From: Candidatus Hydrothermarchaeales archaeon
GTDB lineage: Archaea > Hydrothermarchaeota > Hydrothermarchaeia > Hydrothermarchaeales > JAZGAD01
NCBI GenBank assembly: GCA_036444275.1
Contig: JAZGAD010000015.1
Span: forward strand, 1 to 64,000
Length of the DNA stretch: 64,000 nucleotides
Direction: 5' to 3'
Both the position numbers and the translations under genes were made by a program. Each line of letters starts with the position of its first letter. Position 1 is the first letter of the stretch. Shown here in pieces: positions 1 through 64,000 of this stretch. A model generated the notes under the pieces. The model was not told the DNA's origin and did no database searches. It saw nothing but the letters and a program-made list of their open reading frames with translations.

Positions 1-722
1 TTTACCACATCTGCTGATTGCTTAACCACTTCGTTGGTATTCTTCATCTTCTCAATCGCTTCCTTCGCAGACTCGCCACCCTCTTCTGCAATCTTGTTAG
101 CACTCTCAGCCACCTCAGCAGCAGACAGTGCACTCGCCGATATACCCTGAGCCATATCCGCCATAGCCTTCATCTCCTGAGAAGCAAGATTCACCTGCTC
201 AACCTGCCTCTGAGCGCCACTGGCAATCTGCTGCACAGTAGAAGAAACCTCCTCTGTCGAGGCACTCACCTCCTCACTCGAAGCAGCCATCTGCTCTGAC
301 GTAGCAGAAACCGTCAAAACAGCACGTTGCACCTGAGACACAAGATCACTCAAGCTCTCAGTCATCGTATTAAAGGAATCCCCCATTCTTCCAACAGCAT
401 CCTCATGATTTTCCACTGCTATAGTTTGAGTTAGGTCCCCCTCAGCTGCCGCAGTAACCGCAGGTACTAAGCGACCCACAACCAACTCGCCGATATTCTT
501 CGAAAATGCCTTTGCGAAGTACAATGCCCCGCCGAACGCTATAGCCTCAGACAGGAGGAGCAAGTTCCTATTCAAAGAGCTTGGGATAAAGTACCATGTC
601 ACTGCCACTAACGCTAGTGTGAAAGGGCTGAAAAACATTAGAAAACTCAGGAACATCTGGAATTCCACTCCCCAGTTGAATATAGGGAGACTTTTATAAA
701 ATCTCCACCAAAAATCAGACAT
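1..722 (-). CDS. Methyl-accepting chemotaxis protein, 5' part (runs off window)
   Basis: Manually translated minus-strand frame MSDFWWRF..two TM segments..AAEGDLTQTI..FNTMTESL..SEQMAASSEEVSASTEEVSSTVQQIASGAQ: HAMP plus MCP signalling helices. Confidence 0.9.
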   Translation of the reverse strand, partial: MSDFWWRFYKSLPIFNWGVEFQMFLSFLMFFSPFTLALVAVTWYFIPSSLNRNLLLLSEAIAFGGALYFAKAFSKNIGELVVGRLVPAVTAAAEGDLTQTIAVENHEDAVGRMGDSFNTMTESLSDLVSQVQRAVLTVSATSEQMAASSEEVSASTEEVSSTVQQIASGAQRQVEQVNLASQEMKAMADMAQGISASALSAAEVAESANKIAEEGGESAKEAIEKMKNTNEVVKQSADVV

Positions 723-852
723 CCCTAACACCCCCTAACACTCTATCCATAAGTGAATTTGGATTAGTAGCACCTATAATAGTAAAGAAGCTAAGTAAGT
801 TATCCATACCCACATCTTCACTATGGGTTCCACTTTGAACTGAAGTGCTCAT
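715..852 (-). CDS. Putative 45-aa ORF overlapping the MCP start
   Basis: ATG at 852, stop overlaps MCP start (ATGTCTGA); no homology recognised. Confidence 0.35.
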   Translation of the reverse strand: MSTSVQSGTHSEDVGMDNLLSFFTIIGATNPNSLMDRVLGGVRDV

Positions 853-870
853 TTGACCCTTCCGATTCCG

Positions 871-895
871 AATTTACCGCTTTAAATGGTAAATT
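871..895. promoter_or_regulatory. Inverted repeat, candidate operator
   Basis: AATTTACC-N9-GGTAAATT in AT-rich divergent intergenic region. Confidence 0.4.
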
Positions 896-1023
896 ATTAA
901 ATTATAATTGAATTAAGTTAAATTAATGATATAGTAATATAGATATTTATATTTTTTGTGAGTGTTTTTGGATTTTTTAGGTTTTTTTGATAACAAATTT
1001 AATAATGTTTCATTCGCATAAGT

Positions 1024-2145
1024 ATGACTGTAATGTGGCTGAAGAAATCTGCCGTGCTTCTGTTCATCTTAGTCTTTTTATATCCCGGACTGGCACAACA
1101 AAACAAGCCCGGGATAATAGTTCTAGCGAATTCCATAGATTTTGCCCTAGCACCTGAATTCTTCGAATTCCTTGGGAACAAGGGCATGGAGGCTATACAT
1201 GTTACAGTTGATGAGTTCGAGGAATACACGGGAGAAAAATTCATCGTAATCCTAGGAGGGCCAGATGCATATGAAGGGGTCGGAAGCATAGTTCGACAGG
1301 TGCTCTCCAAAGAGGAACAATCCTTTCTCAGGACTAGAGGCAACAAAGGGAAGTATATCAAGACCAACCATTGGGTTCAAGGGCAAGTTGTCTTCGTAAT
1401 AGCTGGCTCGGGCAGGGATCTCACTCAAGTCACCCATCTCGAGAACAAAGAGCGGCTAAGAAAAAAGATCATAGATGTAACAAACATGGAGGGCGAGGAT
1501 TCCTCGTCAAGAAAGGCGAGAGAATACATGGTGAAGCACCACCTTGAGGCAAGGGATATTACAGATGCAAAAGTACTAGCAGTGTTGGGTAAGGTGCAGA
1601 GGCAGAGATTCGTAAGCGAACATCTTCAAAAGAATGTCTACAATGACAATCCCCTGCCCATAGCAGAGGGGCAGACGATTTCCCAGCCTTATGTTGTAGC
1701 CTTGATGACCCAGTCACTGAAGTTAAACGGCACAGAGAAGGTGTTAGAGATAGGCACAGGCTCTGGATATCAAGCAGCAATCTTAGCAGAGATCGCGAAT
1801 GAGGTATACACGATAGAAATCCGTGAACAGCTGGCTGCGAGCGCTAAAGAAAGGCTGGATGAGCTAGGGTACTACAATGTGGAAGTGGAATATGCTGATG
1901 GATATTTCGGCTGGGAGGAGCACGCGCCCTTCGATGCGATAATGATAACGGCAGCTGTTAATCACATACCCCCTCCGTTGATCGAACAGCTGAAAGATGA
2001 AGGCATACTTATACTGCCCCTCGGGCCCACGACGTACTATCAGACTCTTACATTGATAGAAAAAAAGGACGGGGAATTAAGAGCAGAGCACATCACAGGT
2101 GTAAGGTTTGTACCTATGACCGGAGAGGCGCAGAAGGGGGGTTGA
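1024..2145 (+). CDS. pcm: Signal peptide + S-layer-C-like domain fused to protein-L-isoaspartate O-methyltransferase
   Basis: C-half has [39 protein letters not shown]; N-terminus is hydrophobic and followed by an ILGGPDA..VIAGSGR domain. Confidence 0.9.
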
Positions 2146-2279
2146 CGCTACGCTTCTTCCTTTTTCACCGAAACCACGGAATCTCTCTTTCATTTTTTTC
2201 TTTCTTTGACTTCTAGCTATCATAAATTGATATTCTCTTCTCTAGCGACACCCCCAACCGCCTAAAACAAGGCCACTGC

Positions 2280-2978
2280 CTAATTCTCTAGTAACTTTCT
2301 AGCAATCTTCACAAGCTCTTGGGAAACAATGCTCTCAGGGTATTTCACCACAATAGGTTTCCCCTTTAGAAGGCACTCTCCCACCTTTTCGTCTAGAGGG
2401 AGTATTGCTAAAGCGGGTATACCCATATAAGCCTCTATCTCATCCGCCATCCAACTCATACCAGTTAGTGCCTTGTTGACTATGATTCCCCGGAGTCCCC
2501 GATTCATGCCTTGAGCTACCCTTTTTATTTTCAGGGCAGTCATTATTGTATGAGAGGCGGTAGTACTCACCAATACTGCTGCGTCCGCAGGCCTAAGCCC
2601 TGTAGCCCATTCCTCCTCTGTTCTGCCTGGACCGTCCACGAGTACTGTTGCATAGTCCTTGCCAAGATCTCTTATTAGGTCGCTGAATTTGAACAAGTCT
2701 TCGTCTTTGTCCCTAAACTCCATCTTGCCGGAGAGGATGCTCAGATTCGGATAGGCTCCGTCTATTATTGCTTCTTCTACGTTATTCTCGCCGTCCAGTG
2801 TCTCGCCAAAGTCATCGAGGGTAGGGATTACTCCCAAGATATCATGTACCCTTGGAGCTTCAAGATTCCCATCCACCAAAAGAGTTTTCTCCCCCAGTTG
2901 GGACAACGCGACAGCAAGGTTGCAGGAGATCATACTAGCTCCTGCACCTTCCCAACTCGGGAGAATAGTGAGAATCAC
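2280..2978 (-). CDS. MinD/ParA-family protein with degenerate Walker A
   Basis: NLAVALSQLGEKTLLVDGNL, GIIVNK, ILPLDEKV..KPIVVKYPES; P-loop reads PSWEGAGAS. Confidence 0.8.
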   Translation of the reverse strand: MILTILPSWEGAGASMISCNLAVALSQLGEKTLLVDGNLEAPRVHDILGVIPTLDDFGETLDGENNVEEAIIDGAYPNLSILSGKMEFRDKDEDLFKFSDLIRDLGKDYATVLVDGPGRTEEEWATGLRPADAAVLVSTTASHTIMTALKIKRVAQGMNRGLRGIIVNKALTGMSWMADEIEAYMGIPALAILPLDEKVGECLLKGKPIVVKYPESIVSQELVKIARKLLEN

Positions 2979-3129
2979 CCTAGATGCCTCCTTCCGGAGT
3001 CTGGTATGATAATCCAGTATAAATATCCTTTGATTTGCATTGTGAAAATAGGGATAACCGTACTGTACATCGAAGAATGCTTAGCATATTAACATTGACT
3101 AAAAATTGCACGTAAGTAGGTCTGGGGAT

Positions 3130-5511
3130 TTATTTCCACAGTTTAAGAACCATTAGCAATCCAAATAAGTATACTATACCTGCTAATCCTAGAACAAATG
3201 AGAAGCCAAGAGAAAGAGCAATCATCACAGCTGAAATTGCGCTCAGAACAGAGGCGCAACCGTTGACCGCCCATGCCCATGGCACAAGATATGGGTCCAC
3301 TTTATTGGCAAGCCTTATCCCAAGAGGGAACGGCATACCCATGACAAAGCCAAGTGGTGCTATAAACGCTAAGGATACTAAGTGGCGCAGGAAAAAATCG
3401 CCACCAAGGAAGATGTGGAAGAGCCTCGGTAGGAATGCTAGATACAACAAGACCAAGACGCTGAGGATAGGTATTATCGTCTTCAACACTCGCACATTGA
3501 ACCTGCCGGTAAATAGGCTTCCAATACCAGAGCATACGAGAAGGGCGAATAAAACAGTGGAGACAGCATAAACCGGGTGCCCCAAGAAGAGTATGAATTT
3601 CTGTATCAGGGCTATCTCTATGAACATGTATCCTATTCCCAGGCACATGAAATACGTTAAGATCCTCCATTTTTCTGGGATTGATTTTTTGATTCTCTTA
3701 AACCTATACACCGGGAGAAATATAAAGACCAAGGATAGCACGAGGGCTTGGACGAAGATAACTGGCACTAGATATCCGCCCTCAACAAAAGGCTGCCACT
3801 TCTCGCCCATGCTCCTGTAGAGGGGCATGATCTTATCCAATTTAAAGAAATGAAAGAAGAAGGGCCTCTCATCTGTAACTGGAGAGACATCGAAGAGGTA
3901 GTCCTTGTAAAACCTCGGCCTATTGGATATAAGTCTCTGGATGACTTGGTAGTAATAGGGCTCTGGAAATCTATTGTAAATATTGACTTGCTGAGCGCTT
4001 ATCCCAGGAAAATAAACCATGTCGAACTTTCGTATCCTGCAGAAGTCCTCTATAGTTTCTATATCACCTGGGCTAAATCCATTCTTTTTAACGAGAATGG
4101 TAATAGTGCCCCAACTCCTAATTACTGCGATGTGCTCCTCTGCATCATCTACGCCTTTCTTTTCCAATGCTGAAAGAGCAAGCGAAACCATGCGCAGGCC
4201 CTCCCTAGGAGGAGGTAAAAGCCATCTGGTAACGCTGAGTACACCCTCTTCTGAGAGATGTGAATAGTAATCCTCAAAGGCTTCTGTAGTATAGAGATAG
4301 TTCTCTGTCAGTGCATACATGCCAGTTGAAGAGGCAGGTGCACCGCCGGTAAGGGCAAGCTGGATGACGTCGTAGCGCTCGTTGCTCCTTCTGACAAAGC
4401 TTCTGCCTTCCTCGATTACCACCTCGACCTTTTCATCCTCGTATACAGTTGAGAATTCGGATCTTTCCTTCACTACGTCAATTATGAGGGGGTTGAGTTC
4501 GGTTGCAGTTACAGACCCGGCTCCATTGAACAAGGCAGCCAAGACCTCTAGACCCCCACCGCTGTTGATGACCAGCACGCTCTGATTCTTTTTGAATTGG
4601 TAAGCTATAGAACCCGGGAGATAATTGAGAAATTCAAGGTCTTCATGTCTTGTGATAGCACTCAAGGCATCACCATCCACTGTTACTCCCAGCTGCGGAG
4701 GAATTTCTCCAGAATATTCGTAGCTCAAGCCAGGAGCATACCTCACGTAGGGGCTTTTCACAACATCCACTCGGGAGAGGGCATTCCAGCCTGTAAAGAG
4801 CAACTCAGAGCCAGGGTAGCGAAGAGCTACGCTCAGGCTCTTGTAGGGGGAGATGTTTATTTGGAGAAATCCAGGCGGGCTGTAGAGCAAAACAGCAAGA
4901 ACAAGCGTCCATATGACTGAACCATAGATGCTCTTTCTGGATATGTTTAGAGTGAAAAGAAAAGAAGAAAATGCACCGAGAAGAGCGCTGATTATGATAA
5001 CGCCGCTCCCTGAAAAAGGTGCAAATAGTGCAAGGACTAATAGGGCGCCTATCCCTGCTCCAATGAGGTCTGCGAAGTAGAGTCTGTTCACCTTCTCAGG
5101 CATCTTCGATAAGACGCTACCTATGCACAGCCCTGAGAAAAAGAATGGAATCGCTAGCAAGAGGTAGTAGAGAAGTATGTACAAAAGCTGCATTCTATCC
5201 CAGGAGAGACGGAAGGGATCGAAGGGAATCTGATTTGTAACGATAAACGTCAGGATAACGCTCACAGAGAAAAGCCCAGAGGATACAGCTAGTGTTTCAT
5301 TGATGTCTCGCTTAAGTATGGATGGAAATACAGCCAAAAACGTGCCGCTCGCCCCTATGCCGAACAAGGCTATGCTCACCACCATGAAGGCGAAGTGATA
5401 CCACTGGGAAACCGAGAAAAGCCTTATTAGAGAGATCTCCAAGATCAGCGCTGCCGTGGAAATCGTGAATACGCCCAAGTATATCGGGAGGTGTCTTCTA
5501 GCATGATTCAT
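3130..5511 (-). CDS. Multi-TM membrane protein with central spermidine-synthase-like SAM-binding domain
   Basis: VLVINSGGG, ELNP, EGRSFV, YDVIQL, ENYLYT flanked by N- and C-terminal TM bundles. Confidence 0.8.
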   Translation of the reverse strand: MNHARRHLPIYLGVFTISTAALILEISLIRLFSVSQWYHFAFMVVSIALFGIGASGTFLAVFPSILKRDINETLAVSSGLFSVSVILTFIVTNQIPFDPFRLSWDRMQLLYILLYYLLLAIPFFFSGLCIGSVLSKMPEKVNRLYFADLIGAGIGALLVLALFAPFSGSGVIIISALLGAFSSFLFTLNISRKSIYGSVIWTLVLAVLLYSPPGFLQINISPYKSLSVALRYPGSELLFTGWNALSRVDVVKSPYVRYAPGLSYEYSGEIPPQLGVTVDGDALSAITRHEDLEFLNYLPGSIAYQFKKNQSVLVINSGGGLEVLAALFNGAGSVTATELNPLIIDVVKERSEFSTVYEDEKVEVVIEEGRSFVRRSNERYDVIQLALTGGAPASSTGMYALTENYLYTTEAFEDYYSHLSEEGVLSVTRWLLPPPREGLRMVSLALSALEKKGVDDAEEHIAVIRSWGTITILVKKNGFSPGDIETIEDFCRIRKFDMVYFPGISAQQVNIYNRFPEPYYYQVIQRLISNRPRFYKDYLFDVSPVTDERPFFFHFFKLDKIMPLYRSMGEKWQPFVEGGYLVPVIFVQALVLSLVFIFLPVYRFKRIKKSIPEKWRILTYFMCLGIGYMFIEIALIQKFILFLGHPVYAVSTVLFALLVCSGIGSLFTGRFNVRVLKTIIPILSVLVLLYLAFLPRLFHIFLGGDFFLRHLVSLAFIAPLGFVMGMPFPLGIRLANKVDPYLVPWAWAVNGCASVLSAISAVMIALSLGFSFVLGLAGIVYLFGLLMVLKLWK

Positions 5512-5532
5512 TTCTCGCCTCTTTTCAGCAGG

Positions 5533-6910
<1,378 letters not shown>

Positions 6911-7032
6911 AAGAGAGTCAAACCCATTTTTATCGGTAAAAAATCGGAAGAGTTTTTTGTTGGCGGGACACGCAGAAATACTATATAACTTTGACAAAAA
7001 GATTTATATATTGCCATACCTATATAGGACTC

Positions 7033-7836
7033 ATGCCTTTGGAAGTTCCCCAAATGGTCCTAGATTATGTCGAAGGGAAGAACTTTGTAACGGTAGAGGA
7101 CCTGTTGGAGAGATTCGGATTCAAGAGGGTGACAGCCTACAACTATCTCAGCCGACTCAAGAAAAAGGGCATCGTATCTAGAGTGGGTTACGGCAGATAC
7201 AGGGTCGGTACGTACAAGCCGACACCGTCTTCCATGGTCACGAGGGTGAAGCGGATAGTGGATATCGTAAGAGAAAAGATGCCTTTCATCGAGTTCAGTA
7301 TATGGAGCATTGGGAACCTAGCCGAGTTCTCCCACTATGCTATTGGAAAAGATGTGGCCTTCATCGAGGCGGATAAGCGCACTTCGAGGAAGATAAGGGA
7401 CGTTCTCCTGGAGAAGAACATTCATTCCCTCGTGGAGCCATCAAGGGGAGAGTTGGGGGATATTTTCAGCCTCTTGGAGGAGCCGTTAATCATCTTCCAG
7501 CGGAGAGAAGCTTACGCCACTATTAAAAAGGACAGAGTGAGGATACCCCTCTTGGAGAGGATGATGGTGGACCTTTATTTCTATATCACTCGCCTTGGAT
7601 TCCCCTACCCTCCGGACGAGTACGGGCGGATGTTCTACAACATCCTCAAAGCCAGGACACTTAACTTTGACATGCTCAGGAAGTATGCATCTAGGAGGTC
7701 CGTGAGGGAAGAGATGACCAGCCTTTTATCCAGGATGCGGGAAAAGTATCCCGAACTGTCGATCCCGGAGTTGGGGGAAAGAGCCCTTGAAGTGGAGACG
7801 ATTCTGGAGGAGATAGTAAGGGGGGCTTCGCTGTGA
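7033..7836 (+). CDS. AbiEi-like type IV antitoxin (wHTH)
   Basis: N-terminal wHTH (LSRLKKKGIVSRVGYGRY), LERMMVDL; overlaps downstream NTase gene. Confidence 0.7.
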   Translation: MPLEVPQMVLDYVEGKNFVTVEDLLERFGFKRVTAYNYLSRLKKKGIVSRVGYGRYRVGTYKPTPSSMVTRVKRIVDIVREKMPFIEFSIWSIGNLAEFSHYAIGKDVAFIEADKRTSRKIRDVLLEKNIHSLVEPSRGELGDIFSLLEEPLIIFQRREAYATIKKDRVRIPLLERMMVDLYFYITRLGFPYPPDEYGRMFYNILKARTLNFDMLRKYASRRSVREEMTSLLSRMREKYPELSIPELGERALEVETILEEIVRGASL

Positions 7837-9038
7837 GGGAGTTCATTCAGAAGTATGGCGAGGAGCTCTGTGGAAAATTAGAGTTTTTTCTAGAAGAGAC
7901 TCTTCGTGGGCACGTCGAGAAAAAGAGAGCCTCAAACCTCACCAACCTCCTTAAAGCTGTCCACGTCCTAGAGTACCTTGGTCAGTTGCGGAGAGAGGGT
8001 TTGGATCCCCTCTTCAAGGGTGGTTCCGCAGTGCAACTGCTTCTACCTAATGGCTGGCAGCGGCTCAGCATAGACTTGGATTTAGCCATGGAAGTCTCTA
8101 GAGACGAGGTCGAGGAGGCATTGAGAGGAATCCATGAGAGATTCGGCAGTGAGTATTATTCCTACGAACCAAGGGAGGGCAAGCTTGAATCAGGGGTGCC
8201 CTTCTACAACTACCGAATTACCGTTCCCACTTTCGGTGGTGAAGCTATTATTTTGCTAGACATAATGCTGGTGGACCTGGGATACGAAAGACAGAGGAAG
8301 GCACTGCGCAGCTTCTTCTACGAATCCGAAGTCGAGGTCGAGACACCTACCATGGATGCTATTCTTGGGGATAAGCTGTCCACCCTGGGGCCAGACACCA
8401 TAGGCAGATATCTGCGGGACAGTAGAAATGGGCTGGAGTACGTGAAGCACCTCTACGACATCAAACAACTCCTACCGCACGTGAAAGACCTGAACAAGAC
8501 ATTTGCGGCTTACAGGGAGAGCTATGAACTCCAATTGAGGATAAGGAATATCAAGTTGGATTTGGACGCTAGCCTAAAGGATCTAATCCATGTCTGCAAG
8601 TTTCTAACCCTGACCAAGGACACGGCAGTAGAGCAGACTTCTTTGCTGGGTGGAGAGGGCGCCAAGACCTTGGAGTACTTTAGGATATGCAACAGGGGAT
8701 TGGCTAGGTTTCAGCCCTTCTTGACCCTTGACAATGTCTTCACTTGGGAGAACGTTCGTGAGACGGCGGCAGTCATCGCCTTTGCTGCAAAACTGATGGA
8801 ACAAGGAAGGATGGGAAAGATTGGTGGAGAAGCGACTGATCTGCTTAGATCTGCCATGGAAGGGGCACTGCGCATAGCTCAAGACGAGGCAGTGGTCGAT
8901 AAGATGATAGAAGAAATCGCTTCTCAACCCGCAGAAGAGAGATGGCACATAAACAGCAACGAGATCAAGGAGAGCCCGCTATTGACCGTCTTTTGGTACG
9001 GCTATTGGAGCCCTGAAAGATTTGCGGAGTACCTCTGA
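7833..9038 (+). CDS. AbiEii/AbiGii nucleotidyltransferase toxin
   Basis: FKGGSA, RLSIDLD, DKL, KHLYD motifs. Confidence 0.85.
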   Translation: MREFIQKYGEELCGKLEFFLEETLRGHVEKKRASNLTNLLKAVHVLEYLGQLRREGLDPLFKGGSAVQLLLPNGWQRLSIDLDLAMEVSRDEVEEALRGIHERFGSEYYSYEPREGKLESGVPFYNYRITVPTFGGEAIILLDIMLVDLGYERQRKALRSFFYESEVEVETPTMDAILGDKLSTLGPDTIGRYLRDSRNGLEYVKHLYDIKQLLPHVKDLNKTFAAYRESYELQLRIRNIKLDLDASLKDLIHVCKFLTLTKDTAVEQTSLLGGEGAKTLEYFRICNRGLARFQPFLTLDNVFTWENVRETAAVIAFAAKLMEQGRMGKIGGEATDLLRSAMEGALRIAQDEAVVDKMIEEIASQPAEERWHINSNEIKESPLLTVFWYGYWSPERFAEYL

Positions 9039-9133
9039 GGATGTTATATGCTAGAGGTGCATAGCTAATAACCCTTGTCTTGAGCGGCGGGCACGAACGT
9101 CAAGACCCTTAGGATAGTGGAAGAAAGCCGCAA

Positions 9134-9246
9134 CGACTTCGCCATGTCGTAGCGCGCGAATGTAGTGTCCACGATACCGATGCGCTTCATGTGGCAAGTT
9201 TAAATAATTTGAACTATAAATCTCTTCCAACAATGATCTCAGCTAG
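9134..9246. repeat. Right copy of direct repeat; contains orphan ribC 5' fragment
   Basis: 113-bp near-identical match to 6759-6871. Confidence 0.9.
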
Positions 9247-10390
9247 GATAGAAAGGATCAAGCCTTCTGCAACACTGCAGATAACCGCTAGAGCAAAGGC
9301 ATTGAGAGTAGCGGGTAAAGATGTTATAAGCCTTGGTGCCGGAGAACCGGATTTCGATACGCCTGAGCATATTAAAAAAGCCCTTTACAATGCAGTAGAA
9401 GAGGGATTCATCTACTACACACCTACTACAGGTATCCCTGAGTTGAAGCGCGCAATCGCCGAGAAGCTTGAGATGGAGAACAGCATACCCTGCTCTGAGA
9501 GCGAGGTAATCGTCACGCCTGGAGCGAAGCAGGCGCTATATGAAGCCGTGCTGGCGATAACTGAACAGGGAGATGAGATTCTATGCCCTGACCCTGGGTG
9601 GGTATCCTATGAGCCTATGGTTCTTCTCGCTGACGGCAAGCCAGTGTTCGTGTCAACAAAAGATAATGGATTTACGCTTCGAGCAGAAAGCATACAAGAG
9701 AAGATTACTGATAAGACAAAAGGGATAATCATAAATTCTCCAAGTAATCCAACCGGAGCAGTCCTCGATAGAGAGGGATTAAAGGGAATAGCCGAGCTAT
9801 GCATCGATCATGACTTGGTAGCGATCTCTGACGAGATATATGAGAAGGTAATATATAACGGTGAGCATGTTAGCATAGCATCTTTCCCGGGGATGAATGA
9901 GCGCACCATAACTGTGAACGGTTTCTCAAAGGCCTATTCCATGACGGGTTGGCGTCTAGGATATGCAGCAGCGCCTGAAGAGATAATCCAGGCCATGAAT
10001 CGGGTGCAGGCGCATTCAGTCTCCTGTCCTACATCCTTTGTTCAGAAGGCAGGCGTAGTAGCTCTTACCTCATCTCAAGATGCTGTGTCCAAGATGGTGG
10101 GGGAATTTAAGAAGAGGAGGAATGCCTTGATGGAACTGCTAAACGAGATCGATGGAGTTAGTTGCATTATGCCCAAGGGTGCTTTCTATGCTTTTCCAGA
10201 TTTTTCTAAATATGGCAATTCATTTGAACTCGCTAATTTCCTGCTGGAGGAAGCTGGAGTAGCTGTAATTCCAGGCGCTGCTTTTGGTGCGCAGGGTGAA
10301 GGCTTCCAGAGGATTTCCTATGCAACAAGCATGGACGATATCACTAGGGCTATAAATAGGGTGAAAAGAGCCCTAGAAAAACGGGGGTGA
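9233..10390 (+). CDS. aspC: Class I PLP-dependent (aspartate) aminotransferase
   Basis: GEPDFDTP, NSPSNPTG, SDEIY, GFSKAYSMTGWRLG. Confidence 0.9.
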   Translation: MISARIERIKPSATLQITARAKALRVAGKDVISLGAGEPDFDTPEHIKKALYNAVEEGFIYYTPTTGIPELKRAIAEKLEMENSIPCSESEVIVTPGAKQALYEAVLAITEQGDEILCPDPGWVSYEPMVLLADGKPVFVSTKDNGFTLRAESIQEKITDKTKGIIINSPSNPTGAVLDREGLKGIAELCIDHDLVAISDEIYEKVIYNGEHVSIASFPGMNERTITVNGFSKAYSMTGWRLGYAAAPEEIIQAMNRVQAHSVSCPTSFVQKAGVVALTSSQDAVSKMVGEFKKRRNALMELLNEIDGVSCIMPKGAFYAFPDFSKYGNSFELANFLLEEAGVAVIPGAAFGAQGEGFQRISYATSMDDITRAINRVKRALEKRG

Positions 10391-10394
10391 AAAG

Positions 10395-10844
10395 ATGGCT
10401 GTTGATGTGGATGTCGCGGTAATATCCGGAAGCAAGTCAGACGCTGACTTGATGAAGAAAGTGGAAGACGTTTTAAGGGAGTTCGGTGTGAGCTATAAGT
10501 GTTACGTCGCCTCTGCCCATCGTGATCCTGATAAGCTACAGGGTATAGTTCGAGGTTCTGACGCAAAGGTATTCATCGGCATAGCTGGTCTGAGCGCAGC
10601 CCTTCCAGGTGCGATAGCTGCTAATACGATAAAGCCTGTCATCGGGTTGCCCAAAGATGTAAAGCTTGAAGGTTTGGACTCATTGCTTTCCATGATGCAG
10701 ATGCCACCTGGGGTACCGGTAGCCACCGTAGGCGTGGATAACGCTAAAAACGCTGCGTTGCTGGCCGTGGAGATCCTGGCGCTGGGAGATGAAAGGCTCG
10801 GAAAGGCCCTGGTAGAGTACAAGGCAAAAGCAAAGGCCAAATAA
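10395..10844 (+). CDS. purE: N5-CAIR mutase / AIR carboxylase
   Basis: GSKSD, SAHR, AGLSAALPG, QMPPGVPVATV. Confidence 0.95.
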   Translation: MAVDVDVAVISGSKSDADLMKKVEDVLREFGVSYKCYVASAHRDPDKLQGIVRGSDAKVFIGIAGLSAALPGAIAANTIKPVIGLPKDVKLEGLDSLLSMMQMPPGVPVATVGVDNAKNAALLAVEILALGDERLGKALVEYKAKAKAK

Positions 10845-10892
10845 CTCTTGTAAGGGTTGGGGGGTGGAATTTCAACGGTGCCAGATTAGGAA

Positions 10893-11552
10893 TCACCCAA
10901 AAATTGCTTTATACACTTCCCCCATCGTAAGTCTTAATCCTTGTCTCCAGGCGTCTTCCCACCTTTTTGTCTTATCAACCCATCCCTGTTTTGATGTGTC
11001 TGGTGGAATATCATCCCAAACAGGTTTACCGGGGTAATTAATGGCAATGTCCCCATTTACATACTTTTTATTTGCTTCATCCCACTCTGCCTGTTTGAAC
11101 TGCATCGCATTTCTGTATCCCAATCTCATCAATGTCAACAGTCTATTTCTCCCACCTCCTATAGCCAGACATTTTGCTTCTGGAAGGTAATGGATTCGGA
11201 TGGGGCCCTCTTTGACAAACTCTGAAAAACATTTTCTTTCATATAAACGAAAGTTTGTAATCCAGGGAATTTTTCCATCTGGTTTCTCAAAGTCCCATTT
11301 CAAAGAACGCAGATCCGTAATTTCATCACTCCCGTGTTGATCAAGATGCTGACCCATCGGGAAAAGGGTTACCTCCTGCCCGTCTGTCGTAAATTTAAAC
11401 ACGTCGCTTCCGGGCAATCCGCTTTTTAAAGCCAGAGCTTTAAACAAATTGTATTCGGGATACTTTTTATTGCAATACGCCCCATGAATAATTCTGGAAA
11501 GGTATCCGATTTTTAGTTTTTCGATGATGATGTTGAATGGTTTCCAGTTCAT
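10893..11552 (-). CDS. Hypothetical protein, possible ParB/Srx-like fold
   Basis: Long AT-rich ORF; PIRI...IGGGRNRL resembles the ParB-like PIxV..DGHHR motif. Confidence 0.55.
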   Translation of the reverse strand: MNWKPFNIIIEKLKIGYLSRIIHGAYCNKKYPEYNLFKALALKSGLPGSDVFKFTTDGQEVTLFPMGQHLDQHGSDEITDLRSLKWDFEKPDGKIPWITNFRLYERKCFSEFVKEGPIRIHYLPEAKCLAIGGGRNRLLTLMRLGYRNAMQFKQAEWDEANKKYVNGDIAINYPGKPVWDDIPPDTSKQGWVDKTKRWEDAWRQGLRLTMGEVYKAIFG

Positions 11553-11655
11553 AGGGATGACCTCCAGTTTGATAATAAAGCCACGAAACTTTTCAGAGAG
11601 GTACTTGGCACGTTATTTTTTATGCCATTTCGTGAAGTTTTGCGGCTAAAATCGC

Positions 11656-12438
11656 CTACATAAATTTTTCTGCCAGTAATTTATAAAGTCTCTCTTTCAT
11701 TCCTTCAAGATTCAGCATTCTCGCTTTACCGCCATGATCAGTTTGTACCCAATAGACCTCGCCTTTTAACTTCTTTAGATACTTATCATCAATCTCCTCA
11801 TCATCACCCACAGTAATCGGAAGCAATTCTACAATTCCTTTTGCCTCTAAATCCTGCAGAAATGATTTTGTTTTTTCGTCATAGAGATTCAGCCGATTTT
11901 CAATGGTTTCGATATTATCATCGACACGTTTAACGAGCTTGCCGCCGCATTTATCACAGACTCCTTCCACTTTGGGTGGATCGAAATCACTATAACCAGT
12001 GGAGCAATCAACACATGCCCGCCGATTGCTTTCAACAACACCATAGCTCAGGAACTTTCGAGGCACATCCAGATAGAGAACAAGATTAAGGTCGACTTGT
12101 GAAAATAAGACATCTGCCTGCGCTTTCGTTCGTGGGAATCCGTCCAGAACAAAGCCATTTTCCTGACACTCCTTCCGATTCAGATGTTCCATGACGATGG
12201 GAACAACGATCTCATCAGGAACAAGATCACCCCGTTTCATAAAATCAAGCGCTTTTTTGGATAATCCGGAATCAGGATCCTCACGAACCTTTGCCCTTAA
12301 AGCAATTCCTGCAGCAATGTGAAGCAACCCTAACGCTTTTAAATCCCTCGATCTGTTCCCCTTTCCACAACCGGGGGGTCCAAAAAGGAGAATCTTGTTC
12401 CCCTTCACCGCAGCTTTTAATTTTTCTAAATTTTCCAT
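11656..12438 (-). CDS. adk: Bacterial-type adenylate kinase with Zn LID and C-terminal extension
   Basis: GPPGCGKG, GDLVPDE, GFVLDGFPRT, CVDC..CDKC, RVDD. Confidence 0.85.
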   Translation of the reverse strand: MENLEKLKAAVKGNKILLFGPPGCGKGNRSRDLKALGLLHIAAGIALRAKVREDPDSGLSKKALDFMKRGDLVPDEIVVPIVMEHLNRKECQENGFVLDGFPRTKAQADVLFSQVDLNLVLYLDVPRKFLSYGVVESNRRACVDCSTGYSDFDPPKVEGVCDKCGGKLVKRVDDNIETIENRLNLYDEKTKSFLQDLEAKGIVELLPITVGDDEEIDDKYLKKLKGEVYWVQTDHGGKARMLNLEGMKERLYKLLAEKFM

Positions 12439-12579
12439 AACTAATCTATCCTTTCTTAGTGGTTTTTACAAACTTATTAAGCGCTGTTGCAAACATCTTC
12501 AGCGTTTGATACTACTCTTCTGCTATTTTTGCACCGAGTTTTGTTTTTGTAGAGATAATTCCAGTTTGATGTAAATCGC

Positions 12580-13227
12580 TCATCGTTTTGTCAATGCATA
12601 ATCTTTGTTAATAATAAAATTCGCTTTCTTTTTTAGTTGAGATACCGCTTGATGCTCTCTTTCCAGAACAGCAAATCTGAAATCATCCATCACCTCTTTG
12701 CCCCGTTCGGCCTGAAATTCCTTCGTGTCGTGATACGTCAGATCAATAAAAATATTATAGTCCGCATCGATAATATTCGCATACAAACCATCAACAATCA
12801 GGACGGGAATATTCTGAAAATTGGCAACAAGTTCATACTGGGTAGAAGTTAAAATATCGTAGATGGGAACACGCGTTAGCCCAGCGTCCTCTTTGAACCT
12901 TTTAATAATATACACCAATTCATTCTGATTAATTTCAGAAATGCCAACAGACGCTAAGTTGGTTTTCACACGGAGTTCATTTCTTTCTTTTCTTGGCAGA
13001 ATGAAGAAATCATCAACCGGAAGGATAAATGATTTTAATTCGTAAGTGGACTTGAAAAGATTATCGCTGATCACGTGAACAATTCCGGACTTACCGCTTC
13101 CTGATTCACCACCAACAGCGATAATGAGTTTTTCTTCCCGGGGGAAATCTTCTAATATGATCTCCGAAAGTTGATCAGCAACTTTTTTGTATTCCTCTTT
13201 GATAATTACAAGGTCCCTTAATGGCAT
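12580..13227 (-). CDS. Uridine kinase-like P-loop kinase
   Basis: AVGGESGSGKS, VDDFF, LIVDGLYA. Confidence 0.75.
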   Translation of the reverse strand: MPLRDLVIIKEEYKKVADQLSEIILEDFPREEKLIIAVGGESGSGKSGIVHVISDNLFKSTYELKSFILPVDDFFILPRKERNELRVKTNLASVGISEINQNELVYIIKRFKEDAGLTRVPIYDILTSTQYELVANFQNIPVLIVDGLYANIIDADYNIFIDLTYHDTKEFQAERGKEVMDDFRFAVLEREHQAVSQLKKKANFIINKDYALTKR

Positions 13228-13293
13228 AACAATCTCCTCTTTTCGGGTGCATACATCATCTGGCCTACGTGCGTCTTATCGAAATCCACGCTT

Positions 13294-13851
13294 TCAATGA
13301 CCCTTATCACCAAGCTTTTCCCTCATTATCCCGTCAACATTCTGGATAAGCTCCTCCAAAGTGCCAGTATTATCAAGGACGTAATCTGCCTTTCGTTCAA
13401 CGATATCCAGTCCTCTCTCCGTTGCAGCCTTTTCATTCACCAAAAACTGCTCAAATGTTATAGTTGCTTCTCCCCTCGTGCCCCGTTTAACACTACGCTG
13501 ATAACGCAGCTCAGAGGGCGCTGAAACGAAGATTAGAATACCTTTGAAGTCTCTGAGCATCTCAACTTCATTTTCGTATCGTATACCATCAATCACCACG
13601 ACATCTGCCTTTTCAGTTTCAAGGTCTTTTTTCATCGCATTTACTATCACGTCGTGGCCGAGTTCTTTGCGTATGCTTCCCCCAAGTCTCTGGAGGTATC
13701 CCCTCTCGTGAGGCAGGTACAATCTGTCCAAGATGTCTTCTAGAATTTCAGAAAAGCGGTGCTCTGTCGCTCCATACGCTTTTTGCAAATGCTCACTTAC
13801 GACAGTTTTCCCAGAGCCGATTTTGCCTGCTAGACCAACGTAAAGCCTCAT
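13294..13851 (-). CDS. P-loop nucleoside monophosphate kinase-like (dephospho-CoA kinase-like) protein
   Basis: GKIGSGKT, VVIDGIRYENE, ADYVLDN. Confidence 0.8.
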   Translation of the reverse strand: MRLYVGLAGKIGSGKTVVSEHLQKAYGATEHRFSEILEDILDRLYLPHERGYLQRLGGSIRKELGHDVIVNAMKKDLETEKADVVVIDGIRYENEVEMLRDFKGILIFVSAPSELRYQRSVKRGTRGEATITFEQFLVNEKAATERGLDIVERKADYVLDNTGTLEELIQNVDGIMREKLGDKGH

Positions 13852-14351
13852 CTTTCACCCTGAGCACTGCTCTCAGCAGGCGTCAGCTGGTCCTTCTCAT
13901 CCTTCCATTCATGAGAATTAAGATATGTTACCTCGACACCCGCATTATGTAAGATCTTCAATCCCTCCTCGTCAGAATAGCTCCCACTGACTACGATACG
14001 CATTATACCGGCGTTCACTATCAACCTAGCGCATATCTTGCATGGAAAGCCGTTGATGTACAGCGTGGCATTTCTAGCTTGCTTGCCGGCCTGTAACAGG
14101 GCATTCTGCTCCGCGTGAACAGCGGGGCATATTCCGTGCCCCATGCCGCTTGATACACTCATCTCATCCTTTATGCAACCTATTTCCTCGCAGTGGGGAG
14201 CACCACGCACAACGCCGTTATATCCCGTGGAGATAATCTCCTTTTTGTCGTTCACCACGATAGCCCCGAACTGACGCCGTATGCACGTTGAACGAGCAGC
14301 AGCATCAACAACTAGCTTTGCGAAATATTCATCCCAGCTTGGACGCGACAT
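13848..14351 (-). CDS. dCMP deaminase family protein
   Basis: RPSWDEYF, STGYNG, HAEQNA, PCKIC. Confidence 0.92.
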   Translation of the reverse strand: MSRPSWDEYFAKLVVDAAARSTCIRRQFGAIVVNDKKEIISTGYNGVVRGAPHCEEIGCIKDEMSVSSGMGHGICPAVHAEQNALLQAGKQARNATLYINGFPCKICARLIVNAGIMRIVVSGSYSDEEGLKILHNAGVEVTYLNSHEWKDEKDQLTPAESSAQGER

Positions 14352-14484
14352 TTAAATCACCTCACTATCATCTGAGCACCCTGCCTAATGATTTTCGGTT
14401 TATCAAGAAGCATTTCCTATGCATCTATTGCAATTAATATTTGGTTTTTTTAATTAGCCACCAAATTAAAACAAATAATTTTGT

Positions 14485-14871
14485 TCATATTACTTCTGCA
14501 TTTTCTAGACCTTGAAAGTCCGAGTCGCAGGTAACAAGGATGGCATTCGCCTCATCAGCACCCACGTATATGAGGGCGTCTATCGTGTGGAGTCTCTTCT
14601 CTACGGATATCTCAGCAGCCTTCTCCACCTGGGTTTCGTTTACGTCTGTGATTATGCTGCGTTCCTTGATGAAGTTCACCGCCCCGTCAATATCCTTCGT
14701 TGAGTGTTTCTCTCTCAGCATCTTCCTCTTCACTTCGAATAAAGAAAGGACAGATGTAAAGACTACGGCCTCGGATTCAATGACATTTCTCGCCCTCTTG
14801 ATCTCTCCATAGAAGTACGAAAGCCAGACAGACGAGTCAACGAAGTAGCTAGATCTTGCGGTCTTCTTCAT
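14485..14871 (-). CDS. vapC: VapC (PIN) toxin
   Basis: FVDSSVW, E, DALIY, LVTCDSDF. Confidence 0.9.
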   Translation of the reverse strand: MKKTARSSYFVDSSVWLSYFYGEIKRARNVIESEAVVFTSVLSLFEVKRKMLREKHSTKDIDGAVNFIKERSIITDVNETQVEKAAEISVEKRLHTIDALIYVGADEANAILVTCDSDFQGLENAEVI

Positions 14872-15058
14872 CCCTGAGTCCCTCCAGGATCGCCGTCCTT
14901 GACTTCTTACCCAGCACACCGAAGAGCGATTTTTTGGGGTGCATCGCCTCTTCGACGAGCCTCTCGATGACCCTGTCGTAAGACTCCAACTTGTACCTCC
15001 CCTTAATTTTCTTCAGCACCTTTATTGTGGTCTTACTCACTTGGATAGTTGTCGTCAT
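14849..15058 (-). CDS. vapB: VapB antitoxin
   Basis: MTTTIQVS..SYDRVIERL..SLFGVL; overlaps toxin. Confidence 0.8.
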   Translation of the reverse strand: MTTTIQVSKTTIKVLKKIKGRYKLESYDRVIERLVEEAMHPKKSLFGVLGKKSRTAILEGLRDEEDRKI

Positions 15059-15154
15059 TTTTTCACCTGCTAGCTATAGACTATAATCTATATACTATAA
15101 GTAACTTGGGGAAACATTTCTAGGAAAACTATGATCTGGCGTTGGTCGTAGACG

Positions 15155-16423
15155 CTACTTCTCAACTTTTTCCTTTAGCAACTTCATGGAACAGAACTCG
15201 CCGCACATAGTACAAACATCAGGGCTAACTGGCCTCCTGTCCTTCCTGAACTCCATTGCCCTTTCGGGATTGATGCATAACTTAAACTGTTTTGCCCAGT
15301 CCAGATTAGCCCGTGCCTCTGCCATCTCCCTATCTCTTTCAACGTCAATACCACTCGCTATGTCAGCTGCATGGGCAGCTATTTTCGAAGCAATCACACC
15401 CTGCTTAACGTCCTCCACCGTTGGCAAGGCGAGGTGTTCAGCAGGTGTTACATAACACAGGAAATCGGCACCCGCCATAGCCGCTATAGCTCCACCTATG
15501 GCCCCTGTGATGTGATCATAACCAGGGGCAATATCAGTAACCAAGGGGCCCAAAACATAGAAGGGTGCGCCCTTGCAGATCTTCTTCTCCAATATGACAT
15601 TGGCTTCTATTTGGTCTATAGGTAAGTGCCCCGGCCCCTCAACCATACACTGTACACCACTCCGTCTCGCTCGCTCCACCAGCTCGCCTAGCACAGTCAA
15701 TTCATGGATCTGGGCTTTATCAGTGGCATCGTGTATACTGCCAGGGCGGAGTGCATCGCCTAAGCTTAATGTGATGTCATACTCACCAGCCACTTCCAGC
15801 AGATAATCGAAGCTGCAATATAAAGGATTCTCCTGGGAATTGTGAAGCATCCAAGCTGCTAGGAAAGACCCTCCTCGGCTCACTATGCCTGTGAGCCGCT
15901 CCCTGGACTTCTCCACACCCTCGAGGGTTATACCTGCATGCACAGTCATGAAGTCAACGCCCTCCTTCGCCTGTCCTTCGATTGCCTTGAAGATATCGCT
16001 CTCCTTCATATTCACTATGCCGCCCCGCTTCTTCAACGCTACGACGCCAGCCTCATAAATAGGGACCGTTCCTAGGGGTACCAATAGCTTCAACAGCGCC
16101 TTCCTAACGCCTTTGATGTCCCCGCCTATGCTAAGATCCATTAGGGTGTCAGCGCCGCATTCTAGGGCAGCCTCCGCCTTTTTAATCTCATCCTTGACGC
16201 CTGTGAAATCCGGAGAGGTGCCCACATTGGCGTTGACCTTAACCCTTAAGCCCGAGCCTATCCCAATGGCAGGTACGCCGTCTCTAAGAATATTTTTGGG
16301 TATAACGATTCTGCCCTCTGCAACTCCACGGCTAATTCTTTCCGCTGGAACACCCTCCCTACTGCTAACCTCCAGTACTTCAGGGGTGATATCTCGTCTC
16401 CTAGCAAGCTGCATCTGAGTCAT
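15155..16423 (-). CDS. thiC: Phosphomethylpyrimidine synthase
   Basis: KVNANVGTS, GIVSRGGS, EGPGH, CTMCGEFC. Confidence 0.95.
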   Translation of the reverse strand: MTQMQLARRRDITPEVLEVSSREGVPAERISRGVAEGRIVIPKNILRDGVPAIGIGSGLRVKVNANVGTSPDFTGVKDEIKKAEAALECGADTLMDLSIGGDIKGVRKALLKLLVPLGTVPIYEAGVVALKKRGGIVNMKESDIFKAIEGQAKEGVDFMTVHAGITLEGVEKSRERLTGIVSRGGSFLAAWMLHNSQENPLYCSFDYLLEVAGEYDITLSLGDALRPGSIHDATDKAQIHELTVLGELVERARRSGVQCMVEGPGHLPIDQIEANVILEKKICKGAPFYVLGPLVTDIAPGYDHITGAIGGAIAAMAGADFLCYVTPAEHLALPTVEDVKQGVIASKIAAHAADIASGIDVERDREMAEARANLDWAKQFKLCINPERAMEFRKDRRPVSPDVCTMCGEFCSMKLLKEKVEK

Positions 16424-16477
16424 CTTATCTTAGTCCAATCCCAATTTTTATATTAACATCGACCTTATTATTATAAC

Positions 16478-16857
16478 ATGGGCCTGCGGGAGATAAAGGC
16501 TAGTGATATCATGCTTAAGGATGTCATTACAATTGGGCCCGATGAACACCTGCCTATAGCCAAGCTAAAGACCCTGAGGAGAGGTGTAGGCGGCCTGCCT
16601 GTAGTCGAGAACGGAAGTCTACTTGGGATGATAACCCACCGTGATATCATCCTTCTGGGAAATAAAATTGCAAGCCTCATAGTCAGAGATATAATGTCTA
16701 GAAATGTGCTCTCAGTGGAGGAAGACACCTCCATTACAGAGATCGTTAGGCTTATGAAGGAGACAGGCTATCAAAGGCTGCCAGTGGTGAGGGGAAAGAA
16801 GCTTATAGGCTTAATCACCCAGAGCAGCATAATAAACGCCCTGGCCGAGGAACTGGG

Positions 16858-16861
<4 letters not shown>
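16478..16861 (+). CDS. CBS-pair protein
   Basis: Two CBS repeats (LPVV..GMIT; LPVV..GLIT). Confidence 0.9.
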
Positions 16862-18128
<1,267 letters not shown>

Positions 18129-18151
18129 AGAAAACTAGACTAGTATTAGAA

Positions 18152-18604
18152 TTAGAACTCGAATAGAAACTCTTTTTCTACTTTACCACGCCTTATATTC
18201 ACGCCTTCTCTTTGTAACAGTAAAGCCTTTGTCTCCGACCCATATGCATAATTTCCTACACTGAGATCAGACCTTATTACCCTGTGGCACGGTATCAAGA
18301 TAGGGAAACGATTCCTTGCCATAACCCCTCCAACTGCTCTCGCGGCATTTCTCTTTCCTACTGCTCTGGCTATGCCTTTGTAGGTGGCCACCCTACCCGG
18401 GGGTATATCCCTGACCTTCCTCAAAACTTTCCTTTCGAAATCTGAAAAACCTGAGAGCTCCAATTCGTATTCGAGTAATTCTTGCTGAGAAAGCTCTCTA
18501 CCGACAGGACTTTGGTTGAGGTTGAAGATTACCTGGCTAACCTTTCCCTCATGGAGAAGTATCTCAAATGATAGGCCCCCGTATTTGAAAAACATCTGCC
18601 TCAT
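18152..18604 (-). CDS. ogt: Methylated-DNA-protein-cysteine methyltransferase
   Basis: ARAVG, IPCHRV active site. Confidence 0.92.
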   Translation of the reverse strand: MRQMFFKYGGLSFEILLHEGKVSQVIFNLNQSPVGRELSQQELLEYELELSGFSDFERKVLRKVRDIPPGRVATYKGIARAVGKRNAARAVGGVMARNRFPILIPCHRVIRSDLSVGNYAYGSETKALLLQREGVNIRRGKVEKEFLFEF

Positions 18605-18713
18605 TGCTATCGATATGGATATCTATTTGCGTATGATATAATTCACGGTACTTCTAATAACGCTTATAAGAAGATAAAATTAAATTAGGAATACAAGAAT
18701 AGACAGGGGTAAC

Positions 18714-19220
18714 ATGGACTGGAAAAAAGAGATCAAGGAGACAATCCTCTATATATTCGTGGGTCTGATCCTGGCCTACGTCATCAACACCGGCTTGGGA
18801 TATGCCCTAGATACGACAAAGCCTGTTATGGCGGTAGTGTCGAACAGCATGGAGCCTACCTTTTCGCGAGGTGATCTAGTAGTGATCAAGGGCGCCGCTC
18901 ATGATGATATCTGGGTAGGGGACGTAATAGTATATGATAACCCGTGTAGAGGGATCCCGGTCGTCCATAGGGTTATAGACATAAAAGAAGCGCCGGTACC
19001 TGAATCCTATCGCTGCCCCAACGGAGTAGTGCTCTCATCAGAAAATGGTATTCCAGTAGTCTTCTATACCAAGGGGGATAACATGAGGACCAATCACCTG
19101 TCTGATCAAGCCTCTGGGATAGCCCCTCCTATAAAGCCCAATTGGGTAAGGGGCAGGGTAATCTTGATAATTCCCAAGCTGGGTTGGCTCAGAGTGCTCC
19201 TAACCGAGCTAGTATTGTGA
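18714..19220 (+). CDS. Signal peptidase I (Sec11 type)
   Basis: SNSMEP, GD, VVHRV, TKGDN. Confidence 0.92.
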   Translation: MDWKKEIKETILYIFVGLILAYVINTGLGYALDTTKPVMAVVSNSMEPTFSRGDLVVIKGAAHDDIWVGDVIVYDNPCRGIPVVHRVIDIKEAPVPESYRCPNGVVLSSENGIPVVFYTKGDNMRTNHLSDQASGIAPPIKPNWVRGRVILIIPKLGWLRVLLTELVL

Positions 19221-19226
19221 ACTAAA

Positions 19227-20534
19227 CTACCTTAACTGCCCTCCTAAGCTTGAAAGTAGTTTTGTGACCTCATCGAAGTCGAATTCTATTGCTTCCACTC
19301 TGAGGGTTACGCTTTTCTTTCCCTTTGGGATCTGCTTGCCCTTGTAGGTATCGACTATTGAGCAGGAGGTTATCCCCTCATCTGAGCTCTCTACCACCTT
19401 CCTGAGGGTCTCCCCATCCATCCCCTCTGGTATCAAGACTGAGAAGTCCCTCCTCATTACTGGAAGATTCTCTGATTTCCATTTTCTCATGGAATCCTCA
19501 TCCAAGAGCTCCACATTTGAGAGTTTCAAGGGTATCTTCTTCCCGCTTCGGTCCTGCAGGAGCACCGTATCATGAGCTATCTCCTTTACTTTGCCCATAT
19601 GGACTGCTCCCGAGTAAATGTGCTTCAGGGCCACTTCCTTGCCTAGTGATTCCCTGAGTCTCTTCAGCTCCCCTGTTAAGGCGAGTATAGCCTTGTCGCT
19701 CCTGCCCATACTAGCGTCTATATCACCTATATGCCGCGCAGCCTCTGCCATGACCTTGACGAAGGCGTTTGTATCCTGCTTTTCAATTATCGTACGCAGA
19801 TTCTGAGCCTGCTCTATAAACACGTCGTGGACCTCCTTCACCCTGGGGTTGTGCATCTGTATCGAGGCATAGAGCTGGGGCCTCTGGCCCACGATGCGTG
19901 CTATGAGGTCTAGCATGAGCTCGTAGATAGGCGAGGCGAACTTCCTGGAGTGAGCTACGTCGATGTTCAGCTCTTTCAGGGTAGTCGCAGAGGCTATGTA
20001 GGCAAAGTGAGTCAATCCCTGGACAACACCCATTATCGTGTCATGCTCCTCAGGCGTTGTTATGAAGATCTTGGCACCGCGTTTCTCCAGGAACGCTAGT
20101 ACGAACTTCTCCCACTTGTCCACCCGTATAGGTGTAAGGATGAAAGTCATGCCCTCTATAGAAGTCACCCTGGGACCGAACATGGGGTGTGTGCCCATGA
20201 TCTCAACATCGTTTCGAGCGTGTTTCTGCATTGCAGCGCAGGGCTCCTCCTTAACAGAGGTGACATCCATGAGAAGGCACTTTGGGCGAACGTGTGGCGC
20301 TACCTCCTTGATTACGTCGACAGTGTTTTCGATGTAGACCGAGATGATAACCACGTCGCTTTCTTTAGCTGCCTTTACGTTGTCATTTGTGAAAGCCACG
20401 CCAAGCTGCTCTGCCACTTTCTCGCCCTTATGCACATCTCTCCCAGTTATCACTACCTCGTGGCCTTCTTCCTTGAACAGTCTGGCGAAAATCCTTCCAA
20501 ACTCTCCACTGCCGCCTATGATTGCTACCTTCAT
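19227..20534 (-). CDS. tyrA: Prephenate dehydrogenase with C-terminal FDX-ACB-like domain
   Basis: IIGGSGEFG, DVTSVK, HPMFGP, EEHD..QGLTH; tail RRDFSV..DTYKGKQIPKGKKSVTLR. Confidence 0.9.
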   Translation of the reverse strand: MKVAIIGGSGEFGRIFARLFKEEGHEVVITGRDVHKGEKVAEQLGVAFTNDNVKAAKESDVVIISVYIENTVDVIKEVAPHVRPKCLLMDVTSVKEEPCAAMQKHARNDVEIMGTHPMFGPRVTSIEGMTFILTPIRVDKWEKFVLAFLEKRGAKIFITTPEEHDTIMGVVQGLTHFAYIASATTLKELNIDVAHSRKFASPIYELMLDLIARIVGQRPQLYASIQMHNPRVKEVHDVFIEQAQNLRTIIEKQDTNAFVKVMAEAARHIGDIDASMGRSDKAILALTGELKRLRESLGKEVALKHIYSGAVHMGKVKEIAHDTVLLQDRSGKKIPLKLSNVELLDEDSMRKWKSENLPVMRRDFSVLIPEGMDGETLRKVVESSDEGITSCSIVDTYKGKQIPKGKKSVTLRVEAIEFDFDEVTKLLSSLGGQLR

Positions 20535-20621
20535 CTTGGTTCCCTTTTTTCTTATTCTCAATTGCTATACTTTCCTAATAAAAGGTTATACTTAAGTAGG
20601 ATGCGTAATTCATTCCTCACA

Positions 20622-21137
20622 ATGAAGAACATCGTCTTAACTGGTTTCATGGGCTCGGGTAAAAGCGCTGTGGGTAAGAGACTGGCTCAGAGGCTCGGCA
20701 CGAAAGTGATAGACACCGATGACCTGATAGAGGAGCGGGCCTGCACGAGCATTACGAGCATCTTTTCTGAGCATGGGGAGAAGCACTTCAGGGAGCTGGA
20801 GAAGAGCGTCGTGAAAGATGTATCCCAGCTGGATAACCGCGTCATCATAACCGGGGGTGGCGTTGTGTTAGATCCTGAGAACATTGAGAACCTCAAGAGA
20901 AACGGAGTCATAGTATACCTCCCTGTAGAGCCGGATGTGGCGTATGAGCGGGTTAAGCGCCGGACGCATAGGCCGCTTTTACAAGTCGAAGACCCGTTGA
21001 AGACAATCAAAGAACTCATGGAATATCGTGCTCAGTTTTATGCCAACAACGACTACGAGATCGACACTTTTAAGCTGACTGTAGACGAGGTCGTCGAAAA
21101 TATCTTGAGAGATGTCAAACCCTTCATCGGAGATTGA
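20622..21137 (+). CDS. aroK: Shikimate kinase, bacterial P-loop type
   Basis: LTGFMGSGKS, DTD, GEKHFRELE, TGGG, RPLL. Confidence 0.93.
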   Translation: MKNIVLTGFMGSGKSAVGKRLAQRLGTKVIDTDDLIEERACTSITSIFSEHGEKHFRELEKSVVKDVSQLDNRVIITGGGVVLDPENIENLKRNGVIVYLPVEPDVAYERVKRRTHRPLLQVEDPLKTIKELMEYRAQFYANNDYEIDTFKLTVDEVVENILRDVKPFIGD

Positions 21138-21145
21138 ATAGCTCT

Positions 21146-21517
21146 TTATTCCAGCCCATAGATCCTTATATTCTTGAGGGAATCAATGGAGCCCGACTTT
21201 TTGTACATCTCAAGTGCTTTGGTTCTGTCGTCCTGTTTCATATACGCATCACCCAAGACGCCGTACGAGTATTCATTGCCGAAATATCCCAGGGGTATCG
21301 CGTAGTTCAAGAGCTCCATAGCCTTGCAGACCCTGCCCTCATTCAAGAGTTCCTCAGCCTCCGTCGAGATGCGCATCTTCTCCCGGTAAGGCTTCTCCAA
21401 TTGTCTTCGAACCTCTGCTGGTGCCCTCTTTATCAATGTGGATAGCTCTGTAGCGTTTAATTCCTTGAAATTGCGGGAGAGCTTTTCTAAAACCTTCTCC
21501 TCTTCTGCCTTGTCCAT
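21146..21517 (-). CDS. Small TPR-like hypothetical protein
   Basis: YGVLGDAYMKQDDRTKALEMYKK TPR-like helix pair. Confidence 0.6.
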   Translation of the reverse strand: MDKAEEEKVLEKLSRNFKELNATELSTLIKRAPAEVRRQLEKPYREKMRISTEAEELLNEGRVCKAMELLNYAIPLGYFGNEYSYGVLGDAYMKQDDRTKALEMYKKSGSIDSLKNIRIYGLE

Positions 21518-21530
21518 CGTCTCACCCAAC

Positions 21531-22397
21531 CTATCCTTTTGAGAGTTCGCTTGCCACAACCCTCTTCATCACCTCTACCGGTGGGTCAATACCAAGCCAT
21601 ATCCTCAGCGACTCTGCCCCCTGATTCACGAACATGTCTATGCCACTTATAGTAGTCTTCACGCCAGCCTTTTTCGCTTCCCTCAGCAGCCTCGTCTCCA
21701 GAGGATTGTACACTATATCCATAACTTTCAAGTCCTCGTGGAATAGGTCAGCGGTTACAAGTGTATTGTCTACCTTAGGGTGCATACCGACTGGTGTGCA
21801 GTGAATAAGAAGGTCCGCCTTCTCTAATTCTTCTCTCAGGGTTTCATCGGTCATTATCCTTCCCTCTGCTCTGACTTCAGTGCCCTTTGAGACATCTCCT
21901 GCCAGCTTATTCAACTCGTCCTTCTCTACGCCCAGGATTGTTATAGACGAAGGCCCGCCCTTTAGCCCCAACGTAACTGCTATTGCTCTCGCAGCGCCTC
22001 CTGAGCCGATCATCAGTACACTCTTTCCCTTCGGGTCAGCTCCACCGCTCCTCAAGGCTCGCAGGGCGCCCATACCATCGGTGTTGTATCCCTCTAGCTT
22101 CTCACCGATCTTGATGGTGTTAACCGCACCTATTATCCTGGCTTCCTCAGAAAGCTCGTCTAGGTGCTTCATCACCTCCACCTTGTGTGGTATGGTCACG
22201 TTGGCACCGGTTATCCCTAGAGCTTTCATTCCTCTGATTGCATCCTCTAGGCCTTCTTTCCTGACTCTGAAAGCTGTATATGCGCAGTTGAGGTTCATGT
22301 GCTCGAAGGCAGTATTATGCATCACTGGCGACATGGAATGCTCTATTGGATCGCCTATCACGCAGAAGAGTTTGGTCTTGGCATCTATCATTTTCAT
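21531..22397 (-). CDS. aroE: Shikimate dehydrogenase
   Basis: HSMSP, NVTIPHK, GAVNT, NTDG, GSGGAARA. Confidence 0.95.
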   Translation of the reverse strand: MKMIDAKTKLFCVIGDPIEHSMSPVMHNTAFEHMNLNCAYTAFRVRKEGLEDAIRGMKALGITGANVTIPHKVEVMKHLDELSEEARIIGAVNTIKIGEKLEGYNTDGMGALRALRSGGADPKGKSVLMIGSGGAARAIAVTLGLKGGPSSITILGVEKDELNKLAGDVSKGTEVRAEGRIMTDETLREELEKADLLIHCTPVGMHPKVDNTLVTADLFHEDLKVMDIVYNPLETRLLREAKKAGVKTTISGIDMFVNQGAESLRIWLGIDPPVEVMKRVVASELSKG

Positions 22398-22398
22398 T

Positions 22399-23079
22399 TT
22401 ATTTCAAGGCCTCCAGCATTCCCTTCACTTCCTTTACTGTCAACTGCCCGGGTGCCGTTGCCTTCCCTACAGAGGCATAGGTTATCTCAGAGCCGAAGAA
22501 TGGAGCCATTATCCTGGAAATCCTTCCGAGTTCGCCCATAGCTATGGTGCACACCCTGCTTTTTTCTGACGCCTTCCGGGTTACCTCGAGAAGCCTTAGC
22601 ACGTCTTCCATGGAGTTAGCTGTCACCGCCAGCTTCGCTATATCAGCACCTAAAGCGCTTTCTTTTTTCAATATATCCAGCATCTCCTTGTCTGCTGGTG
22701 TAGAGGCAAAATCGTGATATGATATGATCAACGTTACACCCTCGTCCTTAGCTTCTTGGATAGCACTGCTCCTAAGCCTTCCATCGGTGTTGTATTCGAT
22801 GTCCACGAAATCTGCGAGACTCATACACCGCAGGAGCACCTCAATCCTCTCTTTCTCGCTTCCCTTGAAGTTTCCTCCTTCCTTTTTCGTCCTGTTGGTC
22901 AGGATCAATGGCATACCCACTAGGCCTTTCACGCTCCTCAAGAGCCTCTCCACCTCCCCTCGTGTCTGTTTCGCCAGTCCGTCTGCCCTTATCTCGACTA
23001 AGTCAGCTTCCTTTGCACTTGCTACAGCACCTAAGAAGCCTTCTACTGTCTCCTCCATTATGGAAGCACAAATCTGCAT
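22399..23079 (-). CDS. aroD: Type I 3-dehydroquinate dehydratase
   Basis: EIRAD, SYHDF, DIAKLA, MGELGRISR, APGQ. Confidence 0.93.
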   Translation of the reverse strand: MQICASIMEETVEGFLGAVASAKEADLVEIRADGLAKQTRGEVERLLRSVKGLVGMPLILTNRTKKEGGNFKGSEKERIEVLLRCMSLADFVDIEYNTDGRLRSSAIQEAKDEGVTLIISYHDFASTPADKEMLDILKKESALGADIAKLAVTANSMEDVLRLLEVTRKASEKSRVCTIAMGELGRISRIMAPFFGSEITYASVGKATAPGQLTVKEVKGMLEALK

Positions 23080-23086
23080 CGCCGGT

Positions 23087-24229
23087 CTACCTCTCTATGA
23101 CGCTTTCCTCGACTTCCATGCCGAAGTGTCTTCCTGCGCTAAGAGCTTGAAGCAAGACCTCGTCGCCCTCTTTCAGGCTGGTAATAGAAACCGGCTTGCC
23201 CTTTTGATTCACTAGGGTTATCGTCTCTGCGTTCTGTAGTAAAGTCTTGTATTTATTGCCCTCATGCTCTGCCTCAACGAGCATCAATGGCCTTTTCTCG
23301 ATTTTCACCCTGCCCACGACTACGGTGCGGGTATTGCCTGTTGAGTCCACGACCAGCAACTCGTCTCCAGCTGATATCTCGCTTAGGTATCTGGTCTTTG
23401 CGTCCTTGCCTAGAATGTATGCATGCACGGCTCCAGCGTTCACCCTGAAGGGACGTGAAGCAACATATTCTGTCTCGAGAGTCTCCGAATGCACAAGGAA
23501 CAATCCGCTTGCTTGAGAGCCGACCAGCATTCCCTCGCCGATTTTTAGAAGAGACGCTGTGTCTACGCATACCCTGTCGCCCATGCCAACCTGCTGGAGC
23601 TTCGTAATCCTCGCCGGTACTAATTGGACCTTTCCGGCACTGACCAGTAATCCAGAGACTTTTTTGATCTCATTTACATCAGTGGTTTGAAGAAGCACGC
23701 CGTCAACCCCTACCTCGAGGGTTTCAAGAGCTAGTTTTGCGTCTTCTGAGTCCTTCACGCCTGCCATTACCTTTACGTCCTCTTTTTGCAGTTCTGCAAT
23801 GAGGTTCTCAAGCGGTATGATCGTCCAGTCCTTGCCCACTACGAGGAGGTAGTCGCATACCCTGGCTTCTAATGCAGCTAATCGCTCATGTGCCTTGCTC
23901 CTTATCTCTACATATCCACAGGTCCTCACTTTAAGTTCCTTGAGCTTTGCCAGGTCCGCTGAATCTTCAATATTGCCTAGTTCTATGGTGCCGTCTCCCT
24001 CGCCCTTCACTCCCACCATTACGATTGTTCCTTCAGCAGCGAGCTTAGTATTATCCATATCCTCTTTCCAGGGCACAATCATGTCTATCTCGCCCAGTTT
24101 TGAAGCCCTCTCTAAGTCGTCTTCTCTCATTAGGGCTCCTTTAGCACCTGACTCTAGGGCAGCTGTTAGGAGATTTTTCCTCTCTGCCCATGTCTCGCCT
24201 TGTGAGCAATCAACCCAGAAGAATTTCAT
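23087..24229 (-). CDS. aroB': 3-dehydroquinate synthase II (AroB')
   Basis: DWTIIPLENLIA, GDRVCVDT, RPFRVNAGAVH, LQNAET. Confidence 0.93.
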   Translation of the reverse strand: MKFFWVDCSQGETWAERKNLLTAALESGAKGALMREDDLERASKLGEIDMIVPWKEDMDNTKLAAEGTIVMVGVKGEGDGTIELGNIEDSADLAKLKELKVRTCGYVEIRSKAHERLAALEARVCDYLLVVGKDWTIIPLENLIAELQKEDVKVMAGVKDSEDAKLALETLEVGVDGVLLQTTDVNEIKKVSGLLVSAGKVQLVPARITKLQQVGMGDRVCVDTASLLKIGEGMLVGSQASGLFLVHSETLETEYVASRPFRVNAGAVHAYILGKDAKTRYLSEISAGDELLVVDSTGNTRTVVVGRVKIEKRPLMLVEAEHEGNKYKTLLQNAETITLVNQKGKPVSITSLKEGDEVLLQALSAGRHFGMEVEESVIER

Positions 24230-24243
24230 TCAAGCTTCCTCCA

Positions 24244-25038
24244 TTACAGTTCCTTCATCGCATCTTCCACGCTTGCCTCATCGTGCACGATCTTGGACAT
24301 TGCTCTGACCATCTTTATTGGGTCTCCAGCTTGGAACACGTTTCTACCTATGCTGGTCCCTACGGCTCCTGCTTCCATGGCATCTCTGACCATCTCCAGC
24401 ACATCTCTTGTTGTATCCATCTTGGGGCCGCCGGCTATTACTACAGGTACCTGGCATCCCTTGACTACTTCCCTGAATGAGTCTATATCTCCAGTGTAGT
24501 TGGTCTTAATTATATCTGCGCCTAACTCAGCTCCTGCTCTGGCAGCCAGCTTAACCACCTCGACGTCGTGCTCTGACTTTATCTTCTTTCCACGAGGGTA
24601 CATCATTGCTAGAAGGGGCATACCCCAGTCAGTGCATTCCTTGGATACAGTTCCAAGCTGTTGCAGCATGTCTGCCTCGTTTTCTGCGCCTATATTTATG
24701 TGAACGCTTACTGTGTCTGCGCCCAGCTTTAGGGCTTCTTCTACAGTTGTGACGAGGACTTTGTTATTGGGGTCTGGACTGAGGGAAGTGCTTGCCGATA
24801 GGTGTAGAATTAAGCCTATGTCGCGGCCGTAGCCACGGTGCCCATGCTTTACTATGCCCTTGTGGAGAAGGACGGCGTTTGCTCCTCCTTCTGCTACTTT
24901 GTCTACTATGCTGGGCATGTCGATCAGGCCTTTTATCGGGCCCGATGAGACGCCGTGATCCATAGGGACGATTATTATCTTTCTGGTCTTCCTGTTGAAG
25001 ATCCTTTCTATTCTAACGCTCTTGCCTACGTCGCTCAT
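24244..25038 (-). CDS. aroA': ADH synthase (AroA', DhnA-type aldolase)
   Basis: [27 protein letters not shown]; upstream of aroB'. Confidence 0.92.
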
Positions 25039-25194
25039 TTAAACTCCTCCTTGTTACTTGTTACCATGGTTCAGTGTAGCATGCATGCTATATAAAGGTT
25101 TCGGGAGGGGGTACTGTAAAATCTGCGGTGGATGTAACCTTCTTATGACATAGTAAGCGTAAATTTAAGTAAATAGTAAGGGTTAAAGAGTATT

Positions 25195-25833
25195 ATGGAG
25201 GAATGGGAGTATCGTAGGCCGAAGAAAACTGATGATGCATTTAAATCTCGCACTCAAGATTGGTGGAACAACGCCACGATAGATTCTAAAGACTTGTATA
25301 AGTCTGGTGAAGGAAACTGGAATATTTATGCTGAGGGCTACAAACGCGCTGGTGACTGGTTGTTTGAGCGCGTAAATCAGGGGAGGGCAGACCAAGATTT
25401 TGTTGTTTATCCAATAGTATTCTTATATCGTCATGCTATTGAACTCAAATTGAAATGGATAATTGAAATCGGTGGTAGACTTATAGATGAACCTCGGGAC
25501 TTACGGATCAGTCATGACCTTATTGCACTTTGGAAGGAATGTCGAGAAATATTAGAAAAAGTATGGTCAGAGGGATCTAGTGATACGCTTGATACAGCTG
25601 AAAAAATAATTAATCAATTTTCAAAGGAAGATCCAGAATCCATGACTTTCAGGTATCCAGTTGACACAGATGGGAATTTTTTAATCCCCGACTCAAAGTT
25701 AATTAATCTAGAAAACCTAAAAGATGTAGTTGAAGGAATTTACAATTTACTTAATGGATCAAGTACTGGTATATCTGAATATTTGGATGGAAAATATGAA
25801 TCAGAATACCATAGACAACAAGAGCAATTCTAA
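25195..25833 (+). CDS. Hypothetical, HEPN-like helical protein
   Basis: FLYRHAIELKLK, HDL, FRYP pattern typical of HEPN-like folds. Confidence 0.55.
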   Translation: MEEWEYRRPKKTDDAFKSRTQDWWNNATIDSKDLYKSGEGNWNIYAEGYKRAGDWLFERVNQGRADQDFVVYPIVFLYRHAIELKLKWIIEIGGRLIDEPRDLRISHDLIALWKECREILEKVWSEGSSDTLDTAEKIINQFSKEDPESMTFRYPVDTDGNFLIPDSKLINLENLKDVVEGIYNLLNGSSTGISEYLDGKYESEYHRQQEQF

Positions 25834-25846
25834 GATACGTCAGAAA

Positions 25847-26728
25847 TCATATTCCTATTTGGTTTTTTAACCAATTAGTTTGGCTTTTGGGATCTCTTAC
25901 CATATCCCATTGAACATCAGCTTTTTTAGGCTTAAATTTTGCTGAGAGGTACTGAGAAGCACCTTCAAGTTGATTTTCGTCTAACAGATTTACTAAATAT
26001 AAATTTTCAATTGTTTCATATGGTTCGTTACGTTCGCCATGCACAACTTCCATTTTGCCACCATTGATACACATGACTTTATTTTTATCAATTCTGTAAT
26101 TACTTGACCAAAAAAAATCCGCCCCTAATATATGTCCTTCTCCTACACGGTAGGACGGCCAATCTGGAGAGTTAACAATTTTCCAAGGTAAAACGCCAAA
26201 GTGGTTTTTTTCAAGACCTACAATGTCAATAGAATCTACTTTAATTCCAGCCAATACATCTGTGTCTAAAAACCTTTTCCAAGATTCAGAAATACTAACG
26301 ATTTTCCCACGAATTTCAACTGTAGTGCCGGAGAAATATTTTATCATTGGTCTTTTCGTTTCATGTTGGAAAAATAAAGGTATACAGTTTGGATCTCCTG
26401 CAAATTCTGAATTAAAGTCTTGGAGACTAGAACAATATGTATCATTAATGGAAAATGGTTTACAGGGAAGTGGATCTATCATCAACGGTGCTGAGATTTT
26501 CTCTAATTTCGTATCTAAAGTTATATTTCTTGAGATTGGTAAAAAATCAGAATAGATTCCTGTTACTGTTACTATTGCCCCATAATCAATTTCGTTCTGA
26601 TTTATTGATTCAAGTAATTCAGGAAATTCAAAGGAAACAGATTTATCTTTTTCAGGAACCAAATTTAAGATATCAATTGTATCCTTAAGAATCCTGAAAA
26701 ATTTCAAAATTCCCCCAATAACTGTCAT
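25847..26728 (-). CDS. Hypothetical protein
   Basis: 293-aa AT-rich ORF, co-oriented with short spacers. Confidence 0.7.
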   Translation of the reverse strand: MTVIGGILKFFRILKDTIDILNLVPEKDKSVSFEFPELLESINQNEIDYGAIVTVTGIYSDFLPISRNITLDTKLEKISAPLMIDPLPCKPFSINDTYCSSLQDFNSEFAGDPNCIPLFFQHETKRPMIKYFSGTTVEIRGKIVSISESWKRFLDTDVLAGIKVDSIDIVGLEKNHFGVLPWKIVNSPDWPSYRVGEGHILGADFFWSSNYRIDKNKVMCINGGKMEVVHGERNEPYETIENLYLVNLLDENQLEGASQYLSAKFKPKKADVQWDMVRDPKSQTNWLKNQIGI

Positions 26729-26737
26729 TCTTATCCC

Positions 26738-27559
26738 TTACAACGCATTTCTAAATTTATTGCATAAGGTTCCCTTGGAACCATTTGTAATTTTTTCAAT
26801 GGTATTTCTAATGCCGATTTTTCGTCTTTTTTTTTGACTCCAAAATATAAAGGTAATATCTTTAAGTTTTGCTTTTTGTTTTATGCGTTTATTTTTTGAG
26901 TAATCCCAACCAACAAACGATAAGGTTTCTCTAAGATCACGTTCATTTACTGGTGTAGTTAATATGTCCCAATAGTCAAAACAAATAGAATGCGTATCCA
27001 ATTTTCCTTTAATACAGTCGGTTGCATATATAATTCTCCCCCCGTTGTTAAAGACAAAGATATTTGGCTCTTGAAAAACTTCTGATGGGTACCCCCAAAA
27101 AACATCTATTTTCTTTTTTGAATTTTTAATATAAGCATCAAATTTTTTCCTTACGTCTTTAAAGACTGAATTAACTTTTTTCTCAGACATGCCTTTTTTA
27201 TAAGAGATATTACCTCCATAAAGTGGGTAATCTACTATCATCCTATTTTTTGATTTCAGTTCCGAATAGGATGAGCAGACATAAAATATCGTAACATCAA
27301 AGGGAAATCCACCTACATACATTACTTCAGAAAAAGAACTAGTCAACTCTTTTTCAATTGGAGGATTCAAAATAAATAATTCTCTAATATCCAAGTAATG
27401 CCAAAATGAAGAAATCCAATACTGATCAAGAAAAAACTTATTGGCTACATTTTCTAAAGCTGGTCCTTCTTCCCATTTTAAAATGTTGAGAATAGTGCGA
27501 TGTGAGGGCCGTATATGCCTTTTTATTGTATCTGGATTTTTTGAATTTTCAATTTTCAT
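26738..27559 (-). CDS. Hypothetical protein
   Basis: 273-aa AT-rich ORF in the same run. Confidence 0.7.
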   Translation of the reverse strand: MKIENSKNPDTIKRHIRPSHRTILNILKWEEGPALENVANKFFLDQYWISSFWHYLDIRELFILNPPIEKELTSSFSEVMYVGGFPFDVTIFYVCSSYSELKSKNRMIVDYPLYGGNISYKKGMSEKKVNSVFKDVRKKFDAYIKNSKKKIDVFWGYPSEVFQEPNIFVFNNGGRIIYATDCIKGKLDTHSICFDYWDILTTPVNERDLRETLSFVGWDYSKNKRIKQKAKLKDITFIFWSQKKRRKIGIRNTIEKITNGSKGTLCNKFRNAL

Positions 27560-27564
27560 TACCG

Positions 27565-28335
27565 TTAAAGATGTGCTACTTCAAAACCTCTTTCTCTAAG
27601 TTCATTAGAAACCATGCTCCTATGGCATTCATTAGGATCTAGTTCGAAGCACATCAAACATGATCGAGTATATTTCACAATCTTCTCAAGCTTGTCTAAT
27701 TCCGATTTTTCATTTTCTAAGTATTTTTTGTATTCATTGAAAAACCAAGGGTACCCTTTTTTCTTTAGCCCCTCCCTAAGGTTTTTGGGGGCACCTAATT
27801 CCTTGAGTGATAAGTAATCTATGTCTTCCGAAGTAAGATTTTTTTCCAAGACCCTATGAGAAAAACCCACCTTGCGACTAAAACCGTTAGCTCGTATATC
27901 AACCAAAATTTTAATATTATTAATCTTTAAGAGTTTAATAAAATTCTCTACATCACGCTTCTCATAACCCACGGTAAAAACAACATTGCTATCCTTTATA
28001 CCTAAGGGCTTAATGGTTCCTTGAACGCTTAAGTCTCGTAATTTCTTTTCCTCATGCCTTTTTTTCATCAATTCTAATGCAGTTACAAACTCCATTTCCA
28101 TAACATCCATGTTATCTAAGATATCAATGTAGTCTAGTGTACCCTTAGCATCTCTTATAGATTTTCCTACCTTATGTAAAGTGTTACTAATGGCAGGTTG
28201 TTTTATCCCCAATGTTTTAGCGATTTCGCTTTGACGTTTACCTTGCTTATGGAAGAAATAAATTTCGATTTGTTTTCGAGTTAGATTTCCAAATTTCTCA
28301 TCCACGCTAATAACCTCTATAACTAATATAACCAA
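27565..28335 (-). CDS. HTH + DUF488 domain protein
   Basis: N-terminal sigma4-like HTH (QSEIAKTLGIKQPAIS); FTVGYE, LVDIR, LMCFE..CHR. Confidence 0.85.
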   Translation of the reverse strand: MVILVIEVISVDEKFGNLTRKQIEIYFFHKQGKRQSEIAKTLGIKQPAISNTLHKVGKSIRDAKGTLDYIDILDNMDVMEMEFVTALELMKKRHEEKKLRDLSVQGTIKPLGIKDSNVVFTVGYEKRDVENFIKLLKINNIKILVDIRANGFSRKVGFSHRVLEKNLTSEDIDYLSLKELGAPKNLREGLKKKGYPWFFNEYKKYLENEKSELDKLEKIVKYTRSCLMCFELDPNECHRSMVSNELRERGFEVAHL

Positions 28336-28382
28336 TATTGATTATATCTACTATAAATTACTTTCGGAAAAATAGTCGGAAA

Positions 28383-29168
28383 TTAGATGACTTTTGGAGG
28401 GTAATACAACCCTATGATTAACCAGCTAGGTTGCAGAAAATAAGTTCCCATGTAGAAATATAAGTCTTTTTTGGTTATCATTTCATCAAAATATCGTTGC
28501 TTCAACTTCTCCCATAGAACCTCTTTTCTGGGGTACGTCCATCTCCAACTTCTATAAGACTGGAAAAGTTCCCAATCTTCACAAGTAATGTCGTGGTTTT
28601 TGCATGATTCACCTTGGCAAGAAAAACGGTATCTAAAAACATGAGGTAGTATTTCTAAATCACTTCGCTTCTCCCCAAACAATGTTTCTTGATAACATTC
28701 TTTTGCTTTTGCTAGTGTCTTGTCGTCCTCGTTCAACTCTTCGGACATATAGAAGTTGAATAGGTCTTTAGGTTTTATCAAGCCCAGAGAAGTCTTATCT
28801 TCAGAATAACTTTCTCTTAATCTCTCCACTGATTTTTCAAGCATTGGTAAAACGATTTCGTTACGAGACTTCCAATCTGTTGGTCTTTCGTTTAAGGACG
28901 TATCAACGATTTTCAACGTGTTCGGTCTAATTTTATGGCTCTCCTTTCTTCGAAGTTTTTCACTCTTTGAATTATTTCTGCATTCTACCTCAATCCAATC
29001 ATACTTCCGAAATGTTTTTTTACTCCTAAAAATTTCAAATGGAATCGGGTAGAGTCTGATCCATTCTCCATCTTCAGTAATCCCAGAAGTACATACACAA
29101 GCCTTATATTTTGTACTGGGTTCAGGATACGCCTTTACTGTGACCAAAACCTTCTTTTTCTCCCACAT
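28383..29168 (-). CDS. Conserved hypothetical protein (DUF488-associated, OB-like)
   Basis: TVKAYPEPS..VCTSG..WIRLYPIPF, CEDWE, IIGLYYPP. Confidence 0.7.
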   Translation of the reverse strand: MWEKKKVLVTVKAYPEPSTKYKACVCTSGITEDGEWIRLYPIPFEIFRSKKTFRKYDWIEVECRNNSKSEKLRRKESHKIRPNTLKIVDTSLNERPTDWKSRNEIVLPMLEKSVERLRESYSEDKTSLGLIKPKDLFNFYMSEELNEDDKTLAKAKECYQETLFGEKRSDLEILPHVFRYRFSCQGESCKNHDITCEDWELFQSYRSWRWTYPRKEVLWEKLKQRYFDEMITKKDLYFYMGTYFLQPSWLIIGLYYPPKVI

Positions 29169-29169
29169 T

Positions 29170-29478
29170 TTAACCCCCAGACATCATCCAAACTGTCCTA
29201 TACCCTTGTTTTTTTCTTCTTAATCCTATGTCGCTTTCCAATCTTCTTACCCAGATGTTGTTTGGAAGTTTTTGAGGAAGGTTCTTTGTAGATCTTATCT
29301 CCATCCAAGTTAGTCCTTCAGGAGTCTCCTCCAATGCTCCCCTAATACGTTCCATGAACTTCTCATAAAAGATTTTCTTTTTTCGGATTTTTTTAGAATG
29401 ACCAGGTTTCAGCAAAAGCGTTGAATCCTTTACTTCTTCAGCCAATTCCTCCCCGACTTTCCAGCCGAGCTTTTCCAT
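29170..29478 (-). CDS. Putative DNA-binding protein (AbrB-like start + wHTH)
   Basis: KLGWKVGEEL..LLLKP; EGLTWMEIR. Confidence 0.5.
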   Translation of the reverse strand: MEKLGWKVGEELAEEVKDSTLLLKPGHSKKIRKKKIFYEKFMERIRGALEETPEGLTWMEIRSTKNLPQKLPNNIWVRRLESDIGLRRKKQGYRTVWMMSGG

Positions 29479-29550
29479 AACTAGGCGTATTCCTTAATCC
29501 TAAATATAAACTTTTACGTATATTTTAAAACAACTAAAACGTGGGAAGAA

Positions 29551-29696
29551 CCATTTCTTTGGTACTCAACCGCCTTTTTAATTAACCCTTCCCATTTGTT
29601 CCTACCTAGCTCTAAATCCAACCCCGCCATTTCTGCGGGTGTATGTCCATGTAGTGCTTGGTGTGGCCGTATGAAGTTATAGTAGTGCCGATAATT
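29551..29696 (-). mobile_element. DDE (IS6-like) transposase C-terminal remnant 1
   Basis: YYNFIRPHQALHGHTPAEMAGLDLELGRNKW. Confidence 0.75.
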
Positions 29697-30802
29697 TATT
29701 CTTTCTTTCCACAAAATGGGCAGTAAATTAAATCTGAATATCTTAAATTCCCGCAATTCGAACATTTTGTCTTAATCTGTCTCCCGCAATTTGGGCAAAA
29801 ATGATCAGAAAGGCTCAAGTTAAGTGAGCAATTCGGGCACTTACTCTCCTTTAAATGTCTTAAAGCCACCTTTTTTGGATCATAAATTTTCTTTTGAATG
29901 AAATAGACAATACCCCCTAGAATCAAGATTACTAGTGCTGTAACTCCATAATACACTATATATTTCATTATAGAAATGCTCATTAATACCTTGAAAATTC
30001 TTGAGAACCACGCCCTCGGCAGTATTTGGTACAGAAATGCTAAAACGATTTGTAAAAATAATATTGTAGAGGCATAGAATACTGACGTTGCAATTATCGT
30101 ATAGGGACTATCTCTCTTCTTATACTTCAAATAATAACTAAGGGAAATTGCAAAGAATGGGAGAACGAATAGTAGTTTTAACAAAAATACTTTAAGATTA
30201 TAATACGCAATCCTGGTTTTGTAACGTTCCTGGGCATTGTAGTGAGAATTTTTAAGTTCGTCTACTTTTGGAGTTATCCTTTGAACGACCTCGTCTCTCG
30301 TGATAGTCAATTCATTTATTTCTGTTCTAAGATTATCGTTATTTGTTCTCAAGGAGATTATTTGATTTTTTATCTCCGGCTTATCCATTAATGCTGCTGC
30401 TTCTTCTGCAATGGTTTCCTGGAGACTTAGACCGTATTTCTGCAATAATTCATTTAACTGCCGTTCATTAGAGTGGATCAAGTTTTGTTTGCTTGAAATC
30501 TCGTTATTATATCCAATAATAGTATTTAATTCAGGGTCTAAATTGTTGACTAAAGTATCTAACTCAAATTCTTTGTCAATCTCATTGAATCTACATGTGG
30601 GTTTACGACGGATGTATTCCATACTGCCAAGGTAACTGTTAACGCAATAGCTTGGGCCTACAGGGCGCTCAGGGATTTTTGAGATATCCGAAAAAATGGT
30701 CTGGCCGATTATTATCAAAAAGAAAAATAATGCAATTAGTATCAGGTAACCTAATTTTGAGGTTTTCTTTTCACTTATCTCGGTGTATGTGTCTGTCCCC
30801 AT
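29696..30802 (-). CDS. Membrane protein with coiled coil and C-terminal double zinc ribbon
   Basis: N-terminal TM, long coiled coil, 3 TM, four CxxC pairs. Confidence 0.8.
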   Translation of the reverse strand: MGTDTYTEISEKKTSKLGYLILIALFFFLIIIGQTIFSDISKIPERPVGPSYCVNSYLGSMEYIRRKPTCRFNEIDKEFELDTLVNNLDPELNTIIGYNNEISSKQNLIHSNERQLNELLQKYGLSLQETIAEEAAALMDKPEIKNQIISLRTNNDNLRTEINELTITRDEVVQRITPKVDELKNSHYNAQERYKTRIAYYNLKVFLLKLLFVLPFFAISLSYYLKYKKRDSPYTIIATSVFYASTILFLQIVLAFLYQILPRAWFSRIFKVLMSISIMKYIVYYGVTALVILILGGIVYFIQKKIYDPKKVALRHLKESKCPNCSLNLSLSDHFCPNCGRQIKTKCSNCGNLRYSDLIYCPFCGKKE

Positions 30803-31002
30803 TTGGCTAATACAATAATCTTAATTCTTTAAAAAGTTTCTATTTTACTGTACTCTTGCATTTAGCGGTTGATGCCAGAAAATCGTGGGTAGTGGTGAAT
30901 ATGCGGTGGGTGGAGCAATTACAAAAATCTTTTAAAAGCGATGTTGAATATGTCGGTTAGTCACAGAAAAGCTAAAATAATATTATAACGAAAATCGGTG
31001 GT

Positions 31003-31320
31003 ATGGGAGTAAAAGCACCTATTACAGGGGCGATTGTTGGAGGTGTATTGGGGTTAAGTAGTGGTATATATACTTTTATATCTGGAGTTGGTGGTTTCGC
31101 TGGATATGCTACTCCTCGAACATTTCTAGGGAACTTGTTTACAATACCTACAATAATGGGTATGTATGTACATGATGCAATATTCCATGATTACTTTTTA
31201 GGTAGTTGGTTGAATCTTTTATTACCCCTAACTATTTTTCCTATTCTTATTGGAGCATTAATCGGGATAGGGGTTGGACGATTAATTGGAAAGTACAATC
31301 TAAGGAGGGTACCAGATTGA
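31003..31320 (+). CDS. Small membrane protein
   Basis: GAIVGG..GALIGIG glycine-rich TM helices. Confidence 0.65.
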   Translation: MGVKAPITGAIVGGVLGLSSGIYTFISGVGGFAGYATPRTFLGNLFTIPTIMGMYVHDAIFHDYFLGSWLNLLLPLTIFPILIGALIGIGVGRLIGKYNLRRVPD

Positions 31321-31613
31321 AAGCTTGGAAGAAGGGGGCGATAATTGGTGGTGTGTGGTCAATTTTAAGAATTCCAATTTTCTTCGTCTCAGTGTATTTA
31401 TATGGTTGGGAGCGTTCTCTTACACCTGCATTCAAGATTTATCTTTTTTTTCTTGCCCCTTTTTACCATGGATTAGATTTTTTTGGGCCTAAAGTATTCT
31501 ACACACCGTTTATGAAAACCTTAGGAACTATTTTTGATTTTGGAATTTGGATATTAATCGGTGCAGGAATTGGGTATTTTATTGACAGACGTAAAAACAA
31601 ACCACAGAATTAA
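31317..31613 (+). CDS. Small membrane protein, paralog-like to the preceding gene
   Basis: KAWKKGAIIGG..LIGAGIG; TTGA overlap. Confidence 0.65.
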   Translation: MKAWKKGAIIGGVWSILRIPIFFVSVYLYGWERSLTPAFKIYLFFLAPFYHGLDFFGPKVFYTPFMKTLGTIFDFGIWILIGAGIGYFIDRRKNKPQN

Positions 31614-31637
31614 AGCCATAAATTAATTTAGTGAGCA

Positions 31638-31781
31638 CCATTGTTTTGGTGCTCAACTCCCTTTGGTTCAAATCCTTCCAACGGTTAGTCCCTAGCTCTA
31701 GGTCAATCCCTGCCCTTTGTGCCGGTGGCTTCCCATTAAGAGCCGAATGCGGTCATATGAAGTTACAGTAAGGTTGGTATT
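31638..31781 (-). pseudogene. DDE transposase C-terminal remnant 2
   Basis: YCNFI*PHSALNGKPPAQRAGIDLELGTNRW, with stop and frameshift; DNA similar to 29551-29696. Confidence 0.75.
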
Positions 31782-31877
31782 AAAAAATAGAGAAGAAATA
31801 AAGAAGCCCCCTCTCACTTAGGCGCTGAAGAGGGCTAAAAAGGGGTCTGCATGACATATTTCTCAAACAGGAAATAT

Positions 31878-32069
31878 CTAGAGCTTTTTGACGTTTGAAG
31901 CTTTTGGGCCTTTTTCGCCTTCTTCTACGTCAAACTCAACGCGGTCGCCATCAGTAATAGGGCCTTCAATGACGCCAGATTCGTGGACAAAAACATCTTC
32001 GCCTTCATCCGGAGAAATAAACCCGAAGCGCTTGCTTGCGTTAAAAAACTTCACAGTTCCTTGTACCAT
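31878..32069 (-). CDS. csp: Cold shock domain protein
   Basis: GTVKFFN..KRFGFI, DVFVH, KGPKA. Confidence 0.95.
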
Positions 32070-32420
32070 AAGATCTCACCTCCCTTTATAATTGAATTAC
32101 TTAATAGAACAGCCAAAAAAAAACACCTTGCACTAAAAATACCTTCTAACTTTCTTACCATTTATTCATGACTACCTATTGCAAAGATTATGGAAACTAG
32201 GCGGAATAACTTCTTTGGATACATTTTTATCTGAAAACTCCCACCAACTGCATATTATAATGGAACCTAGACGAAGGGTTGTATAATCTGAGGTGGATGT
32301 TGAAGGGTACTGTCTCATCTGAAGTTGGTGCCTCATGAGGTTATTGAAAAGTCAATTGTTGTGTAATCGAAACAAGGTTATATCTTACGTCTCTCGTTCT
32401 TTTAGAGAGACTAGCTGGAA

Positions 32421-32615
32421 GTGTTGTGTGTGGGGTTCATTAACGAGCTTAAAGACACGATCACAAAGATCGTATATGCCCTTCTTGGGCTTTCTCTCAT
32501 CTCCGGCTCACGGTCTTTGATTACCAGCGACAGCACTACTTCCCGATGGTCCGGTTATATCTTTATTCTCGTGGGCCTCATTATTGTAGCTTATGCTCTC
32601 AAGAAAAATAAGTAG
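32421..32615 (+). CDS. Small two-TM hypothetical protein
   Basis: Two hydrophobic segments; start uncertain. Confidence 0.4.
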   Translation: MLCVGFINELKDTITKIVYALLGLSLISGSRSLITSDSTTSRWSGYIFILVGLIIVAYALKKNK

Positions 32616-32759
32616 GATATCCCATTGTAAAAATCTTGAATGAAAAACTAATAGGGAGGGAGCCATAAGAGACACCCCCAAATTGTATTTACGGATCGGT
32701 TTTAATCAACCCGCCGGATCTTTAATTGGATCCTTGCTAGGAAAGTAAAGCAGTCGTTG

Positions 32760-32850
32760 TTTTTTACTTGTTTTGATATCGCAAATAACCTTCTCCCGCT
32801 CCCTAATCGTCGTGCAACCTCCCCATTTTGTTGTTCAACGTCTTGTTAGT
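32760..32850 (-). pseudogene. DDE transposase internal remnant 3
   Basis: LNNKMGRLH/(frameshift)/TIREREKVI resembles NNxxERLHGTIREREKV, just upstream of the YNFIRPH motif. Confidence 0.55.
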
Positions 32851-32928
32851 AGCGACCTGGGGTACACTCAAGGTATATAAAATTAAGGAAAAATGAAGAA
32901 TGATTAAAAACTTCCCTAACTCGATATT

Positions 32929-33087
32929 TTAATATCTTTTCGGTCTTCGTTTCGCGTAACAGTCCCTGCAGTAAACAGGCCTTGTGCCGTCGGGCTTGAA
33001 AGGTACTTCGGTCTCTTGTCCGCAATCCGAACATGTCACCTTATGCATCTCTCTAGGCCCACCGAAACCACGATCTCCATATGCCAT
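32929..33087 (-). CDS. CxxC-x17-CxxC zinc-binding protein (52 aa, not in ORF track)
   Basis: MAYGDRGFGGPREMHKVTCSDCGQETEVPFKPDGTRPVYCRDCYAKRRPKRY; GGTGA RBS. Confidence 0.9.
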   Translation of the reverse strand: MAYGDRGFGGPREMHKVTCSDCGQETEVPFKPDGTRPVYCRDCYAKRRPKRY

Positions 33088-33108
33088 TATTTCACCTATA
33101 TTCGTTAG

Positions 33109-33201
33109 TTATACACAGATTAAAACCTCTAAAAATAGACGCCTAACCGATGTATACCGACCCAACATTTGCGTATCAGCTATTTAAATCTATGCTACTA
33201 A
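33109..33201 (-). repeat. Promoter + 5'UTR hairpin, copy A
   Basis: Similar to 33632-33719; TTTAAATA box followed by a stem-loop. Confidence 0.7.
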
Positions 33202-33210
33202 TTTAGAAAT

Positions 33211-33597
33211 TCAGCCGTGCCATTCCTGGCTTATCTTCTGGCCCTGTATGTCCATCTCAACAAAGCCGTTCTTTCCAGATTCATCAAACCAGTAATCAAT
33301 TTTTATTTCTCCTTCAGAAGTTTTCGTTGTATAGATTACATGGCACAAGCCCGCGTATTTGCCGCTTTTTTCCAGCTTATCAATCTTCCACGTAGCGGTT
33401 ACCGCTCCCTCCACGCCAGTAGATTTCATCGTCCAATCTCCACCTTCAGAACACCAATCGGACGTTTCCCCAGCAGTCCCCGTTATCTCTATAGTACCTT
33501 CGTCTGTTTTGACTTTCGTTTCGGTCTTCCCACCTATACAGCCACTTAGAGCAACGACAGCCATAGAAATGAACACAAACAAAACTATTTTATTCAT
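33211..33597 (-). CDS. Lipoprotein
   Basis: Lipobox ALSGC after hydrophobic leader. Confidence 0.8.
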   Translation of the reverse strand: MNKIVLFVFISMAVVALSGCIGGKTETKVKTDEGTIEITGTAGETSDWCSEGGDWTMKSTGVEGAVTATWKIDKLEKSGKYAGLCHVIYTTKTSEGEIKIDYWFDESGKNGFVEMDIQGQKISQEWHG

Positions 33598-33631
33598 TTT
33601 CGTATCCTTAACTACCTCTCCATTTCTTTAA

Positions 33632-33719
33632 TTATACAAAGACTAAACCCCTAAAAAAGTCTAGCCAATGCATACCAACACTATATTCGCGTGCCGCATA
33701 TTTAAGTCTATACTACTAA
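33632..33719 (-). repeat. Promoter + 5'UTR hairpin, copy B
   Basis: Diverged copy of 33109-33201. Confidence 0.7.
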
Positions 33720-33742
33720 CGTTCTGTAGACACTGCCGGCGC

Positions 33743-34438
33743 TCACGAGCTGATTATCCTCTCAGGGTGAGTGTAGACATTCATCCGCCTGCCACGTGCG
33801 AAGCATACAAGGGTTATTCCCTCTTTTTCAGCGACCTCAATGCTTGAATACATAGGGGCACTCTTTGAAACAACGATAGGTATCCCAGCTCTCACCGTCT
33901 TTGCAACTATGCCGCCGACTATCCTGCCTGTACTCACCAATATAGACTCTGACAAATCGGTACCATCGAGTGCAGCTTTTCCAATAAGCTTGTCCACCGC
34001 AGTGACCTTGCCGATGTCCTCAACGAAGTACAGCATCTCACCCTGCAGATTAAAGAGGCCGGCGGCATGCATCCCACCTGTAAGCCTCCAGATCTTGCTC
34101 TCTTTGACCATGCGCTTCACGCAGTCGAAGATGAGCGTCTTTTCAACTGTGAGGTCCTTGAGAGTTTTTTTCCGGGATTTAGATTTTCCCTTGATCTTGA
34201 ATTCCAATGTAGAGCCCTTCAGCGTATGTCCATCCAGCTCTTCGATTGAGTTAATGATTCCTTCACCAAGAAGGCGCCCTATGCCTGCGGCAAGCACGTC
34301 CTGCGATATCGTGACAAGCCTAAATTTGGTTTCACCGTCAACTTTGACCCAATATATCTTATCCTCTATTACGTGTTCCTCCCGCTCCTCGCTGTCTTTG
34401 TCAAGGAAAATTCTTTTTAGGTCGACCTTCTTTAGCAT
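33743..34438 (-). CDS. fdhD: FdhD-family protein
   Basis: TGGMHAA, EDIG..DK, TGR, SAP, NVYTHPER. Confidence 0.85.
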   Translation of the reverse strand: MLKKVDLKRIFLDKDSEEREEHVIEDKIYWVKVDGETKFRLVTISQDVLAAGIGRLLGEGIINSIEELDGHTLKGSTLEFKIKGKSKSRKKTLKDLTVEKTLIFDCVKRMVKESKIWRLTGGMHAAGLFNLQGEMLYFVEDIGKVTAVDKLIGKAALDGTDLSESILVSTGRIVGGIVAKTVRAGIPIVVSKSAPMYSSIEVAEKEGITLVCFARGRRMNVYTHPERIISS

Positions 34439-34525
34439 GTTGCGTATAGAACTCCAGCGATATATAAAAAATATATTGGGTAATCGGGATAATCCTTACG
34501 GAAGTTAAAGGAGAGGCGAAAATAC

Positions 34526-34924
34526 ATGCTTAAGGTAACCCTTACGACCGGGCGAAGCATTTCCCAAGGGCAAGCCAAAGAGGGGGAAAAGGCTTTGGAC
34601 AGCTACACCAATTCCGCCGCTATATGCGAGTTCGACCCGACGGATATGAAAAAGCTCGGCGCAAAGGAAGGCGACACTATTAGAGTACGCACCTCCACCG
34701 GCGAGGTAGCTCTTAAGGCAGTGCTGTCTAAACAGGCGCCTCACAAGGGATTAATATTCGTACCTATTGGTCCATGGGCCAATGCAGTCACAGACTATGA
34801 TACCTCCTCAACGGGTATGCCCTCCCTAAAGGGTATAGAAGCTGAGGTAGAGCTGGCAAAAGACCTGAAGGTGCTGGGTGCTGTTGAATTCGTGAGGGAG
34901 CGCTATCTAAAATACAAGAAGTGA
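34526..34924 (+). CDS. fwdD: Formylmethanofuran dehydrogenase subunit D
   Basis: TGRSISQG, FVPIGPWAN, GMPSLKG. Confidence 0.92.
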   Translation: MLKVTLTTGRSISQGQAKEGEKALDSYTNSAAICEFDPTDMKKLGAKEGDTIRVRTSTGEVALKAVLSKQAPHKGLIFVPIGPWANAVTDYDTSSTGMPSLKGIEAEVELAKDLKVLGAVEFVRERYLKYKK

Positions 34925-36636
34925 TGCAAATGAAACTCGCCCTAAAGAACGGCATAGTCTACGACCCACTCAACAACATACGGGGGGAGAAGAAAGACAT
35001 CCTGATAAAAGACGGTAAAGTAGTAGAGAAGCTCTGGGGCAGACGCAAGACAATCGACGTATCCAACAAGGTTGTGATGCCCGGCGGTATAGATATTCAC
35101 TCCCACATAGCAGGCGGCAAAGTCAATGTGGGGCGCTCCTTTAGGCCAGAAGATCACGAGAAGTTCGTGGTTGCGAAGAACGGCATAACGAGATCAGGCT
35201 CGGGATTCTCCACTCCATCCACCTTTATAACAGGATACTTATACTCCAAGATGGGCTACACGACAGTCTTCACTCCGGCTATGCCTCCTTTGATGGCGCG
35301 CCATACCCATGAAGAGCTCCACGACTTACCAATGATAGACAAGGCAAGCTATGCACTCTGCGACGGTAACTGGTTCATTATGCGTTACTTGAAGAACGGC
35401 GAGATAGAGAAATGCGCTGCCTACGTCGCATGGCTTCTCAGAGCTACGAAGGGACTGGTAATTAAGCTCACTAACCCAGGCGGCACCGAGGCATGGGGCT
35501 GGGGTAAAGATTGCAGATCCCTGAACGAACCTGTTCCCCACTTTGGAATAACCCCTGCCGAGATCATCGAGGGCCTGATAAAGGTTAACGAGCTCCTGGG
35601 CTTGCCTCACTCCGTACATCTACACACTAATAATCTAGGGAGACTGGGCAACTGGTCTACTACGGTAGAAACCTTCAAGATCGCGAACGGCTTGAAATCC
35701 AACAACGGCAGGCAGAGTCTACATGTAGCACATGCCCAGTTCCACGCATACGGCGGTAGCACTTGGAAAGACTTCGAGTCCAAAGCCGATGAAGTAGTTA
35801 AGGGACTGATGAGCAACGACAGCGTAACCATCGATACAGGGAATGTCACCTTGGACGAGACTACAACGATGACTGCCGACGGCCCAATGGAATACTATTT
35901 GCAATCCCTGACGCACCTGAAGTGGGCGAACCGCGGGGTAGAGATGGAGACCTCCCCAGGGGTTACGCCTTTCGTATACTCTAAGAAGAAGGCCACGTCA
36001 TCTATTCAGTGGGGTATTGGCTTGGAACTCGCACTGCTTTTGAAGGACCCATGGAAGGTACTCCTGAGCACTGACCACCCGAACGGTGGTCCTTTCATTA
36101 GGTATCCCCGGATTAAAGCATGGCTCATGAGCAGCAAATATAGGGAGAAGAGTATAAAGGAGGTGCATAAGGCGATAGGCAAGAGGGGTATAATTCCCAC
36201 GATTGACAGAGAATATGATCTCTACGAGATTGCCGTGATAACCAGCGCTGCTGCTGCTAAGGCATTCGGCTTTGAAAAGGATAAGGGACATCTTGGGCCA
36301 GGGGCTATTGCAGACGTAGCAGTATACGACATAGATGCCGAAAAGATAAACGGCAATGACTACGAAGAATTGGAGAAGAAGTTTGCAAATACCGCCTACA
36401 CCTTGAAGGACGGCGAGGTAGTAGTGAAGGACGGCGAAATAGTTAAGGTGGTGAACGGCAGAACGTACTGGGCCAACGCCAAGGTTGGCGAGAGCCTAGA
36501 GAAAGAAGTAATGAAGGATATAGACTACAATTTCAAGAGGTATTACTCTGTCAACCTGGCCAACTACCCTGTTCATGAATTATACCTCACTAGGCCCACT
36601 GAGATCAAGATAGATGCTTCGTCGAGGGTGACATAG
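34921..36636 (+). CDS. fwdA: Formylmethanofuran dehydrogenase subunit A
   Basis: DIHSHIAG, NPGG, HLHTNNLG, TDHPNGGPF. Confidence 0.95.
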   Translation: MMQMKLALKNGIVYDPLNNIRGEKKDILIKDGKVVEKLWGRRKTIDVSNKVVMPGGIDIHSHIAGGKVNVGRSFRPEDHEKFVVAKNGITRSGSGFSTPSTFITGYLYSKMGYTTVFTPAMPPLMARHTHEELHDLPMIDKASYALCDGNWFIMRYLKNGEIEKCAAYVAWLLRATKGLVIKLTNPGGTEAWGWGKDCRSLNEPVPHFGITPAEIIEGLIKVNELLGLPHSVHLHTNNLGRLGNWSTTVETFKIANGLKSNNGRQSLHVAHAQFHAYGGSTWKDFESKADEVVKGLMSNDSVTIDTGNVTLDETTTMTADGPMEYYLQSLTHLKWANRGVEMETSPGVTPFVYSKKKATSSIQWGIGLELALLLKDPWKVLLSTDHPNGGPFIRYPRIKAWLMSSKYREKSIKEVHKAIGKRGIIPTIDREYDLYEIAVITSAAAAKAFGFEKDKGHLGPGAIADVAVYDIDAEKINGNDYEELEKKFANTAYTLKDGEVVVKDGEIVKVVNGRTYWANAKVGESLEKEVMKDIDYNFKRYYSVNLANYPVHELYLTRPTEIKIDASSRVT

Positions 36637-37421
36637 TGAAAGAGATAGTCCTAGTTCCGAAGGAGCAGCCTGCAACATCACTCGAGGCAGAAGTTATTTC
36701 GCCAGACATCTTCGCTGGTAAGAGCGTTAGAGAGATAGAAACGTTAGAAGTGTTCTATGGCAATGTAAAAGGCAAGCTTGGTGATTTCTTTGATGTCACA
36801 GGCACAAAAGTTGAGGATGCTGAGCAGATTAGAATCGTAGTAGACGGCGACGTCTATCGAACCAAACGCATAGGCCAGGAGATGAAGAGTGGGGAGATCC
36901 TTGTTAAAGGCAACGCCGACATGTACATCGGAGCAAGGATGAAGGGCGGAAGGATAGTTGTGGAGGGAGACGTCGACTCTTTCGCAGCTCTACAGATGGC
37001 TGGGGGCGAGCTTGTAATCAAGGGCAATGCCGGGAACTACCTGGGTTCATCTTATCGCGGGGACTGGCGTGGCATGAAAGGCGGCTCGATCGTGGTAGAG
37101 GGCAATATCGGAAGTGAAAGCGGAGAATTCATGATTGGGGGAAAGATGCATATCAAGGGCAACCCCGGAGCTTTCCTGGGCTTACACATGTCCAAGGGCT
37201 TAATAGTCATAGACGGCAAGGCAGAAAGCAGGCTTGGCGCGCAGATGATAGGCGGCAATATCGTTGCAGCGAAAGTTGGAGTGCTACTACCGGGCTTCAA
37301 ATTCGTGGAAAATGTGAAAGACGTGGAGATAGACGGGGAAGTTTTCAAAGGAAAATACGCGAAATATTCCGGGGACCACGCAGAATACAGGGCTAAAGGC
37401 AATTTATATGTGAAGCAATGA
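36636..37421 (+). CDS. fwdC: Formylmethanofuran dehydrogenase subunit C
   Basis: GXGXG beta-helix repeats, YRGDWRGM. Confidence 0.95.
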   Translation: MKEIVLVPKEQPATSLEAEVISPDIFAGKSVREIETLEVFYGNVKGKLGDFFDVTGTKVEDAEQIRIVVDGDVYRTKRIGQEMKSGEILVKGNADMYIGARMKGGRIVVEGDVDSFAALQMAGGELVIKGNAGNYLGSSYRGDWRGMKGGSIVVEGNIGSESGEFMIGGKMHIKGNPGAFLGLHMSKGLIVIDGKAESRLGAQMIGGNIVAAKVGVLLPGFKFVENVKDVEIDGEVFKGKYAKYSGDHAEYRAKGNLYVKQ

Positions 37422-38029
37422 TCTCCTGCATTGTCTTAGCCGGTGGGAAGAGTGAAAGAATGGGGAGGGACAAGCGGCTTATCAAAGTCAAAGGAAAATA
37501 CCTCTTGGAACGCGTTCTCGAAGCTGCGGGACAATTCTCAGACGATGTGATCCTCTCCTTATGCTCTAAAGAGCAGCTGCCTGCGGATATCACTATCACT
37601 GCACCTAAGATTGCCTTAGACGAGCTTCCCCTTAAGAGCCCCCTCGTAGGCATACTTTCTGGGCTGAGGCTCTGCTCTAATGAATATGCAGCCGTCGTGC
37701 CCTGTGACTCTCCTTTTTTAAAGCCAGGAGTATTCCAACTCATGGCCGAAGAAGCTAGGGGACACGATGCGGTAGTGCCTAAGCGTGGCGATCTACTGGA
37801 GCCGCTGCATGCCGTTTATAACGTGCAGGCTATGATTGCGGCTTGCGAAGCAGGCGTAAAAGCAGATTCTCTTGGAGTCAGTGCAGCAATAGCAAGGCTT
37901 GAAAAGGTGAAGTATATACCTATAGAGGCATTTAAAGGGATAGACGAGAAGCTGCTGACCTTCTATAATGTGAACTATCCCGAGGATCTAAACGCATTGG
38001 AAGATGGCTTGATTGACGATGACAGTTAG
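37418..38029 (+). CDS. mobA: Molybdenum cofactor guanylyltransferase
   Basis: LAGGKSERMGRDK, PCDSP, EPLHA, NVNYPED. Confidence 0.92.
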   Translation: MISCIVLAGGKSERMGRDKRLIKVKGKYLLERVLEAAGQFSDDVILSLCSKEQLPADITITAPKIALDELPLKSPLVGILSGLRLCSNEYAAVVPCDSPFLKPGVFQLMAEEARGHDAVVPKRGDLLEPLHAVYNVQAMIAACEAGVKADSLGVSAAIARLEKVKYIPIEAFKGIDEKLLTFYNVNYPEDLNALEDGLIDDDS

Positions 38030-39248
38030 AATGAAGGGTTTTCACTCCCTCACCCCGGTTGAAGAAGCTGTTGAGCTACTACTATCCAAGGTTAAGCCAC
38101 TTGGAACAGAAACAGTAGCGATAGAGAAGGCATTGGGTAGAGTTCTCGCCCAAGACGTATCGCCAGAGGATGACATACCTCCTTTTAACAGAGCTGCTAT
38201 GGACGGCTACGCAGTACACGGAGAGGATACCTTCAAGGCTTCAGAAACAACACCAGTGACTCTTAAGTTGATAGGCGAGGTCACGGCCGGTGCCTCGACT
38301 GAGTTAGTGGTTGGTGAGCGTGAAGCTGTGCGGATCTCGACAGGTGCAACTGTACCAAGTGGAGCGAATGCAGTGGTTATGCTGGAGTATACACAGGAAA
38401 AAGGAGAAGAGGTAGAGGTATTAAGGGCATTGCCGCCTGGAAAGAATGTCTCTTCCAGAGGGGAGGACGCAAAAAAAGGAGAGCGACTTCTCGAACAGGG
38501 GGCAGTATTGAGGCCCCAGGATATAGCTATCCTAGCTGCTATGGGAAAATGCCAAGTCGAAGTGTATAAGCGGCCTTCTTTAGCTGTACTCTCTAGCGGA
38601 GATGAACTAGTTGAACCTGGAATGAAGCTCGCCAAGGGAGAGATCTATGATTCCAATAGCTACTCACTATCTGCCTTAGTAGAGATGAATGGAGGCATAG
38701 GCGAGAAGCTTGGGATAGTGCGGGATACCCCAGAGGATTTGAAGGATTCCTTGAAAAAAATTTCGAGCTATGATGCTCTCCTCGTAAGCGGCGCCACCTC
38801 AGTTGGTGGAAAGGACCTGATACCTGCAATTGTGGAAGAGCTTGGCGAAATCCTGGTTCACGGCGTCTCTATGCGCCCTGGGAAGCCGGCTGGCTTCGGT
38901 TTGATAGGAGGTAAGCTGGTGTTCATGCTTCCTGGCTCTCCTGTAGCAGCGATGTTCGCTTTCGATGCCTTTGTTAGGCCTGCTATGCAGAAGATGCAGG
39001 GGTGCGAGATCAGAAGCCCCTATCCAAAAGTTAAGGGTACATTGAAGAGGAAGATAGCTTCTCACTTAGGAAGGCGGGACTTCGTCAGAGTGAGAATAGA
39101 TAAAGGTGGATTCATTGAGCCTGTATCCACTGCCGGTGCTGGTGTGATCTCCACCATGGTAAAGGCAGAGGGATTCATTGTTGTTCCAGAGAATTTGGAG
39201 GGAATGAAGGAGGGAGATGAAGTAGAAGTGCACTTGTTTAGAATATGA
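38019..39248 (+). CDS. moeA: Molybdopterin molybdotransferase
   Basis: AMDGYAV, SSGDEL, DSNS, RPGKP, LPGSP. Confidence 0.95.
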   Translation: MTVRMKGFHSLTPVEEAVELLLSKVKPLGTETVAIEKALGRVLAQDVSPEDDIPPFNRAAMDGYAVHGEDTFKASETTPVTLKLIGEVTAGASTELVVGEREAVRISTGATVPSGANAVVMLEYTQEKGEEVEVLRALPPGKNVSSRGEDAKKGERLLEQGAVLRPQDIAILAAMGKCQVEVYKRPSLAVLSSGDELVEPGMKLAKGEIYDSNSYSLSALVEMNGGIGEKLGIVRDTPEDLKDSLKKISSYDALLVSGATSVGGKDLIPAIVEELGEILVHGVSMRPGKPAGFGLIGGKLVFMLPGSPVAAMFAFDAFVRPAMQKMQGCEIRSPYPKVKGTLKRKIASHLGRRDFVRVRIDKGGFIEPVSTAGAGVISTMVKAEGFIVVPENLEGMKEGDEVEVHLFRI

Positions 39249-39326
39249 TTTTACTAAGCTGTTACTTACGAAGATGCATACCGGGCCTGAAAGGTTTATA
39301 TTGCGGCCTTTTTTCAGTGTAAGTAA

Positions 39327-39578
39327 ATGGCAATAAAATTTAACAAAAAACTGGTCCAGCCGGATGGAGTGGGAGCATATAAACTTAGAATCTGGCACGG
39401 AGGAGGGAATAAGAGGATATCTCCGAGGTATCTCGTAAAATGCGGGGATTGTGACAACAGCATTGAAATCTACTATGGTGATGGGTTTCTGGAGATAGGC
39501 GGAGTACATGCGAGCTTGGAGGAATGGCGCAAGATACTGTTGCCCCTCCTCGAAAAACATAACTCAAGAAGAGCTTGA
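39327..39578 (+). CDS. Small Zn-ribbon-like hypothetical protein
   Basis: KCGDCD; preceded by GAAAGGTTTATA BRE/TATA. Confidence 0.6.
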   Translation: MAIKFNKKLVQPDGVGAYKLRIWHGGGNKRISPRYLVKCGDCDNSIEIYYGDGFLEIGGVHASLEEWRKILLPLLEKHNSRRA

Positions 39579-39602
39579 GTATTTTCTAGGGGATAGTATC
39601 CG

Positions 39603-39839
39603 ATGAAGAGGAATTGTTCTGTTTGCGGAACGGAGCTCGATATTAGAGTTGCCAAGGACAGAAGCTATAGCGGGGGTCATTATTTTGGGGAAGTGAAGGT
39701 TCCAGTTGAAGGCGCAAAAGAGATCGAACTTTACGAGACAGAAATCGAGGGGTTAGGGAAAGTAACGGTTGTTGAACACGACAAATACGATAAGTTCGAG
39801 TATTGGGAGTGCGACAGGTGCTTCCACGGAGAAGGATAG
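39603..39839 (+). CDS. Small zinc-finger hypothetical protein
   Basis: CSVC...WECDRC. Confidence 0.6.
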   Translation: MKRNCSVCGTELDIRVAKDRSYSGGHYFGEVKVPVEGAKEIELYETEIEGLGKVTVVEHDKYDKFEYWECDRCFHGEG

Positions 39840-39846
39840 AACTCTT

Positions 39847-40056
39847 TTATGTGGGATGCCCCACCCCCCATATCCCAAGCTCTTTTGCTTTGTATTCGAT
39901 TTTTTCCATCGCTTCTTCGTCTAGAAAAGATTCACCGCATTTATCGCAGATTTCTGCTGGAAATTTTCCTAAAGCTACTCCGAACATCTCCTCTCCTACT
40001 TCTCCATTCCTTAGGTTGCCTTTTTCACAGATCGGACATTTCATTTCTATCGCCAT
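39847..40056 (-). CDS. YgiT/MqsA-type zinc finger (probably truncated antitoxin)
   Basis: MKCPIC..ICDKCGESF..IEYKAKELGIWG. Confidence 0.7.
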   Translation of the reverse strand: MAIEMKCPICEKGNLRNGEVGEEMFGVALGKFPAEICDKCGESFLDEEAMEKIEYKAKELGIWGVGHPT

Positions 40057-40140
40057 CTTGATTTTACGGTAATGATATATACCTTCTTTCCGGGTTTCGC
40101 ACGAAGTGGAAAAGGCCAAGAGGCGAGCGATGGAAAGTGA

Positions 40141-40461
40141 TTAACTTTTCTCCACAACTAGCTTTTTACCATCGGTCGTGAATACCAGCTTGTCTCCTTT
40201 TCCTATTTTTAGAAACTCTCTTACATCTACAGGTATTCTCACAACAAGGGATTTCCCTAATGCTCCTACTTTTGCCTCGATTCCTGTATAGAGCTTATTT
40301 AGAAGTAGGAGTTTTTGCGATTGCTCTGGATCAAGTAAAACTTCCCCACATTTACTGCATCTGACTCCCTCTACCTCTATACTCTGATCTCTAAACTTCA
40401 CTTTCACTTTCTCTTTTTTCATTTTTGAACCGCATACACTGCATTTATCCATTTTTATCAC
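40141..40461 (-). CDS. YgiT zinc finger + AbrB antitoxin
   Basis: CSVC..CSKCGE; GKSLVVRIP..LKIGKGD. Confidence 0.85.
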   Translation of the reverse strand: MIKMDKCSVCGSKMKKEKVKVKFRDQSIEVEGVRCSKCGEVLLDPEQSQKLLLLNKLYTGIEAKVGALGKSLVVRIPVDVREFLKIGKGDKLVFTTDGKKLVVEKS

Positions 40462-40728
40462 CTATATCTTTCCTACGTGTATTATTTTCCAAGCAGGGTC
40501 ACCAAGATAAGTCGACTTGACGACTACCGCCTTGTATCTCTTGCCCTTCTTTCGAAGGCATTTTTCAATTGTGCCTTTTGCACGCTTGCTCCTCTCACAA
40601 TTTGAGCCTCTTTCAAGGATTTCCAAAACGTCGTATAGGTCAAATTTCAGGTCGATCAATTCATAGTATGCTGCTTGAGTAAGTACTAGTTGAATGCCCT
40701 GCCATCGAACTATCACTAATATCTCCAT
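40462..40728 (-). CDS. DUF4258-like (RelE/BrnT-fold) putative toxin
   Basis: VLEILERG..EKC..KAVVV..WKIIHVG; upstream of Zn-AbrB gene. Confidence 0.65.
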   Translation of the reverse strand: MEILVIVRWQGIQLVLTQAAYYELIDLKFDLYDVLEILERGSNCERSKRAKGTIEKCLRKKGKRYKAVVVKSTYLGDPAWKIIHVGKI

Positions 40729-40729
40729 A

Positions 40730-40747
40730 GATATCATTGATGATATC
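40730..40747. promoter_or_regulatory. Palindromic TA operator
   Basis: GATATCA-TTGA-TGATATC beside a TATA-like box. Confidence 0.5.
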
Positions 40748-40801
40748 ATATAAAAGGATTACTGTTATTAAGCCAAAAACCATTAAACTGAGCAAATTTA
40801 A

Positions 40802-41002
40802 ATGGTATATCTTATGAAGTGTCCAATATGTGAAAGAAGTATGGAAAGAAAGAAAGTTCCCTACTTAGTAGGGGGTGTAAAACTTGGCGCCTTTGAGGCT
40901 GACGTTTGCTCTGGTGGTGAAGTATTTTTTACAGAAAAGTCATCAGATGCCATAGACAGGAAAGCAAAAGAGAAGAGACGAGTTTTAAATCCTAAGTTCT
41001 GA
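40802..41002 (+). pseudogene. Truncated YgiT-type zinc finger antitoxin
   Basis: MKCPIC..DVCSGGEVFF; second CxxC broken. Confidence 0.55.
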
Positions 41003-41150
41003 GGCAAGGCCTTCAAAATCGAATACCTTGACGCCTTTCTTCTTACCTTCTTCTATCTGTCCCAGAAGGTCTTTGTCAGATAAGATTTCGATAGTTCTTT
41101 TCATGGACTCATACTCATCGGCAGAAATTGTAATCCATTCCGTTTGATGT
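40985..41150 (-). pseudogene. RelB/Phd-like antitoxin remnant
   Basis: ITISADEYESMKRTIEILSDKDLLGQIEEG..; no in-frame start found. Confidence 0.5.
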
Positions 41151-41230
41151 TTTCCACTGTGGACAACTAAATAATTAACTATTTAAAAGTTAGTGGGAGA
41201 ATAAAGGCATTGGGACAAAATTCCACGCGT

Positions 41231-41587
41231 CTACTCCCCCTTCCACCTGTAGACCTTGTGGCAGGCTTTCTTCGCTGCCCTGAACTCTTGCACCAGTCTC
41301 TGCGCATCAGGAAGGTTTCGAGACTCAACAGCCGTTTCAAATTCCTTGACCTTTTCCCTAAATTTCAACTGATCCTCAAACCATTCTTCGTCCTTTGAAT
41401 GATAGTCAAACATGACGCTGAGCTCTTTGAACCTTGCGACCTGCTTGCCGCTGGGCATCTCTCCTTCCTCAAGGCACAGCCGAATCCTCTTGAAAAGCGC
41501 CTTCATCTCCTGCTTTACCTCCGATAGCGGCATTTCAGAGGGTGCCAATTCCTTCCTATCCCTCCTCTTCTTTTCCTCGAATTTCAT
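41231..41587 (-). CDS. XXXCH-domain helical protein
   Basis: MKALFKRI..MP..F..; C-terminal KKACHKVY. Confidence 0.65.
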   Translation of the reverse strand: MKFEEKKRRDRKELAPSEMPLSEVKQEMKALFKRIRLCLEEGEMPSGKQVARFKELSVMFDYHSKDEEWFEDQLKFREKVKEFETAVESRNLPDAQRLVQEFRAAKKACHKVYRWKGE

Positions 41588-41626
41588 CGAAATAGCTATA
41601 AATTTGCCGGGCTTATATAATTCTTT

Positions 41627-42835
41627 GTGGAGACTAAAGAATTTAGAAATGTGATAAGCATCGAAGAGGCTGAGAAACGCCTCTACACCTATTTTAAGCC
41701 CTCGCCCAAGGTAGAAGAAGTTGCCCTAGAAGAAGCCTTGGGACGAATATTAGGGGAAGACGTAGTCGCATCCCTGGACGTGCCTCCTTTTGATAGAGCA
41801 TCTATGGACGGCTACGCAGTAATCGCTAGTGACACATTCTATGCATCCGAAGACAAGCCTGTGGAACTAGAGTTATCGGGAGTTATCCAAGCTGGAGAAT
41901 CCAAAGAGATCGTCATCAAAAAAGGAGAGTGCATCAGGATAGCTACGGGCGCTCCTATACCGCATGGCACAGACGCAGTTGTAATGGTAGAATACACTAA
42001 CAGCTCTGGAGATGGTGTGAAGGTTTATAGCCCGGTCTCACCAGGCGAGCACATAATGCGGGCCGGGGCAGATATAAAACAGGGTACAAAGGTTTTGGAA
42101 AAAGGGACCGTGCTCTCCCCTAGAGAAACAGGTGTATTGGCAGCCCTCGGCATTAATAATGTAAGGGTCTTTAAAAAACCTCGAGTAGGCATTATATCTA
42201 CCGGCAGTGAGCTCGTGGAGCCTGGGAAGCCTCTGCCTTCAGGTAAGATCTACGATGTGAACGCTAGGGCGATATCCGATGCAGTTAGAGTGAACGGCTG
42301 CATTGCAGAGTTCTTGGACATAGCTAGAGATGAAAAAACGCTCACACGAACAATAAAGGAATCCAACTACGACGTAATAATCACTACCGGGGGCACTTCA
42401 GTTGGAGCCGAAGACATAACCTATAAAGTGGTAGAGAAGCTGGGAAGACTCATTGCCCATGGACTCGCAGTGAAGCCTGGGAAGCCTACCATGTTAGGAA
42501 TCATCGACGGCAGGCCGCTCGTTGGTCTACCAGGCTATCCCACCTCTGCACTGATAATCTTCTCGATCTTGGTTGCGCCGATGCTCAGAAAGATGGCGGG
42601 TCTACCAAATAAGGAGCCTAAGAAAGCTAGTGCGAAACTGGCATCACGGGTCTACTCAGCCAAGGGGCGGTTTGAGTATCTCCCGGTGAAGCTCGATGGA
42701 GAAAAAGTACATCCCATCCTGAAGGGCTCTGGAGCTATCACGTCCCTCGCAGGAGCCCACGGCTATGTGGAGATCCCTAGGAACGTAGAGATTTTGGAGG
42801 AGGGGAGCAAAGTGGAGGTTATCCTCTTCACCTGA
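41627..42835 (+). CDS. moeA: Molybdopterin molybdotransferase, second paralog
   Basis: SMDGYAV, STGSEL, KPGKP, LPGYP. Confidence 0.95.
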   Translation: METKEFRNVISIEEAEKRLYTYFKPSPKVEEVALEEALGRILGEDVVASLDVPPFDRASMDGYAVIASDTFYASEDKPVELELSGVIQAGESKEIVIKKGECIRIATGAPIPHGTDAVVMVEYTNSSGDGVKVYSPVSPGEHIMRAGADIKQGTKVLEKGTVLSPRETGVLAALGINNVRVFKKPRVGIISTGSELVEPGKPLPSGKIYDVNARAISDAVRVNGCIAEFLDIARDEKTLTRTIKESNYDVIITTGGTSVGAEDITYKVVEKLGRLIAHGLAVKPGKPTMLGIIDGRPLVGLPGYPTSALIIFSILVAPMLRKMAGLPNKEPKKASAKLASRVYSAKGRFEYLPVKLDGEKVHPILKGSGAITSLAGAHGYVEIPRNVEILEEGSKVEVILFT

Positions 42836-43436
42836 GCAGGAGGAGCAGATAGCTGGGGATGTCCCCCCAGTAAATAGAGAGTACGAAGCCAACTGTTAGC
42901 GGGATCATGAAGGGCAGAGCAGGGGAAACCCATGCCTCATCGCCCATGATCTTTAATGGCACCTCGTATTCCTTTATCTCAGAGAGCTTCCTCTTGTAGC
43001 CCTGGAATATAAACTTCAGTTCCCCTTGGTCTATCTCTCTTATGTGCCTCATGTTATTAAAAAGGAAGAAGATGGAGGCAGATGCTGCAATAAATATGCC
43101 GTTGACGAGGACACTGAATGCGAAGAAGGGAAAGAGGGTTAAAGTCACTCTGGGATAGAAAGGGAAAACCGATGCAATGCCGACAAGGACCTTTGCATCT
43201 CCGCCGCCCATCATCCTCAAGTAGTGGAGGGGGAATACTATGACCGCAATTGCAATAATAGAAACTATGAATCTAGCTGGCGCGCCGAAACCAAATACGC
43301 TATCGTACACGAAGAATATGAAGCCCAGCAGTAGTAGGGCAGCCCAGGATTTGTTGTCTATCTCTCTGTGCCTCCAGTCGAGGATAGAAGCATAGAGCAG
43401 GATAAAGAGGGTCACTACTATCCTAATAGCGATCAT
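42828..43436 (-). CDS. Prepilin/preflagellin peptidase (A24, FlaK-like)
   Basis: ASILD, GGGDAK, WVSPALPF. Confidence 0.88.
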   Translation of the reverse strand: MIAIRIVVTLFILLYASILDWRHREIDNKSWAALLLLGFIFFVYDSVFGFGAPARFIVSIIAIAVIVFPLHYLRMMGGGDAKVLVGIASVFPFYPRVTLTLFPFFAFSVLVNGIFIAASASIFFLFNNMRHIREIDQGELKFIFQGYKRKLSEIKEYEVPLKIMGDEAWVSPALPFMIPLTVGFVLSIYWGDIPSYLLLLLR

Positions 43437-43538
43437 GCTTGTCCATGTGACATTCTCCCCTTTAGGCTTTCCCCTTTTAATTGCCTTCGAGATTCAAGAT
43501 GACAATAGCGAAGATGACTCCTAAGAAATCAGTTACAT

Positions 43539-43652
43539 TTATGAGGCTATCGATTTCTTTTTCTCCTCCCGCCAATCCAAGTACCAAACTACGATACCTA
43601 CTGCAAGTACCACCCCAATCATGAATACGAAAAACCATATAAGCTCTTCCAT
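43539..43652 (-). CDS. 37-aa single-TM peptide
   Basis: MEELIWFFVFMIGVVLAVGIVVWYLDWREEKKKSIAS with upstream RBS-like sequence. Confidence 0.45.
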   Translation of the reverse strand: MEELIWFFVFMIGVVLAVGIVVWYLDWREEKKKSIAS

Positions 43653-43663
43653 CTTGACCCTCA

Positions 43664-43852
43664 CTAATCTTCTATCTTTCCTAATATAAAAGTTCCCATC
43701 GCCAATGATAATGCAAACAAAATCCCTGCCATTATTGTCATAAATAAATTAACTCTCCCAGAAACTATTTGTCCTAATATCACAATGCTGACCAGATATT
43801 CGCTAATTTTGGAGAGGCTTTCTGCTAAGTACTCCCTCTGCCGTTTGTTCAT
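43664..43852 (-). CDS. Small membrane protein
   Basis: Two hydrophobic segments. Confidence 0.55.
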   Translation of the reverse strand: MNKRQREYLAESLSKISEYLVSIVILGQIVSGRVNLFMTIMAGILFALSLAMGTFILGKIED

Positions 43853-43902
43853 GTCTTGATAAATTCTGGTTCAATGTAAAACCATTTCTAAATCCGGAAA
43901 AA

Positions 43903-44298
43903 TTACCCAGATGACAGCAAGCTCTGTATCTCCAGTTCCGACAGATCCGGCTCTTCGGAGAAATAGGTGAGGTGGCTCTTGCATTTCCTACAGTCACTGG
44001 AGCCAAATCCAGGTACAATCGCAATTGCTCCAGGCGTCTTGAAGACCAGTTGATTTAACTCGCATTCACCCAGATGATAGAGAGAAATCCTCCTTATCTC
44101 AGCCTTTTCTAGGAGATAGTCCACATGCCATCTCTTCTTTTTCACCCTCCTAAGATGCCTTGTTATCCTGGAATCTATGTTTCGCAGGGCTGAACCAACA
44201 TAGAGGTAGCAGCCCTTTGGAAAATCAAATGTGCCTAACCCTCCTACTTTAATCCTAGCGGGTTTCCTCAATTCCATTAACAAGGCATAGGACTTCAT
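43903..44298 (-). CDS. DUF123 GIY-YIG-like nuclease
   Basis: YLYVGSA, WHVDYL, GFGSSDC..SHL. Confidence 0.88.
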   Translation of the reverse strand: MKSYALLMELRKPARIKVGGLGTFDFPKGCYLYVGSALRNIDSRITRHLRRVKKKRWHVDYLLEKAEIRRISLYHLGECELNQLVFKTPGAIAIVPGFGSSDCRKCKSHLTYFSEEPDLSELEIQSLLSSG

Positions 44299-45605
44299 GC
44301 ATTCAATCTAGCCAGCACCCTATCCAGGATTCCCTTGAGGATTTCCTCGTCTGATAGGATTCCTTCAGGTACATTCACAACCTTCCTCATTCGTATGGGC
44401 ACCGTGTCCATGCGGTAGACACTGCCCTCTGTCTCTATGCCTATGTATGAGCTGGGTATGACGACATCGGAAAGCTCGGTGGTAGGCGTCCAATGCGGCT
44501 CTATAACTATGGAGGGTATGCTGGCAAAGTGTTCTATCGACTTCTGTGGAAAGTGCGCCACTGGATCAGAGGCTATGACTAAAACAGCATCTGCTTCCTT
44601 CCGTAGTAAGACGTCGTTGGCAGTTGTCTCCCCTGGGTTGTACCTGGGGTAGCCCCTGGAGAAGTCCACGGCATAGGGATAGCCGACCTGCCAACACAAT
44701 ACCTCGCTGAATCCTGTGACGTTGTAGTGGCCCCTCATCATCATTATAGAGAACTTTGTATGCCTGTTGAGATCCTTAGTGAGGCAGATGGCATTGTCTA
44801 TGTTCCTTATCTTGCCACTGCTCATGGTCAATCCCAAGCCGAAGAACAGGATGCCGAACTGGCACTCCATCATATCCTTGGCTAAGGCATATATCTCTTT
44901 TTTAGGTACGCCTGCCACCTCTTCAGCCTCTATATCTCCGTCATTAACTATGGTACGCAGCGCGCCAAGCAACTCGTAGTCGGCGCCTGGCTTGACCTGG
45001 ATGAATTTGTTGGCGATCTTCGCTGTGTCAGTTCTCCTAACGTCTAATACTATAAGCTTCCTGTCCTGTGCCCCCCTCTCCCTGAAATACCCCCTTGGGT
45101 ACTCGGTGTACCTTGAAAGATGCCTCGGGTGCGCATGCATAGGGTTGGCACCCCAGTAGATCACAAGGTCCGCCCGATTCTTTATCTCCCCTAAAGTGAG
45201 GGTTGGATACCCCACGTCTTGAACCGCGAGCTGAGAGGGGCCGTGGCATATTGAGGTACAAGCGTCGATTACTGCCCCCAATTCCTCTGCTAGCTCTATA
45301 CCTATGGAATCCGCCTCACAGGAGGTGCTGGCCCATCCGTATAGCAGAGCCCGCTTTGCATCCACCAGGATATCGGCTGCCTTATCCAGTGCTTCTTCCA
45401 TGCTCGCTTCTACTAGTTCACCGTTTTTTCTGACCAGAGGCCTCATCAGCCTGTGCTCGTTTATCCCCAGGAATTTCTTGGCGCCTAGCGTGCAGGCATG
45501 CTTTACCTTCTCAATCGTGTTATTGTCATTGGTTTCCACCTCCAAGTCGTCGCATAGAGTGCCGCAGAAAGGGCAGACCACGTCGGTGTGAACAACCATA
45601 ATCAC
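44295..45605 (-). CDS. fwdB: Formylmethanofuran dehydrogenase subunit B (Cys form)
   Basis: CPFCGTLCDD, ICHGPS, HPRHLSRY, RGHYNV. Confidence 0.95.
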   Translation of the reverse strand: MIMVVHTDVVCPFCGTLCDDLEVETNDNNTIEKVKHACTLGAKKFLGINEHRLMRPLVRKNGELVEASMEEALDKAADILVDAKRALLYGWASTSCEADSIGIELAEELGAVIDACTSICHGPSQLAVQDVGYPTLTLGEIKNRADLVIYWGANPMHAHPRHLSRYTEYPRGYFRERGAQDRKLIVLDVRRTDTAKIANKFIQVKPGADYELLGALRTIVNDGDIEAEEVAGVPKKEIYALAKDMMECQFGILFFGLGLTMSSGKIRNIDNAICLTKDLNRHTKFSIMMMRGHYNVTGFSEVLCWQVGYPYAVDFSRGYPRYNPGETTANDVLLRKEADAVLVIASDPVAHFPQKSIEHFASIPSIVIEPHWTPTTELSDVVIPSSYIGIETEGSVYRMDTVPIRMRKVVNVPEGILSDEEILKGILDRVLARLNA

Positions 45606-47947
45606 TCTTCCTTTGCTTCCACTTTCGCCTTCACCGTCAGCCGCTCTAGCAGCGTTGGGTCTATAATCGTGCGCTCCTCCCAGCCCTTCTCTTCTAGAAC
45701 AGCAAGTATCTCCTTCTTCCTTGTTATGGGTATGTCGCTCTTACACCTCACGTATAGGTGCAGATCATTTGGCATTCCACCTAGGTAGCGCTCGTGCAGA
45801 TCAACATAGTGGTTGAGCTTGAGCTGCCTGCCCTTTGAAGTATCATTTGGCCTTATGCAGAGCTTTGCTATTGCTACCACTGCTTCTTCCTTGGATTCTG
45901 CGACATATGCGAGATGCTCTGGCGCAGGCTCCACAACGTGCTTCTTCCCGGTCTTTGCATCGTAGGTCTCCCATGTCTCAGGCAGGTCCTTCCTACCGAG
46001 GTACATCCTCCGGTACTTTGAACCCTGGGGACCGAGCACGGTAGGTATCCCCCACCTGTTGACGCCATTGCCTATTGCGAATGCCTTCTGGGACATTGCA
46101 CCCCAGACAACAGCGACTGCGCCCACTCGGTTGTAGATGTAGTCTGCTATCTCCTCGAAGTTCCCCCTCAGGTTGCGCCTTGCAAATAGATGCGGGATCT
46201 TCACTGCTGCACCAACTATATGTGCATTTGCAACGCAGGAGCCGACGTTTGCCAAACAGCCGGCATCTACATCGCCTGGGTATGTCTCGTAGAGGCTCTT
46301 CCCTTCTTCGGTTGTATATGTCGCTATATCCATGGCTGCGCATCCCGATGCTACTACGATGTAGCGGCGTTTCAAGAATTCCTCTGCCATCTCGGCTATC
46401 TCTCTAGCGCCCTTGACATAATTCGTGCACCCTGCGAATGCCACTATCCCTGGTATTTCACCTAGCACGAGAGGCGGTCCTACATGCCGGATCTCTGTGT
46501 CAAGAATGGGCCCCCTACCTGAGCGGAGCTTGTATTTCTCCTCTTTTATCTTCTTCTCAGCCGCCTTCTCCATGAGTTGTATTATCGGTATCCCCTTTGG
46601 ACATGCAGCCTCGCATTTCACACAGCCCCAGCAGAGGTCACGGAGCTCCGAGATTTCTTCTAAATTATCCCTGGCAGCGTGCACTGCATCCGAAATTTTC
46701 AAATTCGGTGGGCAAACCCTATTACAGGCGTTGCAGTAGGTGCACTCTTTTGCTTTCTCTACAAGCTCTTTGATACTTGGCAGTGCCTTAAGTTGTGCTC
46801 TTTTAGGCGCTAATGCTTGTGCGACTCTAACAGCCACTTCCCCTGCCTTCACGGGTTCAAGTATTAATGCACCAGCTTCTTTGCCATTCACCAAGTCAGA
46901 GACTATCTTGTCAGTCGAGTCCTTCGTCCTATTGTTCAGGCCGAGGCAGACCTCGTCGTTGGTGGCGATTACAGGAGCTTTTATCTTCACTGCTTCTTCC
47001 AGCGTGTCTGTTCTGACGCACTGCACGTCGAGAACGATGACATCTGGCACGCCTGACTTTATGAACCGGGCTTGCTCAGAAACAGGCCCCACTACCTTCG
47101 CAGCAGGGCTCCGTCGTGTCAAGTCGTGTGCCGTGCAGCACAAGCCGCATACCTCAACTTGGTCCTGAAGACCTTTCTCTTCGAGGTAGTTTATGATCTC
47201 TGCTCCAGGCACAACATTATGTCCAACGCACATTATCACTGCCTTAGTCTTGTCTATCGTGCCCAGACCTATGTCTACGAGCGGCGCATCTGGGTCGCCC
47301 TTCGGGAAGCCGTAGCCGACGATCTGCGCGATGTCAGCGACCTCCATTACAAGGTTGTCTATCATGCCGATGTGAAGCTGCTTCGACTCGAAGTCATTCG
47401 TATACGCCTCCTGCCCGGTTGCAGTGGTAGCGAGGACCTTCGTCTGCTGCTTATCAGTATATTCCAAGACTTTTTCGAGGTCAGCTAGATTTCTCGGCTT
47501 TATCCCGACTATTGTCCTTATGAGCGGTGCCTCAATCGCAATGTTCATCCCCAGGTCTATCTTATAATCTCTACCGAGTTTTTCTATAAGGTGCTCCACT
47601 AGATCCCTTGCATGCGTTGCATGTGCCGCTGTGCCTACAGAGGCAAGTAAGGTGTTCATCCTCGCCTGCTGCGCATCTATCTTTATCCCGCATGCACCCT
47701 TCTTGCCCTTTGTCAGGTCACATACGCCATAGGTGCATAAACAGCACATATCACACAGGGGCGAGTAAAAGGGCTTGTATCTATTCAAAAGCTTGAAGTC
47801 CCAATCTCGAAGGTCAGCCATCCCAGGCTTTGGCGTCGGACCTACGGGCTCCTCCCAATAATCCTCCAGCTCACCCACTTCTAGCTCCACGCCCTCGAAC
47901 TTCAGCAAGTCAGATTTCAGTTTATCTATCTTGATGTTGACAACCAT
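45602..47947 (-). CDS. cdhA: ACDS CO dehydrogenase alpha subunit
   Basis: GPTPKP..LRDWD, CDMCCLCTYGVC, GHNV, CCT, two ferredoxin motifs, GSCV. Confidence 0.95.
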   Translation of the reverse strand: MVVNIKIDKLKSDLLKFEGVELEVGELEDYWEEPVGPTPKPGMADLRDWDFKLLNRYKPFYSPLCDMCCLCTYGVCDLTKGKKGACGIKIDAQQARMNTLLASVGTAAHATHARDLVEHLIEKLGRDYKIDLGMNIAIEAPLIRTIVGIKPRNLADLEKVLEYTDKQQTKVLATTATGQEAYTNDFESKQLHIGMIDNLVMEVADIAQIVGYGFPKGDPDAPLVDIGLGTIDKTKAVIMCVGHNVVPGAEIINYLEEKGLQDQVEVCGLCCTAHDLTRRSPAAKVVGPVSEQARFIKSGVPDVIVLDVQCVRTDTLEEAVKIKAPVIATNDEVCLGLNNRTKDSTDKIVSDLVNGKEAGALILEPVKAGEVAVRVAQALAPKRAQLKALPSIKELVEKAKECTYCNACNRVCPPNLKISDAVHAARDNLEEISELRDLCWGCVKCEAACPKGIPIIQLMEKAAEKKIKEEKYKLRSGRGPILDTEIRHVGPPLVLGEIPGIVAFAGCTNYVKGAREIAEMAEEFLKRRYIVVASGCAAMDIATYTTEEGKSLYETYPGDVDAGCLANVGSCVANAHIVGAAVKIPHLFARRNLRGNFEEIADYIYNRVGAVAVVWGAMSQKAFAIGNGVNRWGIPTVLGPQGSKYRRMYLGRKDLPETWETYDAKTGKKHVVEPAPEHLAYVAESKEEAVVAIAKLCIRPNDTSKGRQLKLNHYVDLHERYLGGMPNDLHLYVRCKSDIPITRKKEILAVLEEKGWEERTIIDPTLLERLTVKAKVEAKEE

Positions 47948-48067
47948 TCTAATCAGTGCCAAGAAGTTGGGTCTTAGCATTTAAAAATATTATGAAAATG
48001 AGGAAGGAAAACTAGATTCTCAATATTCTTGATGCTTGCCTAAGAGATATAAGTATCCAAAAAGAGA

Positions 48068-51000
48068 CTATTCAATCTTCATCAATTCCTCTATCTCCTT
48101 CCTTGCCTCATCACTTATCCCTGCGAAGACCACCTTCATCGGTTCCTTTCTCGTATCCTTAGTCGCGTTGTGCTCTAGCAAAAACTCCTTTGTTACTTCA
48201 GATACTTTTGTGCCAGAAACATAGAGTATAGGGGCATCGTAGCTAGCTGATACTAGTGCCGCCTCTATGCTTGGTTTTCGTCCATCAGCTATCACTATTG
48301 CCCGGATAACTGTTTCGAGTTCAATGCTCCTTGCTAGCTCAACTGCTGTCTCTTCCCTATTTCTACCCCAGATACGCTGCACATGTGCTATCTTCTCCAG
48401 CTCTTTCTCAACCAACCTGGATACCGCTACTTCACCACCGACAATGACTATCTCTTTGGGATTGAGTCTGTCTATCGCCTCCTGTGTGGTGCTTGGGAGC
48501 ATGCCGGGTTTCGTTAGGAGGAGAGGTGCCCCCACTGCTTTAGCATATGCGATAGCAGAGAAGGAGTCAGCCTCTAGGTCGCCCCTTGCTACTACAATCT
48601 TCTCGGCACTGCTCCATCCAGCGAGCATCTTCTTGGCGGTAACCTCATAGACATCCCAATCCAACTGCCTTATTGGCTTCTCCATGTGGAGCGAGATATC
48701 CTTCGGCGCTGGATATTCTCCAGTGTTACCAGCAGTTAGGGAGAGCGCTGGAGCAAGATTTTCATCCACTGAGTAGAAGCGCTTGTGATTCAGATTCAAC
48801 TCGTCTATCATGCATGCCAATAGGCTTGCATTCACTATCTGGAAGCGCTCCGTCAGGCATGTTTCTTCTTTGCCCCCGCTGCTTCCGCCTCCCCCTCCAC
48901 TCGTCGGTCCACTGCCTTTACCCGGGTCACCTCCGTGATTTAAAGCCGTTATCGTGAAATAGGCTGACGAGCTATTTTCATTGCCGACGTAGTCACTTGC
49001 TCTGAAGCGCACGGTATATTTTCCTATCTGCATAGTGTCAGAGGCATTAATGTCTATCTTCCAAGTGCTCCCGTTAGTGATTTGCAGGATGTATTCCTCA
49101 GTGCTGCCGTCTGGTTTTTCTACTTCTGCAGATGCAGATGCTACCCCTGTTAAGGCATCAATGACATCGCTCTGGAGCTCTATGCTCTCTCCCTGGGTCG
49201 CTTCTGCAGGCGTGGCGTGCTCGTTCTCTATTATGGGCGGTGTTACGTCTATGGTGAAGAAACGTGTCTGGGAGAAATTCACATTACCAGCATCATCCCA
49301 TACAGTTATGCTCCAGTTGTGCCTTCCCTCCACTAGCCCAGTTAGGTTGTAGGTGGTGGGCGTGCCATTGTTCGTTGGTATATTAGATGCATTCATGGCA
49401 CCGTCTACAGAAAGGTTCGCTGTCATGGTCGAGGCAACGGCGTCCAGCGCAGTAAAATTAAACTCCACCCAGACCTCTGAGGTGTTGAAGTCGGAAACTG
49501 GTGAAGTGATATTGATAAAGTATGGTGAAATCGTGTCAACAGTGAAATATGTAATAGTAGTATTAAGGCTTCCCACAGAGTCGTTTGCCCAAATCTGGAG
49601 GTTGTGGTTGCCTTCAGAGAGGCGGGTAAGATTGACGAGTTGATACGACTGGTTGTATAGAGTCGAGTTCGTAGCGTTATTGTCTAGATTGTACCACTGA
49701 TGAGAGATATTTGAAATCGTATCAGTGATTGTTATATTCACCGAGATATTAACCAGGCCATAAGTCGTATTTGAGAGATTGAGAAGTATGGTGGGGGGAG
49801 TTATATCCACATTAACAGTCATCATAGAAGTCCAGGCGCCAAATCCAATGCTGTCATTGGCGAATACTTTATATTCGTAGCTCCCATCGCCCAGGTTGGT
49901 TATGCTGTACCCGGCTGAGGTATTCTTTTCCTCACCTGCAATAGTCATGGGGTAGTTAGTGCCTCCGAATTCCAGCAGCGCCTCACTAATTAGAGAGGCG
50001 GCATCCTGGAGGGTGACATTCACGAATACCCAGTCTACGTTGGTGTAGGAATTGTTTTCTGGTGTTGGATCAACGAATTCTATATCCGGTGGAGTGGTAT
50101 CTACAGTGAAATAAACAAGCGCTGAATCTTGGTTACTGGCGCTGTCGTTGGCGTAGACAGTGATGCTGTGAGGGCCGTCTAGGAGGTTCGTTAGGGTTGT
50201 ATTACCCGCTAGTGTTATGTTCGCTGCTCCATCCAAGCTATAGCCGGTCCAAGCAAGATTGCTATCGCTAACTGAGTAATTAAGATGTATGCTGGCAGTA
50301 GTGTAGGTCTCATCCACTGGCGATGTTAGGGTTAATAGAGGCGGTGTTGTGTCAACGTTTACGATTCTCATTTCGCTCCATGCACTATTTCCAAGATCGT
50401 CCTCGGCGAGCACGCTATAGGTATGCTCTCCATCGCTCAAGGACTTTACTTTGTACCACGCAGTGAGGTTCTTTCCATCTCCGCTCATGTACATGTTGTT
50501 CTCGAGTTCGAAGTCCAGCAGTACGTTGCTGACTAGAGATATAGCGTCTCCAATGCTGGTGTTTACCAATACCCAGTTAGTATTGACGTAGGAGTTGTTT
50601 TCGGGCGTTGGATCAACGAATTCTATATCTGGTGGAGTGGTATCTACGGTGAAGAAACGTGTTTGTGAAGAATTCACATTCCCGGCGTCATCCCATACTG
50701 TTATGCTCCAGTTGTGCCTTCCATCTCCCAGCCCAGGTAGGTTGTAGGTAGTGGGCGTGCCATTGTTCGTTGGTATATTAGATGCATTCACAATGCCGTC
50801 CAGCGAGAGATTACTGCTCAGGTTTGTCACTGCATCCCAGGCAGTCCAGTTAAGGTATACCCAGTTAGTGGAATAGTTCGAGTCATTTGGGATATTCTGG
50901 GTTAGACTAGGCGGAACGGTATCTATGATGAAGGTGCGAAATGATGAATTCACATTGCCTGCGCTATCGTTGGCGTATGCAATGATGTTGTGCAATCCCT

Positions 51001-53572
51001 CAGATAACCCGGCCAACGTGATGTTAGGCTCAAAAGTAACGTTAGCTCCGCCGTCCAGCAAGTGCCACCACATGTCTATCGTTTCATCTGCCGAAACATT
51101 CAGGGAAACGTTCTTTGTAGCGTAAATAGTGTGCTGTGGCGAAGTTATTGTTATCGCGGGCTTGGTGGTGTCAACAATGAAATACTTAGTAGAAGAGTTG
51201 AGATTTCCTACAACGTCCTTGGCATACACCGTAATGTTGTTGCTTCCCTCGCTCGCAGTAATAGTCGTGTTGCCCTGACTCGAAGAATTGTAAAGGGAAA
51301 TGTTTGCTCCTCCGTTCAAGGAGTAGGTCACGTTGGTCGCCTCGTTGATAGTGACGTTAAGGAGGATGCTTTGAGTGGCATAAATCGTGTTCTCTGGTGA
51401 GAGGATGGTGACCGTAGGCTTAGTGGTGTCTATGGTGAAGTAGACGATTTCCGTGCTGTTAATGTTGCCCGGGCTATCATTGGCGTAGATCCTTATCCAG
51501 TTTTGGCCTTCGCTGAAGGTGTAGGTGGTGTTGTAGTAGTCTGTGAAGCTGTCTTTCTCTAGGGTGATGTTGACCGAGTCGTTTACCTCAGCCAACACAC
51601 TGCTAACACCAGAGGTATCAGTAACGCTCACATTGACCAATAGAGAGGCTGAAGCATATGTCTCATTCAGCGGCAAAACAATGGTGACCGATGGCGGCGG
51701 GGTATCCACTATGAAGTATACAGCCTCCGATGAGTTCATGTTTCCAGCTAAGTCATTGGCAAAAATGCGCACATTATGCCCGCCCTCACTGAGATCCGCT
51801 AGGAAGTAGTTCCAGTTGCCAGAGCTATTAGTCAAGGAATAATTAGTTGTCCCATCAAGCTGAGCAGTAACATTGCCCGAATCATCGTCCAACGAGACAT
51901 TCACCCAGACACTAGTTGACGCGTAGGTCGTGTTCAAAGGCGATTCAATGGTGACAACAGGCAGCATGGTGTCTATGGTAAAGTAGACCGTACTTGAGTT
52001 GAGGTTGCCTGCGCTGTCATTGGCATAGACAGCTAGGCTATGAAGGCCATCTTCTAGGGCGAGTGTAATGTTATCCGCTAGTGTTACGTTCACCGATCCA
52101 TCTAGGCTGTAGCCTACCCACTCGAGGTTGTTTTCATCTATGGTGTAGTTTAAGTCCAAGCTAGCGGAGGCATATGTCAGGTTATCTGGGGAATCAAGGG
52201 ATATTACAGGGGGTGTTGTGTCTATGGTTATGGTCCTAGATTCGCTCCAGCCGCCGTTTCCAAGACTGTCTTCGGCGAAGACTTTATACAGCTTGACCCC
52301 ATCGCTCAGGGGAGATACTTGGTACCAAGCGGTAATATTTTTTCCATCGCCGATTTTATGCATAGAGTACTCCCATGCATTGAAATTTAGTACCACATCG
52401 CCAGTAATTGAGGAAACGGTGTCCCCGATAGAAACGTTTACCAATACCCAGTTTACGTTGGTGTATGAGTTGTCTTCGGGCGTTGGATCGATGAATTCTA
52501 TATCTGGTGAATTAGCGTCTGCAGTAAAATAAGTTAAAGGAGCAGAAGCATTCATACCCCCTCCAGTTCCATTACAATAATACTTCACATTATGCTTACC
52601 ATTAGAAACTATAGCTTGATTATTCCAATTTCCTGAAGAATTTGTCATTGAGACATTAGAGGCTCCATCCAAACTATATCCACACCAAGATGCCTCTAAA
52701 TCAGTAGTAACATTAAACCAGACAGAAGATGCAGTGTATGATTGATTAATCGGATTTTGTATAGTTATTTTGGGCCGGGTATCTGTCGTGAAAAACACTT
52801 GATCGCTTCCAGTCTCGCCGTCAGTGTTATTAGCGTAGACAACTACATTTTGAGAACCGTCTGAGAGAGAAGTAAGGGTAGTGTTCTCAAAATCTTTATA
52901 AAAAATCTCAAATACAAAATCAATGTTGTAGACTGGGCCGGTTATCCAAGAACCCCCGCTGTTTGATGTATACGCCATTTGTTCCTCAGGAAAGGGATTA
53001 TCATCAGATCGGATCCACCTTACATCTCCAGTTGCCCCTCCTTTTGCTACTATCCAATATGTGCCATTAGGAAGATATACATCCATTGTAAAATTAACCC
53101 ATCCGTCTGTTGTTATCAATTTTGTTTGGTTTACAATGTAGACATTATCAGGAACATAAGCTGCACTATCAGACATAATGCCAACTGTTATATTCTCGTC
53201 ACTATTATGAGTAAGTTGCACAGAAATTGTTTCTATATAACTGTTAAAAGGCGTAAGACTAAAATTTTGAGCCAACCAAAATGTATCGCTAAGACTTTGA
53301 TAAAAAGTACTCTCTAGTTGGGATATGTTTTTTAAGGGACCAAGTGCACTTATATTTGTCCCATTATCCAAACTATATACAACCCAATCCAAGACTCCAT
53401 AACTTCCACTGATCGTATAATTCAAATCAACACTATTAGTATTATAACTGGTATTGCTAGGACTTTGAATATTCACCGTTGGAACAGTAGCATAAGCTAA
53501 TTCTACCCCTAATGTTAACAGGATAGTCATGAAAATCGCTTTACGAATACAGCGTAGGCGGATTCGAACCAT
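48068..53572 (-). CDS. Giant secreted surface protein: tandem Ig-like repeats + C-terminal cell-wall-binding-2 repeats
   Basis: Signal peptide; repeated YANDSAGN..FTVDTTPP units; VVARGD..D..APLLL..IVGGEVAVS..RIWGRNREETA. Confidence 0.88.
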   Translation of the reverse strand: MVRIRLRCIRKAIFMTILLTLGVELAYATVPTVNIQSPSNTSYNTNSVDLNYTISGSYGVLDWVVYSLDNGTNISALGPLKNISQLESTFYQSLSDTFWLAQNFSLTPFNSYIETISVQLTHNSDENITVGIMSDSAAYVPDNVYIVNQTKLITTDGWVNFTMDVYLPNGTYWIVAKGGATGDVRWIRSDDNPFPEEQMAYTSNSGGSWITGPVYNIDFVFEIFYKDFENTTLTSLSDGSQNVVVYANNTDGETGSDQVFFTTDTRPKITIQNPINQSYTASSVWFNVTTDLEASWCGYSLDGASNVSMTNSSGNWNNQAIVSNGKHNVKYYCNGTGGGMNASAPLTYFTADANSPDIEFIDPTPEDNSYTNVNWVLVNVSIGDTVSSITGDVVLNFNAWEYSMHKIGDGKNITAWYQVSPLSDGVKLYKVFAEDSLGNGGWSESRTITIDTTPPVISLDSPDNLTYASASLDLNYTIDENNLEWVGYSLDGSVNVTLADNITLALEDGLHSLAVYANDSAGNLNSSTVYFTIDTMLPVVTIESPLNTTYASTSVWVNVSLDDDSGNVTAQLDGTTNYSLTNSSGNWNYFLADLSEGGHNVRIFANDLAGNMNSSEAVYFIVDTPPPSVTIVLPLNETYASASLLVNVSVTDTSGVSSVLAEVNDSVNITLEKDSFTDYYNTTYTFSEGQNWIRIYANDSPGNINSTEIVYFTIDTTKPTVTILSPENTIYATQSILLNVTINEATNVTYSLNGGANISLYNSSSQGNTTITASEGSNNITVYAKDVVGNLNSSTKYFIVDTTKPAITITSPQHTIYATKNVSLNVSADETIDMWWHLLDGGANVTFEPNITLAGLSEGLHNIIAYANDSAGNVNSSFRTFIIDTVPPSLTQNIPNDSNYSTNWVYLNWTAWDAVTNLSSNLSLDGIVNASNIPTNNGTPTTYNLPGLGDGRHNWSITVWDDAGNVNSSQTRFFTVDTTPPDIEFVDPTPENNSYVNTNWVLVNTSIGDAISLVSNVLLDFELENNMYMSGDGKNLTAWYKVKSLSDGEHTYSVLAEDDLGNSAWSEMRIVNVDTTPPLLTLTSPVDETYTTASIHLNYSVSDSNLAWTGYSLDGAANITLAGNTTLTNLLDGPHSITVYANDSASNQDSALVYFTVDTTPPDIEFVDPTPENNSYTNVDWVFVNVTLQDAASLISEALLEFGGTNYPMTIAGEEKNTSAGYSITNLGDGSYEYKVFANDSIGFGAWTSMMTVNVDITPPTILLNLSNTTYGLVNISVNITITDTISNISHQWYNLDNNATNSTLYNQSYQLVNLTRLSEGNHNLQIWANDSVGSLNTTITYFTVDTISPYFINITSPVSDFNTSEVWVEFNFTALDAVASTMTANLSVDGAMNASNIPTNNGTPTTYNLTGLVEGRHNWSITVWDDAGNVNFSQTRFFTIDVTPPIIENEHATPAEATQGESIELQSDVIDALTGVASASAEVEKPDGSTEEYILQITNGSTWKIDINASDTMQIGKYTVRFRASDYVGNENSSSAYFTITALNHGGDPGKGSGPTSGGGGGSSGGKEETCLTERFQIVNASLLACMIDELNLNHKRFYSVDENLAPALSLTAGNTGEYPAPKDISLHMEKPIRQLDWDVYEVTAKKMLAGWSSAEKIVVARGDLEADSFSAIAYAKAVGAPLLLTKPGMLPSTTQEAIDRLNPKEIVIVGGEVAVSRLVEKELEKIAHVQRIWGRNREETAVELARSIELETVIRAIVIADGRKPSIEAALVSASYDAPILYVSGTKVSEVTKEFLLEHNATKDTRKEPMKVVFAGISDEARKEIEELMKIE

Positions 53573-53879
53573 ACTCCTACCCCCAGAAAACACCATTAGT
53601 ATGCAGTCGACACGACACAGCTCTCTTCCCACTAAGATCAGGCTGCATCTTACTACGGCTGAGCACTCACCTCCTCCTTTGAGAATGCGATATCCAAAGC
53701 ACTTCTTTAAATGTAGGAAATCCGTAAAAAATAGATTTTGATTTGGATGTATGAGAAAACTCCGAAAATTAGCCAGATGAACTCCTGTCTCCTGTGCAAA
53801 TCTTAAAGCGCGACACGTTTTATACGGCTATTGTTTTTTACCGTGCTGTGTGCTCTTCACCATATAAATAAATCCGTTC

Positions 53880-55673
53880 CTATGGTGTCCACTCTTCTTC
53901 CTCTTCGCCCCGCTTCTTCCATAGGTATACAAGTGATGCAGCTACACCTACAGCGATGAGCACCCCGAGTAATGTGTACCTCAGCCGCGATGGAGGCTTC
54001 TCTTCTGGCACGAGCGGATTTGGGTCCTGCGCGTCCATCAGTCCATCGCCGTCTGTGTCAGCACTGTAGGGATTCGTCTTCAAGAGCTTCTCCTGCTCGT
54101 CGGTGAGACCGTCGCCATCAGTATCAATAGGCGGAGGAGGCGTCGTTGTGGGCGGAGCAGTAGTCAGTGGAGGCGGTGTAGTAGTTGGAGCAGGAGCAGG
54201 CGTGGTAGTTGGAGGTAGAGGGGTTGTAGTAGGAGGAGGAAGCGTAGTAGTAGGTGGTGCTGTAGTTGCAGGCACTAAGGGATTTGGATCCTGCGCGTCC
54301 CATATGCCATCGCCATCAGTATCAGCCTTTAGGGGATTGGTACCAGCGGTTGCCTCCCGCCCGTCGGTCAGGCCATCACCATCAGTATCTGCCTTCTTCG
54401 GGTCTGTGCCTAGTTCGGCTTCTTTCGCATCTGTCAAGCCATCACCGTCAGTATCTACAATAGTGGACGAAGGAGCCAATGAAGTGTGCTTTATCGCAAA
54501 TATCGTATTGCCACTTATCCCTATGACATCGTCTAAATAACCGTCTCCATCCAAGTCCACTGGTGCTAGGACTTGGGCTCCCGTGAGATTGTATGGGGAT
54601 TCCTTGGTGCTGTCCTCGTAGTAGAATCCTATCTGCTTGCCGTTTGAATTGAGGGCGTAAATCTTACTGTCCCTGCCCACAAGTACGCCTTCCATCTGTC
54701 CATCAGAGTTAAAATCAATGGCTGTTATAGTGTCGGCGTTGGTAGTGAAGAGCCACCTCCTCCCGCCACTAGGATATAAAGCATGAACTGACTCGGCTTT
54801 CACCACGATATGATCCAGTTTTCCCTTGGAGTCGATGTCCACTGCCTGTAGCTGTATTCTCTTCTCGCCGAGGTACCCCCTGTAATCCCATCTTGTCTCT
54901 CCAGCAGAATTGAAGGCAGTAACATTTACGAAGCTTCTCTCTTTGGTTCCGACTACTACATCGCTTAGATAGCCATCTGAGTCTAGGTCCGCAGACGTAA
55001 TAGAATATGCAACATCTGATACCAAGCGGTTCCATACCTCCTTCCCTTCAGAGTTAACGAGGAATACTATCTTGCTGGAGCCTATTGCCACGCTTTCCGG
55101 CACGCCGTTCATATCTAGATCGACACTAGCTAGGGACTCCGCGTTCCCGCTTCCTATACTAAGATTCCATAGAGAGCTACCGTCAGAGTCTATGGCATAG
55201 ACCTTTTTCCAGCCCCCAACCACGATTTCATTTGGCTTTCCATCTCCATCCAAGTCAACTGCAGCAAGAGAATAAACAGAGCCCGCTGTTTCGAATCTCC
55301 ATAATTGCTGCCCGCTTAAGTCGATGGCATAAACATCACCGGAGCCTATGACAACGTCGTTTAGGTACCCATCACCATCTAGGTCAGCTGCTACTATCGC
55401 ACCGTCTGTTGTACCCCTCTGTACAGGGAGGCTCCATAGCAGTTGCGGCCCAGTGAAGCTGAACATTAAAACTCTAGAGCCAGAGCCGTCTAATACTCCA
55501 AAGGCGTCTATCTTGCCGTCAGAGTCTAAATCCACGTTAACAACGGATGCGCTTCCACTGCTTGTAGAGATGGAAATATAATTTTTATCGAATTCCTCAG
55601 TGAGTTCCTGAGCGAAGACTGGAGCAGTGAGTAGAAGAAGAAAGAGTAAGATTACCTTAAAAGTGAATTTCAT
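53880..55673 (-). CDS. Membrane-anchored surface protein: FG-GAP/beta-propeller, DxDGDG Ca-binding repeats, Pro/Thr linker
   Basis: Signal peptide, DLDGDG repeats, DTDGDGLTD repeats, C-terminal TM. Confidence 0.85.
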
Positions 55674-55697
55674 ATTTTTAACTCCGTTTTACTTTAC

Positions 55698-57632
55698 TCA
55701 CTCCATATAGTCTTTCCGCCTCTCCCATAAGACATCCAAGATCTTTTCTCTTGCATATATTAATACGAATATTGCTACTATAGTTATTACTATCCATTTT
55801 AGGTATCCTGCATATTCCCCTAAACCCAGCGATGGCAGAATACCCTTGGAAGAGGGAAGGACGTTTATCATCACTGTGTCGAAGGCCGTCTGCCCCGTGT
55901 CTTCTGTTATCGTTATGGTTACTTCATGTGTGCCCTCAGGAAGTGCTATGCTTATCGATTGAGTAGTGCCGAGGACGATGTTGCCTTCTCTCCACAGATA
56001 TGAGGTTATGCTTGCATCCGACTTGCTGAGCGTCGCCTTAGCCATAAGGGTGATGGTCGTTCCCTCCACCACAGTCATATCTGAACCGGCGTCCGCAGTC
56101 AATAGCTTTGCTTTAATGGGCTTTACGGTAATCTTTAGTGTATCCGAGGCTTTTTCGCCTTTATCATCGGTTATCTCAAGGCTTACCTCATGAATCCCAA
56201 CCGAGAACTCTTGGGTTATAGAACTTTCACTGCCTAAAATCTTGCCGCTTTCACTCCATAAATAGGCTACGATCTTGCCGGTGGATGTGCTTGGAGTTGC
56301 ATCTGCGGTTAGCGTTAGCTCCGTCCCCTCGTCTATGGTCTTGTCAGGGCCTAAGTCAACTGATATCTCCTGCGTCACTAGCGGTGGTGAAGTAGTTTGT
56401 GGCGGTGCAGTTGTTTGAGGTGGAGCGGTAGTCTGAGGCGCAGTTGTAGTTGGGGGTGATGTAGTAGGAGGAACAGTAGTAGGTGGAACAGTAGTCTGGG
56501 GCGCAGTTGTGACATCACTTATTTGAGAGACAATTATGTGTGCGTTTTTGTCTAACTTGCTTGCCGCCACTATATCATTTGCTTTTCCATCTAGGTCGTA
56601 GTCTATCCCGATGAGTTTGGTGCCTCCCGTCTCGTTGAAAGTTCCCAGCTTCTGCCCAAGGCCGCTGTAGACATATACCTCCCCGGTGTCGGTTCTTTCT
56701 TTTCCCACGGCGACATCGTCTAGGATTCCATCCCCATCGAGATCTATTGACGCTATACCTGATGAACCCACAATGCTGGCAGTACCTACCTGCACCCCAT
56801 TTGAATTCAACCAATATACCCCTCTATCAAAGTTCACGACGACATGGTCAAGCTTACCTTTGGAAGTTTTATCAAGCGCAACCAGGTTTACGTTTAACAG
56901 ATCTACATCTATAATCTTCTTCTTGTAATCCCATCTTTTTACGCCGTATTTATCGATGGCTACTACGCTTCCATCCCGAGAAGCCACTGCAACGCCGTTC
57001 ATATTCCCTACCCCCTCCAGATCGAATGCTGTTATGGCAGCAAGCGTATCTGGTGCTACTGTAGTCCATTTCCGGCCTCCGTAGAAATCAAGGGCAAAGA
57101 CAGTGTTTTTAGCCTTGTAGCCGCCTACTACAAGCCCTCTTATAGCTGTTAAGTAGCCAACGCCCCCATCTAACTCGCTGTAGTTCCATAGGGGAATTCC
57201 AGAGCCGCTAAACGCATTTACCTTCTTCCACCCACCTATCACTACTTCGCTTAGGTTTCCATCGCCATTCAGATCAGCTGCGACAGCTGAATAGCCCTTT
57301 GAGTTAATCTTCCATAGTTCCACGCCATTATCAATGCCGAGTATACTATCCCCTACGATGACTACTTCGTCTAGTAGGCCGTCGGAGTCCAGATCAACTG
57401 CTACGATAGCGGCTACACTACCTACAGAGACTTCCCAGTTTTGCGAGCCTATTGCCACTGCCTTAGAAGACGAGCCGACCACCGCGGTGTCAGGTATGCC
57501 ATCGCCGTTGGAGTCTAGGGAAGCGATAGCTGTGGGCGGGGTAGTAATAGAAACCGTGTTTACTTCCACCAGCCCGGCATATACCACGGGCAGGGACATG
57601 AATACAATAAGCATCAATGCGATCTTCAACAT
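55698..57632 (-). CDS. Membrane-anchored surface protein: FG-GAP/beta-propeller, Thr/Pro linker, two PKD domains
   Basis: DLDxDG repeats, PQTTAP linker, YLWSE..GIHEV, C-terminal TM. Confidence 0.85.
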   Translation of the reverse strand: MLKIALMLIVFMSLPVVYAGLVEVNTVSITTPPTAIASLDSNGDGIPDTAVVGSSSKAVAIGSQNWEVSVGSVAAIVAVDLDSDGLLDEVVIVGDSILGIDNGVELWKINSKGYSAVAADLNGDGNLSEVVIGGWKKVNAFSGSGIPLWNYSELDGGVGYLTAIRGLVVGGYKAKNTVFALDFYGGRKWTTVAPDTLAAITAFDLEGVGNMNGVAVASRDGSVVAIDKYGVKRWDYKKKIIDVDLLNVNLVALDKTSKGKLDHVVVNFDRGVYWLNSNGVQVGTASIVGSSGIASIDLDGDGILDDVAVGKERTDTGEVYVYSGLGQKLGTFNETGGTKLIGIDYDLDGKANDIVAASKLDKNAHIIVSQISDVTTAPQTTVPPTTVPPTTSPPTTTAPQTTAPPQTTAPPQTTSPPLVTQEISVDLGPDKTIDEGTELTLTADATPSTSTGKIVAYLWSESGKILGSESSITQEFSVGIHEVSLEITDDKGEKASDTLKITVKPIKAKLLTADAGSDMTVVEGTTITLMAKATLSKSDASITSYLWREGNIVLGTTQSISIALPEGTHEVTITITEDTGQTAFDTVMINVLPSSKGILPSLGLGEYAGYLKWIVITIVAIFVLIYAREKILDVLWERRKDYME

Positions 57633-57946
57633 TTAATTCCCTCTGGTGTGAACTTTTTATCTCAGGTTCATTATGCATCCTATTATATATCTTATTATAA
57701 TTTGGTATTTTAGTATGTAACTCTATATTCCTTTTAATAACTCTTACTTTAAAAATATTGAGAATAAAGAGGTTCCGGCCGTTTTCCTTTTCCTTCTTTG
57801 TTTTTAGGGGTTTAATGCTACTGTCATAAAAAAACTGCTTATGAACGTGAAACGCACTCTATTTTTATACTTTCTGGAACTTGGAACCTAGTGTTTTGCT
57901 TCGTTCTCCTCCCGGTTTACAAATTCTAAACCGGCACCAACCAAAT

Positions 57947-58021
57947 CGAAAGGTTTATATATGCCGTATCCCCTCCTCATTAAGAGGATTTCAGCCTCCT
58001 AATATCGAAAGATATATATAT
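57947..58021 (+). promoter_or_regulatory. Tandem BRE/TATA promoters of the S-layer gene
   Basis: CGAAAGGTTTATATAT (57947) and CGAAAGATATATATAT (58006); GGAGGT near 58066. Confidence 0.65.
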
Positions 58022-58079
58022 CGGGGGTCTTTGAAAGGAAAATAAAAATAAATCTAAAAAAATATGGAGGTAAGAGGGT

Positions 58080-59663
58080 ATGGTAAACTTAAGAAAAATT
58101 GGAGCTATAGCGACTGGCGCTCTGTTTATCGGGGCTACACTCGGTATGGCAGTGGCAGTTACAGTGCCTACTACGTTCCAGAGTAGCATGCTCGCCCAGA
58201 ACGGCGTTGCAAAAGCGAAGCTCGTTATAGGCGATAAAGCGGGCGGTATCGCGGCAGATAGGGCTAGTGCTAACATTATAGCGGACGCAGTTGCTGACAA
58301 GCTCGCAGTTTCAGGCGGCACCGGTGGTCAGATTGAGGTTAAGTATGGCCAACAGGACCTGAACGACGTTGATGGTGTGACTAGCAAGGACTACTTTGAC
58401 CTCGACGGCGATGGAGAAGGTGATAACAACACGATAGATCTAGATGGAACAGGTATCCAAGACAGCCGATACTATGCCGTTGAAGGCGCGTTAAAGTATG
58501 ATGCAAACGCCGACGGCGACTTAAAAGACAGCGGCGACTACAACCTCTACAGCGGCATATACACCGTGAACGGAGCAGACGGTGCGATAAGATTCACCTA
58601 CGCCGTAGGTGGAAGCGACATGATAAACGTGGAATCAAGCTACAAAGACGCCGATGATGAACTAGAGAAAGGAGAGGTCTTCAAAGTTAAAGGGACGAAG
58701 TATGCGCTGACAGACATAGAATGGGATTCAGGTGAAGTGGACATAGGACCCGCTAAAGCACTGAAATTCGGAGCGGTTACGGTGGCGGGAAATGTAGACG
58801 CGGATCACGCAAGGATTGTTACAGGAGACTGGAAGATACTCTACAACACTCCAGATACAAATATAGATACAATTAACTTCTATGAGGGCGGCTCCTTGGT
58901 AGACACATATATAATCGACGCTAATGCTGCTACCCCAATAAAGTTGAACGAGAAGGTAGCCGTTGGCACACTCGAAGATTCATACAACATATACCTGATA
59001 ACACACCCCGCCGCTAGTGCCGCTATGAGCTTCGTCGACAAGGATGCTACAGTGGAACTTGTGAACGACCAGGAAAACGCCTTGGGCTATGCCAAGGTAT
59101 TGATAAACGACGACGACTTCGATAATACAGCTGGTGCCAAGATTACGAAGGCGATAGCCTTCCAGGACACTGTAGTCACTCTGGTTAGGGATGACACCAT
59201 AGACTTGGCTGATACGGACTTCCAGTTGAAATGGAGTATATCCAAAGAACTTGACATAAAGCGCGCGAAGGACAAGACCCAGGCAAGCGGAGCGAAGTGG
59301 AAGTCAAGCAAATACAAAGACTTCCTCCAGGGAACAGATGGCACAGACATATACATCTCCGTGACTGGAGGCGGATCAGCAACACCCTCTGTACCAGTAG
59401 TCACAGACGACGCAGTGACCAGCGCAGACAAGAGCGGCTACAACCTCGTCTTAGTAGGCGGACCAGTTGCCAACAGCTTGACTGCAGACCTGGGCTCAAC
59501 CAAAGCAGACGATGCAGGTGACCTTGCCTTCTGGCAAGCCAGCGATGGAGACATAAAGGTCGTCTCTAGCGCATTTACATCAGGTAAATACGGCATAGTC
59601 GTCGCAGGCAAGAACAGAGAAGCAACGAAGACAGCTGCAGAAGCACTCGCAGCCGCACTATAA
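58080..59663 (+). CDS. S-layer protein (Methanococcales/Thermococcales type)
   Basis: KIGAIATGALFIGATLG leader, LVIG..AAD, NLVLVGGPVAN, IVVAGKNREAT. Confidence 0.9.
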   Translation: MVNLRKIGAIATGALFIGATLGMAVAVTVPTTFQSSMLAQNGVAKAKLVIGDKAGGIAADRASANIIADAVADKLAVSGGTGGQIEVKYGQQDLNDVDGVTSKDYFDLDGDGEGDNNTIDLDGTGIQDSRYYAVEGALKYDANADGDLKDSGDYNLYSGIYTVNGADGAIRFTYAVGGSDMINVESSYKDADDELEKGEVFKVKGTKYALTDIEWDSGEVDIGPAKALKFGAVTVAGNVDADHARIVTGDWKILYNTPDTNIDTINFYEGGSLVDTYIIDANAATPIKLNEKVAVGTLEDSYNIYLITHPAASAAMSFVDKDATVELVNDQENALGYAKVLINDDDFDNTAGAKITKAIAFQDTVVTLVRDDTIDLADTDFQLKWSISKELDIKRAKDKTQASGAKWKSSKYKDFLQGTDGTDIYISVTGGGSATPSVPVVTDDAVTSADKSGYNLVLVGGPVANSLTADLGSTKADDAGDLAFWQASDGDIKVVSSAFTSGKYGIVVAGKNREATKTAAEALAAAL

Positions 59664-59769
59664 ACAAGAACAGAAACGCTAAAAAATAGAAGCCTCCGGG
59701 CTTCTATCCTTTCTTTTTTTTATTTTTATAACGATTTAAGTTGATTCCTGGAAGTGATAATAGTCCATG
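59583..59769 (+). repeat. S-layer 3' end + terminator, copy 1 (resident)
   Basis: 73-bp core 59594-59666 identical to copies 2 and 3. Confidence 0.95.
59687..59728 (+). terminator. Hairpin + U-tract terminator
   Basis: TAGAAGCC-TCCG-GGCTTCTA followed by T-rich run. Confidence 0.85.
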
Positions 59770-59830
59770 GAGAAGCCGTAAGATCATAATAGAAGGTCCG
59801 GTCACAATATTTTTTAAAGAGCTGATTACT

Positions 59831-59986
59831 ATGAGCGAAGTTGTAACTATCTCGGGAGAAAAATACCTCGGGATGAAAAGGGAAATTGATACCTTGAGGA
59901 AAACAAAACTGTATAAGAGGCTTCTTGAGTTTGAAGAGGATATAAAGAGAGGCAATATTTATACAAGAAACGATTTAGGGTTCTGA
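59831..59986 (+). CDS. Orphan RelB-like antitoxin
   Basis: VTISGEKY..MKREI..EEDIKRGNIY. Confidence 0.55.
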   Translation: MSEVVTISGEKYLGMKREIDTLRKTKLYKRLLEFEEDIKRGNIYTRNDLGF

Positions 59987-60100
59987 TTTTTCTTTAAGTT
60001 TTTCGATGGTTGCCTGTTGCCTTGCTGCACTGGTTTTCATTTCATACTCGAAGACATAGATTTGATTTGTATTTCTCACATGTTTGAAATAAAAAAGTTT

Positions 60101-60121
60101 ACATATGTTAATTACATATGT
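60101..60121. promoter_or_regulatory. Tandem palindromic operator
   Basis: ACATATGT twice upstream of TA pair. Confidence 0.5.
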
Positions 60122-60137
60122 TTAGTGGAGATGTTGA

Positions 60138-60407
60138 ATGATTCTTGAGTGGAAGGGACTTCCAGTTATACCGAGCAAGAGTGCTGCAGACGAGATGTAT
60201 AGGGAAAAATTGCTCATTCACGACATCGTCGAAATCCTTGAAAACGGCTATGACTGTGCGAGGAGCAGACGAGGGGCGGATGTGTATGAGAGGTGCGTGG
60301 ACACAAAAAATAAGACACTGAAGGTCGTGGTTGCCAGATCTTACAATTATGACTTGAAGAGTGAGGTCTGGGTAGTAACCCATGTGGGTATGTTCACCAG
60401 GAGGTAG
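60138..60407 (+). CDS. DUF4258-like putative toxin
   Basis: Paralog of 40462-40728 (EILENG..ERC..KVVV..WVVTHVG). Confidence 0.65.
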   Translation: MILEWKGLPVIPSKSAADEMYREKLLIHDIVEILENGYDCARSRRGADVYERCVDTKNKTLKVVVARSYNYDLKSEVWVVTHVGMFTRR

Positions 60408-60411
60408 AGTT

Positions 60412-60720
60412 ATGGAAGGAATGAGATGCGTCAAATGCAATGGAACGGCTAAGAAGGCCAAGCTAACTTTCCAAGGCATTGAGATAGACGGCTGGAGATG
60501 CAAATGCGGGGAAGAGTACTTCGATCCAGCTCAAGCTGAAAGGATTTTACTGTTGAACAAGCTGAAGGATGAAAGCTTCGAGGTCACCCTAGGGAAGAGC
60601 AGGAGCAACCTTATAATAAGGATCCCAGCCAAGGTGCAAGCTGCCCTGGATCTGAAGAAGGGGAAAACTATAACGCTGAGGGTCGAGGATGCTAAAAAAC
60701 TCGGGTTAGTAGTTACCTAG
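60412..60720 (+). CDS. Zinc finger + AbrB antitoxin
   Basis: CVKC..CKCGE..DP.Q..LLLNKL..LIIRIP; paralog of 40141-40461. Confidence 0.8.
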   Translation: MEGMRCVKCNGTAKKAKLTFQGIEIDGWRCKCGEEYFDPAQAERILLLNKLKDESFEVTLGKSRSNLIIRIPAKVQAALDLKKGKTITLRVEDAKKLGLVVT

Positions 60721-60884
60721 GGTTATTGAATTCTGATTCCTTACACCATCAGTACATGCAAGAACCGAGATGCAATAGCTTAGCTGCTCAAACTCGGTGC
60801 CACACTTAAATAAACCATAAAAACAGAATTTAAGCGAACTCAACATCACTGTCGGTACATCCCTTTTTTTTACCCTTGTTTCAT

Positions 60885-60986
60885 TCAGATCATCTCTACC
60901 AAGCCGAGGTCTTTTGTCTTTTCAAAGATTTTCTTGTCAGCTGTTTTCAACTTGAATTTCAACTCCTTTGCAACGGGCAAATACGC
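60885..60986 (-). pseudogene. VapC C-terminal fragment
   Basis: AYLPVAKELKFKLKTADKKIF, PIN C-terminal pattern. Confidence 0.55.
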
Positions 60987-61169
60987 CATAGTCGTCGCAG
61001 GCAAGAACAGAGAAGCAACGAAGACAGCTGCAGAAGCACTCGCAGCCGCACTATAAACATAACAGAAACGAAACGCGAACAAAAAATTAGAAGCCTTCGG
61101 GCTTCTATCCTTTCTTTTTTTTATTTTTATAACGATTTAGTTGATTCTTACAAGTAATGATAGTTCACG
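60962..61169 (+). repeat. S-layer 3' end + terminator, copy 2
   Basis: Core 60987-61059; hairpin TAGAAGCCTTCGGGCTTCTA. Confidence 0.95.
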
Positions 61170-61179
61170 AATCGTTACA

Positions 61180-61273
61180 TGAAGGGGGCGTTAACCGGGT
61201 GATGGCACCCCTGTGGTTGCGGTGTGCAACTCCGAAGGAATCCCCGGCCTTTAGGTCGCTGGGCGGATGTCAA
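61180..61273 (+). mobile_element. IS200/IS605-like right end (tnpB 3' / omegaRNA) remnant
   Basis: GGAATCCCCGGCCTTTAGGTCG..GGGCGGATGTCAA, typical right-end hairpin ending in TCAA. Confidence 0.6.
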
Positions 61274-61379
61274 TTACGATGACTTTTCATATTTTAGCGA
61301 TATCAGCGGATTATAATACCGCCTTGCCATGTTATAAACAGTAGAACTCAGGTACATTACTTCGGTGGAATGAGGGTTG

Positions 61380-61841
61380 TTATTCAATAAGTTCCTTCAA
61401 TCTCTGTCTATCTTCTGCTTTTTCGATGTTTATGGATTCCAGACCTTCTTTTGCAGCCGCTTTAAGGAGGCTCTTATCGCAGGCTAGAAATAAAGGCGAG
61501 ATGCTGACTATACAAGAGAAAAGTTGTAATGCATCATCTGCCGAGATGTGATGCGTTAATATCTTCTCAATTATAGGATATAGAAATTCGTCAGATAATC
61601 GTACAAGGGTGATGTTTTTGTCCAGTATATCTGAAAAGAGTATAGACAAGGACAAGTCTCTTTCTTCCGCAGTAATCTGTTTTTTCGCAACCTTTCTATC
61701 AATGGCCGCTGTTGCTTCAGCTAAAGTCCAGTGAGAGGTAACAATCTCATTGTCACTTTCAAAAATATCGCTTATTGCTTTAGATCCCTCTTCCTCACAA
61801 TATCTCTTCACAAAAGCAGAGGTGTCAAGGTAGACCTTCAT
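61380..61841 (-). CDS. vapC: VapC (PIN) toxin
   Basis: YLDTSAFVKRY.EEGS, DALQL, ACDKSL. Confidence 0.9.
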   Translation of the reverse strand: MKVYLDTSAFVKRYCEEEGSKAISDIFESDNEIVTSHWTLAEATAAIDRKVAKKQITAEERDLSLSILFSDILDKNITLVRLSDEFLYPIIEKILTHHISADDALQLFSCIVSISPLFLACDKSLLKAAAKEGLESINIEKAEDRQRLKELIE

Positions 61842-62062
61842 TAAGCTCCCCTAGTTTGCATGACAATCTTGGATAGCGGCTCGCCTTTTGATAGAATCTT
61901 TTTTACTTTCTCAATGTCTTTTTTAGATGTTTTACGGATCTCCAGTTTTAATCTATTCGCTATCTCTACCACCTTTTCACCTTTAGAAGTGTATAATCCG
62001 GTCTTCACCAACTTCTCGGATAACTCACTGATTATCTTCTTCTCAGAAACCATCTCTATCAC
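61841..62062 (-). CDS. Putative antitoxin
   Basis: Small basic ORF ending PLSKIVMQTR, coupled to vapC. Confidence 0.7.
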   Translation of the reverse strand: MIEMVSEKKIISELSEKLVKTGLYTSKGEKVVEIANRLKLEIRKTSKKDIEKVKKILSKGEPLSKIVMQTRGA

Positions 62063-62097
62063 TATCTACGATGAGTCTTGCAAGTATAAAAGATTTT

Positions 62098-62353
62098 GTA
62101 TTTTTGGAGGATGTCCTTATTCGGTACGATTATATCAACACCTAGATCGAATAGACTTGCAAGTGCTCTTTCTATATCCCCCTGGATCAAATCCCCTGTA
62201 TCCTAAGAGGTTCCCAAGTTCATATAAGGTTAAATCGCATATGATTATCGGGATCTTCCCACTCAAGAAATCATCCCTTATCACCAAGGCCTTTTCGGAA
62301 CCCTCTCCCTCAAGAAACCACTTTGCAACGACAGATGTATCTAAGACGACCAT
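62098..62353 (-). pseudogene. VapC 5' part, frameshifted and truncated
   Basis: MVVLDTSVVAKWF..YELGN; extra G in G-run near 62180, then DIERALASLFDLGV..ILQKI. Confidence 0.8.
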
Positions 62354-62544
62354 CTGCCGTCTCTCCACTCCCGTAAAAGTTCAACACTACTCTTGCCTTT
62401 CACAAATGACCTTGATTTCCTCCTCAACCTATCTTGAACTTCTGCGGCGTCCTTCGCTGAGGTGGAATCATGGAGCCTGTGCCCAACTAGAATCTCAAAG
62501 CGTTTTTCAATAGCACCCATATCTATCATATCCAAGATTATCAT
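62341..62544 (-). CDS. Putative VapB antitoxin
   Basis: C-terminal SSVELLREWRD overlapping the vapC start. Confidence 0.7.
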   Translation of the reverse strand: MIILDMIDMGAIEKRFEILVGHRLHDSTSAKDAAEVQDRLRRKSRSFVKGKSSVELLREWRDGRWSS

Positions 62545-62636
62545 TTATAATCCTTATAATACTTACTAACGGAGGCACTGTGTTTGGCGGTGTTTTGTTT
62601 TTGAAGTCAATATGAGGGCATTGGAAATTATCTTTG

Positions 62637-62816
62637 ACTCCTTTGCAACGGGCAAATACGCCATAGTCGTCGCAGGCAAGAACAGAGAAGCAACGAAGAC
62701 AGCTGCAGAAGCACTCGCAGCCGCACTATAAACATAACAGAAACGAAACGCTAAAAAATGGAAGCCTTCAGGCTTCTACTTCTTTTTTTTTATTTTTTAC
62801 AACGATCCCTGGAAAG
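62637..62816 (+). repeat. S-layer 3' end + terminator, copy 3
   Basis: Core 62662-62734; hairpin GAAGCCTTCAGGCTTC + T run. Confidence 0.95.
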
Positions 62817-63039
62817 GTATAAGTATAAGAAAATTACACATCTCAGGGGTTCTCCGCTTATTCCTTGATGACTCCTCCGTAAAATCACTAGAACATGTCA
62901 AGCTCTTCGAGTGAATAATACACTAGAGCAGTGGTTCGGATGTTTGTGGCCATGTAGCCTCGGCGAGAAAGGAGGGGATTAAGAGAAGAGTGGTAGATGG
63001 GTAGTAATATATAAATCAGATGAGTTCCTATTTATCGGC

Positions 63040-63444
63040 ATGCGATTCGATAAATTCTTCAGTGAAAAAAAATACGTTGAACTCGCGTATCTCTTCGGTT
63101 CTTTTGCAGAAGGCAGATTTAGTAAATTGAGTGATATAGATATCGGTATTTATCTTTCTGATGACCTGTCAAAAAAACAGAGAAATCGAAAGCATCTTAA
63201 GTTGATTGCGGAACTTACAAGTTTTTTAAAAAACGATAAGATAGACCTTGTGATAATGAACGATGCCTCCTTGGCTATAAACTTCGAGATAATCAAGGCA
63301 AACAGGCCGGTTTTCGTCAGGGAGAGGGATTTAAAACTTGAGGTGGAGCAGCGGATCATGTCCCGCTATCTAGATCGGGAGTTTCACGAAAGGCGTCTCA
63401 ATGCGGCATTCCTTAAAAGGGCTGCAACTCGGGGGCTGGCATAG
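63040..63444 (+). CDS. mntA: Minimal nucleotidyltransferase antitoxin (type VII TA)
   Basis: YLFGSFAEG..SDIDIG, IDLV. Confidence 0.9.
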   Translation: MRFDKFFSEKKYVELAYLFGSFAEGRFSKLSDIDIGIYLSDDLSKKQRNRKHLKLIAELTSFLKNDKIDLVIMNDASLAINFEIIKANRPVFVRERDLKLEVEQRIMSRYLDREFHERRLNAAFLKRAATRGLA

Positions 63445-63445
63445 C

Positions 63446-63883
63446 ATGTCAGCAGCGGATAAGATTGCAAGAAAGCTCAATTTCATGCAGAGATATGTCG
63501 GCTATTTGAGGTCTGTGCAAGATACCGATAAAAAGACGCTTGAAGAGGATTACGGGCTTCGAAGCTCCATCGAGCGCAACTTCCATCTTGCCATAGAGAG
63601 CGCTATAGACATAGGGGAAATTATAATCTCAGAGGAAGGATTTAACAGGCCGGAAGATTATCGTAGCGTTTTTCTCATCCTGGGCAGGCAGGGCATCTTG
63701 CCAGGGGACTTCACAGAGAGCTTTTCCCTCGCCGCTGGCTTCAGGAATATTCTAGTCCATGCATACGAAGAAGTCGATCCCGACATAGTATACGACTTTT
63801 TAACCGAAAAACTCGGTGACTTCGATGATTTTGCCAGGCATATCGCAAGATACCTAGAGAAAAAAACACAAGAAAAGAAGTGA
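63446..63883 (+). CDS. hepT: HEPN (DUF86) RNase toxin
   Basis: GFRNILVHAY Rx4H motif. Confidence 0.9.
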   Translation: MSAADKIARKLNFMQRYVGYLRSVQDTDKKTLEEDYGLRSSIERNFHLAIESAIDIGEIIISEEGFNRPEDYRSVFLILGRQGILPGDFTESFSLAAGFRNILVHAYEEVDPDIVYDFLTEKLGDFDDFARHIARYLEKKTQEKK

Positions 63884-64000
63884 AGTGAAGGCGAAGATCC
63901 TTACTGGGGACCCAGATTTCAAAGGAATAAAAGGTGTCGTGTTCATCGGCTAGTTCAAAAATTCCCAGACGGTGAGGATTGTTGTGCACGTACCTCCCTC

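Follow-up and report, generated by a model that had tools for sequence, protein, structure and literature searches.

Why does the 3′ end of an archaeal S-layer gene recur behind the gene itself, with toxin-antitoxin (TA) genes set between and after the copies? This arrangement was read in a 64,000-nt window, the whole stretch of DNA that was analysed. The original prediction was that the conserved gene tail acts as a recombination anchor in a previously undescribed system. The S-layer identity of the parent gene (58080-59663, +, 527 aa) was confirmed by a match to PF05124 (E 1.7e-15), and all 30 relatives either belong to PF05124 or are named S-layer protein, some of them from Hydrothermarchaeota/Pyrohabitans. 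The N-terminus of the protein is signal-peptide-like, and the best of the 30 homologues is 46% identical. Across an alignment of 31 homologues, head and tail are conserved and the middle is hypervariable.

A repeat search recovered the S-layer 3′ end with its terminator three times in direct orientation, as had been claimed, at 59569-59690, 60962-61083, and 62637-62758; the copies are spaced 1393 and 1675 nt apart. The terminator is spanned by another repeat family (59681-59738, 61082-61139, and 62753-62810). The predicted 73-nt core (59594-59666, 60987-61059, and 62662-62734) is present without a mismatch among the copies, and a 74-mer beginning one base before it has three matches at no more than one mismatch, against 0.00 expected from 100 shuffles. 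According to BLASTN within the window, the complete unit is about 170-200 nt long: 59574-59767 and 60967-61167 are 87.6% identical over 202 nt, 60962-61136 and 62637-62806 are 92% identical over 176 nt, and the 64 kb hold no tail copy besides these three. Copy 1 (59569-59767, +) comprises the final ~31 codons of the live gene, the stop codon, the 3′ UTR, a hairpin (59686-59707), a T run, and a segment, d, of about 60 nt past the T run. Copy 2 (60961-61167, +) consists of a 31-codon S-layer remnant (60961-61056), the 3′ UTR, a hairpin (61088-61107), a T run, and d. In copy 3 (62621-62806, +), the remnant is 36 codons or longer (62621-62731) and is followed by the 3′ UTR, a hairpin (62759-62778), and a T run, and the flank after the T run is distinct from that of the other units. 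A 39-aa ORF with an ATG start (62615-62731) was called in copy 3 as protein P0034.

In tblastn searches with the C-termini of the 31 homologues, 60961-61053 and 62621-62728 were recognized as S-layer C-termini (E down to 7e-14). The tails are true gene-end remnants rather than chance repeats. Copies 2 and 3 translate as ..SFATGKYAIVVAGK.. where the resident gene reads ..AFTSGKYGIVVAGK.., and their remnants derive from an allele other than the resident one. Duplication is confined to the tails: apart from internal domain repeats, S-layer heads gave no extra matches in the window or at 20 related loci. The claimed divergence of the flanks is real, with 8 of 26 nt differing just upstream of 59594 and none of the following 73, so that the breakpoint at the left core edge is sharp. 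Copies 2 and 3 agree at 20 of 20 positions in every 20-column window from 59580 to 59675, and their identical stretch (114 nt) extends a few bases past this range on each side. From the hairpin on, copies 1 and 2 agree (19/20, 20/20, 16/20, and 14/18) and are near-identical to ~60 nt beyond the T run; copy 3 differs there. By sequence comparison, all three units have a mosaic build in which the breakpoints are sharp. Such a mosaic would fit equally well with serial homology-anchored insertion or displacement plus gene conversion, or with two like elements recombining near the hairpin.

Each tail carries the predicted terminator, a stem-loop followed by a T run, and in copies 2 and 3 the terminator scan was positive on both strands. 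Fold z-scores for the three hairpins are -3.3, -2.1, and -1.7. The stem is an 8-4-8 palindrome, TAGAAGCC-N4-GGCTTCTA, found in the window only at the three units (3 occurrences vs 0.28 expected), and an Rfam search returned no known RNA family. Hairpin plus T run is the usual terminator layout of the S-layer gene in other genera (related loci L014 and L017, and the distal copy at L004).

The inserts between the units (about 1.2 and 1.45 kb) hold unrelated TA-type cargo, part of it broken. The families assigned in the original prediction were recovered in part (Zn-ribbon/AbrB, PIN, broken PIN, MntA-HepT); the supposed orphan antitoxin and the ORFs in VapB position match no family. Cargo of insert 1 lies on the plus strand. 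Its first ORF, the supposed orphan antitoxin (59831-59986, +, 51 aa, putative), found nothing in Pfam, NCBIfam, PADLOC, PHROGs, or Atlas, except for Atlas clusters of unnamed 50-51-aa proteins. A putative RelE/Barnase-fold, DUF4258-like toxin of 89 aa follows (60138-60407, +); its Pfam matches are weak, neither DUF4258 (E 9e-4) nor PBECR1 (E 1e-3) reaching the cut-off, and Atlas places it near DUF4258 clusters (feature score 0.91, TM 0.69). The last gene encodes a Zn-ribbon plus AbrB/MazE-type antitoxin (60412-60720, +; PF04014, E 1.5e-5). Cargo of insert 2 lies on the minus strand and includes a 153-aa PIN-domain (VapC-like) toxin (61380-61841, -; PF01850, E 5.2e-9) and, upstream of and overlapping its gene as read from the sequence, a 73-aa ORF in VapB position (61841-62062, -; sole profile match HTH_7, E 0.009). 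Next to them is a truncated PIN gene (62135-62368, -) that retains only the N-terminal half (PIN_3/PIN profile positions 1-62 of 115-120) and aligns with residues 3-42 of the intact PIN protein. A 67-aa ORF in antitoxin position upstream of it (62341-62544, -) matched no family in Pfam, NCBIfam, and other profile searches. Copy 3 is followed by genes for an MntA nucleotidyltransferase antitoxin (63040-63444, +; NF047752, E 2.5e-23; PF18765, E 2.9e-19) and a HepT RNase toxin (63401-63883, +; NF047751, E 9.7e-37; PF01934, E 5.4e-31), the start of which is likely 63446. Directly 3′ of HepT is a candidate PIN C-terminal remnant (63858-63953, +) with no Pfam match; it resembles the final 22 residues of the PIN protein at 14485-14919(-) in a single, weak comparison (E 0.001). 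The intact insert is the one proximal to the S-layer gene. The truncated PIN gene beside an intact one, and what may be a PIN C-terminus behind HepT, show the cargo decaying and nesting as accreted selfish genes typically do.

As predicted, the window contains no recognizable integrase: no integrase or transposase family was detected among the ORFs scanned (sets of 20, 57, and 20, several ORFs matching no family at all), and neither insert encodes an integrase. A match of the repeat unit to viral or plasmid DNA had been thought worth seeking, and none was found in phage or plasmid collections. There is no sign of dedicated machinery in the sequence scanned. The locus resembles scars of repeated insertion rather than an undescribed, dedicated system.

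We would give about an even chance to the explanation that repeated recombination at the 3′ end of a rapidly evolving surface gene with highly conserved ends left the array behind as a series of scars. DNA from related strains would have come in at least twice, with the conserved gene end as a homologous anchor. It could have entered as a linear piece whose far end was joined illegitimately (homology-facilitated illegitimate recombination, HFIR), displacing the previous gene end, or have integrated in circular form through a single crossover, in a natural "pop-in." Each event would leave the live gene whole and shift the older tail and terminator downstream. Later gene conversion, or exchange with the live copy under selection, would keep the cores identical, and the edges would drift. 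The TA excess could reflect that these are the commonest small mobile genes in the genome, and cells that lose an insert may pay a price for it. In addition, the repeated terminators, acting in both directions, probably shield the cassettes against very strong transcription from the S-layer gene. The allele difference, the conserved ends with a hypervariable middle, and contig ends that fall within the S-layer gene together fit allele turnover with the tail as a homology anchor. The anchor role proposed in the original prediction is thereby favored by the real, foreign-allele remnants, but not in its integron-style form; its alternative, old tails left behind by allele replacement, fits the other allele and the variable middle and is plausible yet unproven.

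Several observations count against serial insertion. Among the 20 related loci compared (a set without the source genome), 12 retain the S-layer 3′ end, and the second tail copy occurs in only one of these, L004; this rarity is unfavorable. At L004, which encodes an S-layer protein 38% identical to the resident one, 7065-7116 and 8039-8090 are 96% identical over 52 nt, with the second copy 922 nt downstream; a hairpin terminator is found at the distal copy and a T run alone at the proximal copy. The locus appears to be an independent, simpler case of a duplicated tail. Its insert is a conserved coiled-coil gene without a TA module. The same gene lies 3′ of the S-layer gene at L014 and L017 without tail duplication, and its divergence at L004 matches that of the S-layer protein (38%), so it looks more like a long-standing neighbour than newly arrived cargo. 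The remnants are also short, all three being no longer than 43 codons, where random far joints would give remnants of up to ~500 codons. Survivorship would explain this, since an insert between long direct repeats would be lost again by recombination.

The mosaic can also be read as B-core-P′ / P-core-P′ / P-core-B′, which again counts against serial insertion. This is exactly an attL / attP-like / attR series, as if a site-specific recombinase, its gene lying elsewhere or past position 64000, had placed two small integrative elements from a single family, non-autonomous or decayed, one behind the other. The S-layer 3′ end plus hairpin would be the att site, and the elements would bring a replacement gene end, like tRNA- and gene-targeting archaeal elements. 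We consider this unlikely, although each insert is bounded by direct repeats, the 8-4-8 palindrome is confined to the three units within the window, and the duplicated segment at L004 stops one base ahead of the hairpin. Both crossovers would fall in ~30 nt around the hairpin and not in the longer identical core, a preference not expected of homologous recombination alone. Protein-gene targets of the 3′-distal kind and tandem arrays have been described in archaea (PMC6563490), and the 64,000 nt scanned belong to a contig of 70,086 nt, with ~6 kb beyond. However, neither the inserts nor the 64 kb yielded an integrase, the inserts are small and wholly filled with TA genes, and phage and plasmid collections hold no match to the unit. 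The remnants start at unequal codons (-31, -36 or more, and, at L004, -16), similarity at the unit edges in the window fades gradually with no crisp end, and the supposed site is the ordinary terminator of the gene at L014, L017, and the distal L004 copy.

An assembly artefact, in which strains with different post-S-layer genes were threaded through a shared 73-114-nt block and the order and copy number are unreal, is improbable. The window is part of a metagenome-assembled contig, and unit order and copy number rest on the assembler; exact blocks of 73 and 114 nt are of a size that tangles short-read graphs, and S-layer genes of this phylum assemble poorly (the contig breaks off within the gene at 12 of 20 related loci, L018 less certainly). 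A mis-join within the shared block cannot, however, create the left junctions between cargo and truncated gene in copies 2 and 3, and therefore at least two truncated tails exist in real molecules. The blocks are also short enough to be spanned by 150-nt reads, and an analogous two-copy structure is present in an independent assembly (L004).

We attach similarly little probability to duplication having come first, with tail and terminator tandemly duplicated by slippage or unequal crossing-over, TA modules inserted between them later and independently, and the units retained as a series of two-way terminators downstream of the cell's strongest promoter. The units do look like terminators whichever strand is read, and insert 1 (+) and the PIN operon (-) both read toward copy 2, so that the units sit where terminators are needed; the genome also has scattered TA modules. 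Two independent insertions precisely at unit boundaries would nevertheless be required, and local duplication does not predict unequal remnant starts or a foreign allele in copies 2 and 3.

Chromosomal integron arrays often contain TA cassettes, and small cassettes here alternate with a repeated hairpin-bearing element, but an integron-like platform, with the unit as attC/attI and a dedicated integrase capturing promoterless cassettes, is largely refuted and scarcely credible: no IntI-like gene was found among the ORFs scanned, a strict scan of the whole window with the attC consensus (R″, RYYYAAC; R′, GTTRRRY) gave no R″/R′ pair, the cassettes are multi-gene and on opposite strands, remnant starts are unequal, and the repeat is a direct, roughly 200-nt gene end with terminator. 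Integrons have been reported in 3-4% of the genomes of the phylum, mainly as attC clusters without an integrase (bioRxiv 10.1101/2022.02.06.479319); the likeness to such arrays, archaeal ones included, is that of small cassettes split by a recurring hairpin-containing sequence.

Two known architectures come closest: orphan 3′-end arrays at Rhs/T6SS loci, and integrated elements that sit in tandem in archaeal gene 3′ ends. In V. cholerae T6SS arrays, as outlined in PMC5361080, serial displacement leaves orphaned 3′ ends and HFIR is the proposed mechanism; Rhs "C-terminal displacement" is cited there. In these Rhs/CDI/T6SS descriptions, as at our locus, 3′ fragments displaced from earlier or foreign alleles lie behind a live gene together with the genes they came with, the conserved part of the gene is the anchor, no dedicated recombinase takes part, and additions adjoin the live gene. 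Their displaced ends, as described, are variable functional toxin domains with cognate immunity genes that can be swapped back, whereas here the conserved last 31-36 codons of a structural gene in an archaeon are displaced, with unrelated TA cargo. In Thaumarchaeota, 14 of 68 integrated elements are reported to use 3′-distal parts of protein genes, and tandem arrays form (PMC6563490). Those elements, as presented there, share direct repeats with the gene 3′ end, an intact gene, and tandem arrangement, but encode an integrase or casposase, span several kb or more, and have short att/TSD repeats; the S-layer array has no recombinase found, inserts of 1.2-1.45 kb, fading repeats of ~170-200 nt, and unequal remnant starts.

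Two further architectures are comparable in part. On Acinetobacter plasmids, dif modules lie between 28-bp Xer sites. They are reported to be small, to lack a recombinase of their own, to carry TA genes often, and to offer short palindromic boundaries to a host enzyme; the only palindrome of the S-layer array is the 8-4-8 terminator stem, in direct orientation. Single-crossover pop-in of circular DNA is a laboratory procedure of archaeal genetics that likewise leaves an insert between direct repeats of the homology segment, from which it can pop out by repeat recombination; natural small circles with an S-layer tail are hypothetical.

A tight link between the S-layer gene and TA genes is opposed by three results. 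The sole parallel case, L004, is without a TA module; a Pfam scan of 31 downstream ORFs, out of 49 listed, from 10 related loci detected no TA family; and TA genes are scattered throughout the 64-kb window. A BLASTN search within the window placed a paralogue of the insert 1 toxin/antitoxin pair at 40141-40749(-), where the antitoxin (40141-40461, -), paralogous to that at 60412-60720, combines a YgiT finger with MazE.

The window comes from the chromosome of a hydrothermarchaeotal archaeon and carries housekeeping genes as well as genes for formylmethanofuran dehydrogenase and CO-dehydrogenase. The intact gene at 58080-59663 (plus strand) encodes a 527-aa S-layer protein that scored 57.6 bits on the PF05124 profile, above the curated cut-off of 23.9 (E = 1.7e-15). 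The same domain was present in all but one of the 31 database matches to the protein, and the relatives recovered by this search derive from MAGs of the Hydrothermarchaeota. Neighboring genes encode other surface proteins with Big_13/CWB2, FG-GAP, and PKD domains. Alignment of the 31 homologs showed that the first ~95 and the last ~70 residues are conserved; the middle of the protein is highly variable and barely alignable. No S-layer gene head beyond that of the live gene was detected, internal domain repeats aside, when 31 N-termini were searched with tblastn against the window and 20 related loci from other genomes.

The 3′ end of this gene, together with its terminator, is present three times in direct orientation in the window, at 59569-59767, 60961-61167, and 62621-62806 (copies 1, 2, and 3, all on the plus strand). 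The original prediction of three direct tail copies sharing a core was borne out by a repeat search, which placed the identical 73-nt block at exactly 59594-59666, 60987-61059, and 62662-62734, where the number expected by chance is zero. The homologous unit is longer than this core (~170-200 nt); it begins with the last ~31 codons, continues through the stop codon and a short 3′ UTR, and reaches an 8-4-8 stem-loop with a T run behind it; in copies 1 and 2 it extends ~60 nt past that run. The stem-loops scored as terminator-like, those of copies 2 and 3 on both strands because an A run precedes the stem-loop. No further copy of the unit or of the 8-4-8 palindrome was found elsewhere in the 64-kb window, and a 211-nt unit had no match in plasmid and phage collections (blastn, distant mode). 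The antisense strand is open across all three cores (59438-59719, 60885-61136, and 62566-62775, minus strand; 93, 83, and 69 codons from stop to stop) and would encode an Ala/Ser-rich hydrophobic stretch; these frames are probably a by-product of the Ala-rich tail codons.

In-frame translation showed that copies 2 and 3 contain 31 and at least 36 codons, respectively, of genuine S-layer C-terminus, and both remnants aligned to the C-termini of the 31 query homologs (best E = 7e-14 among the top 40 alignments). They span only the most conserved part of the S-layer protein, and their start points differ. The remnants read ..SFATGKYAIVVAGK.. vs ..AFTSGKYGIVVAGK.. in the live gene; in the DNA, the live gene and the remnants differ at 8 of 26 positions, after which 73 positions are abruptly identical. 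With these allele-specific differences, the pieces downstream of the live gene are 3′ fragments of other alleles and not copies of the present gene. No credible decayed S-layer sequence was detected upstream of the remnants or in the non-coding parts of the inserts. The only matches there had E ≥ 0.36; they overlapped each other in different frames and were taken as chance. The three units are mosaic. Copies 2 and 3 share 114 identical nt that begin with remnant 2 and reach into the 3′ UTR. Between the hairpin and a point ~60 nt beyond the T run, it is copies 1 and 2 that are almost identical; the 3′ UTR variant of copy 1 and the downstream flank of copy 3 are each their own. The remnant in copy 3 has an in-frame ATG and was called as a predicted 39-aa protein (P0034, 62615-62731, plus strand).

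Each unit is followed by different cargo. Insert 1 (about 59768-60960, plus strand) contains three ORFs: an unassignable 51-aa ORF, a DUF4258-like protein (a weak Pfam match and an Atlas lead), and a Zn-ribbon/AbrB-MazE protein. The motif TACATATGT, read by eye, is duplicated at 60080-60125 just upstream of the DUF4258-like gene and may be an operator of the DUF4258-like toxin-antitoxin (TA) pair. Insert 2 (about 61168-62620, minus strand) contains four ORFs: an intact PIN gene (37.2 bits, cut-off 23.6) with a small upstream ORF of 73 aa that matched no antitoxin family, and the N-terminal part of a second PIN gene accompanied by a further small ORF. Adjacent genes for MntA and HepT, a type VII TA system, follow copy 3 (82 and 125.5 bits, respectively, cut-off 60). 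Directly after HepT, a short frame at 63858-63953 (plus strand) aligned with the final 22 residues of a PIN protein encoded in the window (E = 0.001) and may be left over from a gene that the arrival of MntA-HepT disrupted. The cargo had been listed in advance as an orphan antitoxin with a toxin/Zn-AbrB pair, VapBC with a broken VapBC, and MNT-HEPN. This list was right in outline, the "orphan antitoxin" and the two "VapB" calls being drawn from position only. The S-layer protein and the cargo are unrelated. A PHROG search of six window cargo ORFs gave no match, and defence libraries returned nothing for the cargo but MntA-like PADLOC candidates.

Other TA-type genes (AbiEii, PIN, and YgiT/MazE-type) are present in the window away from the array, and TA genes are not special to the S-layer tail locus. 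A second toxin/Zn-ribbon-AbrB pair (40462-40749 and 40141-40461, minus strand) is paralogous to the pair in insert 1, at 31% identity overall and about 28-32% by tblastx, and lies by a YgiT/MqsA-like zinc-finger ORF (39847-40119, minus strand); no tail or hairpin unit adjoins these genes. A DUF6577 and AbiEii nucleotidyltransferase pair (6991-9038) and a solitary PIN gene (14485-14919) lie at a distance from the S-layer locus. At 25195-30802, eight ORFs in a row, seven of them on the minus strand, have family matches only to DUF488 and a double zinc ribbon and may form an island.

No integrase, transposase, or Cas1-like family was detected among the ORFs scanned across the 64 kb, and the inserts hold only TA-type genes and unknown small ORFs, with no element-encoded integrase or mobility gene. 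No tRNA gene that could serve as an alternative att target is present in the window. Rfam families did not reach the gathering score anywhere in the window, with only sub-threshold noise in 59400-64000, and the GC-richer stretch at 61160-61300 folded no better than shuffled sequences (z = +1.26). A search for terminal inverted repeats of the inserts gave nothing except the hairpins.

Related loci were collected in one scan of the S-layer alignment against species-representative genomes, which yielded 20 loci, the source genome not being among them. The S-layer gene 3′ end is present in 12 of the 20, of which 11 include at least 1 kb downstream. A second tail was found at one locus only (L004), 922 nt downstream (52 nt, 96% identity; a remnant of 16 codons). 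In L004 the hairpin terminator is retained at the distal copy, and only a T run, with no hairpin, follows the live gene; the duplicated segment stops one base before the hairpin. Its edges are crisp; at the unit edges in the window similarity fades gradually. One gene, encoding coiled-coil repeats, lies between the L004 tails. A coiled-coil gene with tandem ~11-residue repeats is located directly 3′ of the S-layer gene in L004 (7305-8022) and in the loci L017 (1471-2088) and L014 (~708-1183), and its product may be S-layer-associated. The L017 homolog is 38% identical to the L004 protein, and the L014 gene is near-identical when compared by eye. In L014 and L017 the coiled-coil gene follows the hairpin with no tail duplication, and in locus L008 the ~200 nt that separate the S-layer gene from its downstream neighbor contain no ORF of at least 70 aa. 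Based on the L004 tail copy and the comparison of the L014, L017, and L008 flanks, the 3′ flank of the S-layer gene has therefore been rearranged repeatedly in the phylum. No TA family was detected by Pfam in the 31 of 49 downstream ORFs that were submitted, from ten loci. The tail has been duplicated in at least two independent events; such duplication is neither general nor linked to TA genes.

These observations support an origin of the array as scars of recurrent insertion at a hot spot, not as a dedicated undescribed system. It had been suggested that the conserved tail acts as a recombination anchor of such a system; the anchor is reasonable, and the system is not supported. The layout, an intact gene with its unit and then twice a block of cargo closed by a truncated unit, is the one that homology-anchored insertion yields, and this is its most likely origin. 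A circle carrying the unit could enter by a single crossover, or a linear fragment could be joined with one end homologous, in the conserved gene end, and the other end illegitimate. The second route has been proposed for the orphan 3′-end and immunity-gene arrays of T6SS/Rhs loci, where the incoming module pushes the previous gene end downstream (PMC5361080). The architecture of the tail array has clear precedents. The displaced fragments of orphan 3′-end arrays carry a variable functional domain and a cognate partner gene, and the remnants in the window do not. The displacement route agrees with the foreign allele seen in the remnants, with starts that differ between them, with the absence of mobility genes, with an S-layer gene built of conserved ends and a variable middle, and with an insert next to the gene that is better preserved than the other. 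Of the two alternatives in the original prediction, integron-style accretion and old tails left behind, the latter is the better one. The core may have been kept perfectly identical, between edges that diverged, by subsequent gene conversion or by recombination with the live copy, which is under selection. Recombination between direct repeats of ~200 nt should remove the inserts again, and survivorship may be why the window shows short remnants and TA-bearing inserts only. A TA module is not required for an insert, because the L004 insert has none.

The main rival explanation is a site-specific recombinase that acts at the palindrome, with two like elements integrated in the S-layer gene 3′ end. 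The mosaic equals the attL, attP, and attR of two such elements, with both exchanges falling in ~30 nt around the hairpin, outside the longer identical core, and the L004 duplication likewise stops one base before the hairpin. Direct att-like repeats flank the inserts and the target gene is intact, and archaeal elements are known to target the 3′-distal portion of protein genes and to form tandem stacks (PMC6563490). However, no recombinase was found among the ORFs scanned across the 64 kb, the inserts are tiny, the unit edges in the window fade instead of ending crisply, and in other genera the hairpin and T run are simply the terminator of this gene. Alternatively, breaks may concentrate at the hairpin as a fragile site. 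We consider it unlikely that the S-layer gene end and its bidirectional hairpin terminator form a portable landing pad, where small cassettes that circulate in the population and carry the ~200-nt unit insert behind the most strongly transcribed gene of strains that share it, by host recombination functions or an unseen recombinase at the hairpin, and are kept only with an addiction module. If so, S-layer allele exchange under virus pressure would be mechanically coupled to the gain of TA and defence genes at one locus, an archaeal counterpart of integron and dif-module platforms with a gene end in place of the dedicated site. In dif modules the bounding sites are 28-bp targets of a host Xer recombinase.

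By every defining feature that could be tested, a platform of integron type is essentially excluded, and the integron-style accretion proposed originally is not supported. The attC sites are imperfect inverted repeats whose core sites R′′ and R′ follow the consensus RYYYAAC...GTTRRRY; with a strict regular expression for this consensus, no pair 40-150 nt apart was found on either strand of the window. No IntI is present in the ORFs scanned across 64 kb, and the repeat is a gene end with an 8-4-8 terminator stem. An integron would hold mostly single-ORF cassettes in one orientation; the inserts have three ORFs on the plus strand and four on the minus strand. In its favor, attC clusters are reported from 3-4% of the genomes of the phylum (10.1101/2022.02.06.479319). 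A pure assembly artefact cannot explain the junctions between cargo and truncated tails, even though the order and number of the units depend on the assembler.

The movement of small selfish modules such as TA pairs in archaea without obvious transposition machinery is poorly understood, and so is the exchange between strains of S-layer genes, the main surface of contact with viruses. A locus that records successive insertions behind an S-layer gene would open both questions to population metagenomics, and a readable record would show which alleles and cassettes were paired and in what order. If the units are ordinary recombination scars, their value would be smaller yet practical, as a caution for archaeal MAGs, in which strong hairpin terminators behind conserved gene ends would mark hot spots of insertion and traps for assembly.

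Contigs end inside the S-layer gene in 12 of the 20 related loci (L001, L006, L007, L009, L011, and L014-L020, with L018 less certain); one MAG supplied both L007 and L014, as two halves, and the L002 contig stops ~90 nt past the gene. This suggests strain heterogeneity of the middle region or assembly-breaking repeats, and internal repeats in the ~800-aa forms of the S-layer protein may contribute. When short tail-only proteins were searched with the window's own tail, the sole match was the 39-aa ORF of the window. A profile of 13 tail sequences gave 16 matches, mostly C-terminal fragments indistinguishable from truncations at contig ends. Two short proteins, P0039 and P0046, are S-layer C-terminal fragments of 70 and 85 aa that are 85% identical over 55 residues, the last 11 codons being replaced in P0046. 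Two other short S-layer C-terminal ORFs, P0045 and P0044, are carried on contigs of 168,672 and 8,388 nt. For both P0039 and P0046 the longest listed contig has 5,110 nt and the source is shared, possibly as one contig, and the pair may be another instance of S-layer gene-end duplication.
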